64,000 nucleotides of DNA. Origin: an uncultured Methanosarcinales archaeon (lineage in GTDB: Archaea > Nanobdellota > Nanobdellia > Woesearchaeales > CAZPJY01). A model generated the notes under the pieces. That model had not been told where the DNA came from, made no database searches, and was given only the letters and a program-made list of their open reading frames with translations. The stretch covers positions 699 to 64,698 of the forward strand of contig CAZPJY010000004.1 in NCBI GenBank assembly GCA_964587045.1, in the 5' to 3' direction. The position numbers and the translations under genes were made by a program. Positions 1-64,000 of this stretch are shown here, piece after piece. Every line of letters starts with the position of its first letter. Positions within the stretch are counted from its first letter, which is position 1.

Positions 1-30
1 AAAGGATGTTGTCAGCAATTACCAGAATAG

Positions 31-1200
31 TTATAAAGTCCCGTCATAGGCATCAAGAGCGTCGTATAAACCCTGATTCAAAAGGCTATTGTCTTTCTTT
101 ATCTTAGAATAAATCTTAGGGCACAGGCTTTTCACCAGAATGCCGACCTTTCCAATCATCGAGTCAAAGAACAGCAATAACTTGAGCGAATCCCTCCAAT
201 CCACAAAGGGAAAAAGGTGTTTTATGAAAAAAAGCCTCTTCTCTAGCTCAACTGTCTTTTCTCTGATTGTACCAATAGGGACTTTCTTGTGATATCTGTA
301 ATACAATCTATAACGCATCAGAGGAAAACTTCCCATTCGTCTTGTGTAGTTGTTCGAAACCTTCATAATCCTTTTACGGCTCCACTCCTTACCTTTTTTC
401 CTTTTTTGCAGATTGATACTATCAGCTTTATTGAGGTTTTTTCTCCATTCATTCATCAAAATCTTATCCTCATCGACATTTTTTGTAAGAATGAAATGAA
501 GAATGATGCACTCAAGTTTCCCAGGTTCAATCCACGCAGAGTTGCATACAAACTTTGGGCACAAGTTGAAAACGATGGGCAACCTCTGGAACTTTAAGAC
601 CAGATTGATGATTCCCTGATCACCATAATGGCTAATAAGCCCATATCTTTTCGAGTACTCAATTAGCCTAGGGAATATATCATCACGTATAGCATCCGAA
701 TTGATGAGCATGACCCCTGTGTTGAACGCAATCCGTTCCATGTTGAAATCACGCTTTAGCCTTCGGAATACTTTTTTATTGACATTCTCGTCAACGGTCT
801 TCAGATGACCAAACTGCGTAGTTAGCGGTATCTCCCAAAAATCCGGGACCGCAGCCACACCTCGCGCCTTAAGTATCGGCTTCAAAGAGCCCCTGACTAT
901 CGTGTCCGCGTCCAAGAACAAAATCTTACGCCACTTCTTGAACTCTTTTGTGAACAGATTGTATTTTGCGCATCTGACTCTCATCTCAGGCCGTATGTTT
1001 TCAATTTCCAGCGGCTCACAGTGATGGATGAGTATTCCACGTTCCGTGAACCAAGAAAGGTTACCTTCCGGTATATCATAAGCCAACAGGAGGTAGTCCC
1101 CTTTCCAGCCACCATGCTGATAGGCACTGGAGAAAACCTGTTTTGCGTAATCCAGGAACTTCTCATCCGCAAGTGTCACAAGCACATCCCTTCTTCCCAT
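31..1200 (-). CDS. Glycosyltransferase family 8-like (nucleotide-diphospho-sugar transferase)
   Basis: DxD-containing region (FLDADTIV) and a GT8-like NTGVMLINS motif. The start is set at the internal ATG at 1198-1200 (residue M43 of the listed ORF) so it abuts the upstream GT2 stop at 1203-1205. Confidence 0.55.
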   Translation of the reverse strand: MGRRDVLVTLADEKFLDYAKQVFSSAYQHGGWKGDYLLLAYDIPEGNLSWFTERGILIHHCEPLEIENIRPEMRVRCAKYNLFTKEFKKWRKILFLDADTIVRGSLKPILKARGVAAVPDFWEIPLTTQFGHLKTVDENVNKKVFRRLKRDFNMERIAFNTGVMLINSDAIRDDIFPRLIEYSKRYGLISHYGDQGIINLVLKFQRLPIVFNLCPKFVCNSAWIEPGKLECIILHFILTKNVDEDKILMNEWRKNLNKADSINLQKRKKGKEWSRKRIMKVSNNYTRRMGSFPLMRYRLYYRYHKKVPIGTIREKTVELEKRLFFIKHLFPFVDWRDSLKLLLFFDSMIGKVGILVKSLCPKIYSKIKKDNSLLNQGLYDALDAYDGTL

Positions 1201-1202
1201 GC

Positions 1203-2108
1203 TCAAATCCTCCCTGCAGGGATGTAGGTTGACCTTTTCGAGCGCGCAATGCTCTCGAGCAAGTACTCTACGATGCCTACCCTCCAAGCAGTAGCTTCGA
1301 CAAGCTCGTAGTGGAACGGATTCCATCCCTGGACTATAAGCAGTACGATTAGTTTTGGGTATACCAGGAAGAAGTTCACCAGGTTGACTGAGCTGACATG
1401 CTCTTCAGGATACTTCCTGAACCATCCCCTGTTGTTGAAATATAGTTTTGCGGCAGAATAGCCTTGGGACCTTTTCCTTGACCACACCTGTGATAGCTGC
1501 TTTGGATGATGATGCACCACCCTGACCTCGGGCAGGTAGCATATCTTGAAATTAGCCTTCTCAAGTCTGATCTTGAGGTCGAAATCTTCGAGGTCTACGA
1601 GCGAACCGTTGAAGCCGCCAACAGAGATGAGAACCTGTTTCCTGATAGCAAAGTTCTTTGTGTCAATGAAGTGTATATACTGGCCATCACCCTTCTGCCT
1701 CTTCATGAAGGTAACATGCTTTTGGTGGGCAATCTTCTCCCACTTGTTCATCTCAGAGTTAATTTCGCCTCCAACGACAATATCTTCTCCTTTATCAAGA
1801 GGCTTGAGCATTTGCGCAATCCATCCTTCCGGCACTTCGCAGTCAGCGTCGGTCATCATGATTATTTCCCCATTCGCTACCCTGACACCCCTGTTCCTCG
1901 CAGCACCTCTCGATGGCTTTGGCTCATACACAATTTTGATTCTTTCATCATCGATCCTCCTCACTAAGTCAGCGGTTTGATCAGAGGATGCGTTGTCCAC
2001 AACAATAATCTCGAGTTGCGGATAGTCCTGGCCGATGACAGCATTCAGGCAGCGTCCAATCACAGAAGCGCCATTTCTTACAGGTATTATTACCGAAACT
2101 AATCTCAT
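1203..2108 (-). CDS. Glycosyltransferase family 2
   Basis: N-terminal VSVIIPVRNGASVIGRCLNAV...IIVVDNASSD and DAD are classic GT2 motifs. Its stop overlaps the GT8 start, indicating an operon. Confidence 0.8.
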   Translation of the reverse strand: MRLVSVIIPVRNGASVIGRCLNAVIGQDYPQLEIIVVDNASSDQTADLVRRIDDERIKIVYEPKPSRGAARNRGVRVANGEIIMMTDADCEVPEGWIAQMLKPLDKGEDIVVGGEINSEMNKWEKIAHQKHVTFMKRQKGDGQYIHFIDTKNFAIRKQVLISVGGFNGSLVDLEDFDLKIRLEKANFKICYLPEVRVVHHHPKQLSQVWSRKRSQGYSAAKLYFNNRGWFRKYPEEHVSSVNLVNFFLVYPKLIVLLIVQGWNPFHYELVEATAWRVGIVEYLLESIARSKRSTYIPAGRI

Positions 2109-3175
2109 TGGATTTCCCGACTAATCCTTTTTATGAATGTAGATACGCTGAAATTTAACGCCTGTCTCTCGCAACTCCTCCGACACGACTTTGTATCCAG
2201 GGATTTGAGTGTCGCACATATTTTATTAGGGGATATATCCTTTATCAGCATCCCTGTCTCGCCGTCAATCACGGATTCTTTGTATCCTCCCTCACATGGG
2301 GCAATGACGGGCTTGCCTGAGGCCATCGCTTCCACCGCGGTCATGCCGAAATCCTCGTCTTTGGCAGTTGTGATGAAACCTTCACACCTGGCATAAAGGC
2401 TTACGAGTTTTTCAAAGCTGACATGGTTCAGGAAATTGACGTTTGAAGGGGCAATCCTCTTGATATAGGATGAATATTCCTTAAAATGCCTCGATTCCTC
2501 ATACGAGCCAACTATTATCAGTTTTTGGTCAGGCATCCTACGGAAGGCCTCCACTTGCATCTCCACTCGCTTGGGCGATACAAGACGGTTCACACTCAGC
2601 CAGTAGCCCCTACTCCTCTCATGATGGAATAAATCGGTTTCGACCGGCGGGTGGATAACCTTTGACTTCCTGCCAAGGAACTTTCTAACCCGTTGTCTCG
2701 TGTTCTCAGAATTGCACACAATTTTTGTGACATGCTTCACATAATCCTTGTTCAGGCGCCGGTTCCATCTCACCCAGACATCAAATACAGGTCTTGCGAT
2801 TGGCGGGACGAGATTATTCCGCGTGTATAAATACAGGTCCCAAATCTCCCGAATTGGGGAATGTACGTACCACATATTAGGCTTGTTGTTGACAGCTCCG
2901 GACACTGCCCAATCACCGCTAATTATGTAGTAATCGTATTCCTTTTCAAGTTTAAGTGTCCTGAAACGCCAAAGCGCCAGCTGCTGCCTGAAAGGAGCAT
3001 TAATTGGTATCCATCCGAGAGTCTTGACTTCCTGAGAAAAACCCATCCTCCTGATCTTCTGAGCGTCAGCTACAGTGGAGAAGACATCAGCCCCAAGCTC
3101 TCTTCCGAGAGTCAAGCTCACCCTCTCTGCTCCCCCAATATTGTCCAAGTAATTGTGAAAGACGGCTATTGGCAT
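2105..3175 (-). CDS. Glycosyltransferase family 4 (group 1)
   Basis: C-terminal EGFGMTAVEAMASGKPVIA motif typical of GT1/GT4 enzymes. Overlaps the GT2 start by 4 nt. Confidence 0.8.
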   Translation of the reverse strand: MPIAVFHNYLDNIGGAERVSLTLGRELGADVFSTVADAQKIRRMGFSQEVKTLGWIPINAPFRQQLALWRFRTLKLEKEYDYYIISGDWAVSGAVNNKPNMWYVHSPIREIWDLYLYTRNNLVPPIARPVFDVWVRWNRRLNKDYVKHVTKIVCNSENTRQRVRKFLGRKSKVIHPPVETDLFHHERSRGYWLSVNRLVSPKRVEMQVEAFRRMPDQKLIIVGSYEESRHFKEYSSYIKRIAPSNVNFLNHVSFEKLVSLYARCEGFITTAKDEDFGMTAVEAMASGKPVIAPCEGGYKESVIDGETGMLIKDISPNKICATLKSLDTKSCRRSCERQALNFSVSTFIKRISREIQ

Positions 3176-3204
3176 GAAACACCCCCATGCCCCACACTTG
3201 AACA

Positions 3205-3250
3205 GGATATTTATAAATTTCGCTTATTCGCGTAATTTTTATATAACAGG
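3205..3250. promoter_or_regulatory. AT-rich divergent promoter region with TATA-like boxes (tttataaattt and ttttatata)
   Basis: The ttttatata box ends about 26 nt upstream of the asnS ATG at 3271. A second TATA-like box faces the minus-strand GT4 gene. Confidence 0.4.
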
Positions 3251-3270
3251 CTCACAACCCTGATGTTCCT

Positions 3271-4572
3271 ATGGGAATATACATGCAAATAAATGATGCC
3301 ATCAAGAAGGGCACTGGTAAAGACGTCGCCATCCGCGGTTGGGTTTGGCGCGAGCGCGGCTCGAACAAGCTGCGCTTCATCACGGTGCGCGACTCGACGA
3401 ATGTCATCCAGTGCGTGGTCGTAAAAGACGAGGTTTCGCCCGAAGTGTGGGAGACCGCACAGAAGACGCCCATCGAGACCTCGCTGAAGGTCACGGGCAC
3501 TCTCCGCGAGGACAAGCGCGCGCCGACTGGCTTCGAGATCGGCGTGAAGGCTATAGAAATCGTGGGCGAGAGTGACACTTATCCCATCACCAAGGACCAG
3601 AGTCCAGAGTTCCTGCTGGACAAGAGGCACCTGTGGATCAGGAGCAGGAAGCTCACAGCGGTAATGAAGGTCAGGAGCACAGTCACCGGCGCAATCCACG
3701 AGTTCTTCAGGAGCAGGGGATATTACGAGTTCACTCCCCCCATATTCACGCCGAACGCCTGTGAGGGCGGCTCGACCCTGTTTGAGGTGAAGTACTTCAA
3801 CGAAAAGATTTACCTCACACAGAGCTGGCAGCTGTACGCTGAAGCCGCCATATTCGCGCTCGAGAAGATCTATGACGTCTCACCCACATTCAGGGCAGAG
3901 AAATCTAAGACCTCTAGGCACCTCACGGAGTTCTGGATGGCTGAGATGGAGGCCGCATGGATGGACCTCAAGGAGGTCACGGAAGTGGCCAAGGAGGAGA
4001 TCAGGTTCATCATCAGGAAGGTGCTCGAGAAGAACGAGGCCGAACTTCGGTTCCTTGGACAGGATGTCGAGAAGCTAAAGCTGGTAGCAGAGAAGGACTT
4101 CCCGACCATAACCTACACTGAAGCTCTGAAAATCCTCAAGGAGAAGTCCAAGATGGATGTGGAGTGGGGCAAGGACCTGAGAACCGTCGAGGAGGACAAG
4201 CTGATGGAGCACTTCGATACGCCTGTCGTCGTGGTTGAGTACCCAAAGGAGGTCATGGCTTTCTACAAGCCCGCAGACCCAAAAGACCCAAAGACCGCGC
4301 TCTGCTTCGACATGATCGCGCCTGAGGGCTACGGCGAGATTATCGGCGGCTCACAGAGGGATACGGACCTCAAAGCGCTGATGGATGGCTTAAAGAAGGA
4401 GGGTGAGCCTATCGAGAACTACGACTGGTACCTTGACCTGAGGAGGTACGGCTCTGTTCCCCATTCAGGCTACGGGCTGGGAGTGGAGAGGGTTGTGTCG
4501 TGGCTTTGCAAGCTTGACAACATCAAGGATGCGATACCGTTCCCCAGGACCATGCTGAGGAAATCCCCATGA
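3271..4572 (+). CDS. asnS: Class IIb aminoacyl-tRNA synthetase, most consistent with asparaginyl-tRNA synthetase (archaeal AspRS not excluded)
   Basis: Motif 2 FRAEKSKTSRHLTEFWMAEME matches the AsnRS-like EFWMxExE pattern. Motif 3 GGSQRD...GYGLGVERVVSWL...IPFPR is also present. The N-terminal OB anticodon-binding domain is recognisable. Confidence 0.6.
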   Translation: MGIYMQINDAIKKGTGKDVAIRGWVWRERGSNKLRFITVRDSTNVIQCVVVKDEVSPEVWETAQKTPIETSLKVTGTLREDKRAPTGFEIGVKAIEIVGESDTYPITKDQSPEFLLDKRHLWIRSRKLTAVMKVRSTVTGAIHEFFRSRGYYEFTPPIFTPNACEGGSTLFEVKYFNEKIYLTQSWQLYAEAAIFALEKIYDVSPTFRAEKSKTSRHLTEFWMAEMEAAWMDLKEVTEVAKEEIRFIIRKVLEKNEAELRFLGQDVEKLKLVAEKDFPTITYTEALKILKEKSKMDVEWGKDLRTVEEDKLMEHFDTPVVVVEYPKEVMAFYKPADPKDPKTALCFDMIAPEGYGEIIGGSQRDTDLKALMDGLKKEGEPIENYDWYLDLRRYGSVPHSGYGLGVERVVSWLCKLDNIKDAIPFPRTMLRKSP

Positions 4573-5501
4573 GGCTTATGCAAAACCCTTCGAAGGAGGC
4601 GCGTATGCATACCGCCGAACACATCCTCTTCAGGGCTCTCCAGCTCCAGGATGAGCAGGTCAAGCTGGACAAGATCAAGCTGGGAGAAGACGAGAGCTCC
4701 TTTTACATATCATCTGAAAATCTCGACTGGGAAAAGGTCCTCAAGGCTGAGGAACAGGCAAACAGGATAGTGGACGAGAAGAGGAAAGTGTCTGAAGAGC
4801 AGGTCCCGAAAGCCGAAGCGGCGAAGATGAAAGAGCTTCGCATAAAGCTCGAGAGGATAAAGGAAAACACGGTGCGCGTGATAAGGATTGAGGATTACGA
4901 CCTCTCAGCCTGCTCCGGCGACCACTGCGCAAGCACAGGACTGGTCGGCAACATCTTGGTCACGAGGTTCAACTCGATGGGCGGCGGCAGGTACCAGGTC
5001 AGGTACAAGATCGGCGCGCTGAGCGACCTGTACGAGATGGCCGGGGTTGCGAGGCTGGCTTCGGAGGCTCTCGGCACGGAGATGGGGCATGTCACCAAGG
5101 CCCTTCGCAACCTAATAAGTGACGAGGAGAACTACAGGAACAGGTACAGGGAGCTCTCAAAGGATGCCATAAAGGAGGTCAACAGGGAAAAGGTAGGCAC
5201 GGTGGACCTCATACACAGCGTCTATGAAGATCTGGAGCACAAGCAGCTCGTCGAGAGCGCCGGACAGCACGCATCGGACTCAACGGTGGTATGCTTCTTC
5301 AACAAGAAGCGGGACCAGGCACAAGTCATTATCAGCACCAAGCATCCAAAACTGCGGGCAGACGAGCTCCTGAAGATAGTCTTCGAGCTAGGCGGCAAAG
5401 GCGGCGGCAGGGAGAACTTCGCGATGGGGAGCGTGGGACTAGACCATATTGAGACGGTCCTATCTGAGATCAAGCGCATCATCAGCGAGACTATCCGTTG
5501 A
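4569..5501 (+). CDS. alaX: AlaX-M type alanyl-tRNA editing protein (AlaRS editing domain plus DHHA1 domain)
   Basis: Zn-binding motifs HTAEH and CSGDHC, plus a C-terminal GGKGGGR DHHA1-like motif. The start overlaps the asnS stop (ATGA). Confidence 0.65.
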   Translation: MRLMQNPSKEARMHTAEHILFRALQLQDEQVKLDKIKLGEDESSFYISSENLDWEKVLKAEEQANRIVDEKRKVSEEQVPKAEAAKMKELRIKLERIKENTVRVIRIEDYDLSACSGDHCASTGLVGNILVTRFNSMGGGRYQVRYKIGALSDLYEMAGVARLASEALGTEMGHVTKALRNLISDEENYRNRYRELSKDAIKEVNREKVGTVDLIHSVYEDLEHKQLVESAGQHASDSTVVCFFNKKRDQAQVIISTKHPKLRADELLKIVFELGGKGGGRENFAMGSVGLDHIETVLSEIKRIISETIR

Positions 5502-6306
5502 GGTATGAGAATATAGGATCCTCCATCTTCACAAGGCTTTCTATGGTGGCCTTGAATCTCTTGACATCATCGCCGAAGTATAATGCCCTGATCTCAGTCC
5601 CCTTCTCCGCAACTCCCATCATAATGCTCATGAAGCTGATGGGGTTCATGACTGTGTTGCCCTTCAGGAGCCGTGCCTCGTCTATCTCATACCCTGAAAA
5701 AGCCTTGACGACGTGAGCTATGGGCCTCATGTGCAGTCCGTCCTTGTGTGTGACTATGAGGTCTATTGCCGCGTTGGCTTTCTTCATGAGCATTTCAGCT
5801 TCGTAATCGTAGTTTTGGTATTCGATAACCTCACCCAGGTTGCTTGCCATCTCGTCTAGGACCTTCTTTACCTTGTGGTGGCCTTTTGGGTTCTTAGCAT
5901 ATAGCTTCAATAGCTCATGCTTGGTGAAAGGCCCTGCGGCCTCCCATTGGCTGGGGCTGCGGGGATCAAAAGCGAACCTGTTTGAAAGTCCCACAAGGTC
6001 TATCTCGGGATACTTGTCAGCAATCCCAGCCATTATGTGGTACTCCACCTCCTCAAGGTTGTGGTTCAGAATCACATCCATCTGAGAATAGTCATGCAGT
6101 ATCACTTCGAGAACGTCACCAATCTTTTGGGTCGGTATAGTCCGCCTGCAGTGTTCACAGTTACTTATCGCTTCAGAGCAGTCGTGCCCCTTGTCAATGA
6201 GGCTGGTGAAGACATCGACTAGTTCGGGACTCTCCTGCATCAGTTTTCGAGCGTTTGCCTTGATGCGTTCGTCAGTAATCCTAAGCTTTTTGAATAGCTC
6301 TTCCAT
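5491..6306 (-). CDS. Fusion protein: N-terminal domain of unknown function (about 185 aa, CxxC...CxxC) plus C-terminal HPr-like phosphocarrier domain
   Basis: The C-terminal about 85 aa align to HPr: GLHMRPIAHVVKAF versus the GLHxRPAAxFVK active-site His15 region; ISFMSIMMG versus the KSIMG Ser46 region; and a terminal ...LVKM. Confidence 0.55.
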   Translation of the reverse strand: MEELFKKLRITDERIKANARKLMQESPELVDVFTSLIDKGHDCSEAISNCEHCRRTIPTQKIGDVLEVILHDYSQMDVILNHNLEEVEYHIMAGIADKYPEIDLVGLSNRFAFDPRSPSQWEAAGPFTKHELLKLYAKNPKGHHKVKKVLDEMASNLGEVIEYQNYDYEAEMLMKKANAAIDLIVTHKDGLHMRPIAHVVKAFSGYEIDEARLLKGNTVMNPISFMSIMMGVAEKGTEIRALYFGDDVKRFKATIESLVKMEDPIFSYLNG

Positions 6307-6354
6307 TGTGATTCCGCCTATAAAACCTTAAATATTTAAGGGTTTCTTACGATC

Positions 6355-6906
6355 GTGATGATATATATCTTCGATCTTGACAACACACTGCTTGACAGCC
6401 GCACAAACGCTCTAGTCTACGCTAAAGTTATCGAGAACCTGGTATCCAAGGGTTACGACCCCTTGATGATCAATGAGGAAGTGAAAATAATAAAGGCCGA
6501 GACACTCGGAGAAGGACGGGCATGTGCTTCTGCTCTGTGTGGGAGGCTTGAGTGTCCCAGCCTTTATTTATTTGTGTTGGGTAGTGTAGTGGGGGAGCGT
6601 GATAGCGTGACAAAGCTTTTTGACACCTTCCGCGAGATGCGTCGGGAGGTGGGCATCGTCAGCTCTCTTGACAGGAGGACGCTTGGGTTCCTCCTGCAGC
6701 GCTATGGCATCAAACCCGGATGGGTTTTTTGTGGGGGCGATAAGACCAGCGTCCAGTTCTGGCATTCCCTGAAGGAAAACCATGGTTTGGAACCCAAAAG
6801 CTGCCGGGTTGTCAGCGACGAGGCGCTTGAGGCCCCTCGGCAGCTGGGTTTCCGGACGCTGCGTGTGGAGGCGCCGATCGACTACCGGCACCTCAAACTT
6901 ATGTAG
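6355..6906 (+). CDS. HAD-superfamily hydrolase
   Basis: Motif I IFDLDNTLLD (DxDxT) at the N-terminus; small HAD-like size. Confidence 0.65.
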   Translation: MMIYIFDLDNTLLDSRTNALVYAKVIENLVSKGYDPLMINEEVKIIKAETLGEGRACASALCGRLECPSLYLFVLGSVVGERDSVTKLFDTFREMRREVGIVSSLDRRTLGFLLQRYGIKPGWVFCGGDKTSVQFWHSLKENHGLEPKSCRVVSDEALEAPRQLGFRTLRVEAPIDYRHLKLM

Positions 6907-6930
6907 TGAGGGAGGCTTTTTTTATTTGAT
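6907..6930 (+). terminator. Oligo-T stretch (gggaggcttttttta) right after the HAD gene stop
   Basis: A T7 run immediately downstream of the stop codon. Archaeal termination uses oligo-T tracts. Confidence 0.3.
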
Positions 6931-7048
6931 GTTTAATGGTAGGGGCCCCATTTATTAATAGGCTGTGAAAGCGTTATTTAGAAGCGCCTTTCATAAGGTT
7001 TAAAAACCCTTTTCATAAGTAATTTAAAAGTGCGATGTTTCCCTGACT

Positions 7049-7750
7049 GTGATGGTACAGTTCATAGCAGCCCCGCAATGGTTCTATGGCACAGATCTGT
7101 TACTGGACCTGTTCAGCCTGCTTATCGTGTTCTTTGTAGGCCTTTTGGCGTTTAGGTTCTACCGCTTCTCAAGGAGCCCGAACTACCTCGCACTGAGCGT
7201 TTCCTTCTTCCTCATATCCGCCTCATTTCTCGCAAAGATCGCAACCTACATCCCTTATTATTACCATATCTTCAGGACCGTGCAGGTGGGCGCTAATATA
7301 CTGACATACCAGGTCTCGACCGCCACCGACCTCCTGTACCCTATTGGGTACTTCCTATTCCACCTCCTGATGCTGGTTGGGCTTTACTACCTCTTCGTCA
7401 CCTTGGAGAAGAGGGAGCTGAGCGCAACCGATCTGATTGTCCTCTATTTGATACTCATGCTCACGTTCCTTGCTAACGCCACTTACTACGTCTTCCACCT
7501 GACTGCTCTCATCATGCTCGCGCTCATCAGCTGGAGGTTCAACATCCTGTACAGGCGGACAGGCAACAGGAACACCATCTTCCTAATCATAACATTCGTG
7601 ATACTCACCTTATCGCAGCTTTGTTTCGTCCTTTCGAATTACACGCTCTATGTGGTGGCTGAGTTCCTGCAAATCGTAGGGTACATTTTCCTGCTTATTG
7701 TGTTGGTGCTAACTTATGGCAAAAAAAAGGGGAAGAATAGACATAATTAA
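7049..7750 (+). CDS. Polytopic membrane protein (6-7 predicted TM helices), function unknown
   Basis: Strongly hydrophobic segments throughout, with a C-terminal KKKGKNRHN tail. Confidence 0.45.
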
Positions 7751-7754
7751 TGAC

Positions 7755-7988
7755 ATGCTCACTTCGATCATGAACAAGGGGGGCAAAATCAAGCCGACCC
7801 ACCTGATGTACAAGGCAAACCTATCGCATACCCTCATGAAGTCCTACCTAGAGGAGCTAGTCGAAAAAGAGCTGATAAACGAGGTCAAGAACAAGAACTA
7901 CACCTATTTCATTCTGACCGACAGGGGACATGAGTTCATCGAGAAATTCCGGCAGATGAAGGAGTTCGAGAAGACCTTTGGACTTTGA
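7755..7988 (+). CDS. Small winged-helix DNA-binding protein
   Basis: About 77 aa with a predicted HTH ([28 protein letters not shown]). The start is set at the ATG at 7755 just after the upstream stop. The listed ORF allows an alternative start at 7716. Confidence 0.4.
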
Positions 7989-8032
7989 TTTCAACATAAT
8001 AATTTTAAACATTCTTGTAATACATCCTGGAG

Positions 8033-8443
8033 GTGAATAAAATGAAAGGAAAGCTTTCAGATTTATTAACGGATGCCGTTCTTGAGACATTGCCCGTCGA
8101 TATCAGCATCATAGATGAAAACGACAAGGTCATCGCATGGAACAGGCATGAGTACAGGCTTTTCCACCGGCCGATGCAGGCACTGGGCCGTGATGTGAGG
8201 GATTGCCATCCCAAGAAGAGCGTGCATCTCGTCGAGCGCATCCTTGAGGATTTCAAGAGCGGCAAGAAAGACATGGCGAGATTCTACATCAACATGAATC
8301 TTAATGAGGGCGAATCTCATAAGGTCCTGATCGATTACTTCGCCCTGCGTGGACCCCAAGGCAAGTACCTCGGATGCATGGAGGTGAGCCAGGATGTTTT
8401 TGACATCATGAACCTCCACGGCGAGAAGCGGCTTTTTGAGTAG
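8033..8443 (+). CDS. Stand-alone PAS-like sensor domain protein (PAS_10/DUF438-associated type)
   Basis: LETLPVDISIIDENDKVIAWNR...GRDVRDCHPKKSVHLVERILEDFKSGKKD matches the PAS fold signature, including a conserved CHP. GTG start. Confidence 0.5.
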   Translation: MNKMKGKLSDLLTDAVLETLPVDISIIDENDKVIAWNRHEYRLFHRPMQALGRDVRDCHPKKSVHLVERILEDFKSGKKDMARFYINMNLNEGESHKVLIDYFALRGPQGKYLGCMEVSQDVFDIMNLHGEKRLFE

Positions 8444-8472
8444 GGATTTTGGCTGAATTTTAAGATAAAGCG
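8411..8472 (+). repeat. Direct repeat copy 1 (about 60 bp), covering the last codons and stop of the PAS gene plus 30 bp downstream
   Basis: aacctccacggcgagaagcggctttttgagtagggattttggctgaattttaagataaagcg matches 10295-10355 with 3-5 mismatches. Confidence 0.85.
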
Positions 8473-8503
8473 GCTTTGCACAAATATTCGAAAATTAATA
8501 TAC

Positions 8504-9466
8504 TTAGAAGGGGAAGTAATCGTATTTGTAGGTCTCGGTAATCCTGAGGATGTCGAAGTCGCGGATGATGGTAGAAAATTTTTTTCTGATATCAGCAAGT
8601 ATTGTGTAGAGTTCATCCTCATTTTCGGCCTCTACCTCTATTTCCAAATCCCAGGAGCCAATGAGCTTCAGGAATTGCGTGGCTTTTCTATGCTGGTCTA
8701 GGTAGGCTTTCAAAGCGCTCTCTGACTGGTCGTCGAAGTTCTTGGTCCTGAGAATGATCTTGTAATGATTAATACCGACGTTTTGAAGGTTAAGGTAACA
8801 GCGGTACTGGACGATGATTCTATCTTTGACGAGTTTTTTGAGGCGGTAGGTGACGACGTCCCTTGTGAGATTTGTTTTTTTGGAGAGATCGACGATGCTA
8901 ATACGGGCGTCAGTTGAGAGGATTCTGAGGATTTCCCGGTCAGTGTCATCTAATGAGTAGCGTGTGGCAGGCTTGCCGTATGTGAAGGGTGCAGAAGGGG
9001 TGTCAGTCAAGTATTTTCTGGCGAAGACGGGAGAGTACTCGGTTAAAAGGACATCCTTCTCGAGGATGAATCGTGCATAGAGCTTCATGAACTTGCTGAG
9101 CGATTGTCCGAAATCAAAGTTCGAGGTGGTGAGCAGGGAGACAGCCAAGTCCCACTTGCCGCGGATCTGGGCGACCCATACTGCGGCGTGGTCGTTTATC
9201 CAGTAATCGACGATGTTTTTCTCATCTTCGAGGGTGGTGTCCTGGAACTTGAAGTAGATCTTGTATTGTGAGTAGCCGAGCCTGGTGAAATCGATGATGG
9301 TGTAGTATTCGAAGATGATTTTGTTCTTATGAAGACGTTTGAGCCGGTATTCGACCGCGGGCTTGCTGAGGCCGACCCTCTTTGCGATCTGGGTGTTGGA
9401 GAGCCTTGCATTCTGGTCCAAGAGGGAGAGGATTTTCTTGTCCTTGAGGTCAAGTCTATGGAGCAT
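8504..9466 (-). CDS. Lrp/AsnC-family transcriptional regulator with two tandem HTH-AsnC plus RAM modules
   Basis: Two repeats of the pattern DxxDxKILxxLxxxARxSxxxIAKxxGLSxxxVxxRLKxL, each followed by a ligand-binding RAM-like region. 320 aa. Confidence 0.75.
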   Translation of the reverse strand: MLHRLDLKDKKILSLLDQNARLSNTQIAKRVGLSKPAVEYRLKRLHKNKIIFEYYTIIDFTRLGYSQYKIYFKFQDTTLEDEKNIVDYWINDHAAVWVAQIRGKWDLAVSLLTTSNFDFGQSLSKFMKLYARFILEKDVLLTEYSPVFARKYLTDTPSAPFTYGKPATRYSLDDTDREILRILSTDARISIVDLSKKTNLTRDVVTYRLKKLVKDRIIVQYRCYLNLQNVGINHYKIILRTKNFDDQSESALKAYLDQHRKATQFLKLIGSWDLEIEVEAENEDELYTILADIRKKFSTIIRDFDILRITETYKYDYFPF

Positions 9467-9544
9467 TTAATTTATAATGTGTTTATATTATAAAAATTTT
9501 ACTTAAGAATAATAAAATAATGAAGAAAGTATTAATTATATGTT

Positions 9545-10273
9545 TTGTGTTACTATTGTGGAGGTAAGGAACAAAATCGCAAAAAAGAGGAACAAACAAT
9601 GAAAACTAAATTACTTGAAGAAGACACATATATTGTGATTGAAAAATTTATCGAATCCATTAAACCTAAATTCAGTCCATCAAGTCATTTTTTAGGGCCT
9701 TATCATGCCATCTATTTGGTGGATGAGAAGCAGGCAAGAGCAATTCGACAGACCTATAACTATAATAATCACCGAAATGAAGCGATACAAGTCAAGTGTA
9801 TCTTGAAAGATAAAGCCCGGTTGGTTTTAGAGCATGAAAAAAAATGTATAGAAACTTATCTTCAAGAATCGCCCTACAAAGATCCAATTCTCATTCCTTC
9901 AATGAAAGCAAAAGTGCCCAGAGAAAGAAAGAAGGGAATGTGGGAGATGTGGGCCAAGCTTTTGTTATTTGCACACAGAAATTATGAAATAAAATTACTT
10001 AACTTAATGACCACATCGGAAAAAAATAAGCATATTGAATTACGAAAGCAAATATTTGCGGAAAATGAATGGGGGTTGCTAAGAAACTTTCTTAAAAAAT
10101 ATTCCTCACATGAAAAAATGCCTCCCGGTACATATTTTTTTAACCAGAGATCATTTTATGGTGAAAGCCTGGATGAGTTCATAATTAATACAGGAATCCC
10201 GAAGCGGCTACTACTTGAGGACAAGAATAACTTTAATATCATTTACGACGCAATCCTAATCGACCAACGCTAA
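9545..10273 (+). CDS. Hypothetical protein, compositionally foreign (very AT-rich, about one third GC)
   Basis: Long ORF with Lys/Asn/Ile-rich codon usage unlike its neighbours. The likely true start is the ATG at 9599, preceded by aagagga. Confidence 0.4.
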   Translation: MCYYCGGKEQNRKKEEQTMKTKLLEEDTYIVIEKFIESIKPKFSPSSHFLGPYHAIYLVDEKQARAIRQTYNYNNHRNEAIQVKCILKDKARLVLEHEKKCIETYLQESPYKDPILIPSMKAKVPRERKKGMWEMWAKLLLFAHRNYEIKLLNLMTTSEKNKHIELRKQIFAENEWGLLRNFLKKYSSHEKMPPGTYFFNQRSFYGESLDEFIINTGIPKRLLLEDKNNFNIIYDAILIDQR

Positions 10274-10294
10274 AACAACCTGTTCCAATAAAAA

Positions 10295-10355
10295 AACTCC
10301 ACTGCGAGAAGCGGCTTCTAGAGTAGGGATTTTGGCTAAATTTTAAGATAAAGCG
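10295..10355 (+). repeat. Direct repeat copy 2 (about 60 bp)
   Basis: aaactccactgcgagaagcggcttctagagtagggattttggctaaattttaagataaagcg. It carries an out-of-context copy of the PAS gene C-terminal codons (…CEKRLLE*). Confidence 0.85.
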
Positions 10356-10395
10356 AAAAGTATTTATAGTAAAGCATACTTTACGTAAAGTTAAC

Positions 10396-10593
10396 TTGAC
10401 ATTGAAGAAGAACAGGCTGAAGGAGTACCGCCAGAGGATGGGATTCTCCCAGGAGAAGCTTGCCAAGTTAGCGGAGGTATCAAGGCAGACCATAATCTCG
10501 ATTGAGAGCGGGAAGTACACCCCTTCCCTGCCTCTGGCGCTCAAGTTCGCCAAGATCTTCAAATGCAGGGTCGAAGATTTGTTCGGAGTGTGA
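10396..10593 (+). CDS. XRE-family (Cro/C1-type) HTH transcriptional regulator
   Basis: NRLKEYRQRMGFSQEKLAKLAEVSRQTIISIESGKYTPSLPLALKFAKIF is a canonical HTH_XRE. TTG start, with an alternative TTG at 10402. A TATA-like tatttatag lies about 27 nt upstream. Confidence 0.7.
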   Translation: MTLKKNRLKEYRQRMGFSQEKLAKLAEVSRQTIISIESGKYTPSLPLALKFAKIFKCRVEDLFGV

Positions 10594-11009
10594 TGAAAAT
10601 GATCGGAAAACCTGAATGGTTCACCTACCGCATAGCAGGATGGGGGCTCAGGCCCAAGACCAAGGAAGGATGGGCTTACATTGCGGTCGCAATCCTGCTC
10701 TTCTGGGGAGCAAGCATGATGCCAGTTCCGCTGAAGTGGTACGGCATCGGGATACTGGCAGCCATTTTGATAATGGACGCAATCCACATAATGCTCAACA
10801 TGGGCAGGAAACACGACGAGAGGGAGAGGTACCACCAGCTCCTGATCGAGCGAGCGGCATCCTTCGCAGGAGTTGTCGCTGTAGTCGCCGTGGCGCTTTA
10901 TCAGATGTTCCTGATCGGGGAACAGCCAGATACGAGCCTCATCATAATACTGGTTGCCATGGCCTTGACGAAGTTCACCGCATGGGCGTATGTCAAGCTG
11001 AAGATGTAA
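10593..11009 (+). CDS. Small membrane protein (3-4 TM) paired with the XRE regulator
   Basis: Hydrophobic helices. The ATG overlaps the XRE stop (TGATG), a common XRE plus membrane-protein two-gene module. Confidence 0.45.
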   Translation: MKMIGKPEWFTYRIAGWGLRPKTKEGWAYIAVAILLFWGASMMPVPLKWYGIGILAAILIMDAIHIMLNMGRKHDERERYHQLLIERAASFAGVVAVVAVALYQMFLIGEQPDTSLIIILVAMALTKFTAWAYVKLKM

Positions 11010-11041
11010 CTTTTTTATACTTCTTTCCCATCACCATCCCC

Positions 11042-12397
11042 ATGGACATCAAGGTGGGACTCGAAATCCACGGGTACCTCAGGACAGAACAGAAGCTCTT
11101 CTGCACCTGTGAGATAGACAGGACCGCGGAGCCAAACACCACGATCTGCCCTGTCTGCACCTCCCAGCCAGGGGCACGGCCGATGCTCCCAAACAAGGAG
11201 GCTGTTGACACCATAATCGCAATAGCCCTCATGCTGGGCTGCAGGCTCAACAAGACCCTGATGTTCCAGCGCAAGCACTACTCCTGGCCTGACCTACCTT
11301 CAGGCTACCAGCGCACCATGTCAGGCTCCTACTCACTGCCCGTTGGGACGGACGGAGAGTTCCTCGGCATCGGGATTGAGGAGGTCCATCTCGAGGAGGA
11401 CCCAGCGGCTTGGGACCCAAACACAGGGCTCGTAGACTACAACAGGAGCGGCTACCCGCTGGTCGAGATAGTAACCAAGCCCGACTTCTCCTCGCCAGAC
11501 CAGCTGAGGGAATGGCTGAAGAGGCTCATCACGACCCTATCATACGTCAAGGCCCTGGATAAGGATGCCGGCATCAAGAGCGACGTCAACGTCTCGATAG
11601 CACCTGATTTCAGGAGGGTCGAGATTAAGAACGTCAACTCGTTCAGGTCCATTGTACGGGCAGTCGAGTACGAGGCCCACCGGCAGAAGAGCGAGAAAGT
11701 GAAGAAGCAGCACACCCGTGCCTGGGACGACAAGGTCGGCGCCACCGTGTTCATGCGCGACAAGGAGACCGCTGAGGATTACATGTTCATCCCCGAGCCC
11801 GATCTCCCTGTAATCCATGTCGATGACAGGTGGAGGAAGACAATAGAGTCCAGCCTTCCTGAGCCGCCCTCGGCAAAGAGGAAGAGATACCTGAAGTTGG
11901 GCCTTGACGAGATCCATGCCGAGTCGATCTCCTCAGACCTGGCCCTGGCCGACATCTTCGAGACCGCCGCAGAGGAGGTGGACCCTGTGCTTGCGGCGAA
12001 GTGGGTCAAAAGGGAGGTCGTGAGGGTCGCTAACTACAACAAGATCGACAGCGAAGACCTCAATCTGGACAGGGCACAGTTCACCAAGCTGCTTAGTATG
12101 GTGGAGGCCAAACGCATCACGGAGAAGGTCGCAAAAGAGTTCCTGGAAAGGCTCGTGAAAAAGTCGTTTGACGTAGAAAAAGAAGTTAAGAAGCTGGGCC
12201 TAGAATCGGTGCGGGATGCTGCGCAGATCGAAAGGTGGTGCGAGGAGTCCATCCGGGAGAACCCGAAAGTCGTCGATGATGTCAAGTCAGGCAAGGAGAA
12301 CGCCGTCAACTTCCTGGTAGGACGGGTGATGCGGAAGAGCAGGGGGACGGCGTCGCCTGAAGAAGTGAAAAAGATTATCAAAGAGATTATTTCATAA
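11042..12397 (+). CDS. gatB: Asp-tRNA(Asn)/Glu-tRNA(Gln) amidotransferase subunit B
   Basis: N-terminus MDIKVGLEIHGYLRTEQKLFCTCE is a GatB hallmark. C-terminal YqeY-like tail NFLVGRVMRKSRGTASPEEVKKIIKEII. 451 aa. The listed 593-aa ORF has a spurious N-terminal extension. Confidence 0.85.
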   Translation: MDIKVGLEIHGYLRTEQKLFCTCEIDRTAEPNTTICPVCTSQPGARPMLPNKEAVDTIIAIALMLGCRLNKTLMFQRKHYSWPDLPSGYQRTMSGSYSLPVGTDGEFLGIGIEEVHLEEDPAAWDPNTGLVDYNRSGYPLVEIVTKPDFSSPDQLREWLKRLITTLSYVKALDKDAGIKSDVNVSIAPDFRRVEIKNVNSFRSIVRAVEYEAHRQKSEKVKKQHTRAWDDKVGATVFMRDKETAEDYMFIPEPDLPVIHVDDRWRKTIESSLPEPPSAKRKRYLKLGLDEIHAESISSDLALADIFETAAEEVDPVLAAKWVKREVVRVANYNKIDSEDLNLDRAQFTKLLSMVEAKRITEKVAKEFLERLVKKSFDVEKEVKKLGLESVRDAAQIERWCEESIRENPKVVDDVKSGKENAVNFLVGRVMRKSRGTASPEEVKKIIKEIIS

Positions 12398-12403
12398 AAC
12401 CTA

Positions 12404-13609
12404 TCATTTCTCAACATTCAGTATTTTGAATGCCTCTGTCATCAGGCGCCTCTCAAAAGTCTCCCTGGTCTCACCCTCAGCCTTGTCGCTGTCGAGAGAG
12501 GCGAGGAGCGAACGCGTGGCCTGCTCCTCCTCGATACCTGGAAGCTCCTTTTGCCCGAGGTGCTCCCTAATGAGCTTTGCCTCAAGCTGCTCGACCGACT
12601 GCTCGCTCACAGATATCTCCTCAAACTCGGGAGATGTGAGCGCGGTAGTGTTCCTGGCGACGAAATAAGCTCCCCGCTCGTACGCGCGGTCGAAAATGGA
12701 TTTGAGCTTGAGGTCTGCCGTACTCCCCCCAGCCAGCCTTCCTGCGAGCCGGATAAGCACTATCGCACCGCTGACCTCCTTCCCTTCAAGCAGGGAAGAA
12801 AGCTTCCTGTCCACCTCTTCAGGTGTCATGTTTTCGCACCCCATGCTAACCGCGACCACGGGATGGAGCACAATCCTCACCGTTTCGACCTTCCCTTCCT
12901 CGTACATGTTGAAGCTGCCGCACTTGAGCTTCTCCATCTCAGCGAAGTTGTTAGGGAAAACCGGTCCTGGGTAGGCGATCGTCCCGTAGCCGGGCTCGTC
13001 TGTCTTGAACACGTAGTGCACGTGGCCTCCAGCGTAGTAGTCGAAGCCCTTGGGCAGCAGGGAGAGCGGCGCAGAGTCCATCCCCTCAAGCTCAGCAGGC
13101 TTGAACTCAGTGAGCGCGGTGTGGAACATGAAGATCTTGAAGCCCTCCTCAGACTCGAGGCTGCTCCGGTCGAGCTTCTCGTAATAGCCCCTCTCGAGCG
13201 TCCCTTTCTTGCCTATCATACCTGTGATTTTCGCTCCGCTCGGGTCCGAGGTAAACCTCAGTCTGAGCACTCCGTCTTCAACCTCGCCGCGGACCACGTT
13301 CCTTACCAGGCCAGCCTCCTCAAGCACGTCAATCATGGTCTTGCCCGTCGGCGAGAAGTCGTGGCTCCCTGCGATGATGTAGACCGGAATGCCATTCTTG
13401 GCCAGCCCTTTCAGCACCCTCACAACTGCCTTGAGCCTGTCGATCGCCGGAAGGGACGTGTTGAAGAGGTCCCCGGAGATGAGGATGAACTGAGCCTTTC
13501 GCTCCAGGGCGATCCTGACGGCTTCCTTGAAGGACCTGAGCCCCAGCTCGTTCATACGCGGGTCGCGCCAGCCACCGATGTGGCAGTCAGCCATGTGCGC
13601 AAACCTCAC
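12404..13609 (-). CDS. mre11: Mre11 DNA double-strand-break repair nuclease (calcineurin-like phosphoesterase)
   Basis: Phosphoesterase motifs [10 protein letters not shown] (I), SGDLFN (II), GSHD (III), and H plus GGHVHY (V), in Mre11-type spacing. The start overlaps the herA stop. Confidence 0.8.
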
Positions 13610-15231
13610 TTCTTCACACCCTCAAAGCTCATCGTGTCACGCTGGTAGTCCTCTTTCGTGTACTCCTTGGCCTTCTTGGCGACGCTCTTATTCTGCGTCT
13701 CGATCACCAGGTCCTCGAAGAGCGGAACCTTGATGGGCATCGCGAACTTGGCGAAGTTGGACGACACCAAAGCCTCCCCTATGTCCAGCGCGGCGATCGT
13801 CCTGGAATCGTCTGAGAGGTCCTGCGGGGATGATTCGATGACTGCCTGGCGCTCAGCCGCCATCTCCAGGCCCAGGATGATCTTGGTGTTCATGTTCGCG
13901 AGGATTGCTTTTGGTATGAGGCTGGGGAGCTGGGTAATCGCAACCAGGCCGACCTTGAACTTCCTGCCCTCACGCGCGATGGCGGCGAAGATGTTGCTCC
14001 CCCTCTCCAAGACCTCCTTGCCAAGCACCCTCGGAGCCTCCTCGAGCACCACCGATATGACCGGTTTGTCTCCCAGCAGCCCTCCCATCTTGTAGCGCCT
14101 GTACCTCCTCATCACCTCGTTGCATATTATCGACCCTATCAGGATCTCGACCGCGCCTGAGAAGCTTGAGGTGTCGACCACCACGACCTTGCAGTCCTCG
14201 AGGTCCGAGACTATGTCTGGGACGGTGCTCCCTCCGGCCTTAAGGTCGAAGACGCCATGCGCCGTGAGGCGGTTGTTGGCAAACGTCAGGTCCAGCAGGT
14301 GGAGCATCCTCCTTCGCACAACGGCGAGGGTGCCTTCGAAGAAGTCGACCTTGAGTGGCTTCTGCAGGACCAGCGCCTCGATCCACGCGTTGCCGTGCTC
14401 TGTGTAGTAAGCGTTGATGGCCTGCTGCTGTGCGTCAGACCAGTCGACCACGCCCTCGAAGTGGTGCGGCCTCAGGGTGGACAGGTTGATCTTGAGCGAT
14501 CGCGCCCCTGACGGCGGCTCGTTGGGCGTGCAGTACACGACACCGCCGGAGGGGTGGTCCTTGAACCCCTTGCCGTTCCGCCCGTAGTACTCGTCATGCG
14601 GATCCAAGACGAGGATCCCTGCGTATCCCCTGCCTATCATGCCCCACACCATCGACTTGGTGAGGTTGCTCTTGCCCCTCCCTGTCGTGGCGGGTATCAG
14701 CACGTGATGTGTGAGGACGGCGACGCCGGGCAGCGCGATGTCCACATCGATGGCCTTGGAGCCGCTCCTGAGCTTGCCCAGCCTCAACGGGTCCGAAGGC
14801 TCGGTCAGGAACGCCAGGTCCTCCTTTTCGATGGCCCTGACCTTTGAGAAGAATGGGGGAAGCGACTTGGTGATGGACACGGTCTGGCCCAGGGTGATCA
14901 GGGGCTTTGCGTAGGCGACAGTGTAGTTCCTCAGCTCGGCATCCATGAAATCGAGGTTTCCCTGCTGCTCCAGCTCCATGCCCGAGATCAGCTCCAGGCT
15001 CTGGGATGAGAGCTGGCTGCCGTACCTAACATCGAACACCTGCAGGATTACCCTGCCGCTGTCAGAATCATTGACCAGCAGCTCACCTATCTCGATTCTC
15101 TCGCCATCCTTCTGCCTGATGGATATCTTGCCCAGCTCCCCGCTGATAATCTGCCCCTTCAACGCTCCATCCTCCTTATCTGGCTGATCTCGTCGCGGGA
15201 GATCGAGCAGCCGTTGAGCTTGACGCCCCAC
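13606..15231 (-). CDS. herA: HerA helicase (FtsK/HerA-superfamily ATPase)
   Basis: Walker [32 protein letters not shown] and [15 protein letters not shown] all match HerA signatures, with an N-terminal HAS-barrel-like region. The N-terminal about 24 codons overlap the upstream ORF, so the true start may be internal. Confidence 0.8.
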
Positions 15232-15908
15232 AGCACGCTCTCGAGAAGCACGTTCTGCAGGTCAGGGATGATTTTCTCCTCCTTTGCCATGACATACCTG
15301 TTCAGCAGTCCAAGCTCGTACGCTACAGTCACCAGCTCAGCGCTCCTGATGACCCTGATACCCTTTGTGAGCCGTCTGAACCTCTTGAGGGATTCTTGGT
15401 CGATCCTCACGTCGCATTTCAGCTTCCTGCTCATCCAGTGCGCGAGCTCGTCAGGGTCCTCCAGCAGTTCCCGGGCCGTACGCTCGTCGATCACAACAGC
15501 CTTGGCCTTGAGGAAGACAGCTGTTGCGATTACCTCCATCTCGGCCGGGTGGACCAAGGTCAGGTAGCGGTCCCTGGCCTTGAGGAGGTGATTGCCAAGG
15601 GTCAGTATCTCATCAAGGATTGGCTTGACCTTTTCTGCGTTGTAGACCTTGAGCGATCCATCAAGGATGTACGGTATCATCTGGAGGGCCTCGAACTTGT
15701 ACTTCTTGGTGGTCAGAGGCCTGTCGATCAGCTCTGCCCTGACCCGGGGAGTGATCAGGAACTGCCCGGGGAAGTATTTGTTGAGCGGGTTGATCAGCCA
15801 GGTGAGGTTGTTCATCGTGAGGCTGATTAGGGGGCCGGTGTCAAAGACAATGGTCTCGCCCTGGACGTCGTGGACGGTTATGTTCTCCCATTCAGGCCGC
15901 ACGGTCAC
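15159..15908 (-). CDS. PIN-like domain protein (COG2405-like predicted nuclease); a NurA substitute cannot be excluded
   Basis: [11 protein letters not shown]...ITPRVRAEL...[30 protein letters not shown] resembles PIN-domain acidic-residue strands. It sits immediately upstream of herA and overlaps it. Confidence 0.35.
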
Positions 15909-16467
15909 CCCTCCTGAAAAGCTTGCGGGCGAACGCGACCCTTGCAGGGGTGTGCTTCCCTGACTCAGTCGAGTCTGCTATGCTGGTCTTGCCGACATAG
16001 TTCATGAGCTCCCACTGGGTGACGCCCATCAGCTCAGCAGTCTGGCCCATGGATAGGCCGTGCTCGTACAGCCTGCTGCCCTTCTTGATCTGCGCCTCCT
16101 CAAGGACGTGCATGACGTAAGGCCGGAGCTTCTTGTCCCTGTCGGCTATGTGGTCGAGCACCTTCTTCATCGCAGCCCTGTAGCCTGCCACATCCTTGGC
16201 CCCGAGGTGGCTCTTGGCCGACCTGAGCTCTGAGAGGAAGGCATCCCTGTCCTTGCCCCGCGTCCTGGTGAAGGATTTTGACAGGGCGTAAACCACCACT
16301 GCGAACTTCAGCGAGTCTGCGTCCTGGAAGATGGAAGCGTTGTGGATGGTGTGGTCTGAAAGCTCCGCCAGCCTGAGCACATCCTCGTCCTCTACCGCTT
16401 TTAGGACCTCAGAAACCAGGTAATTCAGGTCATCCTCAACCATCCTATGCGAAAACTCTTCAGCCAC
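15892..16467 (-). CDS. Hypothetical protein with a C-terminal HTH-like segment
   Basis: GLSMGQTAELMGVTQWELMNYV resembles a sigma-70 region 4 / LuxR-type HTH. Overlaps the PIN-like gene start by 17 nt. Confidence 0.3.
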   Translation of the reverse strand: MAEEFSHRMVEDDLNYLVSEVLKAVEDEDVLRLAELSDHTIHNASIFQDADSLKFAVVVYALSKSFTRTRGKDRDAFLSELRSAKSHLGAKDVAGYRAAMKKVLDHIADRDKKLRPYVMHVLEEAQIKKGSRLYEHGLSMGQTAELMGVTQWELMNYVGKTSIADSTESGKHTPARVAFARKLFRRGDRAA

Positions 16468-16552
16468 GAAAACACCCCGTCTGGCTGTCGGCGTCGCGCG
16501 TATTTAAACCTTCCGCAAAAGCTTAATAAATAGTGAGGATACCGGAAGGGGC
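16468..16552. promoter_or_regulatory. Divergent promoter region with BRE/TATA-like elements (cgcgtatttaaacc and ttaataaata)
   Basis: An 85-bp intergenic region between the divergently transcribed herA-cluster operon and the MCM-like gene, with two TATA-like boxes in opposite orientations. Confidence 0.4.
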
Positions 16553-17743
16553 ATGGCAGAGAGGAGATTCTCAGACTTGCTTAGGCTGTTGAGGAGCCTG
16601 TCTAAGAAGGAGCAGGTCCTAATCGCAGCTGTCAGCCAGCACCTCGAGCCTCCTGACCTCTCAAGGGTCAGAAAGCTCCTCAAACAACGCAAGGTGAAGC
16701 TGTTCTACGAGACCCTCGGCATCTCTGACAAGTTTTTCAGCACGCAGGAATATCCCCAGCTGGACCCCCAGGAAGGGCTGGACGATGAGATGAAGAAGTG
16801 GGTGCGTCTCATCAACAAGAAAATCCGCGCCGATGTCGAGGAGAAGGCGTTCGCCGCCTTTGCAAAGATAGCCAAGGAGACCATCCCGCTGTTCATAGCC
16901 CCTGACATCGTCGGCCTCGACACCATCAAGCAGGCAGCAGCCTTGCAGCTGTTCTCAACAGAGAGGTTCCACATCCTCCTGCTCGGGGACCCTGGCACAG
17001 GGAAGACCGACATCATCAGATCGGCAGCTCAGCTCGCGCCTATAAGCGCTTTCGGGCTGGGCTCAGGCGCCACCAAGGCAGGCCTGTCCATGACCTACAA
17101 GGGAGGCAAGGCTGAGCCTGGCCTGCTACCCTTGGCAGACCAGGGGCTGTGCGCCATAGACGAGCTCAACCTGATGAAGGAGGCTGACCGCGCCGCGCTC
17201 TACAACGCGATGGAGAAGGGTTTCGTCTCCTACCACAAGGCCGGCAAGAACGACACGATGGACGCCCGCATCAGCGTGCTGGCGACAGGGAACCCGAAAG
17301 GCGACAGGTTCGTCGGCAGGGTGGTTGATGTCCTCAGGAGCCAGCTGCCCTTCGATTCCGCGCTGCTGACCAGGTTCCACCTGGTATTCCTCGTGCGCAA
17401 GCCAGACATCAAGAGGTTCCTCGAGATCACGAAGCGGATCGTCACGTCCGACATCCCGAAGAGGCCGAACGACTCCGCATTCGTCAAGAACTACATCTCC
17501 TACGCAAGAGACCTCAATGTGGAGTTCCCCAGCTCGTTCGAAAAGCAGGTGGTGGCATTCGCCAGGTCTCTTAAGGAGCGGGAAAAACAGTTCATAGTCG
17601 AGATATCCCCCAGGATTGTCGTCGGCATCATCAAGCTCGCCAAGGCCTCAGCCAGGATGGAGCTGCGAGACAAGGTCACGATACAGGACCTCAACAGCGT
17701 ATTCAGGATTGTCGAGGAGAGCCTGGTCGTCAAGAAAGATTAA
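16553..17743 (+). CDS. MCM-family AAA+ ATPase lacking the canonical MCM N-terminal OB/Zn domain (mini-MCM)
   Basis: Walker A ILLLGDPGTGKTD; Walker B CAIDELNLM. ADRAALYNAMEKGFVSYHKAGKNDTMDARISVLATGNP aligns with the MCM [21 protein letters not shown]...ARTSILAAANP block. Arg-finger region LLTRFHLVFLV. Only 396 aa. Confidence 0.7.
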   Translation: MAERRFSDLLRLLRSLSKKEQVLIAAVSQHLEPPDLSRVRKLLKQRKVKLFYETLGISDKFFSTQEYPQLDPQEGLDDEMKKWVRLINKKIRADVEEKAFAAFAKIAKETIPLFIAPDIVGLDTIKQAAALQLFSTERFHILLLGDPGTGKTDIIRSAAQLAPISAFGLGSGATKAGLSMTYKGGKAEPGLLPLADQGLCAIDELNLMKEADRAALYNAMEKGFVSYHKAGKNDTMDARISVLATGNPKGDRFVGRVVDVLRSQLPFDSALLTRFHLVFLVRKPDIKRFLEITKRIVTSDIPKRPNDSAFVKNYISYARDLNVEFPSSFEKQVVAFARSLKEREKQFIVEISPRIVVGIIKLAKASARMELRDKVTIQDLNSVFRIVEESLVVKKD

Positions 17744-17771
17744 TAAATAGTACTTTTATTCTGTGAGCCTT

Positions 17772-18095
17772 ATGCATGAGCTGACCATATCCCAAGGCAT
17801 AGTCAACGAGGCTAAGAAGCACGGCAACGTCGTATCACTAACAATAGAAGTGGGAGAGCTTGCCGACATCACTGCTGATGAGATCAGATCCTCACTGAGC
17901 AGGCTGGTGGATTGGGACGTTCAAATCAAGAAAAATCCGGGGAAAGTCGCCTGCTCATGCGGGTACACAGGAAAGCCGAAAATCGTGGAGCGCGGCCACG
18001 GCTACGTGATTTTCGAGTGCCCGAAATGCGGCAAGACCCCTGCAGTGATAGAGGGCAACCAGATAATCCTAGTGGAGCTGGACGTCAAGGAGTGA
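17772..18095 (+). CDS. hypA: Hydrogenase nickel-insertion protein HypA
   Basis: MHELTISQGIV N-terminus plus a C-terminal CxxC...CPKCG zinc motif (CSCGY...FECPKCG). A TATA-like ttaataaata lies upstream. Confidence 0.75.
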   Translation: MHELTISQGIVNEAKKHGNVVSLTIEVGELADITADEIRSSLSRLVDWDVQIKKNPGKVACSCGYTGKPKIVERGHGYVIFECPKCGKTPAVIEGNQIILVELDVKE

Positions 18096-19043
18096 GTACT
18101 CCTCCGAGCCCATGCCGAGCCTCGCAGCAGCCCGAACGTGTTCTAAGCCACCCTTCTTGTTCGCCTTGAGGAAGACGTCAGTACCCACAAGGTCTGCGGC
18201 AGCCTTGTCGATGGCGACACCATCCTCCCCCGCGAAGTACCCGGCGTCCTCGGCTATGACTTCTCCCGGGTTCCTCTCGCAGTCGCAGAGCTTGGAGATG
18301 TTGACAGCCAATGAGATGTAGTAGTCCTTCTTGAAGGACTTCTGGGCTGCATAAGCGCCTTCGGCCAGTAGGTCGTCGAAGTATGCCACCGCCGGCTTGA
18401 GTACGCCCGCAGAGCATGCCATGCAGCAGTCCGAGCACCCATAGCACGTCCCGATCTCGGGCTTGTCGGTCAGCTTGATTGAGTTGAGTGGGCAGGCCTC
18501 GACGCATGCCCCGCACTGCGTGCACTCGCCAGTGAGGACCGGCCTGCCCCCGGAGTGGATCGCAGACTTGCTCCTCTTGGTGACAGCTCCCATACCGAGG
18601 TTTTTGATCGCGCCTCCGAAACCTGAGCAGGTGTGGCCCTTGAAATGGCTGATGACCAGGACCCCATCCGCATCGGAGAGCTCCTTGCAGACCTCATAGG
18701 ACATGTGCTCGCCTTCCACGAGCTCGAACTCTTCCCCAGTCCTTATCTCGCCTAGTTGGTCCCAGCCCTTGGCACGCGCTGCGTCTGCGTATGTGTCGGA
18801 CTGGTGCCTTGGGCTGTGGTACGAGACCGGCGAGTCATAGAGGAAATAATCGAATCCCATGTCAGAGAGCATTTCGGTGAAGGGCTTGACCTGCTCAGGC
18901 ACGAGCGCTGTGCGGTTGCCGGGCTCGCCGAAGTGCAATTTGACAGCGATTTTGCTGCAGCCTGAGAATCTCTTCTTGATGTCATCCCCCACAGCCCTCA
19001 TGAATGCTGGGGTCATTTGCTCAGAATGCAACACCTTTGCCAT
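18069..19043 (-). CDS. DUF362-family protein with inserted 2x[4Fe-4S] ferredoxin domain
   Basis: CTQCGACVEACP and CYGCSDCCMACS cluster motifs embedded in a DUF362-like scaffold. Confidence 0.6.
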   Translation of the reverse strand: MAKVLHSEQMTPAFMRAVGDDIKKRFSGCSKIAVKLHFGEPGNRTALVPEQVKPFTEMLSDMGFDYFLYDSPVSYHSPRHQSDTYADAARAKGWDQLGEIRTGEEFELVEGEHMSYEVCKELSDADGVLVISHFKGHTCSGFGGAIKNLGMGAVTKRSKSAIHSGGRPVLTGECTQCGACVEACPLNSIKLTDKPEIGTCYGCSDCCMACSAGVLKPAVAYFDDLLAEGAYAAQKSFKKDYYISLAVNISKLCDCERNPGEVIAEDAGYFAGEDGVAIDKAAADLVGTDVFLKANKKGGLEHVRAAARLGMGSEEYSLLDVQLH

Positions 19044-19118
19044 GCGAAGTGAAAAAGCACGGACGTTTTTAATTCTTTTGCCGCAAAGCTTTTATTCACG
19101 CCGGCCATCCGGGTTAGC

Positions 19119-19499
19119 ATGCTCAAGGTGCTCGCTTTCGGAAACACCCTTCACCAGGAGGACAAGGTTGCGATAGACATCGCCAGGGAGCTGACCATCC
19201 CGGGCGTCGTGTTTTCCGAGTGCCACTCCCTCGACCAGGCACTTCAGGCTGCGAGGGGTGACACCATAATACTAGACGTAGCCAGGGGGATAGACAGAGT
19301 TATGCTTATAGATGACCTGGACAGGATAAAAGCTCGGCACCTCTACAGCCTCCACGACTTCGATCTTGGCTACTTCCTCAAGCTGATGCAGAGCATGGGA
19401 TCTTTGGACAGCGTGAGGATTCTCGCGCTGCCTTACGGACGCGCGTCCCACGAGGTCATCGACGAGGTTGCTCAGGTTCTGCGCTCCCTGGTCGAGTAG
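19119..19499 (+). CDS. Hydrogenase maturation endopeptidase (HycI/HybD family)
   Basis: MLKVLAFGNTLHQEDKVAIDIAREL matches the hydrogenase maturation protease N-terminal signature (GNxLxxDDGxG). About 126 aa. Confidence 0.6.
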   Translation: MLKVLAFGNTLHQEDKVAIDIARELTIPGVVFSECHSLDQALQAARGDTIILDVARGIDRVMLIDDLDRIKARHLYSLHDFDLGYFLKLMQSMGSLDSVRILALPYGRASHEVIDEVAQVLRSLVE

Positions 19500-19536
19500 A
19501 AAATTTTATATAGGCAGCGACCATTGGGTTCAGTGG

Positions 19537-20484
19537 ATGGGGAAGGTTATTCCGAAAGCTGATTTCAACAGGTGGCTTCGCAAGCTTTCTAGGAAATACG
19601 AACTGATCGGGCCTGTCAAGTCAGACCTGGTTAGATACTCGAATTTTGAGAGGCTCGAGGACCTGGAGCTGAGCGAGCTGCCCTACTACTCCTTCAAGCG
19701 GTACTTCTTCCCGCCCAAAGAGGAGCTCTTCTCATTTTCGAAAGACAGGGTGAAGCTTCCAAAGGTCAAGGCGCAAAGGAGGATCATCATAGGCGCTCCC
19801 CTAGCTGACATCAACGCCTTGAGGGTGATGGACAAGATATTCCTCGGCGACTACAAGGACGAAGGGTACGCCGAAAGGAGGAAGAACACGCTGCTGGTGG
19901 GATACGCCGACTTCCAGCCTGACGAGTACTGCTTCTCCAGCTCGTTCGACCAGGAGCCCTGCTACGACCTGATGCTCCACGAAAAAGGTGACAGCTTCTA
20001 CGTCGAGGTCGGCAGCGAAGCGGGACGAAAGCTAGTCCGAGGATTCAAGGAAGGCCAAGCCCCGAAGAAGAAGAAAATGGTCTTCCAAAAGAAGCTCGAG
20101 GTAAAGGACATCAAAGCCCACTACGACAGCCCCAAATGGGACAAGGAGGCAGAAAAATGCCTCGGCTGCGCCGGCTGCACCATCATTTGCCCAACCTGCG
20201 CGTGCTTCAACGTCTTCGACGACGCCAACTTCGACTTCATATCCGGAACTCGGTTCAAGGAGTGGGAGACGTGTGACGCCAAGAACTTCACGACGGTCGC
20301 GGGCAACTTCGCATTCAGGGATGACAGGTCGTCGAGGATGAAGCACAGGATATACCACAAGATGGTCTATTATCATGACTCCTTCGGAGGCTACATGTGC
20401 GTCGGCTGCGGCAGGTGCCTGCGCGTATGCCCTGTGGGCATAGACTTCGTCAAGGTATCTAACTCATTCAAGAGGAAAAAATGA
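19537..20484 (+). CDS. hydB: Sulfhydrogenase (group 3b [NiFe] hydrogenase) beta subunit, 4Fe-4S protein
   Basis: CLGCAGCTIICPTCACFNV and CVGCGRCLRVCPVG cluster motifs, collinear with Pyrococcus HydB. The start is set at the ATG at 19537, about 25 nt downstream of a ttttatata TATA box. The listed ORF begins at 19468. Confidence 0.75.
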   Translation: MGKVIPKADFNRWLRKLSRKYELIGPVKSDLVRYSNFERLEDLELSELPYYSFKRYFFPPKEELFSFSKDRVKLPKVKAQRRIIIGAPLADINALRVMDKIFLGDYKDEGYAERRKNTLLVGYADFQPDEYCFSSSFDQEPCYDLMLHEKGDSFYVEVGSEAGRKLVRGFKEGQAPKKKKMVFQKKLEVKDIKAHYDSPKWDKEAEKCLGCAGCTIICPTCACFNVFDDANFDFISGTRFKEWETCDAKNFTTVAGNFAFRDDRSSRMKHRIYHKMVYYHDSFGGYMCVGCGRCLRVCPVGIDFVKVSNSFKRKK

Positions 20485-21272
20485 GCGGGAAGGAATACGA
20501 ACCAAGACAGGTAGAGATCCTCAAGGTCGTCGACGAGACGCCTGATACCAAGACATTCAGGCTTAAGACGAGGATCAATCTGCTGCCCGGCCAGTTCGTC
20601 GAGGCCAGCGTGCTCGGCATCGGAGAGGCGCCGATATCCAACTGCTCTTACAACGGAGAATTCCTCGAGCTCATGATACGCGATGTCGGGAATGTCACGC
20701 ACGCGATCCACCAGCTCAAGGCAGGAGACAAGCTGTGGATACGAGGCCCGTACGGGCACGGCTACCCGATGGAGGAGATGAAGCACAAGAACATCCTGGT
20801 CGTGGCTGGCGGCACAGGCGCTGCCCCTCCCCGCTCAGTGCTGCAGTATGTTGAGCATCACAGGAGAGACTACGGCGACGTGAGGGCGATCATAGGATTC
20901 CGGAGCCCAAAAGACCTCATATTCAAGTACGATTTCGAGAGGTTCTCGCGTCTGTTCGACTTCACAGTGACCGTCGACAAGGGAGACGACACCTGGAATG
21001 GAAAGGTCGGGCTGGTGACCCAAATACTCGAAGAGAAGAAGGTGCCTGCCCAGAACACTGCCGTGGTGACGTGCGGACCGCCGATAATGATCAAATTCGT
21101 CATACAATCGCTGAAGAAGCTCGGTTTCTACGACAGCCAGATCTACGTGAGCTACGAGAGGCACATGCGCTGCGGGCTTGGGCACTGCGGCCACTGCATC
21201 TTCAGCGACAAGTACATATGCAAGGACGGGCCGGTGTTCCGGTACGACCAGGTCAAGGAGTTGCATGACTGA
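20481..21272 (+). CDS. hydG: Sulfhydrogenase gamma subunit (FAD/NAD(P)-binding, 2Fe-2S)
   Basis: A ferredoxin-NADP reductase-like fold with GGTGAAP and a C-terminal CGLGHCGHC cluster motif. Confidence 0.75.
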   Translation: MSGKEYEPRQVEILKVVDETPDTKTFRLKTRINLLPGQFVEASVLGIGEAPISNCSYNGEFLELMIRDVGNVTHAIHQLKAGDKLWIRGPYGHGYPMEEMKHKNILVVAGGTGAAPPRSVLQYVEHHRRDYGDVRAIIGFRSPKDLIFKYDFERFSRLFDFTVTVDKGDDTWNGKVGLVTQILEEKKVPAQNTAVVTCGPPIMIKFVIQSLKKLGFYDSQIYVSYERHMRCGLGHCGHCIFSDKYICKDGPVFRYDQVKELHD

Positions 21273-22066
21273 TGAAGCCTAAAGTGGGAATATTCGGTGT
21301 GACCTCATGCATGGGGTGCATGCTCACCGTGCTTTTCGACGAGCACCTGCTCAAGATAGTCGAGCTGATAGACCTCAGGGCTTGGCACCTGGCGAAGGAG
21401 AAGAACGATCCGGGCCCATTCGACATCGTGATATGCGAAGGGACCATTGTCAACAAGGAGGACCTGGAATACGTAAAGAAGCTGAGGGAGAAGGCCGGGT
21501 TCCTCATCTCGCTCGGAGCGTGCGCTGTCCATGGCAACATGCCTGCCATGAAGAACTTGATGAGCCGCTACGAGGTCGAGCACTCAGTATATGACAGGAA
21601 GATCGACTCACATCCCATCAATCCGGCGCCGCTCTCCAAGCATGTCGATGTCGATTACGAGATTCCCGGCTGCCCTCCTGCCAAGGACGAGATAAGGAGC
21701 GTACTAAAGGACCTGCTCCTGGGCAGGAAGCCCCACAGGATCGAGCGGCCCGTGTGCTTCGAGTGCCGCTTAAGGGAGAACAGGTGCCTGCTCAACGACG
21801 GAATCCCTTGCATGGGACCACTGACCCAGGCCGGATGCCATGCCCTCTGCCCATCGGTGAACCACCCCTGCACAGGATGCAGGGGGCCAATCGGAGACTC
21901 AAACTACGCCTCGGAATTCTCCAAGCTACTGGAGTTAGGCTACGACAAGGATTTCATCATGAAGAAGATGAGCAAGTACGCGGCGCCTGACGTCAAGGAG
22001 AAGCTGACGAAAGTCAGGATGGGCGAGTCGGAGCGCGTGAGACGAACTGTGAGGAAGCTCAGATGA
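21272..22066 (+). CDS. hydD: [NiFe] hydrogenase small (delta) subunit
   Basis: N-terminus GIFGVTSCMGCM...; cysteine ligands GCPP, CFEC and CTGCRG. The start overlaps the hydG stop (TGATG). Confidence 0.8.
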   Translation: MKPKVGIFGVTSCMGCMLTVLFDEHLLKIVELIDLRAWHLAKEKNDPGPFDIVICEGTIVNKEDLEYVKKLREKAGFLISLGACAVHGNMPAMKNLMSRYEVEHSVYDRKIDSHPINPAPLSKHVDVDYEIPGCPPAKDEIRSVLKDLLLGRKPHRIERPVCFECRLRENRCLLNDGIPCMGPLTQAGCHALCPSVNHPCTGCRGPIGDSNYASEFSKLLELGYDKDFIMKKMSKYAAPDVKEKLTKVRMGESERVRRTVRKLR

Positions 22067-23346
22067 CAGTAATAAAGCTCAACCACATCTGCAAGGTCGA
22101 GGGGCACGCCAAGTTACATCTGAATATCGAGAGGGGCAAGGTAAAGACGTGCGAGCTCGCCGTGACCGAAGGCGCGCGCTTCTTCGAAGGTCTGCTCAAG
22201 GGCAAGCACTACTCCGACGCAAAGGAGATCACGTCACGCATATGCGGCATCTGCAGCTGCGGGCACGTGGTAGCGAGCCTGAAGGCGACGGAAGCGGCGT
22301 TCGGCCTGGAGGTTAGCAAGCAGACCGACGTGCTGCGCGAGCTCCTCACCATGGGAGAACGCATCAGGAGCCACGCGACCCACATGTACCTGCTCGCGCT
22401 TCCCGACTACCTGGGCTACGACTCCGCCATCGCGATGGCTGCAAAGTACAAGACCGAGGTCAGCAGGGCCCTGAAGATTGTGGGCGTTGGCAACAAGATG
22501 GTCGAGACCGTCGGCGGGAGGGAGATGCATCCTGTGAGCCCAGTCGTCGGAGGCTTCACCCATGTGATCAACAAGAAGGAGCAGGGCTTCCTCATAGACC
22601 AGCTGCACTCCATAAGGAAGGACTGTGAGAAGTCAGCAGAGCTCTTCTTGTCTTTGGACTACCCCAGGTTCGAGCATGATATCGAGAATATCTCGCTCCT
22701 GCAGCAGGAGAAGTTCCCGCTGATCCATGGGATCATAATATCCAACAGGGGGGTCTCGTTCGAGCCGCAGGACTACAAAAAGTTCATCGCCGAGCACATC
22801 AACCACTACTCGAACGCCAAGTTCGCAACCCGGGACGGCAAGGGATACCGTACCAACGCCCTTGCGAGGGTAAATCTCAACTATGAGCTGCTGGGCAACA
22901 AAGAGAAGGAGATGGTCTCCAAATCAAAGTACTCGTTCCCTTCGGTCAACCCCTTCCTGAACAACGCGGCGCAGGGCCTCGAGCTCATGCACTGGACAGA
23001 CCGGGCCATCGAGATGCTCGAGGGCTTCGAGTTCGGTCCAGAAGAGGTCCTCAAGCCTTCAGTAGGTGAGGGGAGGGGTGTAGGTGTTGTGGAGGTTCCA
23101 CGTGGCATCCTGATCCACGACTACACCCATGACAAGAAGGGATTCATCAAGCGCGCAAACATCATCACGCCCACCGTCCAGATGCTGCAGGGCATGCAGG
23201 ACGGCATCACCCTGTACGTCGAGCATCTGCTGAGAGAGAAGAGCATGACCAACGAGAAGCTCGTGCTCGAGATAGAGAAGCTCATACGCGCGCACGACCC
23301 GTGCTTTTCGTGCTCATGCCACTTCTTAGAGGTCGACTGGAGCTAG
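22063..23346 (+). CDS. hydA: [NiFe] hydrogenase large (alpha) subunit
   Basis: N-terminal RICGICSCGH (RxCGxCxxxH) and C-terminal DPCFSCSCH (DPCxxCxxH) nickel-binding motifs. Confidence 0.85.
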   Translation: MTVIKLNHICKVEGHAKLHLNIERGKVKTCELAVTEGARFFEGLLKGKHYSDAKEITSRICGICSCGHVVASLKATEAAFGLEVSKQTDVLRELLTMGERIRSHATHMYLLALPDYLGYDSAIAMAAKYKTEVSRALKIVGVGNKMVETVGGREMHPVSPVVGGFTHVINKKEQGFLIDQLHSIRKDCEKSAELFLSLDYPRFEHDIENISLLQQEKFPLIHGIIISNRGVSFEPQDYKKFIAEHINHYSNAKFATRDGKGYRTNALARVNLNYELLGNKEKEMVSKSKYSFPSVNPFLNNAAQGLELMHWTDRAIEMLEGFEFGPEEVLKPSVGEGRGVGVVEVPRGILIHDYTHDKKGFIKRANIITPTVQMLQGMQDGITLYVEHLLREKSMTNEKLVLEIEKLIRAHDPCFSCSCHFLEVDWS

Positions 23347-23429
23347 GTTATCGGTGAATTGGCCGATTTCACTGGAACTGCGCTAGCCAGTGCCTGTATC
23401 TAACAAAACAGCCACACCCCAGGTCGAGT

Positions 23430-23951
23430 CTATGTGTAGCCCTTGGTCCAGAACTCGTCCGACATCTCGTTGGTGAGCTTCCGCGCCTCTTCTGGGTCCA
23501 CCCTTTTCCGGATGATCTCTAAAACCTTGCGGTCCCTAAGCGTCTTTTCCGGGCTCCTGTGCAGGCCGGTGAGCTGCGCCATCTTGGACACAAGCAGGGA
23601 CTCTGGGCTCAGCACCTTGAGTTTGTACCCTTCGAACTCTACCTCCACAGCTCTGGGGACCAGCACCCTGGACGCGTTGGTGTTGCAGCAGATGTCGAAA
23701 GTGGTGCCGTTCTTCTCGACAGTCTTCATTGCCCATCGGTCGCCATCGTTCTCTTCCCTGGTAAGTTTCCATCCCTTGGAAACGAAGTCCTCAGCAATGG
23801 GTGCGATGTCAGCAATGGACTTAGTAAATATGTCTATGTCCTCGGAAGCTTCGACGCCTGTCTGCAGAAAACCGGCGAAACCGGCGAATATGACATAGCC
23901 GTCAATGCGGGCGAGGTAGCCCATCAATTCTCTCATCTCTTTTGTTATCAT
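23430..23951 (-). CDS. Nucleotidyltransferase-domain protein
   Basis: GFAGFLQTGVEASEDIDIF matches the minimal NTase G[SF]x...[DE]xD motif. 173 aa with a C-terminal extension. Confidence 0.45.
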   Translation of the reverse strand: MITKEMRELMGYLARIDGYVIFAGFAGFLQTGVEASEDIDIFTKSIADIAPIAEDFVSKGWKLTREENDGDRWAMKTVEKNGTTFDICCNTNASRVLVPRAVEVEFEGYKLKVLSPESLLVSKMAQLTGLHRSPEKTLRDRKVLEIIRKRVDPEEARKLTNEMSDEFWTKGYT

Positions 23952-24025
23952 ATGCAGTGATTAAAGCACCGACTATATAAACCTGAGCATAAAAAATAAA
24001 AACAGCCTGTGCATCCCCAGGTGAT

Positions 24026-25075
24026 ATGGCCTTCCTGGACGCGACTTTTTTCGGAAACACCGTTCTGAAGTATATTATATTCTTCGGCATCATCATTGGC
24101 GCGATAGTTGTTGGGAGAATCATATATTACCTAACGCAGGGCATTGGAAGAAAGCTCACCAAGAAGACGAAGGGCAGCCTTGATGATATCATCCTAGACC
24201 TGATTGAGGAGCCATTGGTTTTCCTTATCTTCGTCGGCGGCATGTTCATCGCAAAATCCACTATCTACATGTCCGACCGGTTCACGGTGTTCTATGATAA
24301 CACCCTCAAGATTCTCGTAATACTGGCTATCGCCTATTTCATAATCAAGCTTATCGACTCGCTCATGGTGCACTACCTGCAGCCGATTACCAGCAAGACC
24401 AAGTCGGACCTTGATGATCAACTGATCCCCATAATCAGGAAGCTGGTGAAGTGGACTCTGATCATAATCACAGGCATCATGGTCATCAGCGAGTTCGGCT
24501 ACGACGTGACCTCAATCATCGCCGGAGTCGGAATCGGCGGACTCGCGTTCGCCCTCGCGGCGCAGGACATGCTCAAGAACTTCTTCGGAGGCCTAACCCT
24601 GCTTTCGGACAAGCCGTTCAAGGTCAACCAGAGGGTCAAGATTGGATCATACGACGGGTTCGTCCGCGAGATCGGCATCAGGAGCACCAGGATTGAGACC
24701 TTCGAGGGGACCAAGCTGACCCTCCCCAACTCGTACGTGGCAGACAATGTAATCGAAAACGTCTCTGCGGAGAGGGCGAGAAGGGTCAAGATGATGATCG
24801 GCCTCACCTACAACACTACCGCTGACCAGCTTGAGAAGGCCAAGAAGATCCTCTCAGAAATCATCCTCAAAAACGACAAGACGGATGACGAGAGCAAGGT
24901 AATCTTCGATTCGTTCGGCGACTTCTCGGTAAACATCATGCTAATCTACTGGATCAAGGACCTCAAGCAGATACTGGAGACAAAGGATGAGGTCAACTTA
25001 GCCATAAAGCGGCGCTTCGACCAGGAAGGCCTGGATTTCGCGTTCCCGACCCAAACCATATATGTTGCCAAGTAA
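24026..25075 (+). CDS. mscS: Small-conductance mechanosensitive channel (MscS family)
   Basis: N-terminal TM helices followed by the MscS beta-domain signature GLTLLSDKPFKVNQRVKIGSYDGFVREIGIRSTRIETFEGTKLTLPNS. Confidence 0.8.
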   Translation: MAFLDATFFGNTVLKYIIFFGIIIGAIVVGRIIYYLTQGIGRKLTKKTKGSLDDIILDLIEEPLVFLIFVGGMFIAKSTIYMSDRFTVFYDNTLKILVILAIAYFIIKLIDSLMVHYLQPITSKTKSDLDDQLIPIIRKLVKWTLIIITGIMVISEFGYDVTSIIAGVGIGGLAFALAAQDMLKNFFGGLTLLSDKPFKVNQRVKIGSYDGFVREIGIRSTRIETFEGTKLTLPNSYVADNVIENVSAERARRVKMMIGLTYNTTADQLEKAKKILSEIILKNDKTDDESKVIFDSFGDFSVNIMLIYWIKDLKQILETKDEVNLAIKRRFDQEGLDFAFPTQTIYVAK

Positions 25076-25174
25076 AAATCAAAAATTTTAAATACCTTCT
25101 TTGGATTATCCTCCTAGAAAAAGAGGTGAAAGTCCTTCTTTCACAAGTAATATATAGCGAATCGCAATAGGGGT

Positions 25175-25756
25175 TTGTCAATGTCCAAGGACATAACGGA
25201 GATAAGGTTCCACGGAAGGGGAGGCCAAGGGGCAAAGACGGCAGCCGAGCTGCTGGCAGATGCCGCCCTCGAATCGGGCAAGTACATCCAGAGCTTTCCG
25301 GAGTACGGAGCTGAGAGGCAGGGCGCTCCCATGAAGGCGTTCACGCGCATCTCTGACAAGCAGATAGTGATCCACTGCGGTGTTACGAACCCAAACATCG
25401 TGGCGGTCGTCGACCCAACGCTTATTTACAGCATCCCGGTCACCGAAGGCCTTGACGAGAACGGGCTGCTCATAGTAAACACCGATCTCCCTGCACAGGA
25501 TGTCAGAAAAATCTTGGGCTGGAAGGGCAGGCTCATCGTGCTGAACGCCACCAAGATAGCGCTCGACGAGCTCGGAAGGCCTGTTACCAACACGGCCATG
25601 CTCGGAGCTCTTCTCAAGGGCAACGAGCTGGTGCCGTTCGACTCCATGAAGGAGATTATGAAGAGCAAGCTCACGGCTAAGATCGGAGGCGATCTGGCTG
25701 AGCGGAACATCAAAGCGCTCGAGAGGGCGCATAACGAGGCGCAGGTAGATGGGTGA
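25175..25756 (+). CDS. porG: Pyruvate:ferredoxin oxidoreductase gamma subunit
   Basis: EIRFHGRGGQGAKTAAELLADAA is the canonical PorG N-terminus. Confidence 0.85.
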   Translation: MSMSKDITEIRFHGRGGQGAKTAAELLADAALESGKYIQSFPEYGAERQGAPMKAFTRISDKQIVIHCGVTNPNIVAVVDPTLIYSIPVTEGLDENGLLIVNTDLPAQDVRKILGWKGRLIVLNATKIALDELGRPVTNTAMLGALLKGNELVPFDSMKEIMKSKLTAKIGGDLAERNIKALERAHNEAQVDG

Positions 25757-26285
25757 GGTACCAATGGCCCACAAGGATATCGAATGCAAGCACGAGAAGA
25801 GCCAGCACCGCCCGGACATGAAGTACCAAGAGATTCCAATAGGCGGAATCATAGAGGAGGCTGGCAACTCGATATGCTATCCCACAGGGGACTGGCGAAC
25901 ATTCATTCCTGTCCACATACCTGAGAAGTGCACCGATTGCGTCATCTGCTGGTTCAACTGCCCTGACTCTTCCATCGTGCCGAGGGATGGCGACTTCGAC
26001 AGGTTCCTTTACACCCACTGCAAGGGATGCGGCATCTGCGAGGCAGTATGCCCGACCAAGGCTATCAAGCTACTGACTGAAAAGGAGTTCAAGGAGCAGC
26101 TCCCTGAGAAGACCAAATGCTATTCCTGCGGAAAGGAGATAAATGTCAAGGAGTTCAAGGACGATCAGATGTTTGTCATCTACGTGACCGAGGGCGAGAA
26201 TCTCGCGCTGAAGTTCTTCTGCTGCAGGGAATGCTATGACAAGAAGCATGCGGAGATCCGCGAAGCGAGGAGGGCTGGAAAGTGA
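25749..26285 (+). CDS. porD: Pyruvate:ferredoxin oxidoreductase delta subunit (2x[4Fe-4S]) with an unusual 70-aa C-terminal Cys-rich extension
   Basis: CTDCVICWFNCP and CKGCGICEAVCP, followed by an extra ...CYSCGKE...CCRECYD tail. Confidence 0.75.
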   Translation: MGEVPMAHKDIECKHEKSQHRPDMKYQEIPIGGIIEEAGNSICYPTGDWRTFIPVHIPEKCTDCVICWFNCPDSSIVPRDGDFDRFLYTHCKGCGICEAVCPTKAIKLLTEKEFKEQLPEKTKCYSCGKEINVKEFKDDQMFVIYVTEGENLALKFFCCRECYDKKHAEIREARRAGK

Positions 26286-27463
26286 GCACCAGACGAGCTT
26301 TGACCGGGGCTGAGGCATCAGCAGAGGCGATGAAACAGATCAACCCGGATGTCGTCGCAGCTTACCCAATCACGCCTCAGACTCCCATCATGCACGCGTT
26401 CTCCCAGTTCGTCGCCGACGGCTCTGTGGACACGGAGCTGATAACTGTGGAGAGCGAGCATTCCGCAATGAGTGCGTGCGTGGGAGCATCGGCAGCCGGA
26501 GGCAGGGCGATGACCGCAACAGCTGCTAACGGACTCGCACTCATGATCGAGATAGTCTACATCGCAGCTTCCAACAGGCTGCCGATAGTGATGAACATTG
26601 TCAACAGGGCGCTGTCAGGTCCTATCAACATCCACTGCGACCACTCGGATTCCATGGCATGCCGGGACTCAGGCTGGCTACAGATGTATTCTGAAAACGG
26701 GCAGGAAGCATATGAGAACACCATCATGGCCACAAGGATTGCCGAACACCCTGACGTGCTCCTTCCAGTAATGGTCTGCCAGGACGGATTCATAACGAGC
26801 CACGCCGTCGAGAACGTCGACGTCCTCGATGACAAGCAGGTGAAAGACTTTGTCGGAGAGCACAAGGGGCATCACCCCCTGCTCGACGTTGACCACCCAG
26901 TATCCTCCGGGCCATTGGACCTGTTTGATTACTATTTTGAGCACAAGCAGCAGCAGCTCGACGCAATGGAGCGGTCTGTCAAGGTCATTCACGATGTGTT
27001 TGCTGAGTTCGGGAAGGTCACTGGCAAGAAGTACGAGTTCTTCGAGGAGTACTTCACAAAAGACGCCGAGATTATCATTGTTGCCCTGTCTTCAAGCGCA
27101 GGGACTATCAAAGCAGTAGTCGACGAGCTCCGCGCTCAAGGCAAGAAGGTGGGACTGGTTAAGCCCAGGGTTTTCCGACCCTTCGTCAACCAGTATATTG
27201 TAGACATCCTCAAGAACGCGAAGGCTGTGGCAGTGCTGGACAGGTCTGCATCTTTTGGCGCGACAGGCGGTCCCCTGTTCCTTGAGACGAGAAGCGCGTT
27301 CCATGACGAGCCGAAGAAGCCAAAGATAGTGAACTATATCTACGGTCTGGGCGGCCGCGAACTAGACCTAGTCCAGATACATAAGGTGTACGAAGATCTA
27401 TCAAAGATTGCCCAAACCGGCAAATTCGACCATCTGGTGCAGAGCTTGGGGGTGCGAAGATGA
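26282..27463 (+). CDS. porA: Pyruvate:ferredoxin oxidoreductase alpha subunit
   Basis: LTGAEASAEAMKQINPDVVAAYPITPQTPI N-terminus typical of PorA/VorA. Confidence 0.85.
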   Translation: MSTRRALTGAEASAEAMKQINPDVVAAYPITPQTPIMHAFSQFVADGSVDTELITVESEHSAMSACVGASAAGGRAMTATAANGLALMIEIVYIAASNRLPIVMNIVNRALSGPINIHCDHSDSMACRDSGWLQMYSENGQEAYENTIMATRIAEHPDVLLPVMVCQDGFITSHAVENVDVLDDKQVKDFVGEHKGHHPLLDVDHPVSSGPLDLFDYYFEHKQQQLDAMERSVKVIHDVFAEFGKVTGKKYEFFEEYFTKDAEIIIVALSSSAGTIKAVVDELRAQGKKVGLVKPRVFRPFVNQYIVDILKNAKAVAVLDRSASFGATGGPLFLETRSAFHDEPKKPKIVNYIYGLGGRELDLVQIHKVYEDLSKIAQTGKFDHLVQSLGVRR

Positions 27464-28392
27464 CCAACCTAAAGGAGTTCTCCAAGCGGCCTGAGCGCCT
27501 AGCACCAGGACATCGGCTCTGCCCGGGATGCGGCCTTTCCATAATCACCAGAGCGATCCTAAAGGCAACCGAGGACCCTGTCGTCGTGACCAACGCGACA
27601 GGCTGCCTCGAGGTCTCCACCACAATTTATCCTTTCAGCTCATGGCGCGTCCCATGGATGCACAACGCTTTCGAGAATGCCGCAGCGACCCTTTCAGGCA
27701 TCGAGAAGGCCTATGTCGCCCTGAAGAAGAAGGGCAAGATCAACCGACCGGTCAAGTTCCTGGCCTTCGGAGGTGACGGTGGCACTTACGACATCGGCCT
27801 CCAGTCGCTGTCAGGAATGCTCGAGCGCGGTCATGACACTGTATATGTGTGCGTGGACAACGAGGGCTACATGAACACAGGCATCCAGAGGTCCAGCTCG
27901 ACGCCTTACGGCGCCTGGACAAAGACCAGCCCTGTCGGGGCAGCTCACCAGGGCAAAGAGCAGTTCAGGAAGGACCTGACCGAGATATGCGCCGCCCACC
28001 ATATACCTTACATCGCGCAGGCATCAATCCATAACTTTATGGATCTTATAAGGAAGGCTGAGACCGCCTTCAACACGCCAGGGCCTGCCTTCATCAACGT
28101 CCTCAGCCCGTGCATACCCGGCTGGAGGACCATGCCCCAGGACACGGTCAGCCTGGCCAAGACTGCAGTCCTGACCAACTTCTGGCCACTCTACGAGGTG
28201 GTCAACGACAAATGGGTTCTCAATTTCGATCCCGGCGACAAGAAGCTTCCCATAGAGGAGTGGCTCAAACCCCAGAGGCGCTTCAGGCACCTCTTCCGTG
28301 AGGAGAACAAGCACATCATCGGGGAGCTGCAGGCCGAGATAGACCGCAGGTTCGAGCTTCTCAAGCGCAAAGCCGCAATTTCCAAGGATTAG
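27460..28392 (+). CDS. porB: Pyruvate:ferredoxin oxidoreductase beta subunit (TPP-binding)
   Basis: CPGCG...GCLEV...AFGGDGGTYDIG is the TPP-binding GDG motif. Confidence 0.85.
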   Translation: MTNLKEFSKRPERLAPGHRLCPGCGLSIITRAILKATEDPVVVTNATGCLEVSTTIYPFSSWRVPWMHNAFENAAATLSGIEKAYVALKKKGKINRPVKFLAFGGDGGTYDIGLQSLSGMLERGHDTVYVCVDNEGYMNTGIQRSSSTPYGAWTKTSPVGAAHQGKEQFRKDLTEICAAHHIPYIAQASIHNFMDLIRKAETAFNTPGPAFINVLSPCIPGWRTMPQDTVSLAKTAVLTNFWPLYEVVNDKWVLNFDPGDKKLPIEEWLKPQRRFRHLFREENKHIIGELQAEIDRRFELLKRKAAISKD

Positions 28393-28425
28393 CTTTTTAA
28401 ATACCCGCTTTCTCACCCGCCCCAG

Positions 28426-28737
28426 GTGATTATTTTGGGTAAAGGAAGATACAGGATGATACCGATAACGTTCATGATTGCAGCTGTTGCCGCATTCGGA
28501 TACAAGCAGTTCTCGCCTCCAAGCCTAGAGGACACGGTCAGCGATTTTGGCACCAGGCATGGCTCTTACGTGACCCGGGCGAGCTTCCTAGAGAGCCGTG
28601 GGTGGTGGTATGAGAGCAAGAGAGTCACTCCGCAGACCGATGGGACCTGGAAGGTCGAATATTTCAAGGATGACATCAACGACCCATCGCGCGCCTACAT
28701 CTTCCAAGACGACGGCAGCTACAGCGAGGTGAATTAG
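28426..28737 (+). CDS. Small membrane-anchored protein, paralog 1 of 3
   Basis: N-terminal TM helix; shares ESR...W and D-x-D-G-x motifs with the two downstream ORFs. Confidence 0.4.
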   Translation: MIILGKGRYRMIPITFMIAAVAAFGYKQFSPPSLEDTVSDFGTRHGSYVTRASFLESRGWWYESKRVTPQTDGTWKVEYFKDDINDPSRAYIFQDDGSYSEVN

Positions 28738-29070
28738 ATGGGGTTCGGACAGAGAGTGCTTGGAACCCTAATCGGGCTTGCTCTGGCTGCTGGAGGAGCG
28801 ACCGTGTACAAGAACGTCTCCCCAATGACCTACAAGGTCGAGATTGACCCGCGCATCCACACAGTGAGCGAGAACGTTGTTAAAGGAAAGGCTCCATGGC
28901 TGGAATCGAGGGCCTGGCCATGGGATGACAACTTCTTTGAGAGATCCGACAAGGAACTTGTGAAGTACCAGGGAATCAAGGTGGCGATCTATGATGATGA
29001 CATGGACGGCGCGCCGGACAGGTACAACGCAGACATACCAAAAAGTCTACTGGATAAAATATACAAATGA
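28738..29070 (+). CDS. Small membrane-anchored protein, paralog 2 of 3
   Basis: TM helix followed by KGKAPWLESR...DDDMDGAPDRY. Confidence 0.4.
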   Translation: MGFGQRVLGTLIGLALAAGGATVYKNVSPMTYKVEIDPRIHTVSENVVKGKAPWLESRAWPWDDNFFERSDKELVKYQGIKVAIYDDDMDGAPDRYNADIPKSLLDKIYK

Positions 29071-29074
29071 GGGA

Positions 29075-29470
29075 ATGACAATGACTGAAGAGAAGAAAAA
29101 CAATCTTGCTAACTACGTCATGACATCGTTTTTCAGCGCACTCGTTGGAGCAGCGCTGGCCAGCGGGTACTTTTACTTGAACCAGAGAAGCGGCTCAGAC
29201 CTGGAGATCACCATCGAAAATCCGATAGTGCAGATAAAGGACCAGGGCAAGGTAATCAAAGGAAAAGCCCCCCTGAGCGAGAGCAGAAACATCCTCGATT
29301 TATTCACCGGGCACAGGGCTGACAAGTGGATCAAGTTCGAGGACGAAGGTTACATAATCTACTGGGATTACAACAACGACGGGAAATACGACAGGTACAA
29401 GTCCGTCTACAAGCAGGGGTCCATCGAAGAGAAATTCAAGGAAATCCAGACTGACAGCACCGGACGCTAG
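29075..29470 (+). CDS. Small membrane-anchored protein, paralog 3 of 3
   Basis: TM helix followed by KGKAPLSESR...NNDGKYDRY. The start is set at the ATG at 29075, just after the paralog 2 stop. Confidence 0.4.
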   Translation: MTMTEEKKNNLANYVMTSFFSALVGAALASGYFYLNQRSGSDLEITIENPIVQIKDQGKVIKGKAPLSESRNILDLFTGHRADKWIKFEDEGYIIYWDYNNDGKYDRYKSVYKQGSIEEKFKEIQTDSTGR

Positions 29471-30639
29471 CGGACCAGCGTGACAGTCTCCTTGGCTATC
29501 TCAAGCTCCTCGTTCGTCGGGATGACGAACACCTTAACTTTCGAGCCCTTGGCAGATATGACTCTGGCGTTGCGCCTGTTGGCATTGGCGTCTAACCTCA
29601 CTCCCATATGCTTAAACCTTGACAGGACCTTAGCTCTGGTACCCCACTCATTCTCGCCTATGCCTCCAGTGAATACGATGCAGTCCAGGCCTTCAAGAAC
29701 GGTCGCATAGGCACCGATGAAGAACGCTATCCTGTAGGCGAGCATGTCAAGAGCGAGCTCTGCCCTATCATTTCCCGATTTGGCTGCCTGGACCAGCTCC
29801 CGGACATCCGAGCTGATGCCAGAGATGCCCTTGAGGCCTGATTTCTTGTTGAGATAATTGGACAGCTCGTCCGGTTTGAAGTGTTTCTTCTTAATGAGGT
29901 ATATGGGAATCTCAGGGTCCAGCTCTCCACTTCGAGTGCCCATGATCAGCCCGTCCAGCGGTGTGAATCCCATGGTCGTGTCAACGCTCTTCCCGTCCTT
30001 TATCGCCGTGATTGACGAGCCGTTCCCGAGATGGCAGGTGATCATCTCGTGGCTCTTGCGCTTGAGCATCTTGGCCGCCTCGCGGCTGACGTATTTGTGG
30101 GAGGTACCATGGAAGCCGTATTTCCTTATCTTGTATTTCTGGTAGAGCTCGAGGGGTATGCCATAAAGGTAGGCCTCCTCCGGGATGGTCTGGTGGAATG
30201 CTGTGTCGAAGACGGCCACCTGCGGCACCTTGGGCATCACCTTCATGCACGCTTTGATACCTGCAAGGTTTGGGGGGTTGTGGAGGGGTGCAAGCTCGAA
30301 GAGCTCCTTGATGCGCTTGATGACCTCACCGTCGATTAGCGTCGGTCCATGATAGTATTCCCCGCCGTGCACGACTCGGTGGCCAACAGCCTTGATGTCA
30401 TCGATGTCCTCAAGCACCTTTGATCTTATCAGAAATTCCAGGGCGAAATGAACCGCCTCTGCGTGGTCCTTTATCAGCTCCTTCTCCTCTACCTTCTTGT
30501 TGCCGTACGATAACTTCACCGTGCACCGGTCCAGTCCGATGCCATCGACATGCCCCTTGAAGAGGAGAGCCCCTTCCGGCATCTCCAGAAGCTGGTATTT
30601 CAAGGAGCTTGATCCTGAGTTCAGGACGAGGACCTTCAC
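29467..30639 (-). CDS. ackA: Acetate kinase
   Basis: (M)KVLVLNSGSSSLKYQL N-terminus and other acetokinase motifs. The probable GTG start at 30637-30639 overlaps the pta TGA (GTGA). The listed ORF extends to an ATG at 30705. Confidence 0.8.
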   Translation of the reverse strand: MKVLVLNSGSSSLKYQLLEMPEGALLFKGHVDGIGLDRCTVKLSYGNKKVEEKELIKDHAEAVHFALEFLIRSKVLEDIDDIKAVGHRVVHGGEYYHGPTLIDGEVIKRIKELFELAPLHNPPNLAGIKACMKVMPKVPQVAVFDTAFHQTIPEEAYLYGIPLELYQKYKIRKYGFHGTSHKYVSREAAKMLKRKSHEMITCHLGNGSSITAIKDGKSVDTTMGFTPLDGLIMGTRSGELDPEIPIYLIKKKHFKPDELSNYLNKKSGLKGISGISSDVRELVQAAKSGNDRAELALDMLAYRIAFFIGAYATVLEGLDCIVFTGGIGENEWGTRAKVLSRFKHMGVRLDANANRRNARVISAKGSKVKVFVIPTNEELEIAKETVTLVR

Positions 30640-31616
30640 CTTCCCACCGCCTGAGCCTGAATCACTGTTATGGCCGTTATCCCGTAAACGTCGTCGACTG
30701 AGCACCCTCGGGAGAGGTCGTTGACAGGCCTTCTGATGCCCTGGATTATGGGACCAAGGGAGGTGACCTGGCCGATTCTTTGTGTTATCTTGTAGGCAAT
30801 GTTGCCAGCGTCCAGGTTGGGGAATATGAAGACGTTTGCCTTCCCCCCAATTGGGGAATCAGGGCATTTCTTCTGGGCCACTTTCTCGACGTATGCTGCA
30901 TCGAACTGCAGCTCCCCGTCAAGCAGTAGGTCCGGGGCGCGCTCCTTTGCAATCCTGGTCGCCTCGACGACCTTGTCGACCATGGGGTGCTTGGCGCTTC
31001 CGTGCGTCGAGAAGGAAAGCATCGCAACCCTGGGTTCGATGCCGAAAAACTTGGCCGATTCAGCGGTTGCGAGAGCGATGTCGGCGAGCTCCTCAGGATT
31101 GGGATCAATGACAAACCCGCAATCTGCATAGAACATCAGTCCCTGATCGGATATCTCGAAGAAGAAGCTCGATGCAAGCTTCCTCCCCTCAGCGGTCTTG
31201 AGTATCTGAAGCGCAGGCCTAAGCGTGTGGGCTGTGGGATGGGAAGCACCGGATATCAAGCCGTCAGCCTCACCCAGATGGACCATCATGGTCCCCCAAT
31301 AGATTGGCTCTGCAACCATCTTCCTTGCGTCGTCGATTAGTGCTAGCTTGCCCTTGCGGAGCTCCATGAACTCCTTGGCAAAGCTCTCCACGTCGCCTTT
31401 GGCTGGATCCACTATCTGGATGTCACCGAGGTCGAGATTGAGCGAGGCTGCCTTGGCCCTCGTAGTCTCTTCAGGACCCACGAGTATTGGGACAGCTATG
31501 CCATCATTCTTCACGCGCAGGGCTGCCTTGAGAATGCGTTCGTCCTCAGTTTCTGGGAATACTATGCGCTTTGGCTCCTTGCGAGCTTTCTCGATTAGAT
31601 TGGACAGGAAATCCAT
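30636..31616 (-). CDS. pta: Phosphotransacetylase (short, about 326 aa form)
   Basis: N-terminus MDFLSNLIEKARKEPKRIVFPETEDERILKAA and conserved Pta core. Translationally coupled to ackA. Confidence 0.8.
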   Translation of the reverse strand: MDFLSNLIEKARKEPKRIVFPETEDERILKAALRVKNDGIAVPILVGPEETTRAKAASLNLDLGDIQIVDPAKGDVESFAKEFMELRKGKLALIDDARKMVAEPIYWGTMMVHLGEADGLISGASHPTAHTLRPALQILKTAEGRKLASSFFFEISDQGLMFYADCGFVIDPNPEELADIALATAESAKFFGIEPRVAMLSFSTHGSAKHPMVDKVVEATRIAKERAPDLLLDGELQFDAAYVEKVAQKKCPDSPIGGKANVFIFPNLDAGNIAYKITQRIGQVTSLGPIIQGIRRPVNDLSRGCSVDDVYGITAITVIQAQAVGR

Positions 31617-31635
31617 GATTCATCCCTCCTAAGAA

Positions 31636-32112
31636 TCAAAGGATCTTTGACTCCCTCAGCTTGTTGAGGTACTCCTCAACCGAAATCTTCATCGAGATGA
31701 GCTTCCAGTCAAGGTGCTTGATGAGAGAGATGATCCCTTCGAGTATGTCTGTCTGCGTCACCAGTCCGACTAGCTTGCCCTTGTAGTCAGTTATCGGGAA
31801 TCTCCTGCACTTCTTCTGCCGCATGAGCTCGGCTGTTGGCACGAACTCCGCTTCCGGAGGCAAAGACAGCACGGGTGCTGTCATGACATCCCCGATAGGG
31901 GTTTTCTTTGGGTCCCTTCCAGCGACGATGACCTTCTTAATCATGTCTCTCTCAGTTAGTATGCCTATCGGCTTCTTTTTGTCGACGATAACGGCACAGC
32001 TGATCTTCTTGGTCGCCATCGCTCTCGCGACTGTGATGACTTTCTCATTCTTGGACACGGCATACACTGTCTTGGACATGATGCTCCCGACGTCTCTTTG
32101 GTCTCCTTTCAT
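31636..32112 (-). CDS. CBS-pair domain protein
   Basis: Two CBS repeats (IMSKTVYAVSKNEKVITVARAM...; VMTAPVLSLPPEAEFVPTAELM...). The start is set at the internal ATG at 32110-32112. Confidence 0.6.
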   Translation of the reverse strand: MKGDQRDVGSIMSKTVYAVSKNEKVITVARAMATKKISCAVIVDKKKPIGILTERDMIKKVIVAGRDPKKTPIGDVMTAPVLSLPPEAEFVPTAELMRQKKCRRFPITDYKGKLVGLVTQTDILEGIISLIKHLDWKLISMKISVEEYLNKLRESKIL

Positions 32113-32327
32113 TTTCGAATCCCAAAATCCACCTTTTCTTCTTCTTGAAATCGTTGTGCGAACATCTGGGGAATGTTCTCCTCGAAGCCGCACTTCGTGC
32201 AGTAGAGCCTGCCAATCCTCTGGTTATAGCGCAGGTCGAGCGAATTGCACTGGGGGCACCGCTTCAACGGCATGAAGTCGCCGAACTGCTCAGTGAATCG
32301 CGCCTTCCACTTATCATACGAGTCCAT
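32109..32327 (-). CDS. Small zinc-ribbon protein
   Basis: CPQCN...CTKCG four-cysteine ribbon. The start is set at the internal ATG (MDSYDKW...). Overlaps the CBS gene start. Confidence 0.35.
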   Translation of the reverse strand: MDSYDKWKARFTEQFGDFMPLKRCPQCNSLDLRYNQRIGRLYCTKCGFEENIPQMFAQRFQEEEKVDFGIRK

Positions 32328-32494
32328 CTTAATAATTTTCCCCCATAGGCATCTATACACCCGCGCTTTATAAACTTGTGTAATTATTGCGGGCTCACAA
32401 CATGATGCCATATCAGTATGCGGGTCCCTCGGTTGTTATTCCAGAATAATAACGAATCTTTTTATAGGCCTACCACAAATAATGTGCTAAAGAG

Positions 32495-34918
32495 GTGGAC
32501 TTATTGGAAGATAAGGATAATACATTCATTCTCTGGTTTGATCAACTCAATATCCAAGATATCAAGTATGTTGGAGGGAAGAACGCGTCCCTTGGGGAGA
32601 TGTACAGGAACCTGTCCTCACTCGGTGTGAATGTCCCCAATGGATTCGCGATCACAGCCAGGGCCTACAGGTATTTCCTGGAGCACAACAAGATACCCGA
32701 CAAGATCCACGAGATACTGGCAGACCTTGACACCGGCAACATGAACAACCTGTCTGAGAAAGGTTACAAGATAAGGCATATGATCATCAACGCAGAATTC
32801 CCCGAAGACCTAAAGGAGGCGATAATCGGAGCGTACAAGGCGTTATGCAACTCCTATCAGACCGAACTCGTGGACGTTGCGGTCAGGAGCTCAGCGACAG
32901 CGGAGGATCTCCCCGACGCCTCTTTTGCTGGGCAGCAGGAGACCTATCTCAACATAAGGGGCTCGTACAACATCGTCCATTCAGTAAAGAAATGCTTCGC
33001 ATCCCTATTCACAAATAGGGCCATATCCTACAGGGTGGACAAGAAATTCGACCACTTCTCAGTCGCGCTGTCTGTCGGGATACAGAAGATGGTGAGATCA
33101 GACAAGGCCTGCTCAGGAGTGATGTTCTCCCTCGACACAGAATCTGGGTTCAGGGATGTGGTCCTCATCAATGGCATCTACGGCCTCGGCGAGAACATCG
33201 TCCAGGGAGCGGTTAACCCTGACGAGTTCCTGGTCTTCAAGCCTACGTTGAAGAACGGATTCAGGCCGATAATCGAGAAGAAGCTGGGCGGAAAGCGCAT
33301 CAAGATGGTCTACAGCCAGGAAGGTGTGGAGTCAGTAAAAAACGTGCCGGTCGACATCAATGACAGAAAGAGTTACGTGCTGAACGATGACGAAATCCTC
33401 ACGCTCGCCAGGTGGGCGATGGTTATCGAAGAACATTACACCAAGGTCAGGGGGAAGGATACCCCCATGGATATGGAGTGGGCGAAGGATGGTGAGCTCA
33501 ACAAGCTGTTCATAGTGCAGGCCAGACCAGAGACTGTCCACTCTCAGAGGGACGCGACCAAGCTCACTGAATATGTCCTCAAGGGCAAGGGGACAGTTCT
33601 GGTCAGAGGCACATCTGTCGGGAACAAGATCGGAAAAGGCAAGGTCGCCATAATCAAGGATGTGCACAATATTAACCAATTCAAGAAGGGAGAGGTCCTC
33701 GTGACAGAGATGACCGACCCGGACTGGGAACCTATTATGAAGATTGCCGGCGCGATAGTGACCAACCGCGGAGGGAGGACCAGCCATGCCGCCATCATCT
33801 CCCGCGAGCTTGGGATACCCTGCGTTGTGGGCACGCAGACAGGCACCGAGATTCTCAAGAGCGGCCAGGAGGTCACTGTCGACTGCTCGAAGGGCGAGAA
33901 CGGTCATGTATATGAAGGGCTCATCGATTTCGAGTTGCTCCAGCAGGACCTCTCAGAAATACCCAAACCCAAGACAGCGATCATGATGAATGTGGGCAAC
34001 CCAGAGCAGGCCTTCCACCATAGCTTCATACCCAACTCTGGGGTGGGACTGGCAAGGGAAGAGTTTGTGATCAATTCGTACATCAAAATCCACCCCTTGG
34101 CTCTTATCAAGTTCGACGAGCTCACCAATGAGGAGGTAAGGTCGCAGATTCTTGAGCTGACTTCGGGCTATGAGGACAAGAAGCAGTACTATGTCGACAA
34201 GCTCTCCTATGGTATCAGCATCATCGCATCCGCCTTCTATCCAAAGGACGTAATCGTTCGCCTGAGCGATTTCAAGAGCAACGAGTACGCGAATCTGATA
34301 GGTGGGAAGCTCTTCGAGCCGACTGAGGACAATCCGATGATCGGGTGGAGGGGCGCATCCAGGTACTATGCTGAAAAGTACAAGGAGGCCTTCGCACTGG
34401 AGTGCAAGGCGCTCCAGAAGGTGAGGGATGAGATGGGCCTCACCAATGTCAAGATCATGGTGCCTTTCTGCCGCACGGTGGAGGAGGGCAGGAAGGTCCT
34501 GCACGAAATGGAGAAGAACGGACTCAAGCAGGGAGAGAATAACCTTCAGGTCTATGTCATGTGCGAGATCCCCTCCAATGTCATTCTCGCCGACCAGTTC
34601 TGCGATATCTTTGACGGATTCTCAATCGGCACAAACGACCTCACCCAGCTCACCCTCGGACTGGATAGGGACTCTGAGCTTGTGTCCCACATCTACGATG
34701 AGAGGAACGACGCTGTCAAACGTCTGGTGTCGATGGTCATCAAGACAGCCCGTGAGAGGCACCGTAAGATTGGCATATGCGGCCAGGCACCCAGTGATTT
34801 CCCCGAGTTCGCTGAGTTCCTTGTAGAGCAGGGAATAGATTCGATTAGCCTGAATCCTGATACTGTGATAAGGACCACGATGCGGATCGCCGAGAAAGAG
34901 CAGCAGTTGGGCCGTTAG
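32495..34918 (+). CDS. ppsA: Phosphoenolpyruvate synthase (pyruvate, water dikinase)
   Basis: N-terminal ILWFDQLNIQDIKYVGGKNASLGEM, a central phosphohistidine domain (GGRTSHAAIISRELGIPCVVG) and a C-terminal PEP-utilising TIM-barrel domain. 807 aa. GTG start. Confidence 0.85.
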   Translation: MDLLEDKDNTFILWFDQLNIQDIKYVGGKNASLGEMYRNLSSLGVNVPNGFAITARAYRYFLEHNKIPDKIHEILADLDTGNMNNLSEKGYKIRHMIINAEFPEDLKEAIIGAYKALCNSYQTELVDVAVRSSATAEDLPDASFAGQQETYLNIRGSYNIVHSVKKCFASLFTNRAISYRVDKKFDHFSVALSVGIQKMVRSDKACSGVMFSLDTESGFRDVVLINGIYGLGENIVQGAVNPDEFLVFKPTLKNGFRPIIEKKLGGKRIKMVYSQEGVESVKNVPVDINDRKSYVLNDDEILTLARWAMVIEEHYTKVRGKDTPMDMEWAKDGELNKLFIVQARPETVHSQRDATKLTEYVLKGKGTVLVRGTSVGNKIGKGKVAIIKDVHNINQFKKGEVLVTEMTDPDWEPIMKIAGAIVTNRGGRTSHAAIISRELGIPCVVGTQTGTEILKSGQEVTVDCSKGENGHVYEGLIDFELLQQDLSEIPKPKTAIMMNVGNPEQAFHHSFIPNSGVGLAREEFVINSYIKIHPLALIKFDELTNEEVRSQILELTSGYEDKKQYYVDKLSYGISIIASAFYPKDVIVRLSDFKSNEYANLIGGKLFEPTEDNPMIGWRGASRYYAEKYKEAFALECKALQKVRDEMGLTNVKIMVPFCRTVEEGRKVLHEMEKNGLKQGENNLQVYVMCEIPSNVILADQFCDIFDGFSIGTNDLTQLTLGLDRDSELVSHIYDERNDAVKRLVSMVIKTARERHRKIGICGQAPSDFPEFAEFLVEQGIDSISLNPDTVIRTTMRIAEKEQQLGR

Positions 34919-35175
34919 AGGTTCATGTCATACTCGTTCTGGATCTTGATTGACTGCCTGTTCAGAGCCTTTTCGATGAAGAGCCTTTTGTTCTCTTCCA
35001 TATACTTATTGTCAACTCGAGCTTCCTGCTGCTTCACAGGGATAGGCTGCTGCACTTCTTCCTGCTGCCGGGGCTCATCTTTACTTAGAATGGTGGAAGC
35101 TTTTTCCTTCGCTGCTGTCTCTGTAGCGCCCATCTTGCGTAGTACGCCCACGAGGCGCTCGAATTCTGGTGACAC
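34915..35175 (-). CDS. Hypothetical small protein (charged, Gln/Glu-rich centre)
   Basis: ORF only; no recognisable motif. Confidence 0.25.
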   Translation of the reverse strand: MSPEFERLVGVLRKMGATETAAKEKASTILSKDEPRQQEEVQQPIPVKQQEARVDNKYMEENKRLFIEKALNRQSIKIQNEYDMNL

Positions 35176-35214
35176 TGCAGAGAGAGGAATGAGTATACTC
35201 GTATATAAACTTTT

Positions 35215-35553
35215 TCAATCGATATATCCTTTCTTGAAAGTGAAAAGAAGATTGCCCGTTGTGAGGTAAAGAACGATTTTTTCCTCAACAGATATATCTT
35301 CTTCAAATTCCTTGAAAAACTCCCTGAGGAAGGGGTTAATCCTATTAAGGGCTATCTTGTTCTTAGTGTCAATCAGCTGCGGGTAGCTAATCGAGCCATC
35401 CTGCTCGTTGTAGGTCAGAGCGAACTCTCCTGATTTCAATAATCCTTCCATACCTTCATAGGGCATGGTGAAGCGAACGCCCTCCCTAATCTTTGTGGCC
35501 TTGATGCTGCCGTCAAGCTCAATGACTTTCTGAATCAGGGTATCTCGATCCAT
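35215..35553 (-). CDS. Hypothetical protein
   Basis: ORF only; no recognisable motif. Confidence 0.25.
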   Translation of the reverse strand: MDRDTLIQKVIELDGSIKATKIREGVRFTMPYEGMEGLLKSGEFALTYNEQDGSISYPQLIDTKNKIALNRINPFLREFFKEFEEDISVEEKIVLYLTTGNLLFTFKKGYID

Positions 35554-35890
35554 GAGATGGGGGTTAGCATAACTTATATTTAAACATATATTATTTTACC
35601 ACTTTATAGTGATTAAATATTGGAAGATTCATGAAGGAACTTCCTTGAAGCTTAGGAACCGAAATACTTGGACTTAAAATGAACTGGGAATACCACTTGA
35701 GGAAAGCGGGCGAACTTGACCAAGCACTCAATCACCCATTTATGCAGGGTAGAATGCGGCACCATCATGGACGGTCTCAACGCCCAGTAACCTCCGATGA
35801 CAGGGACCGCAAAATAACTAAGGGTAGGAAGCTCGTCAAAAAGTTTAAATAGTTACCTTCTCCTTTGCAGAGTAAAAGAGGTTCCTCTGC

Positions 35891-36874
35891 ATGTATGATA
35901 TTATCACTATGGGTTCTGCTACCGTAGACGTCTTTGCCAAGACCAAATCGGAGCTCATCACCATTGAGACAGGCACCGAGAAAGAACAGCTGATTGCCTA
36001 CCCCAGCGGCCACAAGATCCTCATCACAGACCTGCAGTTCATGGTGGGAGGAGGCGGAACCAACACCGCGGTGGCTTTCTCAAGGCTTGGCCTCAATACA
36101 GGGTACATCGGCAGGCTGGGCAAGGACACGAACGCAAACCTAATCCTCGACCTACTCGAAAAGGAGAAGATAAATTTCCTCGGATCCCAAGACAGCAAAT
36201 CCAAGACAGGATACTCGATAATACTGGACAGCATAGAAAGGGACAGGACCATACTCACATTCAAGGGGGCAAACAACACCCTGACAGACTTCGACACAAA
36301 AAAGATCAAGACCAAGTGGTGCTATTTCTCCTCCATGGTCGGCGACTCCTTCGAGACCCAGAAGAAGATTGCAAAATACGCTTACAAGAACAAGATAAAA
36401 ATCGTTTACAACCCGAGCAACTATCAGGCCGAAAAAGGGCCTGAATTCCTCAAGGAATTGCTAACAAGGGCCACAATCCTGATTCTAAATCTTCAGGAGG
36501 CACAGTACCTGGTTGGCAAGAGGAACGATGACAACTTGCTGAGAGCCCTGCACAGTTTAGGACCGAAAGTTGTCGTCGTGACCAATGGGAACAAAGGATC
36601 CATCGCAAGTGATGGCACAACGCATTACATGATTACACCTCACCAACTTGAGATAACAGAAACCACAGGTGCTGGAGACGCGTTCGCATCAGGATTCGTG
36701 GCAGGTTATATAATGAACAGCGACATGACAACCTCATTACAGATGGGGCTGGCCAACGCCGAATCAGTGGTCACCAACTACGGCGCAAAAAACATACTGC
36801 TGACCAAGAGCCAGATTGAGCGGCGCATCAAGGACGAACCCGGCAGCGTCGAAACAAGGAAGTTAGAGGAATGA
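35891..36874 (+). CDS. PfkB-family carbohydrate/nucleoside kinase (ribokinase-like)
   Basis: Di-Gly motif MVGGGGTNTAVAF and C-terminal TGAGDAFASGFVAGY signature. Overlaps the downstream aldolase start (ATGA). Confidence 0.75.
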   Translation: MYDIITMGSATVDVFAKTKSELITIETGTEKEQLIAYPSGHKILITDLQFMVGGGGTNTAVAFSRLGLNTGYIGRLGKDTNANLILDLLEKEKINFLGSQDSKSKTGYSIILDSIERDRTILTFKGANNTLTDFDTKKIKTKWCYFSSMVGDSFETQKKIAKYAYKNKIKIVYNPSNYQAEKGPEFLKELLTRATILILNLQEAQYLVGKRNDDNLLRALHSLGPKVVVVTNGNKGSIASDGTTHYMITPHQLEITETTGAGDAFASGFVAGYIMNSDMTTSLQMGLANAESVVTNYGAKNILLTKSQIERRIKDEPGSVETRKLEE

Positions 36875-37797
36875 AAATGGTCTTAGTAAACAGCAAAGAC
36901 ATTCTCAACAACGCAAGAGAGAACCACTATGCCGTCGCGGCTTTCAACGTGAACAACATGGAAGCTGTCCAGGCTGTCGTCCAGGCGGCCGTTGAGGAGA
37001 AGGCTCCTGTAATCATCCAATGCACCGAAGGGGCTATCAAGTACGCTGGCCTTGACATGCTCAGGGCCATGGTAAACGCAGCGGCAGGAAAACCCGAACA
37101 GCGCTTCGTCCTGCACCTAGATCATGGCAAAGATATGGAAATTATCAAATCCTGCATAGACGGCGGATTCACTTCGGTGATGATTGACGCCTCATCAGAG
37201 GATTTTGAGGCTAATGTCGCCAGAACCAAGGAAGTCGTCGACCTAGCACATCCCAAGGGCCTAACAGTTGAAGCAGAGCTCGGACAGCTGAAAGGTGTAG
37301 AGGACAACGTCGCTTCGGAAAACCAGGTATTCACGGATCCCGAAAAGGCCAAAGAGTTCGTGGAAAGGACTGGCTGCGACTCCCTCGCAATAGCCATAGG
37401 GACCAGCCACGGAGCGCACAAGTTCAAGGGCGAGCCCCATCTGGATATGGAGCGGCTATCCAGAATTAGGGAGGTGGTGAAAATCCCTCTCGTATTGCAC
37501 GGCGCATCACGTGTACCTCCCGAGACCGTCTCGGAAGCGAACCATTATGGCGGCCAGATCGAAAACGCACATGGAGTGCCTGACGAAATGCTGGCTGAGG
37601 CGGTTCGCAGGGGGATTTGCAAGGTGAACACGGACACCGACTTGAGGCTTTCCCTCACTGCAGGCCTCCGGAAGGCTCTCGCCGAGAACCCTTCAAACTT
37701 CGACCCGCGCAAGGAGCTCGGACCAGCCAGGGAGGCGATGAAGGAAGAAGCGAAGCATCGCATAAGAGTAGTCGGAAGCTCTGGCAGATTTGCATAA
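36871..37797 (+). CDS. fba: Class II (metal-dependent) fructose/tagatose-bisphosphate aldolase
   Basis: AVAAFNVNNME...HLDHG...EAELG...HG motifs of class II FBA. Confidence 0.8.
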   Translation: MKMVLVNSKDILNNARENHYAVAAFNVNNMEAVQAVVQAAVEEKAPVIIQCTEGAIKYAGLDMLRAMVNAAAGKPEQRFVLHLDHGKDMEIIKSCIDGGFTSVMIDASSEDFEANVARTKEVVDLAHPKGLTVEAELGQLKGVEDNVASENQVFTDPEKAKEFVERTGCDSLAIAIGTSHGAHKFKGEPHLDMERLSRIREVVKIPLVLHGASRVPPETVSEANHYGGQIENAHGVPDEMLAEAVRRGICKVNTDTDLRLSLTAGLRKALAENPSNFDPRKELGPAREAMKEEAKHRIRVVGSSGRFA

Positions 37798-37835
37798 TCT
37801 TTATATACTCTTTTCTTATCTTTCAGGGAGAAAAT

Positions 37836-39410
37836 ATGAAACATATAATTTGGCCTTCGGAACTGGCAGACCAGGATGTAGGTTACAAGGCTAAGGGCCT
37901 GGCTGAGCTGCAGCAGCAGCGAATACAGGTAGCTCCTTTCTTCGTCGTGACCGGAAGCGTTTTCGAGGAAATGGCAGGAGAGGTGATGCCGCGAATCAAG
38001 AACCTGCTCACCACAATCAGCGACCAAGAGTCCTTGGAAGCGAACGCGACCATCATACAGAGGCTGGTGGCCGGTCTCGAGCTGCCAGCTGACCTCAAGG
38101 AAGAGCTAATTGAGGCCTATGAGGTCCTGGAGATAGACTTCGAGAACGTCCATATATCTGATATGGTGAAGGAACTCGAGGATCCCATCGTGGCGGTGAG
38201 GGTCAGCACCTCGGACTCAGGACTCTCATCAATGCTCTCCAAGCGCATCCAGGGCCAGCTGGTAATCAAAGGGACCGATGCCCTCCGTAAAGCCCTGCAC
38301 GGGGTGTGGGTTGCCCAGTTCTTCCCCGAAATCATCAATTACAAGAGGTCCTCCAACCTGGATCCGCTCGAGCCGATATCGATAATGGTCCAGAAGGTCA
38401 TCAAGTCCAATAGGTCTTGCAGGACCGAAACCATGTCGCAGGAGCAGATATTGGTCGAGGCCATGCCCGGATCCAGCTGGGGAGTCAAGGATGAGGAGAT
38501 CGGGAAGGACAGGTTCATAGTCGCCTCTAAGGGTCTTGAGCTCAAGGAGTCTACGCCAGGAAGGCATACTAAGAGGTACCATTTCGATCCTGGATCTCTC
38601 AGCTTCCTAAAGCAGGAAGGGATATCCCTCAAGACCATCAACGACAAGGAAGCAGTTGAGGCAGCCCGCGTCACCAAGAACGCCTCTGCAATCCTCAACT
38701 CCCCGGTCAGCCTGACGATTGACATCCAGGAGGACCTGATGTTTGTCACAGACTGCACCCCGCTGGAATCCTACCAGATGCCCCTGAAGGCTTTTACTGA
38801 GGAGAGGGCAGAGGACCTGATCCATCTCGAAGAGGAACCGAAGGAGGAGGAGAAGGATCTCAAACAGGGGGATGCTGAAGAATTCGCCCCAATCGAGCAT
38901 GAGGAAGATGCTGAAAAATTTGTCCCTATCGGACATGAGGAAGATGCCGCTGATGAAGCACCGGCCCCCGATGAGGACTTCTTAGAGGTGTCGACCGACT
39001 CTGATGAGGAGCCTGAGGAGTTCATAGAGATTCAAGGAACCAAGCCGGAAGAGACCCCTAAAGACGATGAGTACGTAGAACTCCAGGAGCCCCCTGATGA
39101 AGAACAGGCAGAAAATGATGAAAGCTCAATCATAACGGATTTCATGGGAAACCAGAAGGCCATGCAAGAGCTCTCCAAGGCAATACGCACCTTTGAGCAT
39201 TCGATCGTGTCGGCACTCAAAGAAACAAGCGGAAGCGAAGAGAACCAATTGGAAGACCTTCTGGATGAGGTAGATATTGAACCTGAGCTCAAGACGCGAG
39301 CCAGGGCTGTCAAACGGCTCGCTGACCGCTACAGGGGTGGTGAGACCCTGACTCTTCCTGAAATGGAGTTCGCCCTGAAGGCCGTTAGGGAGATTCTCGA
39401 CGGGCTTTGA
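37836..39410 (+). CDS. Paralog of the PEP-synthase/PPDK N-terminal nucleotide-binding domain, fused to a long acidic, partly repetitive C-terminal tail
   Basis: GYKAKGLAELQQQRIQVAPFFVVTG...VAVRVSTSDSGLSS aligns with ppsA GGKNASLGEM...NGFAITA...VAVRSSATAEDLP but with substitutions in the conserved block. The tail is D/E-rich, with EDAEEFAPIEHE / EDAEKFVPIGHE repeats. The ATG at 37836 is preceded by gggag. Confidence 0.5.
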   Translation: MKHIIWPSELADQDVGYKAKGLAELQQQRIQVAPFFVVTGSVFEEMAGEVMPRIKNLLTTISDQESLEANATIIQRLVAGLELPADLKEELIEAYEVLEIDFENVHISDMVKELEDPIVAVRVSTSDSGLSSMLSKRIQGQLVIKGTDALRKALHGVWVAQFFPEIINYKRSSNLDPLEPISIMVQKVIKSNRSCRTETMSQEQILVEAMPGSSWGVKDEEIGKDRFIVASKGLELKESTPGRHTKRYHFDPGSLSFLKQEGISLKTINDKEAVEAARVTKNASAILNSPVSLTIDIQEDLMFVTDCTPLESYQMPLKAFTEERAEDLIHLEEEPKEEEKDLKQGDAEEFAPIEHEEDAEKFVPIGHEEDAADEAPAPDEDFLEVSTDSDEEPEEFIEIQGTKPEETPKDDEYVELQEPPDEEQAENDESSIITDFMGNQKAMQELSKAIRTFEHSIVSALKETSGSEENQLEDLLDEVDIEPELKTRARAVKRLADRYRGGETLTLPEMEFALKAVREILDGL

Positions 39411-40338
39411 TTACCACTATTCTCTTGGTAAGGTTTTTGTGTAGGTAATGCTCGTAGCTTGCGACCTCTTCCCAGCCATGCAGGAATTCCTTGTGGTCCA
39501 CAAAACTTGGGAACATCACGACTGAGGTACCCCTGACATGTTCGATGCTCTTCCTCATGAACTTGTGGTACAGCTCTGTCAGTCCTGAGGAGAGCCTGCT
39601 GGAAAGTCCGTACGGGAGGTCTGTGACCATGTGGTCGAACTTCCCTTTAATTCCCAGCGCGTCACCCTGGAGAATGTCCGCTTCGATATTGAAGTATTCA
39701 AGGTTTAGGGCACACTTGTGGACCATCAGCGCGTCCATGTCTATCCCGGTTGTGTTGATCCCCATCATGGCAGCCTCGATGATCACCCCACCTGTGCCGC
39801 AGAAAGGGTCGATTAGCGTCTGGCCGGGCCTGATACTGGTGAGGTTTACGCAGGCGCGCGCCAGGCGCGGATCTAAGGAGACCGGAGAGAATCCTGGCCT
39901 TAGGTGGGCTTTCCTTCCCATGAACTCGTTTGGATTCTCATATTCGAGCAGGCCTACAATCATCCTCTCCCCCGCCTTGGCCATGATTATTGGAAACTTA
40001 GGGCTTTTCAGGTCGACCTTCGCCTCCGGTGCCGAAGAGTGTACCAGTGAAGCAGCATCCTTCTCTGAGAGGGGTGACCTGCCCATTTTCCTTATTGAGA
40101 AGCTCCCCCTGAGCAGGGAGGCCCAGTCGTAGTTGCTGATCCCTGCCTCGAGCCGGTCAGGAGCGCAGCTTATCAGGACTCTGACCGCCAGTTTTACGTA
40201 CGCGAATCTGGGTATGGTCCCAGGGCTGACATCAGCCAGGCTCCAATCCCCATGATGCGCCACTTTGCTGGCAAGCGCTGATAGCTCATCCCTTGAGAGC
40301 TGGATATTCTGCTTGGAGAGCAGGAATGCATATACCAT
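39385..40338 (-). CDS. Trm11/Trm-G10-like tRNA (guanine-N2)-methyltransferase (THUMP-associated MTase family)
   Basis: SAM motif I LIDPFCGTGGVIIEAA and motif IV DLPYG. Confidence 0.6.
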   Translation of the reverse strand: MVYAFLLSKQNIQLSRDELSALASKVAHHGDWSLADVSPGTIPRFAYVKLAVRVLISCAPDRLEAGISNYDWASLLRGSFSIRKMGRSPLSEKDAASLVHSSAPEAKVDLKSPKFPIIMAKAGERMIVGLLEYENPNEFMGRKAHLRPGFSPVSLDPRLARACVNLTSIRPGQTLIDPFCGTGGVIIEAAMMGINTTGIDMDALMVHKCALNLEYFNIEADILQGDALGIKGKFDHMVTDLPYGLSSRLSSGLTELYHKFMRKSIEHVRGTSVVMFPSFVDHKEFLHGWEEVASYEHYLHKNLTKRIVVIKARRESP

Positions 40339-40425
40339 ATCTTACAGTAGGCTATATCTAAATAAAAAGCTTAATTATTTGCAATATGGAAAAATATAAA
40401 AAGAATTTTCTGTACAGCTATTAGC

Positions 40426-40752
40426 ATGCCCAGGGGAAGACCAATCAAATCTGCAATACGGCAGAACATTATCAACATTCTAGCCTATCTGGGAGAGGGC
40501 TACGGCTATGACATCTACAAGGTATACATACAGGTGTATCCCCGTGCATCCATGAGGGTAATCTACTACCACCTCAAGAAAGGGGTGGTTCTCGGAGAGT
40601 TCAGGGTAAAAGGCATCAAGGTCGAGGAGGGAGACTACAGCTGGGGGCCAAAGGCAGAGAAGGTCTACTATGGGCTGGGCCCAAAGGCACTCCCGCAAAA
40701 AGAGGCAAGGATCGAGAGAGCACTAAAGAATGGCAAGGCAAGAGCTGATTGA
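40426..40752 (+). CDS. PadR-like winged-helix transcriptional regulator
   Basis: IINILAYLGEGYGYDIYKVY...RVIYYHLKKGVVLGEF resembles the PadR wHTH. Confidence 0.4.
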   Translation: MPRGRPIKSAIRQNIINILAYLGEGYGYDIYKVYIQVYPRASMRVIYYHLKKGVVLGEFRVKGIKVEEGDYSWGPKAEKVYYGLGPKALPQKEARIERALKNGKARAD

Positions 40753-41371
40753 TTACGTCGAGCAAAACCTCAAGAGGGGTTTTACGAAAGAGCAGGTAGT
40801 CGCAGCTCTGCGCAGGGCCGGTTATGCTGAGGAATCCATCGCCGAGGTGTTCCCAAAATCGAAAGCTCACAAGCATGTCCTGATGACTGTTGTGATTATA
40901 GCGGTACTGGCGATAATAATTTCGTCTGCGGTTCTCGTGACGCAGCTGACCGGTAACCTGATAGAAAAGCAGCCTCTTCTGGAGCAGCCCAAGACCGAGA
41001 TCAAGCCCCCTTCAGTGAATTACGTCAAGGATGATGAGGTCTGCTCGGCTCTGGTCCGTTTCGAGATCCTGAACCTGGGGGGAAAGATCCGTTTCTGCAG
41101 TCTCGACGACAGGCCGCCGAAGGTGCAGTTCATGGCGCATAATTTCGGGAAGGTCCCAATCAAGGAGCTGGTTTTGACAGCCAACGGATGGTACACTTAC
41201 AGCCTGCCTGACACTGCGATATCCCAAGACGACTTCATAGCCAGGATGATAACTCTTGACCGGCAGGTAAAAGAGGTTACCAAAGCTAAGATTTCCCCTG
41301 TCGTCGAGGTAGATGGCAGAGAGATAATCTGTGACGGGATCACGATCGACCCCGTCGAGATGTGCGGCTGA
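40730..41371 (+). CDS. Membrane-anchored protein (single TM), function unknown
   Basis: N-terminal soluble segment, a TM helix (VLMTVVIIAVLAIIISSAVLV), then an extracytoplasmic domain. Confidence 0.35.
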   Translation: MARQELIDYVEQNLKRGFTKEQVVAALRRAGYAEESIAEVFPKSKAHKHVLMTVVIIAVLAIIISSAVLVTQLTGNLIEKQPLLEQPKTEIKPPSVNYVKDDEVCSALVRFEILNLGGKIRFCSLDDRPPKVQFMAHNFGKVPIKELVLTANGWYTYSLPDTAISQDDFIARMITLDRQVKEVTKAKISPVVEVDGREIICDGITIDPVEMCG

Positions 41372-42038
41372 CCTTGTTCTTTACTTTGTTGAAGAATCCG
41401 AGCAAGGCATAGGCCTCCCTCTTGGTGAGGAAGGACTTGCCCAGCAGTTTCCTCCACACGACCTCTTGGGTCTGCTTTTTTTCCTTTGTTGAGAAATCCA
41501 GCGCTCCCATTATATCGTTGAGCATATCCATTATGATATCCTTTTCCTTCTTACTTGCAGCCTCATACCTATCCTCAAAGCCTTGCTTGGAGAGTTCATA
41601 GAGCATAACGGCTACAGAATGTGACAGATTGAGCACAGGATATCTTGGGTTGGCGGGGATGCTGACGACGAAATCGCATTTCTTGACCTCCTCATTCGTG
41701 AGCCCTGTGGCTTCCCTTCCGAATACCAGCCCCACATCCCCACCACCCAAGTTCTGGGCTAGCTGGGATGGGGTGAGCGGGCTCCTGGGGATGTTGTAGT
41801 CCGAGCCGAGTTTTGCTGTTGTGGCGACCAGGCAGTCAATTCTGGGAAACCTTTTCAAGACCTTGACATTCTCGAGGACGTCCTGTGCCCATTTCGCCCT
41901 GTTACGGGCTTCCTTTGAGAGGTGGTCCGCCTTGGGATTTACCAAGATGAGCCTGCCAGCGTTGAAGTTCTTCATGACCCGCGCAACAGCGCCGATGTTT
42001 CCCGGATGTTCGGGCTCCACAAGTATGACATGTATCAT
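41340..42038 (-). CDS. SPOUT-class RNA 2'-O-methyltransferase, TrmJ/SpoU-like
   Basis: IHVILVEPEHPGNIGAVARVMKNFNAGRLILVNP N-terminal signature, with SPOUT motifs further on. Confidence 0.7.
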   Translation of the reverse strand: MIHVILVEPEHPGNIGAVARVMKNFNAGRLILVNPKADHLSKEARNRAKWAQDVLENVKVLKRFPRIDCLVATTAKLGSDYNIPRSPLTPSQLAQNLGGGDVGLVFGREATGLTNEEVKKCDFVVSIPANPRYPVLNLSHSVAVMLYELSKQGFEDRYEAASKKEKDIIMDMLNDIMGALDFSTKEKKQTQEVVWRKLLGKSFLTKREAYALLGFFNKVKNKVSRTSRRGRS

Positions 42039-42197
42039 CTGTACTTGGAAGTATTGGGATAATTAAAAACATTCCGAACACTTAATCCAACCCTTAAGGA
42101 CTTGTGAGACCAAAAATTGGAGGAGTAAGTCACTTCAGATATTTAATGTCGTTAACCGCACTAACAGAAACGTGCACCCCAACCGTTATCGATTGTA

Positions 42198-43436
42198 TCA
42201 AGGGATGAAAGAGAACATCCACTGGGTTATGGAAAAGCAGATGATAAACAGCAGAACCGCACCTGTGAAGTAGCTTATCCTTACCCACATCAACTGCGCC
42301 TTCTTCTCGTCGGGGATCACCCTCTTTAAGAACACCTGCAGCATCCTCCCGCCGTCAACCGGGCCAAGAGGCAGGAGGTTGGCGAGGCCTATTCCGAAGT
42401 TCAGCATGACGAGCCATCCGAAAAGCCTCCTTACCCAGTCGACGAACGCGAAGAGTGCATTGCCCCATCTCGAGTCGTCCTTGAGCTCGTATTCCTGCTC
42501 GATCCCGATGATGCCGAAGTATCCCTTGTCATGGTCACCCTCAGGGTGGGTAGTCGTGATGACAGTGAAATCCCCCTGGTCAGTTCCGAACACCACTGCC
42601 TGATCCGGCATGACGCATTCGATCTGGTCGAGGAACTCATTGCCGTTGGTAATCGGCTTCCCGTTCATGGAATATATTATCATGTCAGGAGTGATGCCTG
42701 CCTCAGCCATGGGATACCCTTCCTGAACCTCCTGAAAGGAGATGCCTGTTGGGTTGACCATGGAACCCTGTATTGGTGTGATTAGGAACAGCACCAAGAA
42801 GACAGAGATGAAACCGAACACGACGTTCGATACCGGGCCAGCGGCGAATACTGAGTACTGGACGATGTCCTCTTGCTTCGACAGCTGCTTTTCGTCAGGC
42901 TCCACGAAGGCAGCAGGGATGGGTCCAAAAAAGGCGAACCCTGAGGATTTGAGCCTGATGTTGTGCACAAGGGACATGATTCCGTGAGAAGCCTCATGTA
43001 TCACAACGACCAGGAAGATGGCGATTATCCCATGCCAGAAAGGGAGGAATATCGGCGATCCCGGCACCCTTATGCCGGGCAGTATTATCCCGATAGCAGG
43101 TGTAGCTGCCGGCTGGACGACCAGCTCGTAGGCGTTCTTCAGTATGAAGTACATGATATAAATCATGCCTACGAAACCAGCTCCCACGGCGATGTATCCC
43201 ATAACCCGGAACCACTCCCTGAAGCGTTCGGCGGTCTTCTTCATGAAGGCAAGGCCGATTGTGGTGCGGTAGAGAGCTATGATCTTGGCCTGTATCTCGA
43301 ACTTTTTCTTGTTCGCGAGTATTAGCACAACGGCTAGGGTGTAGAATATTATTACCCACTTGTACTGGAGAATGAAGGATATCATGCTCATTTTTTCCTG
43401 ACAGGTCTCAAAGCGCTGCTCTTGCACTTCCTGCAA
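42198..43436 (-). CDS. Site-2 protease-family (M50) intramembrane zinc metalloprotease with PDZ-like insert
   Basis: HEASHG (HExxH) inside a TM helix, multiple TM segments, and a central PDZ-like region. Confidence 0.7.
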   Translation of the reverse strand: MQEVQEQRFETCQEKMSMISFILQYKWVIIFYTLAVVLILANKKKFEIQAKIIALYRTTIGLAFMKKTAERFREWFRVMGYIAVGAGFVGMIYIMYFILKNAYELVVQPAATPAIGIILPGIRVPGSPIFLPFWHGIIAIFLVVVIHEASHGIMSLVHNIRLKSSGFAFFGPIPAAFVEPDEKQLSKQEDIVQYSVFAAGPVSNVVFGFISVFLVLFLITPIQGSMVNPTGISFQEVQEGYPMAEAGITPDMIIYSMNGKPITNGNEFLDQIECVMPDQAVVFGTDQGDFTVITTTHPEGDHDKGYFGIIGIEQEYELKDDSRWGNALFAFVDWVRRLFGWLVMLNFGIGLANLLPLGPVDGGRMLQVFLKRVIPDEKKAQLMWVRISYFTGAVLLFIICFSITQWMFSFIP

Positions 43437-43556
43437 CTAACCTTTCCGGCTATGACCTGCAGATTAGGAGCCTTGATGACAGACTTGCATCTCTTGCAAA
43501 CGAATTTGTTGTGGAACAGGCGAACCTCCGCCTCTGGTATTTTTGCCATTTTTCAC

Positions 43557-43955
43557 CTAATCCGGCTTGATTTGTTTCAGTACTTTGTCGCCCATGATGT
43601 CCCAGTAGAGGACGATGGCGGTCTCCTTCACTTCAGCTCTCATGTCCTCAGGAATCTTGATGTCAAAGGTCTCGTAGGTCTCCATGTCCATGACATTCGC
43701 CGTATCACCTGAGATTGACAGGACCTGGGCGTTCTTCTTCTCGATAAGCGGCACCTCGATGTTGTCATGTCCTGGCATGACAATCTGGCGCTTCTTGTCA
43801 TCGATCAAGCCGACGGCTGTGAGTCTGACCTTGGCGTGGCCGTGCTTTCCCGGCCTTGAAACTTGAGTATCGGTCACCTTACAGGCGACACCTTCAACAA
43901 TGACGTACTGCCCTTTCTTGAGGCCTCCTACACTTGTCAATTTCGTAGCCATCAT
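43557..43955 (-). CDS. eif5a: Translation initiation factor 5A (aIF5A)
   Basis: Hypusination loop SRPGKHGHAKV. 131 aa. Tandem ATG ATG start preceded by an AAGGAGG SD. The listed 282-aa ORF is a spurious upstream extension. Confidence 0.85.
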   Translation of the reverse strand: MMATKLTSVGGLKKGQYVIVEGVACKVTDTQVSRPGKHGHAKVRLTAVGLIDDKKRQIVMPGHDNIEVPLIEKKNAQVLSISGDTANVMDMETYETFDIKIPEDMRAEVKETAIVLYWDIMGDKVLKQIKPD

Positions 43956-44046
43956 GAATTCCTCCTTAATTCTTGGGAAACGTATCCCATTTATAAAAGT
44001 TTTGGGAGGATAAAGTATATAAATGGTCCTGTTTTCCTCGAGAGGT

Positions 44047-44697
44047 ATGAGAATCTTCGCAGATACAGCTGATGTCGCGTACATAAGAAAATTGGCTTCC
44101 ATGGGCGCAATCGATGGCGTCACGACCAACCCTTCGCTGCTGGCCAAGGAGGGCAGGGACCCTTCAAAGGTCATGAAGGACATACTGAAGGCTGTGGAAG
44201 GACCTGTTAGCCTTGAGGTCACAGCTTCGGACACCAAAGGAATGGTCGCTGAGGCGGAGAGGCTGGCAGCTCTTGGCAAGAACGCCGTCATCAAGATACC
44301 GATGACACCTGAGGGCATGCTTGCTGTCAAGGAGCTGTCCGGAAAGGGCATCAGGACAAATGTGACTTTAGTCTTTTCCCTCGCGCAGGCGATTCTCGCA
44401 GCCAAGGCAGGCGCGACCTATGTCTCCCCTTTCGTCGGCCGCCTGGATGACGCCGGCCAGGACGGAATGCAGCTGGTGGAGGAAATTCTGACAGCCTTCG
44501 ACAACTACGGGTTCGGCACAGAGGTTATCGTGGCTAGCATTAGGGGAATGCAACATGTCAAGGAAGCCGCGCTGCTCGGGGCGGATGTCGCCACGATTCC
44601 GCCTGCGATCATCGAACAGATGTTCCGGCATCCCCTCACCGAAGTGGGGATAAAGAAGTTCTTGGATGACTGGAATAAACTAAAGAGTAAGAAGTAG
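44047..44697 (+). CDS. tal: Transaldolase (short Fsa/TalC-type)
   Basis: [10 protein letters not shown]...TTNPSLL...KIP...Schiff-base lysine context. About 216 aa. TATA-like boxes lie upstream. Confidence 0.8.
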
Positions 44698-45087
44698 GAT
44701 TGCTATCACGGCGAAACCTATCCCCACCACTTTGAGGAGCGTTAGCTTTTCTGCAAGGAACAGAACCGCGACGAGAGCAGTGACTGCAAAGCTCAATCCC
44801 CGCAGGGTGGCTGCTATGCTGGCCTTCCCCATCTGAATCGCCGCGATGAACGATATGAAGGAAAGTCCGGCGATTATGCCCGCGATTCCGGCATATTTCA
44901 AGCTCTCAAGGTTATACTTCTTGTTCCTTGACAGCAGCCAGAAGATTAGGATAACAGCTGTCATGAACACAGATGCGATCAGGGTAGTAGTCACAGGATC
45001 CGTGCTCCTACCTGCAAGCTTGTAGAGGATTGCAGTAATCCCGTAACCGGCCATTGCAAGGAGCGCAAGCAACAGGTAAGGTTCCAT
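44680..45087 (-). CDS. EamA/DMT-superfamily small membrane transporter (4 TM)
   Basis: Four hydrophobic helices with an EamA-like pattern. Confidence 0.45.
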
Positions 45088-45233
45088 AGGCCTTGAGAGG
45101 TTAATTGTGTATTTAAATTTATGGAGTATGCATAAATGTTATCGTAAAAATGTAAAAATATTTTAGTTATTAAAGCAAAAAATGTAAGATAATTTCTTAA
45201 TTAGGCCACATTACTTAGCATATTAGTGGTAAT

Positions 45234-45938
45234 ATGAAAAAATCCAAATTATGGTTTCTAATGGTTCCCCTACTTGCCATTGGGCTTGGAAAAGAGGCTC
45301 CGGCCCAGGACCTCACTGCGATAATCGAGAACACGGTAATCAATAAAAACATCTTCGTCGGGATGAACTTTGGGAACAAGCCGATGGAACAGCTCTACAC
45401 AACTTTCGGCAACAAGCACTTGGCTTTCGGTACCTGGTGCAGTTACAGCCTCAAAGACATGAAGATGCAGGAAGTCGATTATTACTTATCCTCTCCGATC
45501 AAGGTCAACAAACACCTAACCCTGGAGCCTGGCGCAGGACACTATACTTTCCCTAACACCGAAGACGAGGACGCCCAGGAGCTGTACCTGGAGGCGAGGA
45601 CCGTCGGCCTGCCATTCGACTACTACCTACTGCTCGGGAAAGCCTTCGGACCGGTCAGCAACTACGGACATATTGCCATGGTAACTGCAAAAAAGCCATT
45701 CGACATAAGCAAACAGGTTAAGCTCATCCCAAAGATAGAGTTCATCTACAATGATCACTATTTCACAACGGCTTCGGGATTTTCTCATGTGGGGACCAAC
45801 CTGGCGTTATCGTTCAATCTAATGAAAAAGATGAGCGTATCTGCCACAGGAACTTACCAGTTCCACGTAAGCGATGCTTTTGAAGGAATCACTCTCGACG
45901 AGAGCTATTTCACGGTTAGTGTGACGCATACTTTCTAG
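45234..45938 (+). CDS. Secreted protein with signal peptide and beta-barrel (OMP-like) character
   Basis: N-terminal signal peptide MKKSKLWFLMVPLLAIGLG, amphipathic alternating-residue strands, and a C-terminal ...SVTHTF ending in Phe. An AT-rich 150-bp region lies upstream. Confidence 0.4.
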   Translation: MKKSKLWFLMVPLLAIGLGKEAPAQDLTAIIENTVINKNIFVGMNFGNKPMEQLYTTFGNKHLAFGTWCSYSLKDMKMQEVDYYLSSPIKVNKHLTLEPGAGHYTFPNTEDEDAQELYLEARTVGLPFDYYLLLGKAFGPVSNYGHIAMVTAKKPFDISKQVKLIPKIEFIYNDHYFTTASGFSHVGTNLALSFNLMKKMSVSATGTYQFHVSDAFEGITLDESYFTVSVTHTF

Positions 45939-46612
45939 AAGCCGAAGATTGACCTGATTCTCTTCTTGGCCGCCAAGCGGCTTAGGCTCCGCTCGAGCTC
46001 AGCCGCATTTGGGTAGGCCTTCTCATCCTTCCGGAAGGCGGCCGAATGGTACCTGCTTCTCCTCCCGGTGCTTGAGAACTTGTGCTTTTTGTGGAGCATC
46101 TCATGGTACATCACGTAATCGAGCAGTTCCTGCTCTCCTTCCAGTATTGCCGACATGGTTATTGTGTCGGTGCCGTAATCATAGCTGCCGAACTTGTGGA
46201 AACTTGCAGTACCCCAGACCAGGTTCGGAGCCTCCATCTGCCCATAGAGGAACTGATCGTTGACGCGCTCGAATGACTCCAGAAGCACCGGGTCCTGCGC
46301 GTCCTTTGGGATGGCGATGTGAACATTCTTGAGGAAGATGTGGTAGAGGTCCATCGCTGTGGTCTTCTTCCCGCCTTTGAACAGCCTGACCATCAGCGAC
46401 TGGATGAGCCCCTTGACGATGTCGCGCTGGACTCCTTTCCATTCCCTGCTCAGACGCAGCTCAAGCCTTTTTGTGAAGCCTTTCTGAACCATCCTGATGT
46501 TTGCGTTGTAGCTTGAGAACTTGCCGGAGTACTTCAGCGACGTCTCGAAGCCGAAGCCCTTCTCCGGGTATAGTTCTGAGTAAGCTTCCTCAATCAGGTC
46601 CATTGCGATCAC
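45935..46612 (-). CDS. DUF45/YgjP-like metal-dependent hydrolase
   Basis: C-terminal YVMYHEMLHKKHKFSSTGRRSRYHSAAF has an HExxH zinc-binding motif placed as in the YgjP family. Confidence 0.5.
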   Translation of the reverse strand: MIAMDLIEEAYSELYPEKGFGFETSLKYSGKFSSYNANIRMVQKGFTKRLELRLSREWKGVQRDIVKGLIQSLMVRLFKGGKKTTAMDLYHIFLKNVHIAIPKDAQDPVLLESFERVNDQFLYGQMEAPNLVWGTASFHKFGSYDYGTDTITMSAILEGEQELLDYVMYHEMLHKKHKFSSTGRRSRYHSAAFRKDEKAYPNAAELERSLSRLAAKKRIRSIFGF

Positions 46613-47508
46613 TTCTCTAGAATCATCTTCGAAGACACGAGGTTGATGACCAGCTCAGCGATCTTCCTGAGGTAGTACAGCATCCTTACCTCGCTTGGGG
46701 TCGCCTTCATGAACAGCTTGTCGCTTCTTTCGCGAAGCTCGTAGCGACGGTCGACGAGGCTCATCACTCCCTTATCGTTGTAGGAGTAGAACAGCTTGTG
46801 GAAGTCTTCGACCATGGTGTTTATGTCCGCGTAGAGCCTCATGACCTCTTTGCTGATCTTTGTGTCCTCGAGCCGAAACATCCTTGAATACTCGTCACCC
46901 AGTAGCTCAAGCAGCGTTAGTATGGTATAGTAATGGATGGTGTCCTTGAAGATGCGGTGTCCGTACTTGTTGAGGCTTCTTAGGCAGTAGTTGACGAACT
47001 TGTTGATATGGTAGTCGCGTTTCTGCAGCTCGTTGAGCTCGGTGAGCTTGCCCTTTTGGATTAGCTCATAGCCTTCCTTGGCCATGGAGAGTATCAGGAG
47101 GAATATCCTGCGCAGCACGTTGTCGAACTCTATGTCAGGAGTGCCTGCCAGGTCCTTGATCAGCATGAAGCCGGTCCCCTGGTCCATTATCTCGAAGCCT
47201 GGCATGTAGAGCACGCTGCGTTCGATGACTTCCTGGTAGCTTGGGTCGTCGAACTTCACCATCACCTCATCATCTCCCCGCACATAGCAGGTGCGTAAGC
47301 GATATCGCACCATGAACACAGGCAGTCCTGATAAAATGAGCTCTGAACTCTTGGAGACAGTCGATTTCTCAGTGCTGACCCTGAGTCCCTCAGGCTCTAT
47401 GTCCACTTCCAGCTCGTCGCCCGCTTTGAGCTTGTAGCGCTTGGTCCACTTGGCAGGAAGGGAAAGTGTCAGGCTGGAAGTTCCCTGTTTGATGATCTTG
47501 CGTTTCAT
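46609..47508 (-). CDS. Archaeal AbrB/SpoVT-like plus PhoU-like domain regulator
   Basis: N-terminal swapped-hairpin motif KQGTSSLTLSLPAKWTKRYKLKAGDELEV, followed by a helical PhoU-like region. Confidence 0.5.
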   Translation of the reverse strand: MKRKIIKQGTSSLTLSLPAKWTKRYKLKAGDELEVDIEPEGLRVSTEKSTVSKSSELILSGLPVFMVRYRLRTCYVRGDDEVMVKFDDPSYQEVIERSVLYMPGFEIMDQGTGFMLIKDLAGTPDIEFDNVLRRIFLLILSMAKEGYELIQKGKLTELNELQKRDYHINKFVNYCLRSLNKYGHRIFKDTIHYYTILTLLELLGDEYSRMFRLEDTKISKEVMRLYADINTMVEDFHKLFYSYNDKGVMSLVDRRYELRERSDKLFMKATPSEVRMLYYLRKIAELVINLVSSKMILEK

Positions 47509-47621
47509 ATCCTTTGAAAGGAAGAGATAATATATTAATATTTCGATTGAATATAAATATATGCTATAATATATTCGATATCAAAAAAGAATATATTTAT
47601 TTTGTCTTCTCCAATGATTAG

Positions 47622-48524
47622 GTGAAGCAAATGGAAGAAACCATCAAACGACTCCTAGAAGACAAGCAACCAAGCGCGTATCCAATTATGGAGCTGCATG
47701 CGCACACATACTATTCAGACGGGGTGGTGAGCCCAACCAACCTTGTGCTTGAAGCGGCGCGGAAAGGCGTGGAATACCTGGCGATAACAGACCATGACAC
47801 TCTTGAAGGAATCGATGAAGCGATCATGGCAGCACAACCTTTCGGAATCAGGATCATACCAGGAATTGAGCTCTCCTCGACCGTTGGAGGGAAATCGATC
47901 CACATGCTGGGCCTCGCCCTGAAAGGATACTCCAAGATGCAGCAGGAACCGCTTGTGAAAAAGCTGATCAAAGGGAGGAGGGACCGCGCCGAGCTGCACT
48001 GCCACGAGCTGGAGAGGCTCGGATTCGATATCAAGTTCGAGGACGTGGATGTCAAGGGAACCCACGGCAAGGCACAAGTGGTGGAGGCATTGCTAAAGAA
48101 AAACAGCGAGCGCATCCTCTCAGAGGTAAAGGAGTTCAAAACCTTCGGTCCTGTCATCGACTACTACTTCAAGGAAGGACCCATCCCGTACATACCCAAT
48201 TTCAAGATCGACTACCGCGACGCAATCGACCTCATACACGACTACGGAGGCCTGGCAGTTCTCGCGCATCCGGCAATCAAGCTCAAGAGAGGCGCTGAGG
48301 ACAGCCTGATTGTGCGCATGATCGATTACGGGCTCGACGGGCTGGAGGTCTTCCACAAGAAGCACAGCTTTGAGGACGCCGCGCACTACGCAAACATGGC
48401 TCGGAAGGCTCGCATCTTCATGACCGCGGGCACCGACTACCACGGCCACGACGGGAGCAGGCCGCTGGGCACGCTCCAGACCTTCGACGATCAAAAAGAG
48501 AGGCTCCTGGACAGGCTTGGGTGA
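47622..48524 (+). CDS. PHP-domain metal-dependent phosphoesterase
   Basis: MELHAHTYYSDG...ITDHD...HP motifs of the PHP family. Confidence 0.75.
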   Translation: MKQMEETIKRLLEDKQPSAYPIMELHAHTYYSDGVVSPTNLVLEAARKGVEYLAITDHDTLEGIDEAIMAAQPFGIRIIPGIELSSTVGGKSIHMLGLALKGYSKMQQEPLVKKLIKGRRDRAELHCHELERLGFDIKFEDVDVKGTHGKAQVVEALLKKNSERILSEVKEFKTFGPVIDYYFKEGPIPYIPNFKIDYRDAIDLIHDYGGLAVLAHPAIKLKRGAEDSLIVRMIDYGLDGLEVFHKKHSFEDAAHYANMARKARIFMTAGTDYHGHDGSRPLGTLQTFDDQKERLLDRLG

Positions 48525-48641
48525 TCACAATCGACCCTAGGATAATAATCGAGGCAAAGGACCGCAGGCAGTACGAGATGATGCGCGACAGGATAGAATG
48601 CGCCCTGGGCTGCAGCATTGAGATCGTCGGCAAGTACGGGA

Positions 48642-49130
48642 TCACGAGAGGTATTTTGTGAGGGTCGCATCGACCTTGGACGCCCGCGTATCAAGCCATC
48701 CCTGGGTTTCCCAAGTGGCATCCATCCCAACAAGCGCTTCACAAGCAGCATAGACTGCAATACCCGCACCGATACCGAGAGCCAGAGGAGATATCATCGT
48801 GCCCATGAGCACGCCGAGTCCGACACAAACCGCCCGTCTGAAATCGACAATCCTCTTAAGGTAAGGCGTGGTCTTGTAGTGAATTTTCACATCAACCACC
48901 TTTTCCAGCTCTTCTGCCTTCTGGTTGAAATCCGGACGGTGCTTTGCTAATATTGGAAAGTACTTGGCACAGAAACTGGTTTCCTTGTACAGCTTTCTAC
49001 CCTCATAATAATATGACTTTCCCTTGTCGAAATCTTCGTTAGACAGAATATCGAGGACAAGCGCGTCCAGCTTGTTCCCGCCTCTTGGATATATGGTCTC
49101 AGCAGCCTTTATCTTGTTGTGTATTCCCAT
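48642..49130 (-). CDS. Hypothetical protein with a C-terminal hydrophobic/Gly-rich segment
   Basis: ORF only. Confidence 0.3.
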   Translation of the reverse strand: MGIHNKIKAAETIYPRGGNKLDALVLDILSNEDFDKGKSYYYEGRKLYKETSFCAKYFPILAKHRPDFNQKAEELEKVVDVKIHYKTTPYLKRIVDFRRAVCVGLGVLMGTMISPLALGIGAGIAVYAACEALVGMDATWETQGWLDTRASKVDATLTKYLS

Positions 49131-49180
49131 CGGTCATGCACCCCAAACAGGCACAGAATCAAGTATATTTAAACCTTACA

Positions 49181-49240
49181 GTTCGTGTTGATGGCGGCAA
49201 TCCCTCCCATGTCGCGGAGCTGCACTCCCTCACGCTGAGG
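49181..49240. repeat. Diverged duplicate of the aRF1 3' coding end (pseudo-fragment), copy A
   Basis: Its reverse complement encodes ...REGVQLRDMGGIAAIN..., matching the aRF1 C-terminus. It shares the 20-nt core cccatgtcgcggagctgcac with 49902-49921. Confidence 0.7.
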
Positions 49241-49252
49241 AGGTGAGAATAT

Positions 49253-49834
49253 TTAATCCTTTGCCTTCATGAGCGCGAGGACCTTCTCGAAAGCCTCGGC
49301 CTGCGCGACGGCATCCTCGAGGGCGTTGTGGGTGAGGCCATTGGGGAGGAACTCGGATATGGTAGCGTACTCGTCCCCGGTCACGCCCCAGTAGACAGAA
49401 TTCATATCGATGCCACGCCAGCCGAAGGGGTTCTCGCCCATGAAGTGGCGGAAGTAGTAGTCAACGAACTTCCAGTCGAAGCAGGCGGGGTGGGCGACGA
49501 AGACCGGGTTCGGGTCGATGACGTAGAGCCAGTCCCTAAAGTCCTCCATCGCCTTGCGCGGAGGCGTACCATTGATGTCGAGCTCCAGGAGGGCCTCGAG
49601 CGGCTCGAACTCCTTCCTTCCAGGATGGAGCTCCTCCTTGCCCTTCAGGCATTCGAGGCCCAGGCATGCCACCCGCATGGCCGGCTCCTCGTACTCGATA
49701 CCGAGGCCTTGGATCTCCCTGTAGAACCGCGTCTCCGTGTCACCGACGACGCATGCCCCCAAGGAGAGCATGGAATAGGTCGGTGGGTAAGGGCCCGATA
49801 CCTCGATGTTGACAGCGATGTAGGTGTTCTCCAT
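49253..49834 (-). CDS. DnaQ-like (DEDDh) 3'-5' exonuclease-domain protein
   Basis: Exo II-like FVAHPACFDWKFV and Exo III-like HNALEDAVAQAEAF. The first motif reads VNIEVSG, with N where the Exo I Asp is expected. Confidence 0.55.
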   Translation of the reverse strand: MENTYIAVNIEVSGPYPPTYSMLSLGACVVGDTETRFYREIQGLGIEYEEPAMRVACLGLECLKGKEELHPGRKEFEPLEALLELDINGTPPRKAMEDFRDWLYVIDPNPVFVAHPACFDWKFVDYYFRHFMGENPFGWRGIDMNSVYWGVTGDEYATISEFLPNGLTHNALEDAVAQAEAFEKVLALMKAKD

Positions 49835-49867
49835 GCGAGGTGTGGATAAGAACTTTCTAATAAAACT

Positions 49868-50962
49868 TTAGATTTCGTACCTGTTAATCGACGCGATGCC
49901 ACCCATGTCGCGGAGCTGCACCCCCTCGCGGGTCTCGGTCGATATGATCTCCACCTGGGACCCCATCTCTTCAGCCTTCTTTTCCAGCTCCTCAATCTTC
50001 TCGTCAGAAAAGGTCTCAGAGACGAGCAAAATCTCGACGGCACCGATCTCAAGGGCGTGCCTTACAGCGGCCTCCCCATAGCTAACCATCTTCTCCTTGG
50101 TGGACAGGAGCTGGAAGAACCTTCCCACCAGCTTCTTTTCTTCCATGACCTCCTCGTTGGCCAGGACGTCCTCGCTCTTCTCGAGCAGCTCCTGCAGCCC
50201 GAAATCCCCTGTGTACGACAGGTCCTTAATGGCGATGATCTTCTGCTTGACCTGATCCGTGATGAAGCCGCCCTCGACGAAGTCGTACTTGGTCGGCCCG
50301 GGACCGCCGACTATTATGCCCTTGACCTCCTTGTTGTCCAGGAACTCCTCCTTCATCATGTCAGCGATCTTCTTGTAGAAGTCCTTCGCAGCCCCTTCCC
50401 TCAGCCGCTCGAATCGCTGGGCAGACTGGCCGCCTGCGCGCGTCTTTCCAGGCACGTTGGAGCTGGCCTTCGATATGGGTACGATTGCCTTCCCCTTGAG
50501 CAGAGCGACATTCCCGTCCCTCCTGTCCATGACCACCAGCCCGTAGACCACGTCGTCCTCGCACATATCCCTGAGCAGGTCCAAGACAAACGTCTTGTCG
50601 CAGCGGTATATTCTCGTCTTGAGCGGAACCGGAGGCTCGACGCTCCACACCTGGAAGTCGAACTGGCCCTCCCGTTCTGAGACGTTGCCTGAGAACACGG
50701 CAAGACCGTGCTCAGGCGTCCTGGGGAAGAGACGGAGGTGCTGTATCATCTTCTCAAGCGCGTCAATCACATTCTTCCTGGTCGAGCTGGATTTGATGTT
50801 GGTCGCTGTGCCCTGCTCCTGCGAGAGGTGGTTGATAATCTTGTTTATGTCATAGCCTGCCGGCACATATACTGAGACGAGCTCGGTATGCCTACCCCTA
50901 TATGTTTCCAATTCCTTTATCAATTTCTGGAGCTTAAACTTCTGATGTGCTGAAATTGCCAT
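49868..50962 (-). CDS. prf1: Peptide chain release factor aRF1
   Basis: TATNIKS (NIKS) and GGQ (RAGGQSAQRF) motifs. 364 aa. Confidence 0.9.
   Translation of the reverse strand: MAISAHQKFKLQKLIKELETYRGRHTELVSVYVPAGYDINKIINHLSQEQGTATNIKSSSTRKNVIDALEKMIQHLRLFPRTPEHGLAVFSGNVSEREGQFDFQVWSVEPPVPLKTRIYRCDKTFVLDLLRDMCEDDVVYGLVVMDRRDGNVALLKGKAIVPISKASSNVPGKTRAGGQSAQRFERLREGAAKDFYKKIADMMKEEFLDNKEVKGIIVGGPGPTKYDFVEGGFITDQVKQKIIAIKDLSYTGDFGLQELLEKSEDVLANEEVMEEKKLVGRFFQLLSTKEKMVSYGEAAVRHALEIGAVEILLVSETFSDEKIEELEKKAEEMGSQVEIISTETREGVQLRDMGGIASINRYEI
49882..49935. repeat. aRF1 3' coding end, copy B of the diverged duplication
   Basis: See the 49181-49240 feature. Encodes ...EGVQLRDMGGIASINRYEI*. Confidence 0.7.
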
Positions 50963-50988
50963 ATATAAAGAGAAAAACTAGTCGTTTA

Positions 50989-51447
50989 TTAACTTATCCC
51001 AAAATAGTCTTTCAGGTAAAGAATGCTCTCATCGACAGTGTCGACCACCTTGCCGTATCGCTGCAGCGCATGTCTTCCATATTCCTTGTTCATTCCCGCA
51101 GGCCAGATCAGAACGATCTCGTCAAGAGGCCCTTCTCCCACGCCTCCATGCATGTGGTAAAACATTCCTATTTCCTCGCCAAGTTCAGGCATCGAGAACG
51201 ATGGGCAGTATCCAAGGAGTACCCAAGAATTTTCTAGGCCCCAAATGTTATCTGAATGGAAATTGGCTTGCTGCTGTGCTTTCCTAGATTCCCAGTGGAA
51301 AAAACGTAATTCAGGGAGTGAGTCGATTATCCAATCCGCATAGAAATTATAGTGCTTCTGCCTGGGTCCACCCAGGAAAACGTCAAACTCGTAATCTTTT
51401 GCCATAAAGACATCTCCCAAACACCTTTCTTTTATGCCTTTCGGCAA
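50989..51447 (-). CDS. Hypothetical protein, possibly nucleoside 2-deoxyribosyltransferase-like (Rossmann-like)
   Basis: Only weak resemblance (DVFLGGP...W). Low confidence. Confidence 0.25.
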   Translation of the reverse strand: MPKGIKERCLGDVFMAKDYEFDVFLGGPRQKHYNFYADWIIDSLPELRFFHWESRKAQQQANFHSDNIWGLENSWVLLGYCPSFSMPELGEEIGMFYHMHGGVGEGPLDEIVLIWPAGMNKEYGRHALQRYGKVVDTVDESILYLKDYFGIS

Positions 51448-51479
51448 GATTTTTAAATTCCTCCCCGTTCATCCCTGGA

Positions 51480-52400
51480 ATGAAGGGCATAATATTCTCC
51501 ACCGCTTTCGGAACCTTCTATTCAAGCGGCGAGAAGCTGGAAGACAGCATCATCTCAGAGCCCTCGCCGGACCATTCCAAAGAAGAAGAACAAATGAAGA
51601 GGAAGCACCCTGATGCCTCAATAATCACAGACATCTCAAAATATCCTGCCCGCCTGCTGGACAGCCTAGACTCGGAGTTCCGGAAGGCCAACCTGGTGCT
51701 TACCAAGGACTCGCTTAAGGCTTCTGTGACCGACGACCTCGTCGTGATTCACCTAATCCACACCATCGACGACAACGAGCGCATTTTCAACATGCTGTCC
51801 AAGAGGCTCAGGGAGTACGCGGAGCTATTCGTGCCTGAGTACTCCCACAAGGTACCGGACCATGAGCGCTTCGTCGCAGGGATACGGACTAAGACCAGGA
51901 AGGAGCTCCTGCTCTACGCGAGCGTCGATGAGAAGGCAAGCGCAGGGGCGGCGCCGACCAAGGCGCAGGAAGAAGCCATGGGGCAGATCGCAGATGCTGC
52001 CGCCAATGCCGTGATGACGCGCAACGCACTCACGAAGCAGCTTGAAGGCATCATGAAAGGGTGCTGCCCCAACCTGCTCGAGATCGCCGGCCCCACTATA
52101 GGCGCAAGGCTTATCGCGCACGCGGGGGACCTCAAGAGGCTCTCAGAGATGCCCTCATCCACAGTGCAGCTGCTCGGAGCTGAGAAGGCGCTATTCCGCC
52201 ACATGCGCACCGGTGCGAAATCCCCAAAGTATGGGGTGATCTTTGCCCACCAGCTGGTCCAGAAGGCCAAGGCGAAAGGCAAGGCAGCCAGGTTCCTCGC
52301 CGACAAGCTAGCAATCGCGGCCAGGCTCGACCGCTTCGGAGGCGAGTTCAAGGCAAAGGAGATGCTCACAGAGCTTGAGAGCAAGCTGGAGGGTGTATGA
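51480..52400 (+). CDS. nop5: Box C/D snoRNP protein Nop5 (Nop56/58 homolog), short form
   Basis: NOP-domain signature LLGAEKALFRHMRTGAKSPKYGVIFAHQLV. A TATA-like atttttaaatt lies about 25 nt upstream. Confidence 0.75.
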   Translation: MKGIIFSTAFGTFYSSGEKLEDSIISEPSPDHSKEEEQMKRKHPDASIITDISKYPARLLDSLDSEFRKANLVLTKDSLKASVTDDLVVIHLIHTIDDNERIFNMLSKRLREYAELFVPEYSHKVPDHERFVAGIRTKTRKELLLYASVDEKASAGAAPTKAQEEAMGQIADAAANAVMTRNALTKQLEGIMKGCCPNLLEIAGPTIGARLIAHAGDLKRLSEMPSSTVQLLGAEKALFRHMRTGAKSPKYGVIFAHQLVQKAKAKGKAARFLADKLAIAARLDRFGGEFKAKEMLTELESKLEGV

Positions 52401-52747
52401 TGCTTCCACAGTACGCAGGGCTTACGCTGTTTGCGATGTACGTATTCCTGGTCGTGGTAGGGCCGATCCTCATGATCCTCCCCTCAATCGTTCTAGGTGC
52501 TTTGTACATCAACTTCGCCAAGAGGTACAAGGGAAGGAGTATCGGCCGCGAAGGTCTGGCATCAGTCATCTTCAGGTCCTACCTGACCACAGCCCTGGTT
52601 TATGACATAGCATTCTACATCCTGGTCAGGACCACTGACATACCTGTCGTCACCATCCTTTGGGCCCTCCTTTTGGGGGTCGTGGCGGTTGAGGCAGCGG
52701 CGATGCAGGCCTACTACATGTTCAAGAGCGAGAGGGTGAGGAAATGA
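52397..52747 (+). CDS. Small membrane protein (3 TM) wedged between nop5 and fibrillarin
   Basis: Overlaps the nop5 stop (ATGA) and the fibrillarin start (ATGA). Hydrophobic helices. Confidence 0.4.
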   Translation: MMLPQYAGLTLFAMYVFLVVVGPILMILPSIVLGALYINFAKRYKGRSIGREGLASVIFRSYLTTALVYDIAFYILVRTTDIPVVTILWALLLGVVAVEAAAMQAYYMFKSERVRK

Positions 52748-53412
52748 AGGAGATGCTGTACGGCAAGTTCCCTGGCGTCTTCTTCGACAAGAAGAAGCTC
52801 CTCACGCTCAACCTGACGCCTGGCAAGAGCGTCTATGGGGAGCGTCTCGTTAGGCAGGGAACAATAGAATACCGGGAGTGGGACCCCACAAGGAGCAAGC
52901 TCGCCGCCGCCATCAAGAAGGGAATCAGCCAGGTTGGCCTGAAAGCGGGATGCAGGGTCCTGTATCTTGGCGCTGCCTCTGGCACGACGCCCTCACACGT
53001 GTCCGACATCGTCGGCAGTGAAGGCATGGTCTACTGCTTGGATTTCGCCCCAAGGGTAGTAAGGGATCTCTACTTCCTGTGCCTTGAAAGGGAGAACATG
53101 GCTCCCCTCCTGGCAGATGCCGGAAAGCCCGAGAGCTACAGGTCCCGCGTGCCTGACGTCGATTTCGTCTATCAGGACATCGCCCAGAGGGACCAGGCCA
53201 CGATATTCTTGAAAAACTGCAGGGTGTACCTAAAGAGCGGAGGCTTCGGAGCCCTGTGCGTGAAGGCCAGGAGCGTCGACGTGACCAAGAAGCCAGCACT
53301 GATCTTCAAGGAGGTCCGTGCGCAGCTGGAAAAGGAGATGTCAGTCGTCGACTACAGAAACCTTGAGCCGTTCGAGAAGGATCACGCGTTCTTCGTGTGT
53401 AAGAAGAGATAA
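52744..53412 (+). CDS. flpA: Fibrillarin-like rRNA/tRNA 2'-O-methyltransferase
   Basis: VLYLGAASGTTPSHVSDIV SAM motif plus conserved fibrillarin blocks. Confidence 0.9.
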   Translation: MKEMLYGKFPGVFFDKKKLLTLNLTPGKSVYGERLVRQGTIEYREWDPTRSKLAAAIKKGISQVGLKAGCRVLYLGAASGTTPSHVSDIVGSEGMVYCLDFAPRVVRDLYFLCLERENMAPLLADAGKPESYRSRVPDVDFVYQDIAQRDQATIFLKNCRVYLKSGGFGALCVKARSVDVTKKPALIFKEVRAQLEKEMSVVDYRNLEPFEKDHAFFVCKKR

Positions 53413-53438
53413 TTTAAAATAGGATTACGTGACACCTC

Positions 53439-54836
53439 ATGCCCATGAAGGTCTACAACACGCTTTCGCGGAAGAAGGAAGAGTTCGTGCCCTTAGAGAA
53501 AGGCAAGGTCGGCATATACACCTGCGGCCCCACGGTCTACAACTACGCCCACATCGGGAATTTCAGGAGCTACGTATTCGAGGACCTGCTCATCAGGTTC
53601 CTGCGGTACAAGGGCCTCAAGGTCACGCAGGTCATGAACATAACGGATATCGATGACAAGACCATCCGCGACTCGAAGAAGGAGGGCAAGAGCCTAAAGG
53701 AGTTCACCGACTTCTACACCAGGGAGTTCCTGAAAGACCTAGACACCCTCAACATCTCAAAGCCTGACATCATGCCGCGCGCGACCGAGCACATCAAAGA
53801 GATGGTCGCCATGGTCAAGAATCTGGAGAAGAACAAGCACACCTACCAAAAGGGCGGCTCGACCTACTTTTCCATCAGGACCATGCCCAACTACGGCGAG
53901 CTCGCGCGCATAGACCTAGCTGGCCTGCAGGACTCAGCTTCCGGCAGGGTGGACGACGACTCCTACGAAAAGGAGGATGCCAAGGACTTTGCCCTGTGGA
54001 AGGGGTATGACGAGTCGGACGGGGATGTGTTCTGGGAGACCGAGCTTGGGAAGGGCAGGCCCGGATGGCACATCGAGTGCTCTGCAATGTCTACCAAGTA
54101 CCTCGGCGACAGCTTCGACATCCATTGCGGAGGGGTCGACCTAATATTTCCCCACCACTCCAACGAGATAGCGCAGGCTGAAGGCGCGACAGGAAAGAAG
54201 TTCGTGAAGTACTGGATGCACTGCCGCCACCTGATAGTTGAAGGGCAGAAGATGTCCAAGTCATTGGGCAACTTCTACACGGTGAGGGACCTGCTTAAGA
54301 AAGGGTATTCCGCAAAGGCCATCCGTTACGTCCTGCTCGCCACGCATTACCGCCAAGAGCTCAACTTCACTTTCGACTCGCTCAAGGGCGCCGAGAACAA
54401 CATTGAGAAGTTCCGCGAGTTCCTGGTCAAGCTGAAGGCCGTCAAGGGCAAGGCAGAAGGTGACGTCGACAAGTCGATAAAAGCCGCGCGGCAGAAGTTC
54501 GAGTCCTCGCTCGACGACGACCTGAACATATCCGGCGCCATGGCGGCGGTCTTCGAGTTCATGGGTGATGTCAACTCAATGATGGGTGACGGCATCCTCA
54601 GCGGGGAGGGGGCGAAGAAAGCCTTAGATTTCATGATGGAGCTGGACAAGGTATTCGGCCTCATGGACTTTGATGAGGCGAAGGTGCCAGATGAGATCCA
54701 AGCCCTCGTGGATAAGAGGGAGGCTGCCCGGAAGGCAAAGGACTGGGCCACCTCAGATAGGCTTCGCGATGATATCAAGGAGAAAGGCTGGGCGGTGTCA
54801 GATTCCAAGGACGGGCCGATCGTGAAGAAGCTATAA
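53439..54836 (+). CDS. cysS: Cysteinyl-tRNA synthetase
   Basis: YTCGPTVYNYAHIGN (HIGH-type) and KMSKSLGN motifs. 465 aa. Confidence 0.9.
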   Translation: MPMKVYNTLSRKKEEFVPLEKGKVGIYTCGPTVYNYAHIGNFRSYVFEDLLIRFLRYKGLKVTQVMNITDIDDKTIRDSKKEGKSLKEFTDFYTREFLKDLDTLNISKPDIMPRATEHIKEMVAMVKNLEKNKHTYQKGGSTYFSIRTMPNYGELARIDLAGLQDSASGRVDDDSYEKEDAKDFALWKGYDESDGDVFWETELGKGRPGWHIECSAMSTKYLGDSFDIHCGGVDLIFPHHSNEIAQAEGATGKKFVKYWMHCRHLIVEGQKMSKSLGNFYTVRDLLKKGYSAKAIRYVLLATHYRQELNFTFDSLKGAENNIEKFREFLVKLKAVKGKAEGDVDKSIKAARQKFESSLDDDLNISGAMAAVFEFMGDVNSMMGDGILSGEGAKKALDFMMELDKVFGLMDFDEAKVPDEIQALVDKREAARKAKDWATSDRLRDDIKEKGWAVSDSKDGPIVKKL

Positions 54837-55631
54837 ACTGATAATCTTGTGCCCCGCAACGCCAAGATTATATACTTCGGTCCTGCCAATCTTGACCATC
54901 CCTTCTGCCTCGTGGATATGCCCACAGAAAACGAATTTCGGCCGCTCTCTCTTTATAAAATCCAAAATTACTTTGCTTCCCGCATGCTTCCCTTTCCATT
55001 CTTTCGGAGCGGAAGGGTGGTCTGTTTTGTCCAAAAATCCGTATGGCGGTTGATGGCACACTAGGATGTCTATCCTATTGAAGTTCTTCAATATCCGTTT
55101 TGCCTTAGCTGTTTGTTTCCGCGCTTTTGCGATCTGTTTTTGGTCTTTGCTCTGAAATTCCCTAAACCAACAGATATCGCTAAAATATTCCAGGAATCCA
55201 ATTCTGACTCCACCGATATTCCTGACCGTATTCCTTACAAAATGGAAATTTCTGATCTTATCCATACGTTCCCTCATATAGGGCAATTTGATTCCGTATT
55301 TTATCTCGTCACGTTTCACTCTTGAGGCGTCAACCATATTCATTCCGACATTCCCTAGGATAGAATAGGTCGGGGCAAACCTTGAAGTGTATTTCCAGAC
55401 CGCGATGGATGAGGTGAATATCTCCATCCATGATTTCTTGAGGTCTTTTGCAGTATATTCCAGTTCTTCCAATCCATTCATTTTTCGATTCCTGTTCTCA
55501 AAACATCTGTCCCTAGCGAAGTCCGCTTTCCCCACATCTCCTGTGATAAGAATCAGGTCTGTCTTCAACAAAGGGATCTTCTTAATCTTATCAATGGCCC
55601 CATGAGGGTCGCCTATAGCAAGAATTCTCAT
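54831..55631 (-). CDS. Calcineurin-like metallophosphoesterase
   Basis: MRILAIGDPHG, GDVG, and C-terminal ILVCHQPP / VFCGHIHE motifs. Confidence 0.7.
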   Translation of the reverse strand: MRILAIGDPHGAIDKIKKIPLLKTDLILITGDVGKADFARDRCFENRNRKMNGLEELEYTAKDLKKSWMEIFTSSIAVWKYTSRFAPTYSILGNVGMNMVDASRVKRDEIKYGIKLPYMRERMDKIRNFHFVRNTVRNIGGVRIGFLEYFSDICWFREFQSKDQKQIAKARKQTAKAKRILKNFNRIDILVCHQPPYGFLDKTDHPSAPKEWKGKHAGSKVILDFIKRERPKFVFCGHIHEAEGMVKIGRTEVYNLGVAGHKIISL

Positions 55632-58078
55632 TTCGTCACCGAAATCTTAACTTTCTCTCTGACCTCGAACTCGCCAGGCCCGAAGTCGATGTTCTTGGCC
55701 TTGGTCGTCCCCTTGAGGTCGCCTAAGGCAGTCTCGATCCTCTTCCTGTCCTCTTTTGAGCATTCGATCACCAGGGTGCCTATCTCGTCCCTTAGGGCCA
55801 TCTTCTTCTCTGTCTTGTACTTGCGCACAGCTGCTATCAGGTCGTGGACGAGATCCCCTGCGGCTTCGGCCTCCTCATCATAGAAATCCTCGTTAAACGC
55901 CGGCCACCTCGAAAGGTGAATGCTCTTCTGCTTCTCGATCTCTGCGAAATGCAGGTGATAGACCGCCTCGGTGATGTGCGGCATGATCGGAGCGAAGAGC
56001 TTCAGGATTGATAGCAATCCCTCATAAAGGCCGTACTGCGCAGCCCTGCGCTGCATCTCACCCCTCTCCTCAGGGTTGTAGATCCTGTCCTTGACAATCT
56101 CGAGGTAGTTGTCGCAGAAGACCTGCCAGAAGAACTGCTCTGTATCAAACTTGTTCCTCATGAACTCGTACCTCTCGAAAGCCTCAGTACACTCCTTGAT
56201 CAGGCGGTGCAGCTTGGTGAGCATCCACTTGTCCATAACCTCAAGATCGACCTCGCCCGCAGGCTCGAAATCCTGAAGATGCATGATGACGAATTTCGAG
56301 GCGTTCCATAGCTTGTTGATTATCTTCTTGCCTGTCACCAGGTCCTTTTCCATGAAGGGCAGGTCGTCGCCCAGCTTGCATCCCGCAGCCCAGAATCGCA
56401 GGCAGTCGGCGCCCCACTCGTCCATGACTACCTGCGGGTGGATCGCGTTGCCTTTCGACTTGGATATCTTCTTGCCATGCGGGTCGAGGGTGTGGCCGGA
56501 TATGACGCAGTCCTTCCAGGGGTTAACGCTGTGGTGAAGCCTGCTCTTGACCACGGTGTTGAACAGCCAGAATGTGATGATGTCATGCGCCTGGGGCCTC
56601 AGGCTCATCGGGTACAGCTTCTTGTATATCTTGTGGCCCTTGTAAAGCTCTGCTGCGATGTTTGGGGTGAGCGAGCTGGTCGCCCATGTGTTGATGATGT
56701 CTGTCTCAGGCACAAATTCCTTGTGGCCGCACTTGGGGCACTTGTCAACCGGAGGCTTATCGGTTATCGGGTCTACAGGGAGGTCTTTTTCGTTTGCAAG
56801 GATGACCTCGTCGCATTTTGCGCAGTACCATACTGGAAATGGTATGCCGAAGTATATCTGCCTGGATATGCACCAGTCCCACCGCAGCCCGTTGACCCAG
56901 TTGTCGTACCTGGTCTTCATGTGCTGCGGGTACCAGTTGAGCTCCGCGCCCCATTTGAGCATGTCGTCCTTGAGGTCGAGGTACTTGATGAACCACTGCT
57001 TGGAGTGGAGGATCTGCACCTCGGTCCCGCACCTTTCATGGACGTTGACTGTGTGCTTGATTGGCTCTTGGGTCAGAAGCAATCGCTCGTCTTTGAGGTC
57101 CTCGATTATCATCTTGCGGGCAGTGTTGATACTCATCCCCTCATACTTGCCTGCGAGCTCGGTCATCTTGCCTGAGCTGTCGATGGCGACCTTCAACGGA
57201 AGCTTGAACTCGAGATAGTGCTCAACATCGTCCTGGTCGCCGAAGGTGCAGCACATAAGGATGCCTGTCCCCTTCTCGGGATCTGCCCTCTTGGATGCAA
57301 TAATAGGCACCTCGTAGTCGAAGAGCGGCACCTTGGCTTTCTTGCCGAAGAGCTTCTTGTACCTCTTGTCGTCGGGATGCGCAAATATCGCAACGCACGC
57401 TGGAAGCAGCTCAGGCCTCGTGGTGGCGATTATCAGGTCTGTGCCGTCCTCGAGCTTGAACACTATGTCGTTGAAGTAGCTTTCAAGCTCAGCGTCCTTC
57501 ATCTCCACCTGGGAGATTGCGGTCTTGCATTCCGTGCAGTACATGGTCGGCGCGTCGGCCCGGTACTCGCGGCCCATCTTGTAGAGGTCGATGAAAGACC
57601 TTTGGGATATCCTGCGGCAGTGGTCGTTTATCGTGGTGTAGAATGACTCGAAATCGCAGCTCATGGCAATCCGCTTCCAGTCCTCAATGTATGAGGGCCT
57701 GAGCTCATCCCTAAGAGTGTCCACGCAGAGCTTCCTGAACTTCTCCCTGCCCAGATCCTCGGCCTTGACCTGTTTTGTCTTTTCTATTAGCCGCTGTGTA
57801 GGTAGACCGTTATCATCGGTTCCGAACGGGAAGAAGACATTCATTCCCTTCATCCGCCTGTACCTGACGACGAAATCCTGCTGGGCGTAGGAGAACGCAT
57901 GGCCTATATGCATCTTCCCGGAAACAGTAGGGGGAGGGGTGTCGATTGAATACACCTCGCCCTTGGCATCCGGGTTGAACTTGAATATCTTGTTCTCCTC
58001 CCAGTAAGCCCTCCACTTGGACTCCTCGGTTTTGTGGTCATAATGCTTGGGAAGCTCCATAGGGCGGCTGAACAGCAT
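55628..58078 (-). CDS. valS: Valyl-tRNA synthetase (class I)
   Basis: PPPTVSGKMHIGHA (HIGH), WCISRQ and KISKSKGN (KMSKS) motifs. 816 aa. Confidence 0.85.
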   Translation of the reverse strand: MLFSRPMELPKHYDHKTEESKWRAYWEENKIFKFNPDAKGEVYSIDTPPPTVSGKMHIGHAFSYAQQDFVVRYRRMKGMNVFFPFGTDDNGLPTQRLIEKTKQVKAEDLGREKFRKLCVDTLRDELRPSYIEDWKRIAMSCDFESFYTTINDHCRRISQRSFIDLYKMGREYRADAPTMYCTECKTAISQVEMKDAELESYFNDIVFKLEDGTDLIIATTRPELLPACVAIFAHPDDKRYKKLFGKKAKVPLFDYEVPIIASKRADPEKGTGILMCCTFGDQDDVEHYLEFKLPLKVAIDSSGKMTELAGKYEGMSINTARKMIIEDLKDERLLLTQEPIKHTVNVHERCGTEVQILHSKQWFIKYLDLKDDMLKWGAELNWYPQHMKTRYDNWVNGLRWDWCISRQIYFGIPFPVWYCAKCDEVILANEKDLPVDPITDKPPVDKCPKCGHKEFVPETDIINTWATSSLTPNIAAELYKGHKIYKKLYPMSLRPQAHDIITFWLFNTVVKSRLHHSVNPWKDCVISGHTLDPHGKKISKSKGNAIHPQVVMDEWGADCLRFWAAGCKLGDDLPFMEKDLVTGKKIINKLWNASKFVIMHLQDFEPAGEVDLEVMDKWMLTKLHRLIKECTEAFERYEFMRNKFDTEQFFWQVFCDNYLEIVKDRIYNPEERGEMQRRAAQYGLYEGLLSILKLFAPIMPHITEAVYHLHFAEIEKQKSIHLSRWPAFNEDFYDEEAEAAGDLVHDLIAAVRKYKTEKKMALRDEIGTLVIECSKEDRKRIETALGDLKGTTKAKNIDFGPGEFEVREKVKISVTK

Positions 58079-58136
58079 TCTCGTATTTAAATGTTAGGGG
58101 ATAGGCTTAAATAAAGCCTCGACCATAACCGGTTTA

Positions 58137-58784
58137 ATGGGGCTGGAACATTTCCTGAGCGAGCACCAGTTCTGCAGGCAAGACGTCGATTTTATTGACA
58201 AGCTTAACAAGGAGTACAGTCCAAAACTGGTAGACTTCTACAGGAAGATGGAGACGCATTGCATGACCTTCCTGACCGGGTCTTACCTGATGAAAAAGAA
58301 CCAAGAGGCCGAATTCCCCTACAAAAAGGCCTATAAGGACATATTTGACATATCCCAAACCCTCGTGCGGATATCCGACAGCAGGAAACTGGTCGAGGAC
58401 CTAGGCAGTCTCCTGATGAAAGTCAAAGGCAGCATCGGCGACCTAGGAAGGTTTTCGAACTCAATCATCGAGTTCTCGAATTACTTCCTTAGGGTCAACG
58501 GTAAGATATATCAGGTTGTCGAAAAAAGGATGCCCCAGTACCAATCCTGGTGCCAGCAGACGATTCCTGCAGAGCTGGGACTCCAGTCAGTCTATTCCAT
58601 GCTCACAGGGCACCTGCACAGGGCTAGTGAGGCAATGGCTGAAGGCAATTTGCTTGACGCGGAGATGCATCTCGAAGTAATCGGCCATTACAGGGGCAAG
58701 CCTGAGATAAGTTTCGAGTTCTTCGTCGAGTACGGTGATGATGTCGATGAGCTTGCCGCTTACATAAGGGAGGTCAAGATATGA
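58137..58784 (+). CDS. Hypothetical protein (helical, no recognised domain)
   Basis: ORF with a 4-nt overlap to the next gene, indicating a co-transcribed pair. Confidence 0.35.
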   Translation: MGLEHFLSEHQFCRQDVDFIDKLNKEYSPKLVDFYRKMETHCMTFLTGSYLMKKNQEAEFPYKKAYKDIFDISQTLVRISDSRKLVEDLGSLLMKVKGSIGDLGRFSNSIIEFSNYFLRVNGKIYQVVEKRMPQYQSWCQQTIPAELGLQSVYSMLTGHLHRASEAMAEGNLLDAEMHLEVIGHYRGKPEISFEFFVEYGDDVDELAAYIREVKI

Positions 58785-59512
58785 ATCCTGAAGAAAGCGA
58801 GAGGTTAAGGGAAGCTGTCCGCAAGGATTTGGAGAAGACCAACGCCTTCACCTACTTCAAGAACAAGGGCTATGAGATACAGGTCGGACAGCCCAAGCAT
58901 ACAATAAAGGGTGACATAATTGAAGTGCCTCTCATGTTCAAGCATTTCGATTTCATATACCATGTGGGATCCTACCTGCTCAAGGACGGAGAGGTCAAGG
59001 TACCCATGCCCTACCAACTGGTTGACTTGGCTGTCAACGAAGCCAAAAAGAATTACTTGACTGACAAGATAAGCCGGTCCCACCTAAAGATGCTCGAAGG
59101 GATAATCAACACGCCGGTGAAGTGGGGCTACACGAGCGGCGCGGAATTCATGAGAAAGGCAAAGATCGGAAAGGCATCCTTGGATGACGTGGTCCGCTAT
59201 ATCGACACTGTCCACAAGCTGGTAGGGCAAGAACTGAGCATTCTTTTTGTAAGCTTCGACGCTGACCAGCATTTCAGGTTCGACCTGCTGGCAGACATCT
59301 CTGAGGTTTACGGACCGGCTATACACGAGGAGCCGCATGGGAGGCTCGAGCAGCTCCTCAAACTGAGAGACCTCAACAGGGAGTATAGGAGCATACTCGA
59401 GGAGGACCTAAGCGACGAATACATGGCATCAAAGCATGATAATCTCGTAATGGGGATACATAACCAAGTTTTGGAAATCAGAGGTCAGAAAGGTTCAGAA
59501 CTACCTCTGTGA
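58781..59512 (+). CDS. Hypothetical protein
   Basis: ORF overlapping the upstream gene (ATGA). Confidence 0.35.
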   Translation: MNPEESERLREAVRKDLEKTNAFTYFKNKGYEIQVGQPKHTIKGDIIEVPLMFKHFDFIYHVGSYLLKDGEVKVPMPYQLVDLAVNEAKKNYLTDKISRSHLKMLEGIINTPVKWGYTSGAEFMRKAKIGKASLDDVVRYIDTVHKLVGQELSILFVSFDADQHFRFDLLADISEVYGPAIHEEPHGRLEQLLKLRDLNREYRSILEEDLSDEYMASKHDNLVMGIHNQVLEIRGQKGSELPL

Positions 59513-59669
59513 ACCGTTCGCACTTGAACCCTTTTGGAACCTTCTTCTTGTGGTGGACGCAGTACTCCTGCTCGTTGTCCATGTGGAGGCAGTTTTGGCA
59601 CATCTCATCGATGGTCTCTTCCGCAGGAGTAGTTGTTGTCTTCTCTTCAGGCTCTATCTCAAGAATCAT
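59478..59669 (-). CDS. Small Cys/His-rich (zinc-finger-like) protein
   Basis: CQNCLH...CVHH...C pattern. 63 aa. Confidence 0.3.
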   Translation of the reverse strand: MILEIEPEEKTTTTPAEETIDEMCQNCLHMDNEQEYCVHHKKKVPKGFKCERFTEVVLNLSDL

Positions 59670-59749
59670 GCGGATAAATTCTAGTATCCCTTCTATTTAA
59701 AGCTTTTGATGCGAAAATTTGATAAATCAGCGGGCAAACCTTACCTCCC

Positions 59750-60946
59750 ATGTGGGTTGCAAAGTACATTCCAAGGGAGGTCGACGAGCTGCAAGGCCAG
59801 GATACAGCACTCCAAAGGCTGAGGGGTTTCATCTCCCACTTCTCAAAGGAGAAGAAGAAGGCAGCCCTGCTTTACGGACCCTACGGGACGGGCAAGACCG
59901 GCGCCGTCTACGTCCTGGCAAAAGAGCTCGGGCTGGAAGTGGTCGAGCTGAACGCGTCGGATTTCCGCAACAAGGATATCATCCAGTCAGTGGTCGGCAG
60001 CGCGATGGCCCAGCGCTCCCTGTTCTTCAAGGGAAAGATAATCCTCATCGACGAGATAGACGGGCTATCAGGCGCAAAAGACAGGGGCGGAGTGCAGGCG
60101 CTCTCCAAGCTCCTGGGCACCACTTCTTTTCCTGTTGTGATGACCGCACACAACCCTTACGAGCAGAAGCTCTCAGACCTCAGGAAGAAGTCCGAGCTCA
60201 TCGAGTTCCATACCTTACGGTACACCTCGATTGTGAAAATTCTGAAGCGTATCTGCTCTTCCGAAGATATCAAGTTCGAGGAGGCGGCCTTGACCACATT
60301 GGCCAGGAGGGCTGGCGGTGACGCGAGGGCAGCGATAAACGACCTCGAGACCCTCTCACAGGAGAGCAAGAGACTGGCCGCAAAGGACATAGAGGCGTTA
60401 GGCGACAGGTCGCAGATAGAGAGCATGCAGAACGCGCTCATAAAGGTTTTCAAGACTCTCGATTCCAACGTCGCAAGGAGGGCATTCGACAACGTCGACG
60501 AGGATCTCGACAAGGTGATGCTTTGGATCGACGAGAACCTGCACAAGGAGTACTCCGGAAAGGACCTTGCCAGAGCTTATGACGCCCTATCCAGAGCAGA
60601 CGTTTTCAAGGGGAGAATCATAAGGCGGCAGAACTGGGGCTTCCTCGCCACGATATACCCCCTGCTCGGGGCGGGCATCGCAGTGGCGAAGGACGAGAAG
60701 CAAAAGGGCTTCGTCCAGTACAAGCCCACCACAAGGATTTTCAAGATTTGGCGCGCCAACATGGCAAACCAAAAGAAGAAGGCCATAGCCGCGAAACTCG
60801 CCGAAGCGACACACACCTCGACCAGGCGCGCCATGGAAAGCATCCCATACCTGAAGGTGATCTTCCGGGACAAGAGGATGGCCAAGGGCATCACAGATCA
60901 GCTCGAGCTCGACAAGGAAGAGGCAGCGTGGCTTGCAGAGGCTTAA
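59750..60946 (+). CDS. rfcL: Replication factor C large subunit
   Basis: WVAKYIPREVDELQGQD...ALLYGPYGTGKTGAV Walker A, with a collinear RFC clamp-loader fold. TATA-like tatttaaag lies upstream. Confidence 0.8.
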   Translation: MWVAKYIPREVDELQGQDTALQRLRGFISHFSKEKKKAALLYGPYGTGKTGAVYVLAKELGLEVVELNASDFRNKDIIQSVVGSAMAQRSLFFKGKIILIDEIDGLSGAKDRGGVQALSKLLGTTSFPVVMTAHNPYEQKLSDLRKKSELIEFHTLRYTSIVKILKRICSSEDIKFEEAALTTLARRAGGDARAAINDLETLSQESKRLAAKDIEALGDRSQIESMQNALIKVFKTLDSNVARRAFDNVDEDLDKVMLWIDENLHKEYSGKDLARAYDALSRADVFKGRIIRRQNWGFLATIYPLLGAGIAVAKDEKQKGFVQYKPTTRIFKIWRANMANQKKKAIAAKLAEATHTSTRRAMESIPYLKVIFRDKRMAKGITDQLELDKEEAAWLAEA

Positions 60947-61082
60947 GGATTGATTTTTTCTCAAGCGCTGATGAAGCTAACAACACTTGTCACCGCAGGC
61001 ATGATTGGTCTTTCGAGCTTAGTGCTCGCCATTTCGTCCCAGGACATCATGGATTTCGGAATGCGGGTGTTCGAGAACAAGC

Positions 61083-61739
61083 TCAATTTCTCGGATTGAG
61101 CTCCAAATCCAGCTTCTCAACCTGCGGCCTTATCGTATCCCAGAACTCCCGGTCGGCCAGTTCCAACCTGACCTTCTCGTCGAGGTCAAGGGCCCTCTTT
61201 ACGCAGGTGAGGTACTCCCTGGCCTTCTCAGGGTCTGTTTGCTTATAGACAAGGGTATCGAGGAGTGTGTTCATCAGATTAGACTGATAGTTCTCTTTAG
61301 GGAGCAGTTGTTCTATAGGTCCTGTCTTCTCTGTGACAGGGGAAGCCTTGGTGCCATTGGGACTCTCATTCGATTGGAGGAAACTGGGGCCTTCCGAGTC
61401 TTCCCACCCGTTTTCCAGATTGGTGTTCAGCCCTCCAAACTCATCAGGTCCTGGGAGAGGCTTGCTGTAGGATGACAGCGAAGCGAAAATCTCGTTTACG
61501 TATTTTGATACAACCCTCTTTTGCCTGGGAAGACCATAAACCTTGTAATTCGCCAGCAAGACCTTGCCGTTCTTCTTGTTCTGCTCGCTGAGGTACGGTG
61601 ACTTCTTGGTCGCCTTGACGAACGATTTTAGTTTTGAGTAGACCTTCCCTTCACTTTCGAAGAGGCTCAAGTGCAGCTGGTTGGCGAGATTGCCTATCTC
61701 CTTAGGGGTAAGCTGTGGTTTTCTGTTGAAGAATCTCAT
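61083..61739 (-). CDS. Hypothetical protein
   Basis: Third gene of a three-gene minus-strand operon (4-nt overlap with the upstream gene). Confidence 0.3.
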   Translation of the reverse strand: MRFFNRKPQLTPKEIGNLANQLHLSLFESEGKVYSKLKSFVKATKKSPYLSEQNKKNGKVLLANYKVYGLPRQKRVVSKYVNEIFASLSSYSKPLPGPDEFGGLNTNLENGWEDSEGPSFLQSNESPNGTKASPVTEKTGPIEQLLPKENYQSNLMNTLLDTLVYKQTDPEKAREYLTCVKRALDLDEKVRLELADREFWDTIRPQVEKLDLELNPRN

Positions 61740-62014
61740 TTTCTGTACCCCCTGATCTTGCTATCGAGTGTGGCGGCGTGCCGGTCGATGCCCTTCCAAA
61801 ATTCGTCATCATTGGTGTCTGGGAGTTTGCCGGCCCGGTATTTCATAAGGGTCTCCTCCACGATCTGAAGGCATTCTGAGGCCTTAACCGCATAGGAAGA
61901 ATCGTTTTTGATAATGGCTCTGTCAAGGTAAGCTTCCCCCTGGAGGATGAGCTTTGCCACGGTCTCCTCGTAGGTGCAGCCGCCCAGGGGCCTTTCTGGG
62001 ATATCCATCTTCAT
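61736..62014 (-). CDS. Hypothetical small protein
   Basis: ORF only. Confidence 0.3.
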   Translation of the reverse strand: MKMDIPERPLGGCTYEETVAKLILQGEAYLDRAIIKNDSSYAVKASECLQIVEETLMKYRAGKLPDTNDDEFWKGIDRHAATLDSKIRGYRK

Positions 62015-62118
62015 TCTTCTTCCTCTTCCGGTCGCCTCAATACTGGTGTCGGGCGCCTGATTATCGGTATTGGGATCGCTACGAACGGTCTCTCTTCTTC
62101 CTGGTCGATTCTAATCAC

Positions 62119-62418
62119 CTATGCGTATCCCTTTTGAGGGGAGGGTTCATACGGGTTGCCTTGTGGCTTGTCCTTGTTTGAAAGAGCCGCCCGGTATTGT
62201 TTTACCAGCTCGTCCACTTCCTCTACCGTGATACCCTGCGGGACTTTGTAGACCTGGGAGTCATCCGTGCGTATTAAAGAGGACGCCATCTCCTCCTGGG
62301 CGCGTTGGAGTTCATTATCACCAATGGAGTTCATTATCATTATAATGGGCTTTTCCTTCAGGTTGTTTATTAGCTCAGCTATGTCGTTCTGAGCGACCTG
62401 GAGTTTTTCTTCAGCCAT
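62119..62418 (-). CDS. Hypothetical small protein
   Basis: ATG preceded by a GAGGTGA Shine-Dalgarno 7 nt upstream. Confidence 0.35.
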   Translation of the reverse strand: MAEEKLQVAQNDIAELINNLKEKPIIMIMNSIGDNELQRAQEEMASSLIRTDDSQVYKVPQGITVEEVDELVKQYRAALSNKDKPQGNPYEPSPQKGYA

Positions 62419-62582
62419 GTTTGTTCACCTCATTTTTTGGAAAAGAGGGTGGAGGTCGGTTGGGGGGGGTAGAAGTGAGTTCCTTCCTCCACCTCTATTT
62501 TGAGCGAGAGGAGGTGAGAGATGCTGATGGAGTGAGGGGGTGGGGAGGTTAGAATGCAGCATCTCATCACCTCTTTTGAGCA

Positions 62583-62702
62583 TTAAAACAGGTCGTATGA
62601 ATCGACCTTGATTCCATACCGCTCGGTCACGTTTGCGACCATCTCAGCGGCCTCGGTGCCTTCACGCCTTGCGTTGGTTCTTGAAACGATCTTGTCGAGC
62701 AT
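62583..62702 (-). CDS. Candidate unannotated 39-aa ORF (MLDKIVSRTNARREGTEAAEMVANVTERYGIKVDSYDLF)
   Basis: The ATG is preceded at about 6 nt by AAGGGGTGAT, a near-perfect archaeal SD. A TATA-like tatttata lies about 40 nt further upstream on the same strand, and a strong hairpin follows the stop. Confidence 0.2.
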   Translation of the reverse strand: MLDKIVSRTNARREGTEAAEMVANVTERYGIKVDSYDLF

Positions 62703-62947
62703 GTATTATCACCCCTTTTCTTATTACTACTGTATGGTGATACTAGTATAAATACTTTTTGTTTTTTGTTACTTAGAAGTGACAAATTATTCCTAAATAA
62801 CATTATTGGGGCCTGAGGGCTAAGAATTCTGCCTCCCCATATGCCCAAATATGGCCTTAACAGGGCTTGCTAAGGCAATCTTGGAAGGCAATTTTTCACA
62901 TTTTTTGGAAAAATTTAATATACTGTCCTGCAAACCCCGAAGACACG

Positions 62948-64000
62948 ATGATACCTATCGACGAGATGGCCTCATTCTGCAAGAGGAAGGGAATAATTTA
63001 TCCCAACTCTGAGCTCTACGGAAGCAACGCTGGATTCTGGGATTTCGGACCCATCGGAGCAGAGCTCAAGAAGAACCTAAAGGAGGAATGGTGGCGCACA
63101 CACGTGCACATACGCGACGACGTCGTAGGCATCGACGGAGCGATAATAACCCACCCAAAGGTCTGGGAAGCTTCGGGGCATGTTGGAGAGTTCTCAGACG
63201 CGATAGTATCCTGCACGAAATGCAAGGCACAGCACAGGGCAGACCAGCTGGTAGAGGAGAAGACCAAGACCAATGTAGAGGGCCTTCCCCTAAAAGAGAT
63301 TGACGCGATGATTGCCAAGAACAAGATCACCTGCCCAGCATGCGGCGGGGCTCTTGGAAAGGCGGGCACATTCAACCTCATGTTCAAGACACATGTGGGA
63401 CCTTCGGAGGACAGCTCATCGCTTGCATACCTCCGCCCCGAGACTGCGCAGCTAATGTTCGTCGACTTCAAGCTGGTTGTCGACAATGCCAGGCTGAAGT
63501 TGCCGTTCGGCATAGCCCAGATGGGCAGGGCCTTCAGGAACGAGATATCACCCCGCAACTTCATCTTCAGGTGCAGGGAATTCGAGCAGATGGAAATCGA
63601 GTACTTCATCCATCCGAAGAAAGCAGACGAGTGCCCGTTCATCGATGACGTAAAGGAAGTCTCTTTTCAGGTGCTGTCCGCCCAGATGCAGGAGAAAGGC
63701 AGCAAGGCCCAGAAGATGAAGGTGTCAGACATGCTCAAGAGCAAGCTGATTGCCCCCTGGATCGCGTATTGGCTCGCGCATGAGATAAGATGGTTCACCG
63801 ACCTCGGCGTCAAGAACGAGCACCTGCGCATAAGGCAGCATACGTCAGACGAAAAGAGCCACTACGCACTAGACACATGGGACCTCGAATACAACTTCCC
63901 CTTCGGCTGGAAGGAACTGCAGGGCATCGCTAACCGAACTGACTACGACCTCAAGGCACATATGAAACTTTCTGGCAAGGATCTCTCCATCTATGATGAG
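62948..64000 (+). CDS. glyS: Glycyl-tRNA synthetase (archaeal/eukaryal alpha2 type), 5' partial; runs off the window
   Basis: Manual translation from the ATG at 62948: MIPIDEMASFCKRKGIIYPNSELYGSNAGFWDFGPIGAELKKNLKEEWWR...FRNEISPRNFIFRCREFEQMEIEYF, the class II GlyRS signature. A TATA-like aaatttaatata lies about 25 nt upstream. Confidence 0.85.
   Translation, partial: MIPIDEMASFCKRKGIIYPNSELYGSNAGFWDFGPIGAELKKNLKEEWWRTHVHIRDDVVGIDGAIITHPKVWEASGHVGEFSDAIVSCTKCKAQHRADQLVEEKTKTNVEGLPLKEIDAMIAKNKITCPACGGALGKAGTFNLMFKTHVGPSEDSSSLAYLRPETAQLMFVDFKLVVDNARLKLPFGIAQMGRAFRNEISPRNFIFRCREFEQMEIEYFIHPKKADECPFIDDVKEVSFQVLSAQMQEKGSKAQKMKVSDMLKSKLIAPWIAYWLAHEIRWFTDLGVKNEHLRIRQHTSDEKSHYALDTWDLEYNFPFGWKELQGIANRTDYDLKAHMKLSGKDLSIYDE

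Follow-up and report, generated by a model that had tools for sequence, protein, structure and literature searches.

A double-HPr protein from an archaeal genome, with a canonical HPr domain and a predicted degenerate HPr fold

Introduction

HPr is a hub of bacterial carbon signalling, and to our knowledge it is almost unknown in archaea outside the haloarchaea and a few PTS-bearing lineages. HPr (PtsH; PF00381, TIGR01003) usually occurs as a free ~88-aa protein whose presence tracks ptsI; the presence of ptsH and that of ptsI are strongly correlated across genomes, and the two genes have been treated as evolving as a single unit (PMC2405797). Soluble regulatory paralogues of HPr, all single-domain bacterial proteins, are NPr of the nitrogen PTS, Crh of Bacillus and the products of the orphan ptsH genes of Bartonella and Ureaplasma, and the known partners of the NPr/Crh-type regulators are EI-Ntr, HPrK/P and CcpA. 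The known archaeal uses of HPr domains are haloarchaeal HPr (NF041319) and DhaM (NF008478; EIIA-Man + HPr + EI-N), in systems that come with EI, EII or DhaKL genes.

Tandem HPr-fold domains within one polypeptide have their nearest architectural precedent in FruB (FPr) of the Pasteurellaceae, for which duplicated HPr domains of the Haemophilus influenzae type are mentioned, after Reizer et al. (1996), in PMC2405797. FruB is a bacterial protein encoded within a fructose PTS operon; it carries EIIA-Fru at its N-terminus, its M-domain is a degenerate EIIA-Fru (PMC2405797), and both of its HPr copies keep the G-L-H-A-R-P motif.

Here we describe a gene in a 64-kb stretch of DNA, the whole of which we call the window, that encodes an HPr domain as the last third of a 271-aa archaeal protein. 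No PTS genes lie near it, in the window or in the flanks of related loci. The original prediction, made from the sequence of the window, took the gene as a hint of a non-PTS phosphorelay or regulatory use of phosphocarrier modules, and our analysis partly supports this interpretation. The protein is a genuine and rare archaeal HPr variant, and in our models it contains a second HPr fold that had previously gone unrecognised.

Results

The gene and its promoter region

The features of the gene and of related loci are collected in Table 1. The reading frame opens with an ATG and closes with a stop codon at 5491-5493 on the minus strand, and the choice of start codon is supported by M1, which does not vary across the alignment of homologues. 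About nine homologues share the length and layout of the protein, and NCBI contains an identical protein (P0001), which is encoded on a 65.5-kb contig and forms a cluster by itself. The stop of the gene overlaps the end of a convergent AlaX-like gene, and a gap of 51 bp separates its start from a divergent HAD-like gene. Read directly, the short intergenic region contains TATAAAA at 6319-6325, followed by a perfect 16-bp palindrome, CCTTAAATATTTAAGG, at 6326-6341. This region may be a bidirectional archaeal promoter or operator, the former being suggested by its spacing to both start codons.

Table 1. Positions of the features of the double-HPr gene in the window, and neighbours of the gene at related loci.
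Feature	Positions	Strand	Basis
Whole gene: 271-aa three-part protein (helical region, predicted degenerate HPr fold, active HPr)	5491..6306	-	ORF list
Residues 1-69: helical N-terminus with 5 helices; conserved motif M-[DEK]-E-L-x-x-I-L-K at the start	6100..6306	-	AF2 models, alignment
Residues 41-53: lineage-specific Cys/His patch, H-D-C43-x6-C50-E-H-C53	6148..6186	-	family alignment
Residues 70-165: predicted degenerate (pseudo-)HPr domain, b-a-b-b-a-b-a topology	5812..6099	-	
Residues 166-178: linker helix joining both HPr folds	5773..5811	-	helix 168-176 in both models
Residues 179-262: canonical HPr domain	5521..5772	-	
Codons H192-M193-R194 (His15 and Arg17 equivalents), CAC-ATG-AGG	5725..5733	-	sequence reading
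S224 codon (Ser46 equivalent)	5635..5637	-	alignment A4: Ser in 10/11 sequences
Divergent intergenic region, 51 bp, common to the HPr and HAD-like genes	6307..6357	.	sequence reading
Neighbours at L008-L010 and L003: Ski2-like helicase, MetRS, HisRS, S-layer protein			
Neighbours at L005, L006 and L011: PAC2 proteasome chaperone, tyrosine recombinase			
Neighbours at L004: GatC, GatA, aaRS-YbaK fusion			
Neighbours at L001 and L002: HAD hydrolase, membrane proteins			

We considered, and rejected as unsupported, a functional link between the gene and its divergent HAD-like neighbour. A HAD neighbour occurs only in the window and at L001, the two HAD proteins share generic motifs only, and the 74%-identical orthologue at L002 is without one.

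The C-terminal part is an HPr domain

Residues 183-260 match PF00381 (PTS-HPr) with E = 4.4e-10 and 39.9 bits, well over the gathering cut-off of 23 bits, and the match runs from profile position 5 to 80 of 81. This search had been named beforehand as the check on HPr homology, which it supports. When the PDB sequences were searched with phmmer, the chains matched were almost exclusively HPr and Crh, and the domain aligned end to end with solved HPr structures; its predicted fold is the open-faced b-a-b-b-a-b-a sandwich that characterises PF00381. The segment G190-L-H192-M-R194-P195 agrees with the G-[LI]-H-x-R-P active-site loop that caps the N-terminus of helix 1, such that H192 (codon CAC, read at 5731-5733) corresponds to His15 and R194 to Arg17, and both residues are invariant in 9/9 family members as well as in the reference HPrs. 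In an alignment with the two reference sequences, S224 lies opposite Ser46 of B. subtilis and E. coli HPr. The interaction surface formed by helix 1 and helix 2 is canonical as well.

By profile, motif and predicted fold, the C-terminal domain is therefore a member of the HPr domain family, and the agreement of Pfam, the PDB search, the reference alignment and the codon reading places this identity far beyond chance. The claim that His15 and Ser46 equivalents are present at the C-terminus thus holds in full. The C-terminal 85 aa share with HPr/PtsH the fold, the G-L-H-x-R-P site, the Ser46 equivalent and the helix-1/helix-2 surface. As a whole, however, the protein falls outside the described classes (TIGR01003, DhaM, FruB/FPr and haloarchaeal HPr) by their curated cut-offs: it scores 34.7 bits against the NCBIfam model TIGR01003 (PTS_HPr_family; cut-off 47.9), 16.1 bits against the haloarchaeal equivalog NF041319 (cut-off 140) and 26.2 bits against DhaM NF008478 (cut-off 520), the latter across the HPr part only. 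With respect to HPr(Ser)/Crh-type regulation, the Ser46 equivalent is present and no HPrK is encoded in the window.

The N-terminal part contains a predicted degenerate HPr fold

The remainder of the protein had been described as an unrecognised, His-rich N-terminal domain of 185 aa with a CxxC...CxxC pattern, and most of this description requires revision. The region is about 178 aa long and its cysteines number three, in the arrangement C-x6-C-x2-C with a single CxxC, while "His-rich" is only mildly true, given 11 His in 271 residues. C43, C50 and C53 are the sole cysteines of the whole protein; they are not conserved in the family, two members of which have no cysteine at all. A metal-binding Cys domain was rejected because the cysteines are only three and are not conserved. 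Nor is the region unrecognised, as modelling indicates a second HPr fold within it.

Sequence searches gave no sign of this fold. The N-terminal region yielded no consistent or significant Pfam match, and among PDB sequences nothing matched either the whole region or its middle domain; the second HPr fold is seen by structure prediction only. We modelled the N-terminal 176 residues alone with AlphaFold2 (AF2), using an input alignment that excluded the HPr domain. The resulting model has a mean pLDDT of 80, with 86-95 over most of residues 71-160, and the AF2 models behind the assignment draw on shallow alignments of 8-9 sequences. After five helices (residues 1-69) there follow a strand (74-80), a helix (86-97), two strands (103-108 and 111-113), a helix (118-124), a strand (132-138) and a helix (146-157), an order (b-a-b-b-a-b-a) that is also that of HPr. 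For this model, the HPr fold is assigned in agreement by two fold-search programs. HPr accounts for every one of the top 24 Foldseek matches (probability 1.00; TM-scores of 0.69-0.86 when normalised to the target), and the structural matches include HPr complexed with glycogen phosphorylase, Rsd, FruR, CcpA and HPrK/P. A profile comparison of the pseudo-HPr region with the C-terminal HPr domain (hhalign) was not significant (E 0.01, probability 4%), yet the alignment is collinear.

In that alignment, E85 and V87 lie opposite His15 and Arg17. Across the family, the position equivalent to His15 in the first copy is occupied by E, K, H, D, E, P, G, D and D, and because of this variation the first copy would be unable to carry phosphate in the manner of HPr. 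Our models thus identify residues 70-165 as a second, degenerate HPr fold without the catalytic His and Arg. Family-invariant residues inside it are L70, F113, W121, Y136 and G158. The most economical reading, and in our view the most likely one, is that the two HPr folds arose by an ancient tandem duplication, after which the active site of the first copy was lost. In the model of the full protein (pTM 0.60), the arrangement of the domains relative to each other is uncertain.

The helical region that precedes the degenerate fold is modelled less confidently (pLDDT 54-82, and below 50 at residues 50-55), and M1, E3, L4 and L8 are conserved within it. Such helices could in principle form a DNA-binding helix-turn-helix, in which case the phosphorylation state of the HPr domain would control DNA binding and the protein would act as an HPr-sensing transcription regulator. 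Single members of the family do match HTH_11, HTH_AraC and HTH_69 weakly (E 0.013-0.17), and the palindrome adjoins the gene in its own putative promoter region, but we regard a role of this kind as improbable.

A small and deeply diverged archaeal family

An exhaustive phmmer search over 1.84 billion representative proteins (E <= 1e-3) returned ten matches, the query included. Seven of the ten, 267-292 aa long, match over the N-terminal part as well as over the HPr domain. Another (P0011) is an ordinary HPr encoded in a bacterial glucitol PTS operon, and the 857-aa P0007 was judged spurious and unrelated, since it is a helical repeat protein that matches residues 28-102 only. Profile searches added one further member (P0012), the rest of their matches being bacterial multidomain HPr proteins with other partners; among these side finds were a 272-aa protein in which a response-regulator receiver domain is fused to HPr (P0015) and a 492-aa EIIA-Fru protein with two active HPr domains (P0013). 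A word-indexed homology search with the full-length sequence recovered nothing but the query, a scan of genome contigs from species representatives with P0001 gave no match, and the same scan with the P0009/P0012 pair gave L012 only. Against a background of some 15 billion predicted proteins, the family is extremely rare, with about ten sequence clusters. A check of the phylogenetic distribution of the fusion, also named beforehand, gave about nine members, a fixed architecture and archaeal neighbourhoods.

Pairwise identity between members is 17-42%, except for one pair at 74%. The residues invariant across nine members are those listed above for the pseudo-HPr domain together with M1, H192 and R194. 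Averaged over all pairs, identity comes to 23% in residues 1-69, 26% in residues 70-165 and 25% in the HPr domain, and these similar values indicate that all three parts are under similar constraint. The closest stand-alone HPr is just 35% identical. One of the family genomes carries the name Candidatus Woesearchaeota, and G+C content is 30-41% at all family loci other than the window.

This degree of divergence bears on whether the gene could be a piece of some bacterial multidomain PTS protein of the FruB or DhaM type that was acquired by recent transfer and is now decaying in an archaeal genome. A bacterial FruB with two HPr domains exists (P0013; PMC2405797), and the best DhaM and FruB profile matches do cover the HPr part. 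However, the reading frame has remained open in about 10 deeply diverged lineages, in each case among archaeal housekeeping genes; no remnant of EIIA is present, the N-terminal profile is unlike the FruB inter-domain region, and even the closest stand-alone HPr is as distant as noted above. We therefore consider a decaying fragment highly improbable.

Gene neighbourhoods

The window encodes eRF1, Nop5, fibrillarin, RFC and MCM, which identify it as archaeal, as had been proposed. It also encodes a 2-oxoacid:ferredoxin oxidoreductase, Ack/Pta, a pfkB kinase and a class II aldolase. Scanning the window against Rfam and for tRNAs returned nothing. The original prediction had seen no EI, EIIA/B/C or DhaKL gene nearby, and this is confirmed: in a Pfam survey that took in about 60 ORFs of the 64-kb window, no member of the EI, EIIA/B/C, DhaK/L/M or HPr kinase families turned up. 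Around the other family loci, too, the flanking DNA contains no PTS or Dha components, and in about 90 kb of these flanks no homologues of PpsA, PPDK_N or EI were found.

All members with genomic context lie among archaeal housekeeping genes. Synteny is kept inside sub-clades, and no partner gene is common to the whole family. The neighbourhood of the gene in the window (3271-5501 and 10616-12397) is of the same type as that of its closest homologue, P0003 (L004, 75-4290): a class II Asp/Asn-type tRNA synthetase and a tRNA-editing protein lie convergent and downstream, and Gat amidotransferase subunits lie upstream, likely as retained synteny. In a marine sub-clade (P0006 and P0008; L008 6962-8172, L009, L010 and L003), the gene always follows a Ski2-like helicase with a DSHCT domain on the same strand, and at L008-L010 a convergent 135-aa ORF runs into the gene at its 3' end, so that the two overlap. 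P0006 is found on nine contigs of up to 141 kb.

These neighbourhoods weigh on the simplest functional explanation, namely that the protein is an ordinary PTS phosphocarrier passing phosphate from EI to EIIA, with EI and EII or DhaKLM encoded elsewhere in the genome and the N-terminal extension serving as decoration. The positions of His15, Arg17 and Ser46 and the helix-1/helix-2 surface are canonical, as such a carrier would have them, and complete PTSs occur in some archaea, including one DPANN lineage (PMC10266531, PMC8100219). On the other hand, the PTS is reported to be rare in DPANN (PMC10266531), the co-occurrence of ptsH with ptsI is strong (PMC2405797), and no PTS or Dha component accompanies the gene in 64 kb of the window or in the flanks of the other loci. 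The haloarchaeal HPr and DhaM models score far under their cut-offs, and the extra 178 aa are conserved as much as the HPr domain, which argues that they are not decoration. On balance, an ordinary PTS role is unlikely.

A PEP synthase and a PPDK_N paralogue in the window

A full-length PEP synthase (PpsA) is encoded at 32600-34918, and a tblastn search with it detected no other PEP-utilizer domain in the window. At 37836-39410 lies a paralogue of its N-terminal domain, a 524-aa protein that consists of the PPDK_N (ATP-grasp) domain and a long acidic C-terminal region, without the His swivel or the PEP-binding domain. The original prediction had noted this paralogue and connected it with the HPr gene. 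The paralogue is real (PF01326, 79.5 bits), but nothing links it to the HPr gene. The two are 31.5 kb apart, and on its own strand the paralogue is preceded by genes for a pfkB sugar kinase and a class II fructose-bisphosphate aldolase (35891-37797). A link of the HPr gene to either the paralogue or PpsA was rejected, as neither the window nor the family flanks give evidence of linkage.

Discussion

The nearest precedent for the protein described here, FruB, differs from it in several respects. Both carry tandem HPr-fold domains in one polypeptide, as P0013 exemplifies for FruB. In FruB, however, EIIA-Fru occupies the N-terminal place, which is taken here by the helical region (no PF00359 match), and both HPr copies keep their active-site motif, whereas E85 and V87 would leave the first copy of the archaeal protein catalytically dead. 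FruB is part of a bacterial fructose PTS operon; the double-HPr protein is archaeal and has no PTS genes nearby. The M-domain of FruB was also considered as a homologue of the N-terminal region and rejected, since no similarity to the FruB inter-domain region was detected. NPr, Crh and the orphan ptsH products are bacterial rather than archaeal and are not known to carry a degenerate HPr copy fused to the active one, and the haloarchaeal PTS and DhaM systems differ in that their EI, EII or DhaKL genes are absent here from the window and the locus flanks. We found no description in the literature of a tandem of a degenerate and an active HPr, nor of an HPr in Woesearchaeota.

Since no sugar-transport partner genes lie nearby, the double-HPr protein is probably a stand-alone phosphate relay or regulator that acts outside sugar transport. 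The architecture is much more secure than the mechanism, and the mechanism could be pictured in a few steps. First, the C-terminal domain would be transiently phosphorylated on His192; the invariance of the His and Arg in otherwise very divergent proteins suggests that this residue is still a phosphoryl carrier. Second, the donor would be a PEP-utilising enzyme encoded elsewhere, either EI-like or, more speculatively, a phosphohistidine domain of the PpsA/PPDK type. Third, the dead copy and the helical region, whose conservation equals that of the active domain, probably serve as a non-catalytic docking or autoregulatory module. Finally, phosphorylation-dependent binding would probably regulate a partner protein rather than sugar uptake, by analogy with the soluble bacterial HPr, NPr and Crh. 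In this overall picture of a soluble, stand-alone archaeal double-HPr protein, with a phosphorylated second copy, a docking dead copy and a regulatory output, we place moderate confidence.

It is also conceivable that phosphorylation plays no part, and that the protein is an adaptor or scaffold in which both HPr folds are protein-binding modules only and His192 is kept for binding. One copy lacks the active site and is still conserved, and bacterial HPr is known to regulate by direct binding, for example to glycogen phosphorylase, Rsd and FruR, complexes of which are among the PDB entries matched by our model. The His and Arg of the second copy are nevertheless invariant in proteins that are otherwise only 17-42% identical, which points to chemistry rather than to surface shape alone, and a purely binding role is accordingly quite unlikely.

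A bolder version of the stand-alone relay would place the donor in the window itself. DPANN-type archaea without a sugar PTS might possess a PTS-independent phosphohistidine relay in which a module of the PpsA/PPDK family charges His192 and the output is exerted by docking. The charging enzyme would be the PEP synthase (32600-34918) or else the PPDK_N paralogue (37836-39410), which in that case would use ATP and serve in trans as a His kinase. The charged protein would dock by means of its dead HPr copy and helical region and so regulate central-carbon enzymes. We consider this version a long shot; were it true, components of the PTS would have given rise to a new kind of metabolic signalling in archaea.

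An intact active site, a fossil HPr copy and the lack of PTS genes nearby together suggest that parts of the PTS have been re-used beyond sugar uptake in small-genome archaea. Should the source genomes have a PTS, the finding would shrink to an unusual HPr architecture. H192 offers a single testable residue with which to ask where HPr obtains its phosphate in the absence of Enzyme I, and the double-HPr protein provides a clear example of a pseudo-domain retained beside its active twin.

A few further genes of the window deserve mention in their own right. Bacterial-type acetate kinase and phosphotransacetylase genes (Ack/Pta), uncommon in archaea, are adjacent at 29467-31616, beside a CBS-domain protein and the PEP synthase. 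The MCM homologue at 16553-17743 is only 396 aa long, with P-loop and lid domains and without the N-terminal domain. At 43557-44351, the longest ORF has 264 aa and its match to aIF5A is confined to residues 136-262; in all likelihood the aIF5A gene itself is far shorter, and ORF calling has added an N-terminal extension that is not real. Finally, four genes at 19537-23346 encode a 4Fe-4S protein, an FAD/NAD-binding subunit and the small and large subunits of a NiFe hydrogenase, a cluster that resembles the cytosolic hydrogenases of the sulfhydrogenase type.

Follow-up and report, generated by a model that had tools for sequence, protein, structure and literature searches.

We tentatively interpret a 62-nt direct repeat that duplicates the end of a PAS_10 gene as the scar of a single recombination event anchored in the 3' end of that gene, in which no autonomous mobile element took part. 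This is our best explanation of the locus, and we hold it with slightly less than even confidence. An ordinary recombination scar comes out as the most likely origin because a native core regulator lies between the repeat copies and no integrase was found. Since neither a donor nor an empty site was found, the pathway of the recombination and the order of its steps are inferred. All coordinates (Table 1) refer to the window, the whole 64-kb stretch of DNA that was analysed.

Table 1. Features around the repeat pair, in window coordinates
Feature	Position	Strand	Details
233-aa multi-pass membrane protein	7049..7750	+	Opens the gene cluster closed by the PAS gene; GC3 0.70, native-like
90-aa winged-helix protein (HTH_45)	7716..7988	+	PF14947, E 1.3e-19; GC3 0.69
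133-aa stand-alone PAS_10 gene	8042..8443	+	3' end duplicated; PF13596, E 1.1e-20; GC3 0.66
Repeat copy 1	8411-8472	+	Last 10 codons and stop of the PAS_10 gene plus 29 nt of T-tract 3' flank
320-aa double Lrp/AsnC-type regulator	8504..9466	-	Two AsnC-type HTH domains; convergent with the PAS gene
Divergent promoter region, Lrp gene versus 224-aa gene	9467..9598	.	AT-rich, GC 0.21
224-aa AT-rich gene	9599..10273	+	Very rare family, nearly orphan; predicted all-helical
Repeat copy 2	10294-10355	+	Orphaned PAS 3' end and flank, KLHCEKRLLE-stop; 20 nt past the stop of the 224-aa gene
65-aa XRE-family regulator (HTH_3)	10396..10593	+	PF01381, E 1.3e-15; TTTATA ~28 nt upstream of the start
136-aa hydrophobic membrane protein	10599..11009	+	Paired with the XRE gene
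gatB	11042-12397		After the 136-aa membrane protein gene

An imperfect repeat of a gene end

A repeat search of the 64-kb window gave two copies that agree at 57/62 positions (92%) and start 1883 nt apart, which places copy 2 ~1.9 kb downstream of copy 1. This is the longest and most similar pair of dispersed repeats within the 64 kb. An earlier sequence-only reading of this DNA had called a direct repeat of about 60 nt at about 93% identity, in good agreement with these values. It located copy 1 correctly but began copy 2 at 10295, one base too far to the right, and it recognized the PAS gene end, stop and flank in copy 1 but counted 8 codons and ~30 nt where there are 10 and 29. The mismatches fall at repeat positions 3, 10, 25, 27 and 45 and leave a longest exact run of 17 nt. 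Both homology boundaries are sharp, and the repeat search found no inverted repeats at the insert ends. When the repeat was written as a 50-nt degenerate pattern it matched the window at exactly these 2 sites and did not occur in any of 100 dinucleotide-preserving shuffles; the 29-mer flank was not found after other genes within the 64 kb. With just two copies in the window, a generic intergenic repeat was rejected, which for these 64 kb answers the recurrence check proposed earlier for the 60-mer.

The coding part of copy 1, AAC CTC CAC GGC GAG AAG CGG CTT TTT GAG TAG, specifies NLHGEKRLFE-stop. Copy 2 directly precedes the XRE promoter and, as had been claimed, has no gene attached: it lies outside every ORF of at least 50 aa, and no more PAS-like sequence was found upstream of it. 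Copy 2 is a dead remnant, a pseudo-fragment rather than a gene.

The non-coding 29 nt are better conserved between the copies (28/29) than the coding 33 nt (29/33), and their T-tracts are suited to archaeal termination for the PAS, Lrp and 224-aa genes. Both properties would be in keeping with a repeat maintained by function, either as a selected, shared terminator or operator or as the template/variable pair of a diversity-generating retroelement. We regard such a function as highly improbable, because the 33 nt of coding sequence in copy 2 point to common descent, no Rfam match and no significant structure signal (z +0.1 to +1.2) were obtained, and the window ORFs scanned include no reverse transcriptase. 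The mismatches, of types C/A, G/T, T/C, T/A and G/A, are therefore not adenine-specific or confined to the adenines of one copy; on this ground and for want of a reverse transcriptase in the scanned ORFs, the retroelement was rejected.

It is also very unlikely that the duplication arose in assembly, by chimeric joining of two loci or of strain variants within a metagenome-assembled contig. The locus does come from a 65.6-kb contig of a public NCBI assembly, with no other sequence of >90% identity to cross-check, and every window protein looked up, including GatB, was a singleton at 90% identity. However, gene ends and intergenic regions are well formed across both junctions. The longest exact match, 17 nt, falls short of any usual assembly k-mer, which makes a mis-join of the graph at the repeat implausible, and a De Bruijn mis-join was rejected accordingly.

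The PAS_10 gene and its neighbours

The exact 133-aa PAS_10 product is present in the protein collection, and its homologues, 40-59% identical, come from 38 bacterial and archaeal loci, at none of which the window neighbours recur. The 233-aa membrane protein that opens the cluster had no match in Pfam, PHROG or PADLOC. Among 33 homologues the C-terminus follows the consensus G-[EQ]-[KR]-[RKH]-L-[LMI]-[DESG]-stop, with the conserved G in 33/33 and L, M or I at the third-last residue in 33/33. Copy 1 keeps the conserved G and has an unusual F at the L/M/I position; copy 2 has the consensus LLE, with C replacing the G. Each copy thus combines one consensus and one non-consensus state. Such a mixture would result if a crossover fell between positions 10 and 25 of the repeat; the comparison has two informative residues only.

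Downstream of copy 2 we found the XRE regulator and membrane protein pair described in the sequence-only reading. Removing the insert reconstructs a well-formed 69-nt intergenic region as the empty site, in which the PAS stop is followed by 29 nt with T-tracts and then by the TATA box of the XRE gene.

A native regulator beside an alien gene

The sequence-only reading had placed a double Lrp/AsnC regulator on the minus strand between the copies, and domain searches agree. Both PF13404 (E 2.5e-27) and PF13412 (E 5e-29) matched two stretches of the 320-aa protein, whose halves are 31% identical to each other. Two AsnC-type HTH domains in similar halves are a likeness to the tandem-duplicated form of the Lrp/AsnC (FFRP) regulators; unlike these regulators, the protein has no Pfam RAM domain (PF01037) detected in either half. 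More than 100 proteins named Nanoarchaeota or Woesearchaeota are 67-74% identical to it, compared with 62% for the nearest GatB, making the double Lrp the most conserved gene examined here. On these matches the family is both restricted to and highly conserved in Nanoarchaeota/Woesearchaeota. Its relatives at L040-L042 lie in chromosomal contexts among housekeeping genes. The GC3 of the window gene (0.67) equals that of its host (mean 0.68) rather than that of its relatives (0.14-0.22). The double Lrp is thus a native, lineage-core gene. There is no second Lrp copy within the window.

The 224-aa ORF differs sharply. Scored against 71 window ORFs (GC 0.524 +/- 0.047, GC3 0.679 +/- 0.093), its GC of 0.347 (z = -3.8) and GC3 of 0.350 (z = -3.6) are the most extreme among window ORFs. 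The AT-rich ORF noticed earlier is thereby substantiated, and normal composition, the outcome that would have removed it from consideration, is ruled out. Within the insert this is the only compositionally alien gene. The left edge of copy 2 is exactly where the AT-rich block around this gene (9467-10293, GC 0.32) stops.

Members of this rare family are the window protein, P0126 and P0127. Structure modelling reached a pLDDT of 39 from the single sequence and 66 with a 3-sequence alignment; the predicted model has no recombinase-like fold, and fold searches with the better model were uninformative. Searches of metagenome and viral contigs based on the 3-sequence alignment, for which N-terminal patterns were used, gave no match and were likewise uninformative.

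In every relative examined, the slot divergent from the double Lrp gene is occupied by different small genes, and its occupant on the P0126 contig is homologous to the 224-aa gene. The 224-aa family showed no BLAST homology to the genes divergent from Lrp in L040-L042.

These features bear on an internal rearrangement, in which the PAS gene, perhaps with its upstream partners, originally lay divergent from the Lrp gene and upstream of the XRE gene, was copied across the Lrp gene, and was then deleted or replaced by the AT-rich gene at its original site, except for the last 62 nt. The exact end of the alien block at copy 2, the variability of the Lrp-divergent slot with its 224-aa homologue on the P0126 contig, and the native composition of everything but the 224-aa gene would all be explained. 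Nonetheless we find this history doubtful. It requires at least two events, and had the copies started out identical and copy 2 decayed freely, the unconstrained 29-nt flank should differ at more sites than the coding part, yet it accounts for 1/5 differences (a rough estimate, P ~0.06). In addition, the functional copy 1 is the one with a non-consensus F where 33/33 homologues have L, M or I, and copy 2 is preceded by no other PAS remnant that we could find.

Searches for mobility genes and for matches to foreign DNA

As the sequence-only reading had stated, no integrase lies inside the insert: Pfam, PHROG and PADLOC detected no integrase, recombinase or transposase among its genes. A Pfam scan of ~46 further large ORFs in the window turned up no integrase, transposase or other mobility gene, and neither these ORFs nor the insert yielded genes or pseudogenes for an excisionase, replication or transfer. 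Searched as a DNA pattern, the repeat was absent from viral contigs (as a 35-mer and a 28-mer) and from metagenome contigs (as a 50-mer). The insert DNA matched no phage record, the 224-aa protein no plasmid, and the Lrp protein and P0126 had no relative in viral contigs. The check proposed earlier for an integrase with a matching att elsewhere was negative, both for an attP-like copy in the viral and metagenome collections and for an integrase gene in the ~46 ORFs. Upstream genes at the two nearest GatB loci differ.

An IS element, transposon or casposon was rejected, given that no transposase or casposase was found, that inverted repeats are lacking at the insert ends, and that the duplication is 62 nt long and imperfect. 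To our knowledge, such a duplication is far longer than known target-site duplications.

The mobile-element interpretation first given to this locus survives in part. Its att-like geometry, which attL/attR sites share with any recombination event at the end of a gene, stands, in that the direct repeats regenerate the target gene end and copy 1 completes the PAS ORF. A single foreign cassette does not, given the native core Lrp gene and the missing mobility genes: no tyrosine or serine recombinase was found inside or beside the repeats, and the insert as a whole is not foreign in composition and phyletic pattern. The 1.8 kb between the copies is not one coherent foreign cassette.

Site-specific integration could have produced the geometry if a circular element carried an attP mimicking the PAS 3' end and later lost its integrase and other genes, leaving an att-flanked, CIME-like remnant. 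Such a history would explain why the gene end is regenerated within sharp boundaries at imperfect identity, its reciprocal crossover would fit the mosaic of consensus and non-consensus residues, and the 224-aa gene is foreign in composition, with a homologue near a similar repeat elsewhere (L039, below). CIMEs, moreover, by definition lack integration and transfer genes and yet have attL and attR (PMC5704250). We consider this origin unlikely, because the insert and the window ORFs scanned yielded none of the expected genes or pseudogenes, half of the insert is a lineage-core regulator of native composition, and the 224-aa model shows no recombinase fold. The absence of the repeat from viral and metagenome contigs, of phage matches to the insert DNA, of plasmid matches to the 224-aa protein and of viral-contig relatives for either insert protein also speaks against it.

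Like CIMEs and decayed integrative elements in gene 3' ends (PMC5704250), the locus has a regenerated gene and lacks integrase and transfer genes, so that geometry and gene absence fit. CIMEs derive from ICEs/IMEs, however, and usually keep recognisable remnants, and no such remnants or decayed mobility genes were seen at the window locus. It also differs in that half of its insert is a native core regulator, its att-like sequence has no known cognate integrase-bearing element, and it is archaeal, whereas the known CIMEs are bacterial.

Archaeal integrative elements and proviruses with SSV-type or pTN3-type integrases target tRNA genes and are several kb long or longer. They encode an integrase; in the SSV type, integration splits it. 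The window locus resembles them in direct repeats of tens of bases that duplicate the 3' part of a target gene; it differs in that the target is not a tRNA gene, there is no integrase and the insert is shorter.

Similar gene-end duplications elsewhere

In a Syntrophaceae locus (L019), an insert of 415 bp is enclosed by a 94-nt duplicate of a PAS_10 3' end. The flank of the remnant copy is the one that directly follows the stop in the relatives L022 and L023; this copy is also nearer to L023 (90% versus 85%), and the identity of the attached gene to L023 falls from 92-96% to 84-87% in the last 190 nt. At another locus (L039), the end of a CCA-adding enzyme gene is duplicated over 66 nt on the two sides of a 1.3-kb insert. 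The architecture seen in the window is found independently at these two unrelated loci.

At L039 a homologue of the 224-aa gene lies 150 nt from the 66-nt repeat, a proximity with a chance of ~0.01-0.02, as we estimate from a measured base rate. Both DNA-readable members of the family, in the window and at L039, are found 20-150 nt from a gene-end direct repeat of 62-66 nt, and at both loci the repeat brackets a winged-helix regulator gene. The family could mark an undescribed small insertion cassette that enters and regenerates host gene 3' ends, common to DPANN archaea and bacteria of similar habitats, and working without a classical integrase or with the 224-aa protein as a new recombination factor. 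We give this idea little credence.

Proposed recombination anchored in the PAS gene

In the mechanism that we favour, a chromosomal segment of 1.82 kb, with the double Lrp gene and its AT-rich, divergently oriented partner, would have joined the PAS_10 gene within its final 33 nt. Because the incoming DNA would have brought its own PAS gene end and terminator, the gene would have remained whole (copy 1). Their resident counterparts would have been displaced 1.9 kb downstream, to persist as the dead remnant before the XRE promoter (copy 2). The donor would most likely be chromosomal DNA of a related strain with another gene order, in which PAS is convergent with the Lrp gene. One end would have recombined through homology within PAS and the other by an illegitimate join, making the event a case of homology-facilitated illegitimate recombination. 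The same product would result if a circularised fragment entered by a Campbell-type single crossover, and no element-encoded recombinase would be required.

Identity of 92% rather than 100%, together with sharp boundaries, is what an encounter of two diverged alleles of one locus should leave; a fresh target-site duplication would be less likely to show it. The host codon composition and core status of the Lrp gene fit DNA of a close relative rather than a foreign element. In favour of a recombination scar we also count the lack of an integrase or transposase in the insert and the ~46 other ORFs, the missing terminal inverted repeats, the well-formed reconstructed empty site and, by analogy, the architecture of L019 and L039. 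Several considerations count against it. If the donor is a close relative, the recipient should already own an Lrp copy, and none other lies inside the window; no clear microhomology is seen at the illegitimate junction; and we know of no documented competence or other DNA uptake in this archaeon. Models that make the arrival of the alien 224-aa gene the cause of the scar are also consistent with the position of this gene right against copy 2.

An established pathway that depends on RecA, homology-facilitated illegitimate recombination combines one homologous anchor with one microhomology join. Its scars are on record for Acinetobacter, Streptococcus pneumoniae and Pseudomonas stutzeri (PMC6382021, citing de Vries and Wackernagel 2002). 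As in the scars described there, the locus has an intact gene beside the insert that would have supplied the homology and what may be a resident remnant by its native flank, no mobility genes, diverged copies and inserted DNA with the composition of a close relative. The architecture of anchor gene and displaced remnant fits the locus, with the outgroup comparison coming from L019 only, where the remnant has its native flank. In contrast to the present locus, the cases that this source describes were documented experimentally in naturally transformable bacteria rather than in DPANN archaea; here, the donor was not found and junction microhomology is not evident.

Implications

The event is real and its interest modest. 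For annotation, the orphan peptide-coding stretch should be treated as a pseudo-fragment and not as a gene, and the locus cautions that a mobile element is not identifiable from att-like repeats alone. Three leads may be of wider interest: unrelated organisms show this type of scar at genes that are likewise unrelated, a nearly orphan 224-aa family lies beside such scars twice, and a conserved double Lrp faces hypervariable small genes in the relatives examined. If our preferred reading of a recombination scar is true, the locus would be one documented case of gene-order reshuffling in a DPANN archaeon, through recombination anchored at a gene terminus that kept the gene intact and left a datable remnant behind.

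A recombination scar at the end of the PAS_10 gene

A repeat search of the window returned a 62-nt direct repeat with 92% identity, its copies 1883 nt apart, which is the top dispersed repeat of the 64-kb sequence in both length and quality. A 50-nt degenerate pattern matched the window twice, at these two copies, and had no match in 100 dinucleotide-preserving shuffles. Copy 1 comprises the final 10 codons and stop of the PAS_10 gene (NLHGEKRLFE*) and the 29 nt of 3′ flank that follow, which are rich in T-tracts. Copy 2 has the potential reading KLHCEKRLLE*, lies outside every ORF of at least 50 aa and is preceded by nothing PAS-like beyond the remnant itself. Homology between the copies ends abruptly at either side, and a TTTATA box stands directly 3′ of copy 2, ∼28 nt ahead of the XRE gene. 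The sequence-only reading had reported such a repeat, with the PAS gene end in one copy and no gene on the other, and this is borne out: what lies here is a genuine recombination scar at the end of a gene. A pattern search found no exact copy of the repeat in viral or metagenome contigs.

The copies differ at repeat positions 3, 10, 25, 27 and 45. Their longest shared exact run is 17 nt, which makes an assembly chimera highly improbable. A role of the two copies as an RNA or operator element, or as the repeat pair of a retroelement, found no support and is scarcely credible. The feature was also rejected as a diversity-generating retroelement, and as a transposon because no transposase was found among the proteins scanned and no inverted repeats flanked the insert.

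Features of the window and of compared loci (coordinates without a handle are window positions)
Feature	Location	Strand	Remark
GT8 glycosyltransferase ORF	31-1326		GC 0.434
271-aa protein	5491-6306	minus	C-terminal PTS HPr domain (PF00381, E 4e-10)
Tandem 21-nt motif	6977-7019		22 nt start to start
PAS_10 gene	8042-8443		133 aa; PF13596, E 1e-20
Repeat copy 1	8411-8472		
Lrp gene	8504-9466	minus	320 aa; two AsnC-type HTH domains; convergent with PAS gene
224-aa gene	9599-10273	plus	divergent from Lrp gene
Repeat copy 2	10294-10355		
XRE gene	10396-10593		PF01381
GatB gene	11042-12397		
Metallophosphoesterase ORF	54831-55631		GC 0.429
L019 repeat	L019:2189-2282, L019:2697-2790		94 nt, 89% identity
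L039 repeat	L039:1753-1818, L039:3074-3139		66 nt, 91% identity
L039 224-aa homologue	L039:926-1603		
L039 element	L039:488-530, L039:883-925		43 nt, 95% identity
L023 repeat	L023:11971-12024, L023:14097-14150		54 nt, 89% identity
L012 repeat	L012:7784-7831, L012:11141-11188		48 nt, exact
L032 PAS_10 homologue	L032:10001-10565		two pieces
L032 repeat	L032:9637-9695, L032:9889-9947		59 nt, 95% identity

The window is chromosomal DNA of a DPANN archaeon. GatB has its nearest relatives at 62% identity at best, and those bearing a source name are mostly Woesearchaeota or Nanoarchaeota. Elsewhere the window encodes proteins of housekeeping and central metabolism: AspRS, CysRS, a class I (Ile/Leu/Val-type) tRNA synthetase, eRF1, Nop56/58, Mre11, HerA and an MCM-like ATPase, together with NiFe hydrogenase, pyruvate:ferredoxin oxidoreductase, acetate kinase, PTA and PEP synthase. 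Clustering of 15 billion proteins at 90% identity left every window protein looked up as a singleton. Against the genome collection, the PAS protein matched 38 bacterial and archaeal loci (40-59% identity), none of which shared a neighbour with the window. The two nearest GatB loci had a PP-loop ATPase upstream in place of an XRE, PAS or Lrp gene, and no syntenic empty site emerged from these comparisons. The HPr domain of the 271-aa protein is unusual in a DPANN archaeon. The tandem motif (TTTARAARC.CYTTTCATAAG) falls in the promoter region 5′ of a membrane/wHTH/PAS gene cluster.

A native regulator beside an alien gene

Composition was compared with 71 non-overlapping window ORFs (GC 0.524±0.047, GC3 0.679±0.093). 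The 224-aa gene was the most extreme outlier, with a GC of 0.347 (z=−3.8) and a GC3 of 0.350 (z=−3.6), so that the AT-richness claimed earlier for the long ORF proved correct on calculation. GC3 was ordinary in the Lrp (0.670), PAS (0.664), wHTH (0.692) and upstream membrane (0.697) genes, and the 132-nt region between the Lrp and 224-aa genes had a GC of 0.21. The DNA between the copies is therefore a compositional mosaic. The glycosyltransferase and metallophosphoesterase ORFs, both at z of about −2, are candidates for other acquired genes.

The double Lrp has more than 100 full-length relatives with 67-74% identity, all about 320 aa long and several named Nanoarchaeota or Woesearchaeota, a degree of conservation above that of GatB. 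In contigs of 268 kb and 1.3 Mb its neighbours were ribosomal-protein, tRNA-synthetase and peptidase genes. Its GC3 is 0.14-0.22 in these relatives, which are low-GC organisms, as against the host value of 0.67 in the window, indicating long residence in this high-GC lineage or a very close relative. The regulator is native and was not brought in by a foreign element of recent arrival, and this is the result that most alters the interpretation. The small hypothetical genes that it faces or adjoins formed a different set in every relative examined, with no detectable homology among the sets. In three of the four contexts outside the window (L040-L042, loci of double Lrp relatives, and the JGI 3300075153 contig) their transcription diverged from that of the regulator. 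The pattern is one of a conserved regulator beside a hypervariable slot.

The 224-aa protein had been called an orphan. A word-indexed search of 5.8 billion proteins indeed returned the query alone, but an exhaustive HMMER search of 1.84 billion representatives added two remote homologues, P0126 (254 aa, 37% identity, E 4e-25) and P0127 (225 aa, about 26-29% identity, E 3e-5), giving a family of three. The alignment has 33 invariant columns, so the family is real, though very rare. On the JGI contig the P0126 gene is the third of an operon transcribed away from the gene of a 322-aa double Lrp; with the window, the pairing of this family with a double Lrp has been seen twice. The P0127 gene lies on a Logan contig (L039, SRR20309470) within a three-gene stretch whose GC3 is below that of its neighbours; the two members for which DNA could be read sit in lower-GC stretches. 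L039 encodes a class II, bacterial-type CCA-adding enzyme and has strong Shine-Dalgarno sites, and the family seems to occur both in an archaeal host and on a contig of bacterial character. A 43-nt element, comprising a hairpin (GCAGGAAAAYCATCCTGC) and a strong Shine-Dalgarno site, occurs directly 5′ of two consecutive L039 genes. That the family marks a cassette system targeting gene termini would be a new reading; drawn from two co-occurrences, it is very doubtful.

Parallel scars in other loci

In L019, a Syntrophaceae MAG locus (JAFGKC010000042), an intact PAS_10 gene is followed by a 415-bp insert encoding an 87-aa membrane ORF and then by a duplicate of the PAS 3′ end. The remnant copy runs into a GCTATT... 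flank that stands directly 3′ of the stop in the related PAS_10 loci L022 and L023, which serve as outgroups here. The remnant is 90% identical to L023 and the attached copy 85%; the attached gene, 92-96% identical to L023 in its middle part, falls to 84-87% over its last 190 nt. The attached end looks donor-derived, and the pattern fits recombination within the gene by an incoming segment, which brought a diverged end and new downstream DNA and left the resident end behind.

In the L039 repeat, the final 12 codons and stop of the gene for the CCA-adding enzyme are duplicated together with 27 nt of flank. It brackets a 1321-bp unit with a TrmB regulator gene, which is fused at its 3′ end, with the frame kept, to the distal copy; the homologue of the 224-aa gene ends 150 nt from that copy. 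In L023 each of the two repeat copies closely follows the 3′ end of a minus-strand gene, with a 2.1-kb block of three hypothetical genes between, and this may be another insertion scar. Across 684 kb of retrieved DNA, dispersed repeats in this size range numbered about a dozen, and several lay within genes. Such scars are uncommon, yet not unique to the window.

Two further PAS_10 loci showed irregularities. The L012 repeat, in a single-cell assembly, connects the PAS gene interior with the extreme contig end and is probably an assembly or amplification artefact. The L032 homologue is in two pieces (residues 1-36 and 30-133) ∼140 nt apart and may be interrupted or rearranged; the L032 repeat lies just 5′ of it.

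Mechanism of scar formation

Proteins of the insert and flanks, plus about 40 other large window ORFs, were scanned without a match to an integrase, transposase, relaxase, or replication or packaging protein, in agreement with the earlier statement that the insert holds no integrase. The insert DNA had no similarity to phage records, nor the 224-aa protein to plasmids. Integrase-mediated integration followed by decay, giving a CIME-like product (PMC5704250), would account for the geometry but leaves the native regulator and the complete lack of mobility remnants unexplained, and is unlikely. Two defining properties of an integrative element were tested, a recombinase and foreignness of the whole insert; the window insert showed neither and cannot be classified as one. 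Of the site-specific integration proposed from sequence, the geometry at a gene terminus stands and the idea of a single mobile cassette does not.

Any mechanism has to account for five points: two sharp homology boundaries, 92% rather than 100% identity, an intact gene, a native regulator with an alien gene in the insert, and the lack of a recombinase. Homologous recombination on one side with DNA of a closely related strain in which PAS and Lrp genes were convergent, or a single crossover of the Campbell type with such DNA, would cover all five in a single event. This is our tentative preference, a serious possibility that the L019 outgroup data favour. All 33 PAS_10 homologues compared have the C-terminal G, and in each of them the residue third from the end is L, M or I; copy 1 has the G but F, and copy 2 has L but C. 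A crossover between repeat positions 10 and 25, with HGEKRLLE as the consensus end of the resident gene and HCEKRLFE as the incoming end, divergent at both sites, would produce this arrangement, although with only two informative sites the support is weak.

Alternatively, the PAS region may have been duplicated internally and the original then replaced by the AT-rich gene. This would explain the exact coincidence of the alien block's end with copy 2 and the position of the 224-aa gene in the variable slot next to the Lrp gene. It requires two events, however, and agrees poorly with the mismatches, which are concentrated in coding sequence, and with an F that departs from the consensus in the functional copy; we consider it improbable.

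The scar resembles the product of homology-facilitated illegitimate recombination (PMC6382021) and likewise that of integration into a gene terminus. The observation made from sequence is thus confirmed and its interpretation supported in part; an autonomous mobile element was probably not involved. Events of this kind are already known, and what is new here is an instance in a lineage in which they are poorly documented.

Follow-up and report, generated by a model that had tools for sequence, protein, structure and literature searches.

A short MCM-family AAA+ ATPase with its own N-terminal domain forms a conserved chromosomal family in Woesearchaeota and Nanoarchaeota

The 64-kb stretch of archaeal DNA analysed here (the window) encodes a 396-residue MCM-family AAA+ ATPase that we call sMCM, for short MCM. 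The protein is not a degraded copy, nor is it the cargo of a mobile element. It belongs to a widespread, DPANN-specific MCM subfamily that is so far undescribed; no description of the family was found in the literature on the MCMs and related genes of DPANN archaea and Woesearchaeota. The family is marked by conserved motifs, a restricted taxonomic distribution, a chromosomal context and a gene neighbourhood that recurs in part of its loci. The role that we favour, and to which we give about an even chance of being correct, is that of a chromosomal, lineage-specific MCM paralogue that assists as an auxiliary DNA motor in recombination, fork restart or the repair of breaks. The features on which the analysis draws are collected in Table 1.

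Table 1. Features of the sMCM gene, its protein and the divergently oriented operon. Positions are those of the window.
Feature	Position	Strand	Basis
sMCM, short MCM-family AAA+ ATPase, 396 aa	16553..17743	+	ORF and translation, Pfam, AF2/Foldseek
sMCM family-specific N-terminal domain, residues 1-75	16553..16777	+	three helices and a beta-hairpin
sMCM long connecting helix, residues ~78-110, into the AAA+ module	16778..16888	+	AF2, alignments
sMCM MCM P-loop AAA+ domain, residues 109-297	16877..17443	+	Pfam, 43-member alignment, canonical-MCM alignments
sMCM MCM AAA-lid domain, residues 310-391	17480..17725	+	Pfam MCM_lid, alignment
Divergent intergenic region, 85 bp	16468..16552	.	sequence read directly
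TATA-like A/T-rich boxes, TATTTAAA and TTAATAAATA	~16501-16508 and ~16524-16533 (intergenic)		sequence read
p191, conserved 181-191-aa protein with a C-terminal UPF0175-like HTH	15892..16467	-	first operon gene
p249, PIN-like (DUF3368) predicted nuclease with a C-terminal extension	15159..15908	-	homology to locus L002, PF11848 homologues
HerA-type ATPase	13606..15231	-	Pfam PF01935 E = 8e-22; PADLOC HerA E = 7e-25
Mre11-like metallophosphoesterase, last operon gene	12404..13609	-	Pfam Metallophos E = 6e-13

The sMCM open reading frame starts with ATG. Its product was matched by the Pfam model of the MCM P-loop domain (PF00493) with an E-value of 3.3e-37 (128.2 bits against a cut-off of 23.3) and by that of the MCM lid (PF17855) with an E-value of 5.9e-11 (43.1 bits against a cut-off of 27.4). 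Neither MCM_N (PF14551) nor MCM_OB (PF17207) was matched anywhere in the protein, in agreement with an earlier reading of the sequence alone, which had held that the canonical OB-fold and zinc-binding N-domain is absent. The NCBIfam model of full-length MCM (NF040949) was covered only at positions 281-592 and scored 164.6 bits, below its cut-off of 940. The closest solved structure by sequence is Sso MCM (E = 2e-31), with residues 88-387 of sMCM aligned to residues 264-587 of the chain only. The best PDB sequence matches also included MCM9, an Sso/Pfu chimera and MCM7, all with E-values of about 1e-31, and they align only from residue ~88-140 of sMCM onward. An AF2 model computed from 43 family members had a pLDDT of 92 and a pTM of 0.89, and the top 50 PDB matches to this model in Foldseek were all MCM chains, from MCM2-7 and from archaea, with E-values of about 1e-23. 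The Pfam, PDB and Foldseek matches thus confirm the MCM-type AAA+ core recognised in the sequence-only reading, and every motif quoted there was found: GDPGTGKT at residues 145-152, IDELNLM at 202-208, DRAALYNAMEKGFVSYHKAG at 212-231, ARISVLATGNP at 238-248 and TRFHL at 273-277. The protein ends 5 residues beyond the lid and so has no winged-helix tail.

The region ahead of the core is not a remnant. It had been described as helical, which holds for its three helices and for the long helix at residues 78-110, but the AF2 model also contains a beta-hairpin at residues 48-72. The N-terminal domain is basic, with a median pI of 9.6 and conserved lysines at positions 37, 40, 44 and 47, and family alignments show that Asn-88 and Ala-107 of the connecting helix are invariant and that Phe-103 is nearly so. 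A fold search with residues 1-110 returned no significant match and none to MCM N-domains. A sequence search of 1.84 billion representatives with the N-domain returned 114 matches, which lie at the N-terminus of proteins of at most 430 residues, apart from a few weak matches within longer proteins. Residues 1-110 are a basic domain exclusive to the sMCM family. The label "N-terminally truncated", under which the protein was originally noted, is misleading, for a conserved family-specific domain takes the place of the N-domain and the core itself has been remodelled. A split gene with a separately encoded MCM N-domain was also considered; an HMM of canonical N-domains had no match to such a reading frame, either in the window or among sMCM loci L001-L086 and L117-L127, and the idea was rejected.

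The catalytic residues of the AAA+ core are fully conserved. Lys-151 and Thr-152 of Walker A, Asp-203 and Glu-204 of Walker B, Asn-247 of sensor 1, the arginine finger Arg-274 (in TRFHL) and Pro-353 and Arg-354 of sensor 2 in the lid are invariant in the 43 family members. The same is true of Lys-229 in the pre-sensor-1 hairpin, which aligns with the lysine of the Sso sequence IAKAG, Lys-430 in a numbering taken from the pairwise alignment. This hairpin has the same length as in Sso MCM, and its AF2 strands span residues 224-229 and 232-237. Two other elements of the core are reduced in every family member: 10-12 residues are deleted immediately ahead of Walker A, where canonical MCMs have the external beta-hairpin, and the helix-2 insert falls short of the canonical one by 6-8 residues, with a short hairpin predicted by AF2 at residues ~180-189 of sMCM. 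From these sequence features, shortening of the helix-2 insert and loss of the external hairpin could result in poor helicase activity or none. Identity across the AAA+ core is 51-72% within the sMCM family versus 25-35% in comparison with a mixture of canonical and element-borne MCMs.

The archaeal replicative MCMs (Sso 3F9V, 4FDG and 6MII; Pyrococcus 4R7Y; Mancarchaeum 8Q67) belong to the same AAA+ clade as sMCM. The two have in common the MCM P-loop and lid, Walker A and B, sensors 1 and 2, the arginine finger and the pre-sensor-1 hairpin lysine, and the structural match (E ~1e-23) corresponds to a TM-score of 0.62-0.68 normalised to the sMCM query. The differences lie in size (396 residues against ~600-700), in the N-terminal A, B (zinc) and C (OB) domains, the external hairpin and the C-terminal winged helix, none of which is found in sMCM, in the shorter helix-2 insert and in the Walker B context, which is DELNLM in sMCM and DE[FLI]DKM in the replicative proteins. 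An MCM core joined to a non-canonical N-terminus is also seen in BcMCM of a Bacillus cereus prophage, and work on this protein shows that an MCM of such a kind can be an active helicase (PMC2715239). The N-terminus of BcMCM is primase-like, whereas that of sMCM is unrelated to it and specific to its family. The genomic settings differ as well: the element-borne MCMs (BcMCM and those of archaeal plasmids and tailed viruses) reside in proviruses and plasmids, whereas sMCM is chromosomal and occurs in at least 196 species.

When 5.8 billion protein clusters (90% identity) were searched, sMCM had 656 matches. The best 120 of the 656 clusters are 384-406 residues long, with one exception of 440 residues, and are 47-54% identical to sMCM along the entire length; where organism names are given among these 120, they are Woesearchaeota or Nanoarchaeota. 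A scan of GTDB with one genome per species found an sMCM relative in at least 196 genomes, counted as those matching two near-invariant sMCM motifs. The titles of the best 80 of the 196 are mostly those of metagenome-assembled genomes of Woesearchaeota, Nanoarchaeota or Pacearchaeota. Many of the remaining titles among the 80 read "uncultured Methanosarcinales", which look like placeholder names, and a few read "archaeon" or "Euryarchaeota SM23-78". The gene is found on chromosomal contigs of up to 1.84 Mb, including one complete Woesearchaeota chromosome of that size, OY970338.1. The family is thus a conserved chromosomal one of Woesearchaeota and Nanoarchaeota, and apparently vertically inherited.

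In the window, sMCM faces a divergently oriented set of four genes, those of p191, p249, HerA and an Mre11-like protein, which overlap end to start and so form a single operon. The sequence-only reading had placed sMCM across an 85-bp shared promoter from a herA-mre11 operon. The gap is real and the operon is divergent, but the direct partner of sMCM across the gap is the 191-residue p191, not herA. Moreover, the true start of p191 is probably an ATG at 16443, which would widen the gap to 109 bp. The two TATA-like boxes between p191 and sMCM are putative promoter elements, as far as their A/T-rich sequence suggests, and no operator repeats were found in the intergenic region. With this divergent arrangement, sMCM and the operon genes are not co-transcribed. 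The UPF0175 match of p191 is weak (Pfam E = 0.013), and the protein is 46% identical to the equivalent neighbour of sMCM in locus L002. p249 is 48% identical to its counterpart there, contains the acidic motifs FDTGP, AEME and VIDER in its translation and matches the PADLOC candidate PDC-S70 (E = 2e-6); its homologues carry PF11848.

The surroundings of sMCM genes were compared in 86 fetched loci, of which 82 are non-redundant and 30 are species-level loci with at least 8 kb on both sides. Of the 82, 25 contain p191 and 24 contain p249, in most cases immediately next to sMCM and divergent from it; 19 have HerA no more than 10 kb from sMCM, and BLAST clustering placed Mre11 in 16 (phmmer gave an Mre11 match in 13 of the 86 fetched loci). 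Because these loci are phylogenetically related, the counts are higher than the number of independent events. The divergent arrangement with herA is partly kept in relatives: in the 30 long-flank loci HerA is found within 10 kb in 9 (30%) and the two intervening genes, p191/p249, in 11 (37%). At least one of p191, p249, HerA and Mre11 is present in 13 of the 30, and over half show no repair gene. This linkage is far above chance, since the chance of finding a given single-copy gene of a ~1-Mb genome in such an interval is about 2%.

The arrangement itself varies, and the association withstands rearrangement. A 939-kb contig, JGI Ga0612041_0032, has the same order as the window. HerA directly abuts sMCM in L040 and L068, L063, L071 and L072 have the p191-p249-HerA block relocated to the downstream side of sMCM and on its strand, and the p191-p249-sMCM triad occurs without HerA in L002 and L006. 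In a separate subclade (9 loci), sMCM lies 3-5 kb from a family-B DNA polymerase that matches Escherichia coli Pol II with an E-value of 1.5e-149. This polymerase belongs to the bacterial-type B7 group, which has been reported for Woesearchaeota and Pacearchaeota (PMC7544198). The family of p249 matches that of sMCM in taxonomic range and identity band and is of similar size (550 clusters). The association is not obligatory, and two loci have the neighbours without sMCM: in L137, p191-p249 lies 360 bp from an arvABC-like operon and the sMCM slot is empty, and in L138 all the neighbours are present with no sMCM within 10 kb. A 401-residue gene between p191 and p249 in L138 was considered as a degenerate sMCM and rejected on examination. 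In L136, a CRISPR-Cas12a locus is found 8 kb away.

The intact cross-subunit ATPase site, the channel lysine and the basic character of the protein suggest a ring-shaped, ATP-driven translocase or helicase. sMCM would assemble into a ring and translocate along DNA with ATP, and its small basic N-terminal domain may direct it to DNA or to a partner protein. In canonical MCMs the OB/zinc collar, the external hairpin and the winged helix serve in double-hexamer formation, in the binding of GINS and Cdc45 and in the recruitment of Orc1/Cdc6. sMCM lacks these elements, by which a replicative MCM is coupled to origins and the CMG complex, and would act beside a canonical replicative MCM, not in its place. 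Its likely associates are the HerA-Mre11 resection genes, the PIN-like nuclease and its HTH partner or, in the other subclade, the Pol II-like polymerase. Because the loading elements are missing and repair-type neighbours are found in two independent contexts, an auxiliary role in repair or restart is the best supported.

A parallel for such a role is provided by MCM8-MCM9, which act in homologous recombination with the Mre11 complex. These proteins (PDB 7WI7 and 8S91) are likewise MCM paralogues outside the replicative helicase and take part in Mre11-dependent repair, where the link of sMCM to Mre11 is one of gene neighbourhood only. They keep the OB-fold N-domain that sMCM is without. The E-value of sMCM to MCM9 (3e-31) is about equal to those to Sso MCM (2e-31) and MCM7 (7e-31), and we regard the resemblance as one of possible functional analogy with no specific orthology.

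Synteny of this kind may instead be inherited gene order, with sMCM acting elsewhere in DNA metabolism, for example as an accessory factor in replication initiation or at origins or, less likely, as a non-DNA AAA+ remodeller. We consider this rather unlikely. The linkage is indeed partial and the contexts vary between subclades. In addition, a small GTPase, OapB and OapC are encoded directly downstream of sMCM in 22 loci, in an arrangement like that of arvABC, and Pfam names OapABC/ArvABC-type genes origin-associated; the presence of this GTPase operon beside the same slot in 22 loci indicates that some of the synteny may be merely historical. However, ArvABC is the vesiculation operon of haloarchaea and is implicated in vesicle formation, not in replication (PMC10927574). 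Also, the two independent contexts both hold enzymes of DNA repair or replication (HerA/Mre11 and the Pol II-like PolB), and a protein that is basic throughout and has kept the DNA-contacting lysine of the pre-sensor-1 hairpin fits poorly with a function away from DNA.

It is improbable that sMCM is the only MCM of reduced genomes and hence a replicative helicase that manages without the OB/zinc-finger collar, and we give a slightly smaller probability still to the narrower proposal that in one Woesearchaeota clade an sMCM of 390 residues is the sole MCM, a natural minimal replicative motor. Neither the window nor ~100 loci (~1.6 Mb) surrounding sMCM genes contained a second MCM, as would also be the case if sMCM were the sole MCM of its genome; this is weak evidence, since only ~1-1.5 canonical copies are expected by chance in ~1.6 Mb. 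The AAA+ modules of archaeal MCMs keep some helicase activity in vitro when separated from the rest of the protein, all the catalytic and pore-loop residues of sMCM are invariant, and JGI pipelines label some members of the family "replicative DNA helicase Mcm". Nevertheless, the N-domain and winged helix that provide for the double hexamer, GINS and Orc1/Cdc6 are absent, and the core is much closer within the family than to canonical MCMs (identities above). The 196 species genomes with the motifs are, in our judgement and not by count, a minority of the phylum, and the slot without sMCM in L137 and the neighbours without it in L138 also argue against a sole replicative MCM. A metagenome scan for canonical MCMs detected at least 19 loci, among them L128, which is Archaeoglobales/Bathyarchaeota-like and encodes an MCM of canonical length, and L130, which is surrounded by small ORFs without assigned function and looks to be carried by a virus or plasmid.

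The gene pair next to sMCM invites a different proposal, to which we give an equally low probability as to a sole replicative MCM: that sMCM, p249, p191 and possibly HerA form a defence or toxin-antitoxin-like module, with sMCM as its ATPase motor, that senses or processes foreign nucleic acid. Pairs of PIN (DUF3368) and UPF0175 proteins are classed as toxin-antitoxin-like. The PADLOC matches of p249 and HerA (Table 1 and above), the triad without HerA in L002 and L006 and the CRISPR-Cas12a locus of L136 are consistent with this proposal. However, sMCM itself has no meaningful PADLOC match, and a match to the PADLOC HerA models is also seen for archaeal HerA of the housekeeping type. The three genes diverge in step (46-53% identity), as vertically inherited core genes do, and their context is one of housekeeping genes with no defence island.

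Pfam annotation of the ORFs across the 64 kb identified only housekeeping and metabolic genes, including several aminoacyl-tRNA synthetases, GatE, a group-3b-type hydrogenase with HypA, 2-oxoacid:ferredoxin oxidoreductase, Ack-Pta, PEP synthase, an aldolase, aRF1 and an RFC-like ATPase. The annotated ORFs included no integrase, transposase or virus gene, which extends to the whole window the sequence-only observation that no element genes adjoin sMCM, and an Rfam scan of the window found no RNA gene. The relatives of sMCM likewise sit on long chromosomal contigs among housekeeping neighbours. The 2.9 million viral contigs of IMG/VR contained no sMCM relative; a search of viral contigs for the AT-rich DNA pattern of Walker B gave 29 chance matches and one viral MCM. 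GenBank phage and PLSDB plasmid records do contain MCM matches, but these are to ordinary full-length MCMs, align to the AAA+ core only (residues ~112-391, 26-34% identity) and include no close relative, none covering the N-domain or exceeding 34% identity. The suggestion that sMCM is a mini-MCM of the mobile-element kind does not survive these results. That it is element or viral cargo with borders beyond the DNA read, as MCM-core proteins without the canonical N-domain in prophages and plasmids might suggest (BcMCM, PMC2715239), is already largely refuted and very improbable, given these negative searches and the length and synteny conserved among housekeeping neighbours in at least 196 species.

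Archaea and eukaryotes rely on MCM as the core motor of replication, and its N-terminal collar is held to be integral to loading, double-hexamer formation and processivity. Were sMCM the sole MCM of its hosts, these would need a fundamentally different mode of origin loading and of CMG-type assembly. The label "replicative DNA helicase Mcm" on sMCM can, for its part, mask the true presence or absence of the canonical helicase in surveys of DPANN genomes. As an ATPase and pore-loop core placed behind a new small domain, sMCM is a natural experiment on the bare MCM motor. Its existence suggests that DPANN archaea, like eukaryotes with MCM8/9, may have recruited an MCM paralogue for repair or restart.

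A small GTPase gene followed by genes for OapB (PF09846) and OapC (PF09845) is found 3' of the gene for the 396-aa short MCM-family AAA+ ATPase (sMCM) in 22 of the 82 non-redundant relatives' loci. These genes make up the ArvABC vesiculation operon known from Haloferax (PMC10927574). At this position the window lacks the operon; instead, a HypA-like metallochaperone gene (17763-18095) begins 20 bp past the end of sMCM. The NiFe-hydrogenase cluster beyond it consists of four genes and is sulfhydrogenase-like (group 3b-type).

Two genomes (loci L137 and L138) retain p191 and p249, the first two genes of the operon divergent from sMCM, together with HerA, Mre11 and arvABC. Neither L137 nor L138 (whole locus) has an sMCM within 10 kb, and the usual sMCM slot in L137 (9094-9456) is only 360 bp long and holds two tiny ORFs. 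These observations suggest that sMCM has been lost or relocated.

Features of the window and of related loci
Feature	Locus	Coordinates	Strand	E-value
271-aa protein with C-terminal PTS HPr domain	window	5491-6306	-	4e-10
p191 (UPF0175-like HTH), p249 (PIN-like DUF3368), HerA, Mre11	window	12404-16467	-	
HypA-like gene, then DUF362/4Fe-4S protein (opposite strand), four-gene NiFe-hydrogenase cluster	window	17763-23346		
Adjacent acetate kinase and phosphotransacetylase	window	29467-31616	-	2.5e-149 and 4.5e-126 (Pfam)
Small GTPase-OapB-OapC operon downstream of sMCM	L009, L010, L013, L014, L029, L052, L068 and others			
Small GTPase-OapB-OapC (arvABC-like) operon	L137	7697-9093		
Small GTPase-OapB-OapC (arvABC-like) operon	L138	4516-5923		
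Bacterial Pol II-like family-B DNA polymerase	L066	4890-7205	+	1.5e-149 (E. coli Pol II, 1Q8I)
Divergent full-length MCM	L130 (Ga0180008_1007228)	2614-4590		
Divergent full-length MCM	L101	3395-5377		
Type V (Cas12a/Cpf1) CRISPR-Cas with Cas4-Cas1-Cas2	L136	18733-20708		

A separate Woesearchaeota subclade carries a Pol II-like family-B polymerase 3-5 kb upstream of sMCM; equivalents of the L066 gene are present in L017, L030, L047, L053, L055 and L070. The divergent full-length MCMs of L130 and L101, each surrounded by small same-strand ORFs of unassigned function, are probably carried by a virus or plasmid. The L130 protein has the unusual motifs LDEFEKM and HVPLEQQ and shares the Walker A sequence GDPGTGKT with sMCM.

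Elsewhere in the window, the acetate kinase/phosphotransacetylase pair constitutes the Ack-Pta route of the bacterial type, a pathway uncommon among archaea. A PTS HPr domain is unexpected for a DPANN archaeon; residues 1-180 of the protein bearing it had no Pfam match. Overall GC content is ~0.53, falling to 0.45 at 1-2 kb and 0.43 at 8-10 kb, and these two stretches contain a glycosyltransferase and a double-HTH Lrp/AsnC-type regulator. An Rfam search of positions 1-64000 returned no RNA families, tRNA included, at gathering thresholds.

The Woesearchaeota-type sMCM/p191/p249/HerA cluster also occurs on a 939-kb contig (L136), where 8 kb separate it from the CRISPR-Cas locus. The make-up of the DSB-repair cluster in the window is unusual. 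Among the annotated ORFs of the 64-kb window, and likewise in the clusters inspected from relatives, Rad50 and NurA were both missing. The p249 family comprises 550 clusters, all from Woesearchaeota/Nanoarchaeota, and the enlarged PIN/HTH pair formed by p249 and p191 may replace NurA as the nuclease partner of HerA.

Follow-up and report, generated by a model that had tools for sequence, protein, structure and literature searches.

A three-part DPANN protein family with a variably eroded PEP-synthase-type ATP-grasp domain and a possible tie to upper glycolysis

What might be the role of a protein that begins like a PEP synthase, lacks the rest of that enzyme and is encoded directly behind genes for a sugar kinase and an aldolase? 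Such a protein, 524 aa long, is encoded in the stretch of DNA analysed here, which is 64,000 nucleotides long and is called the window throughout. The original prediction held it to be a degenerate paralog of the neighbouring PEP synthase gene, ppsA. The reading that we favor, at a probability of roughly 45%, is that it belongs to a three-part DPANN protein family and works as a binding or regulatory module without catalysis, with a role in sugar-phosphate metabolism. The features on which the first part of the argument depends are as follows.

37836..39410, + strand: gene for the three-part protein, 524 codons plus stop (ORF list and translation)
37836..38765, + strand: degenerate PPDK_N / PEP-synthase-type ATP-grasp domain, residues 1-310 (Pfam PF01326, AF2, Foldseek)
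38766..39134, + strand: polyacidic, intrinsically disordered linker, residues 311-433 (composition, AF2)
32495..34918, + strand: bona fide three-domain PEP synthase, PpsA (TIGR01418, 1210 bits against a cut-off of 739.75)

The reading frame at 37836-39410 (+) is free of interruptions, and the exact sequence of its 524-aa product is present once in a collection of 15 billion proteins; separate exact-sequence look-ups of this product and of the neighbouring fructose-bisphosphate aldolase gave no record. Its N-terminal part is related to that of PpsA, as had been proposed: residues 14-292 match the Pfam PPDK_N profile (PF01326) at 79.5 bits against a gathering score of 27 (E=3.7e-22), and BLASTP aligns residues 4-229 with the window's PpsA at 22% identity (E=6e-12). 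The AF2 model of residues 1-310 is confident (pLDDT mostly >90), and the model and Foldseek agree on a two-lobed ATP-grasp fold. The top Foldseek match in the PDB was the rifampin phosphotransferase (RPH) ATP-grasp domain (5hv1/5hv6; E=1e-16), with a TMt of 0.80-0.83 when normalised to the isolated ATP-grasp domain; HpeI (9goj) was second-best, and PpsA (2ols) and PPDK (1kbl/1dik) were matched as well. Judged by sequence and fold, the N-domain descended from the ATP-grasp domain of the PEP synthase/PPDK group. The protein differs from PpsA (TIGR01418) and PPDK in having neither the swivel phospho-His domain nor the PEP/pyruvate TIM barrel. Pfam detected no PEP-utilizers (swivel His, PF00391) or PEP-utilizers_C (PF02896) domain in the 524-aa protein, and tblastn with the swivel and PEP-binding parts of PpsA gave no match in any frame of 38522-39410, in line with the original prediction. 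The sole swivel domain within the 64 kb is that of the full-length PpsA (Pfam, tblastn).

Erosion extends into the ATP-grasp domain itself. Eight phosphotransfer sites were scored (the GGK Lys, the RSS Arg, the loop Thr, the GLGE Glu, DxE and QxR), and only two of them are kept, K18 (37887-37889) and R122 (38199-38201); the remaining six are occupied by G, W, S, T, D and T. The motifs that are gone are the SFAGQxxT loop with its Thr, GLGE with its Glu, the DxE metal ligands and the QxR pair; the invariant hinge residue Gln186 is also kept. The change that had been noted in the catalytic block is borne out, VAVRSSATAEDLP in the window's PpsA corresponding to VAVRVSTSDSGLS in the 524-aa protein. 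Compared with RPH-Lm, its top structural match (5hv1/5hv6; PMC4844700), the protein keeps the equivalents of K22 and R117 but lacks those of T136 and E297, together with the rifampin-binding domain and the C-terminal swivel His domain. In RPH the K22A mutant is inactive and neither R117A nor T136V supports phosphotransfer to the substrate, whereas the Mg-ligand mutant E297A stays active (PMC4844700). Because E297A is still active, loss of the acidic ligands is no proof of inactivity, and with K18 and R122 in place, whose counterparts matter most in RPH, residual nucleotide binding or some activity may persist. Nevertheless, the missing phospho-His carrier and the loss of six of the eight residues suggest that the protein most likely carries out no dikinase reaction and is a module without catalytic function. 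In such a module the eroded ATP-grasp domain, which keeps K18, R122 and Gln186, may have kept the ability to bind nucleotides, phosphorylated ligands or a partner protein, the acidic linker would serve as a flexible polyanionic tether, and the C-terminal helical bundle would provide dimerisation or partner binding.

The family to which the protein belongs was found by an exhaustive HMMER search of 1.84 billion representative proteins; word-indexed searches retrieved only the protein itself when the full sequence or the N-domain was the query, and nothing when the C-domain alignment was. The top HMMER matches share the architecture of ATP-grasp domain, acidic linker and C-terminal bundle. Of the best 150, 38 contain the C-domain; a further 35 have an acidic tail and lack swivel and TIM domains. 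The three-part architecture occurs in dozens of Nanoarchaeota/Woesearchaeota proteins that are 25-30% identical to the 524-aa protein and share a genomic slot, and its closest relatives are same-architecture proteins of other DPANN archaea (27-30% identity). The window's PpsA ranks 139th of 140 among the compared N-domains, with 19.7% identity. A neighbour-joining tree of the N-domain alone, without bootstrap support, places the 524-aa protein beside P0003, in a clade of 63 leaves of which none is a canonical PpsA. A recent paralog of the neighbouring ppsA can therefore be rejected, since the DPANN relatives are closer. The proposal of a pseudo-enzyme or regulatory scaffold remains reasonable in view of the origin of the N-domain, the residue losses and the missing phospho-His and PEP-binding domains, but the neighbouring ppsA was not the parent. 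NCBIfam contains no model for this combination of ATP-grasp domain, acidic linker and C-terminal bundle, and literature searches found no description of it. The three-part DPANN family is thus undescribed so far, and the 524-aa protein is its local ortholog.

Members that keep the linker and the C-domain range from all eight catalytic residues (P0013 and P0087) down to none of the eight, and even the Lys and Arg are gone in many orthologs. Because of this range, catalysis appears to be dispensable for the conserved role of the family in many lineages. Taken with the shared architecture and genomic slot, it argues that the gene is a fast-evolving ortholog of an old family and neither a recent ppsA paralog nor a pseudogene. 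DPANN archaea have tiny genomes in which few genes are retained without need, and a family that keeps its position and architecture while its catalytic residues erode is likely to have an important non-dikinase job. Among prokaryotes it would exemplify the conversion of an ATP-grasp enzyme domain into a non-catalytic module on a long polyacidic disordered linker. The synapsin C domain is a comparable use of the ATP-grasp fold as a binding or scaffolding module, not an enzyme, joined to long disordered regions; it differs in being eukaryotic, in belonging to another ATP-grasp subfamily, in having disordered regions that are basic and proline-rich, and in having no sequence relationship to the present family.

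The proposed link to sugar-phosphate metabolism comes from the genes around the ORF.

35891..36874, + strand: pfkB-family sugar kinase, first in the same-strand cluster (Pfam PfkB, E=5.9e-44)
36871..37797, + strand: class II fructose-bisphosphate aldolase, FBA (TIGR01859, 359.7 bits against a cut-off of 343)
37800..37830, + strand: intergenic signals before the ATG at 37836 (sequence inspection)
39385..40338, - strand: Trm11-like methyltransferase (TIGR01177/UPF0020), convergent (Pfam, NCBIfam)
40426..40752, + strand: small conserved ORF (orf108), 108 aa (same-position relatives 43-63% identical)

The pfkB and FBA genes overlap, and the 524-aa ORF follows the FBA gene after a gap of 38 nt, so that its position directly behind the kinase and the class II aldolase is as originally described. 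Upstream of the ATG at 37836 lie a TATA-like TTTATATA (37800-37807) and a Shine-Dalgarno-like GGGAG (37826-37830), both of which are predicted to be functional signals, and the presence of the TATA-like box within the 38-nt spacer suggests that the ORF may have a promoter of its own. Since the gene stands at the end of the same-strand pfkB-aldolase cluster, a role in upper glycolysis or gluconeogenesis would fit its position. The order pfkB, aldolase, family member, convergent Trm11-like gene, orf108, M50 protease and aIF5A is found in eight distinct Nanoarchaeota/Woesearchaeota loci as well as in the window. At these syntenic loci the neighbouring genes are 32-64% identical to those of the window (50-58% for pfkB by tblastn), and the family member just 25-29%. 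No Pfam or PDB match was found for orf108. In the relatives, a class I aldolase of the DhnA type occupies the aldolase slot (matches to NF005556 / class I aldolase models); the slot has thus been kept despite a change of aldolase class between the window and its relatives. In another lineage PGI/PMI lies directly downstream of the family member.

A pfkB/aldolase-type glycolytic association was seen in three independent lineages (a closely related Woesearchaeota subgroup, the window and P0031) and was absent in four contexts (P0013, P0087, P0069 and P0016); it is phylogenetically shallow. DPANN genomes are also known to keep long runs of functionally unrelated genes in order, which counts against a glycolytic reading. 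We hold that the 524-aa protein possibly combines a non-catalytic mechanism with a tie to upper glycolysis. If it does regulate the adjacent upper-glycolysis genes, it would offer a way into the control of carbon metabolism, limited as that is, in these symbionts.

Among the neighbours of the family, the Trm11-like gene is the most conserved; it lies convergent and downstream of the family member in 12 of the 14 distinct contexts and in the window, including lineages without pfkB or aldolase. That this rank goes to a convergent tRNA methyltransferase points elsewhere than glycolysis, or to nothing. One alternative, which we regard as unlikely, is that this pairing is functional and that the C-terminal domain, by way of a HEPN-like fold, binds RNA or an RNA-modifying enzyme; the block is also rich in translation and RNA genes (TrmJ, aIF5A, eRF1, Nop and fibrillarin). 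However, the family gene and the Trm11-like gene, whose 3' end overlaps the 524-aa ORF by 26 nt, are not co-transcribed because they are convergent, and RNA would be repelled by a linker with a net charge of -42. Rfam and tRNA scans of the whole 64-kb window yielded zero RNA genes, and PADLOC defence-system models gave no meaningful match.

What had been taken for a poly-acidic tail is a linker that leads to a conserved C-terminal helical domain: the final ~90 residues contain just 20% D/E, are predicted to be helical with pLDDT >90 and are conserved in the relatives. The window C-domain scores 13.3-14.3 bits against the family HMM, which is weak in absolute terms but collinear over HMM positions 12-101 of 105, and none of 2,000 shuffled sequences reached the real score, the top shuffle giving 11.7 bits. 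The model may be that of a ~90-residue helical bundle with HEPN-like topology. It differs from the HEPN superfamily (AF0298 2hsb, TT1696 1ufb and sacsin HEPN 3o10) in that the Rx4-6H motif is missing from the 524-aa protein and unconserved across a 36-member alignment. Pfam HEPN models gave weak matches in only 2-3 of the 36 members (E about 0.005-0.02), a profile search of PDB sequences with the C-domain returned no HEPN, and the top HEPN match in Foldseek had an E of 2.6. The resemblance may be the convergence of a small helical bundle.

A second alternative keeps the ancestral chemistry. HpeI, CreI and the phenylphosphate synthase beta subunit each form the stand-alone ATP-grasp part of a two-component dikinase for small molecules (PDB 9goj; PMC12167813), and the 524-aa protein could be an ATP-binding subunit of this type, pyrophosphorylating a His on a separate swivel protein, possibly PpsA or an RPH-like protein. 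HpeI, the ATP-grasp component of HpeHI, is the best PDB sequence match (E=8e-5), and in both proteins a PPDK_N-type ATP-grasp domain of some 310-340 residues stands free, with neither swivel nor substrate domains in cis. K18 and R122 survive here, all eight residues are kept in P0013 and P0087, and genes for swivel-bearing PpsA-like or RPH-like proteins lie 1-3 kb away in the window and at two further loci (L004 and L017). We nonetheless judge a split dikinase improbable. HpeI retains GGK, RSS..ED, SFAGQQET and the downstream motifs, whereas the window copy has lost the residues listed above and many orthologs have lost the Lys and Arg too. The HpeI gene lies beside that of its partner HpeH; the window has no swivel-only partner gene, the ORF being flanked by pfkB, aldolase and methyltransferase genes with no adjacent swivel-His or substrate-binding partner, and at most of the syntenic loci no gene with a swivel domain lies within 8 kb. 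The ~120-aa acidic linker and ~90-aa helical domain are absent from HpeI and the other known two-component ATP-grasp subunits.

The intact members invite a broader and rather speculative view, to which we give little weight, of a DPANN-wide regulatory system derived from a dikinase. P0013 and P0087 would phosphorylate, or be gated by, their own C-terminal bundle, which would swing on the acidic tether in place of the swivel domain, and the eroded members would be nucleotide- or PEP-sensing pseudo-dikinases that control the switch between PFK/aldolase and PEP synthase in these metabolically minimal organisms.

A third alternative is that the linker is the functional part of the protein and that the folded domains are mere anchors; the linker would then sequester basic proteins, polyamines or metal ions, as an acidic chaperone, a nucleic-acid mimic or a cation buffer.

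38871..38947, + strand: 36-nt tandem duplication encoding DAEEFAPIEHEE / DAEKFVPIGHEE (TRF)

The composition of the stretch lends itself to this, with 40% D/E and a net charge of about -42 over residues 311-435 and an AF2 pLDDT <50 across residues 316-437, as expected of a disordered region. The hyper-acidic character had been recognised, but the stretch is about 120 aa long and not about 170. Equivalent linkers in relatives are ~100-400 aa long, and acidic tails occur on other DPANN PpsA-like proteins too. The tandem repeat is likewise real (TRF: period 36 nt, 2.1 copies, 85% matches, score 112), with a unit of 12 aa (residues 346-369) and not 13. In a motif scan of 150 relatives, the PI[GE]HE[ED] motif of the duplication was common only to the nearest relative, P0003. 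Conservation within the family sits in the two folded domains and not in the linker sequence, and the short motifs EDDxAFLEEIE and DDFIFS, which recur inside the linker, suggest specific docking rather than bulk charge. We consider it doubtful, and decidedly so, that the linker is the working part.

The 22% identity to PpsA, the eroded motifs and the two missing domains might suggest that a full-length ppsA paralog has decayed or been frameshifted into a pseudogene, but that reading is effectively refuted by the intact ORF of 524 codons, the absence of swivel or TIM remnants in any frame, the confident AF2 models of both folded domains, an architecture and genomic position kept across many DPANN lineages, and an N-domain nearer to DPANN orthologs than to the window's PpsA. 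If only the N-domain match is considered, proteins of this family risk annotation as PEP synthase or "PEP-binding", which would inflate the gluconeogenic capacity ascribed to DPANN genomes; the 524-aa protein scores 52.9 bits against TIGR01418, for which the cut-off is 739.75.

The gene discussed here encodes a member of a conserved DPANN family that joins an ATP-grasp domain, an acidic linker and a C-terminal bundle, and it was compared with the bona fide three-domain PEP synthase of the same window:

37836-39410, + strand, family member, unbroken ORF of 524 residues
32495-34918, + strand, PpsA, comparison protein

The ATG at 37836 is preceded by a GGGAG motif and the TATA-like TTTATATA, both within the 38 nt that separate it from the aldolase gene; an alternative longer reading with a TTG start is also present. 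The public protein collection records the 524-aa product as one sequence on one NCBI contig. The Pfam profile check suggested in the original prediction (PF01326) placed PPDK_N on residues 14-292 (E=3.7e-22; 79.5 bits, cut-off 27); the Pfam scan found no other significant domain. Residues 4-229 align with PpsA at 22% identity (BLASTP, E=6e-12), and the change of RSSATAEDLP in PpsA to RVSTSDSGLS had been quoted correctly. The phospho-His and PEP-binding domains are absent, as had been stated: neither a Pfam match nor any remnant of the swivel and PEP-binding parts was found downstream of the N-domain in any frame. With the frame also unbroken, the idea of a frameshifted pseudogene of a full-length ppsA is rejected.

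An AlphaFold2 prediction, for which the input alignment was 34 family members, gives a confident ATP-grasp domain (residues 1-310), a disordered region (residues 316-437, pLDDT <50) and a confident helical domain (residues 434-524, pLDDT ~90 or higher from ~residue 440). In this model the protein is thus made of three parts, not two; the original prediction, which saw only an acidic tail after the N-domain, missed the last. The acidic stretch itself is real but spans only residues ~311-435, with a net charge of -42 and 40% D/E. Composition is ordinary in the final 89 residues, and the tandem repeat described as 13 aa has a 36-nt unit, or 12 residues (38871-38947, 2.1 copies, 85% identity). Otherwise that observation was largely correct in substance. 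In Foldseek searches the N-domain model matched rifampin phosphotransferase (RPH) in its ATP-grasp domain (E=1e-16, TM 0.80-0.83 relative to that domain alone), HpeI, a stand-alone ATP-grasp component of a two-component dikinase (E=1e-15), and Neisseria PpsA (E=3e-15).

Word-indexed homolog searches returned no protein besides the query. With the N-domain as query, HMMER was run exhaustively against 1.84 billion representatives and gave 562 matches at E<=1e-3. The top non-self matches have 29-30% identity, and the top matches carry all three parts: ATP-grasp, acidic linker (~100-400 residues) and conserved C-domain (~90 residues). A C-domain HMM built from 25 family C-termini, with the window protein left out, matched 38 of the top 150 representatives; another 35 combined an acidic tail with the lack of both swivel and TIM domains, and 45 were canonical multi-domain enzymes. 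Residues 439-519 of the window protein match positions 12-101 of the 105 in this HMM, collinearly and at 13-14 bits, a score against which 0/2000 composition-matched shuffles exceeded 11.7 bits. In an N-domain neighbor-joining tree, which lacks support values and is to be read as indicative only, the protein adjoins P0003, then P0075, P0069 and P0031, in a clade that contains no canonical enzyme; of its 63 leaves, 42 are C-domain and 20 tail-only proteins. The linker motif PI[GE]HE[ED] occurs twice in the window protein, once in P0003 and in 0/148 remaining sequences. PpsA of the window ranks 139/140 by identity to the N-domain (19.7%). The earlier reading as a pseudo-enzyme was reasonable, but its derivation from ppsA was wrong, and a recent paralog is rejected.

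Orthologs in relatives, which the original prediction suggested looking for, were found in DPANN archaea with the same architecture and genomic position. Contexts were taken from exact-protein look-ups and from scanning GTDB species representatives once; the record titles of the loci read Nanoarchaeota, Candidatus Woesearchaeota and Nanobdellati archaeon, with two "archaeon" and one "uncultured Methanosarcinales." Eight distinct syntenic loci resulted (L004, identical to L005; L006-L010; L012; L013).

Gene order in the eight loci, with identity to the window gene
Position 1, pfkB, 50-58%
Position 2, DhnA-type class I aldolase, class differs (window, class II FBA)
Position 3, family gene, 25-29%
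Position 4, convergent Trm11-like methyltransferase, 32-37%
Position 5, orf108, 43-63%
Position 6, M50 protease, 33-45%
Position 7, aIF5A, 60-64%

The window has this order with three differences: a class II FBA (TIGR01859 above cut-off) occupies the aldolase slot, and the window has two added genes, a 213-aa ORF and TrmJ, the latter also inserted in L016. The family gene is therefore a positional ortholog that has evolved much faster than its neighbors, whose identities are higher. In the distant members P0003, P0087, P0069 and P0016, pfkB and aldolase are absent and the constant neighbor is the convergent Trm11-like gene, present in 12/14 distinct contexts, at times with one gene intervening. 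Three loci (the window, L004 and L017) have PpsA paralogs, either full length or RPH-like, at a distance of 1-3 kb; the remaining loci have none.

Several features of these loci merit separate mention:

Window 36871-37797 versus L004 9156-9941 (also L006-L010, L012, L013), in-place non-orthologous replacement of the aldolase; the class I enzymes of the eight loci are 70-82% identical among themselves
Window 40426-40752, + strand, orf108 (108 aa), next after the Trm11-like gene in every syntenic DPANN locus; a conserved small protein with no match in Pfam, NCBIfam or PDB
Window 39385-39410 (26 nt), L004 11759-11776 (18 nt), L016 3971-3984 (14 nt) and L001 2194-2197 (4 nt), 3' overlap of the family and Trm11-like genes, recurrent among distant lineages
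L004 13078-15060, - strand (also in L005), 660-aa protein 1.3 kb from the family gene, with an intact ATP-grasp, helical middle and C-terminal swivel His motif GGITCHAAIVARE; RPH-like architecture without TIM barrel

Eight catalytic positions (GGK Lys, RSS Arg, loop Thr, GLGE Glu, the DxE pair and the QxR pair) were scored in aligned N-domains of 43 family and 44 canonical proteins. Several have documented roles in RPH and PPDK; in RPH, K22A kills activity, R117A and T136V abolish transfer to substrate and E297A is tolerated (PMC4844700). The window protein keeps 2/8 (K18, R122), its sister P0003 3/8, P0013 and P0087 8/8 each, and a Woesearchaeota subgroup 0-1 of 8. S124, Q186, G212 and D225 are invariant in the family and conserved in canonical enzymes too; they look structural or hinge-related. 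The PEP-synthase model score drops in step with the erosion (P0013/P0087, ~330-350 bits; P0003, 179; P0002, 114; P0069, 72; window protein, 53). Linker and C-domain are kept along the entire gradient, which suggests that in many lineages the shared function is independent of catalysis.

The domain anatomy and residue losses are established, as are the membership of a conserved DPANN family and the positional orthology. We hypothesize that the window protein no longer catalyzes dikinase chemistry, its ATP-grasp remnant being a module that binds a ligand or a partner, the C-terminal bundle mediating dimerization or docking and the linker acting as a flexible polyanionic tether with short docking motifs. 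A connection to upper glycolysis is drawn from the same-strand pfkB-aldolase cluster, the retention of an aldolase in the slot despite the change of class, and the P0031 lineage, where a bifunctional PGI/PMI gene lies directly downstream on the same strand; three independent lineages favor it, and it is missing from four other contexts. The Trm11-like pairing and a HEPN-like fold suggest instead an RNA- or tRNA-linked role. That term covers predicted topology and makes no claim on homology, because Foldseek found nothing significant for the C-domain (top HEPN match, E=2.6), Pfam HEPN models gave weak matches in only 2-3/36 members, a profile search of PDB sequences did not find HEPN and the Rx4-6H motif is not conserved. 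The protein might also be an active split-dikinase subunit; stand-alone PPDK_N ATP-grasp proteins are known components of the two-component dikinases HpeHI, CreHI and phenylphosphate synthase (PMC12167813). However, those proteins keep the catalytic motifs that are mostly lost here, adjoin a swivel-domain partner gene and lack both linker and C-domain. We favor the binding-module reading over a bulk polyanion function. The putative docking motifs of the linker are DEDFLEV and DESSIIT in the window protein and EDDxAFLEEIE and DDFIFS among its relatives. The family is conserved and uncharacterized in DPANN archaea, and its architecture is unusual: no paper, within incomplete literature coverage, and no Pfam or NCBIfam model describes the three parts, Pfam covering the N-domain only.

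In these lineages it seems to be common for PpsA-type proteins to bear acidic additions. P0052, P0065, P0073, P0084, P0103, P0110 and P0124 (also P0049, P0089 and P0121) are PpsA-like proteins from the top matches, many full length, with acidic C-terminal extensions whose last residues form short hydrophobic tips (D-[ILV]-F, LGIF, NLF), which we take to resemble the docking tips of bacterial SSB and ribosomal stalk proteins.

Elsewhere in the window, where no tRNA genes or Rfam families at gathering threshold were found across the 64 kb, three features were noted:

1-10000, G+C mostly 0.43-0.50 (one 2-kb bin 0.54) versus 0.55-0.59 at 12000-24000
31636-32411, - strand, 185-aa protein with a CBS domain and small 100-aa zinc-ribbon ORF with weak TFIIB-type matches, immediately upstream of ppsA, which is on the other strand
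29467-31616, - strand, bacterial-type ackA and pta pair in an otherwise archaeal context

The G+C shift could be a composition island or simply reflect which genes each part contains. In L017 and L018, a protein with CBS plus HTH lies close to the family gene. Acetate kinase-phosphotransacetylase pairs are uncommon in archaea; here ackA matches TIGR00016 at 498.6 bits (cut-off, 293.4) and pta matches TIGR00651 at 393.8 bits (cut-off, 311.2), and because the two ORFs as listed share 70 nt, the true ackA start is probably further downstream.
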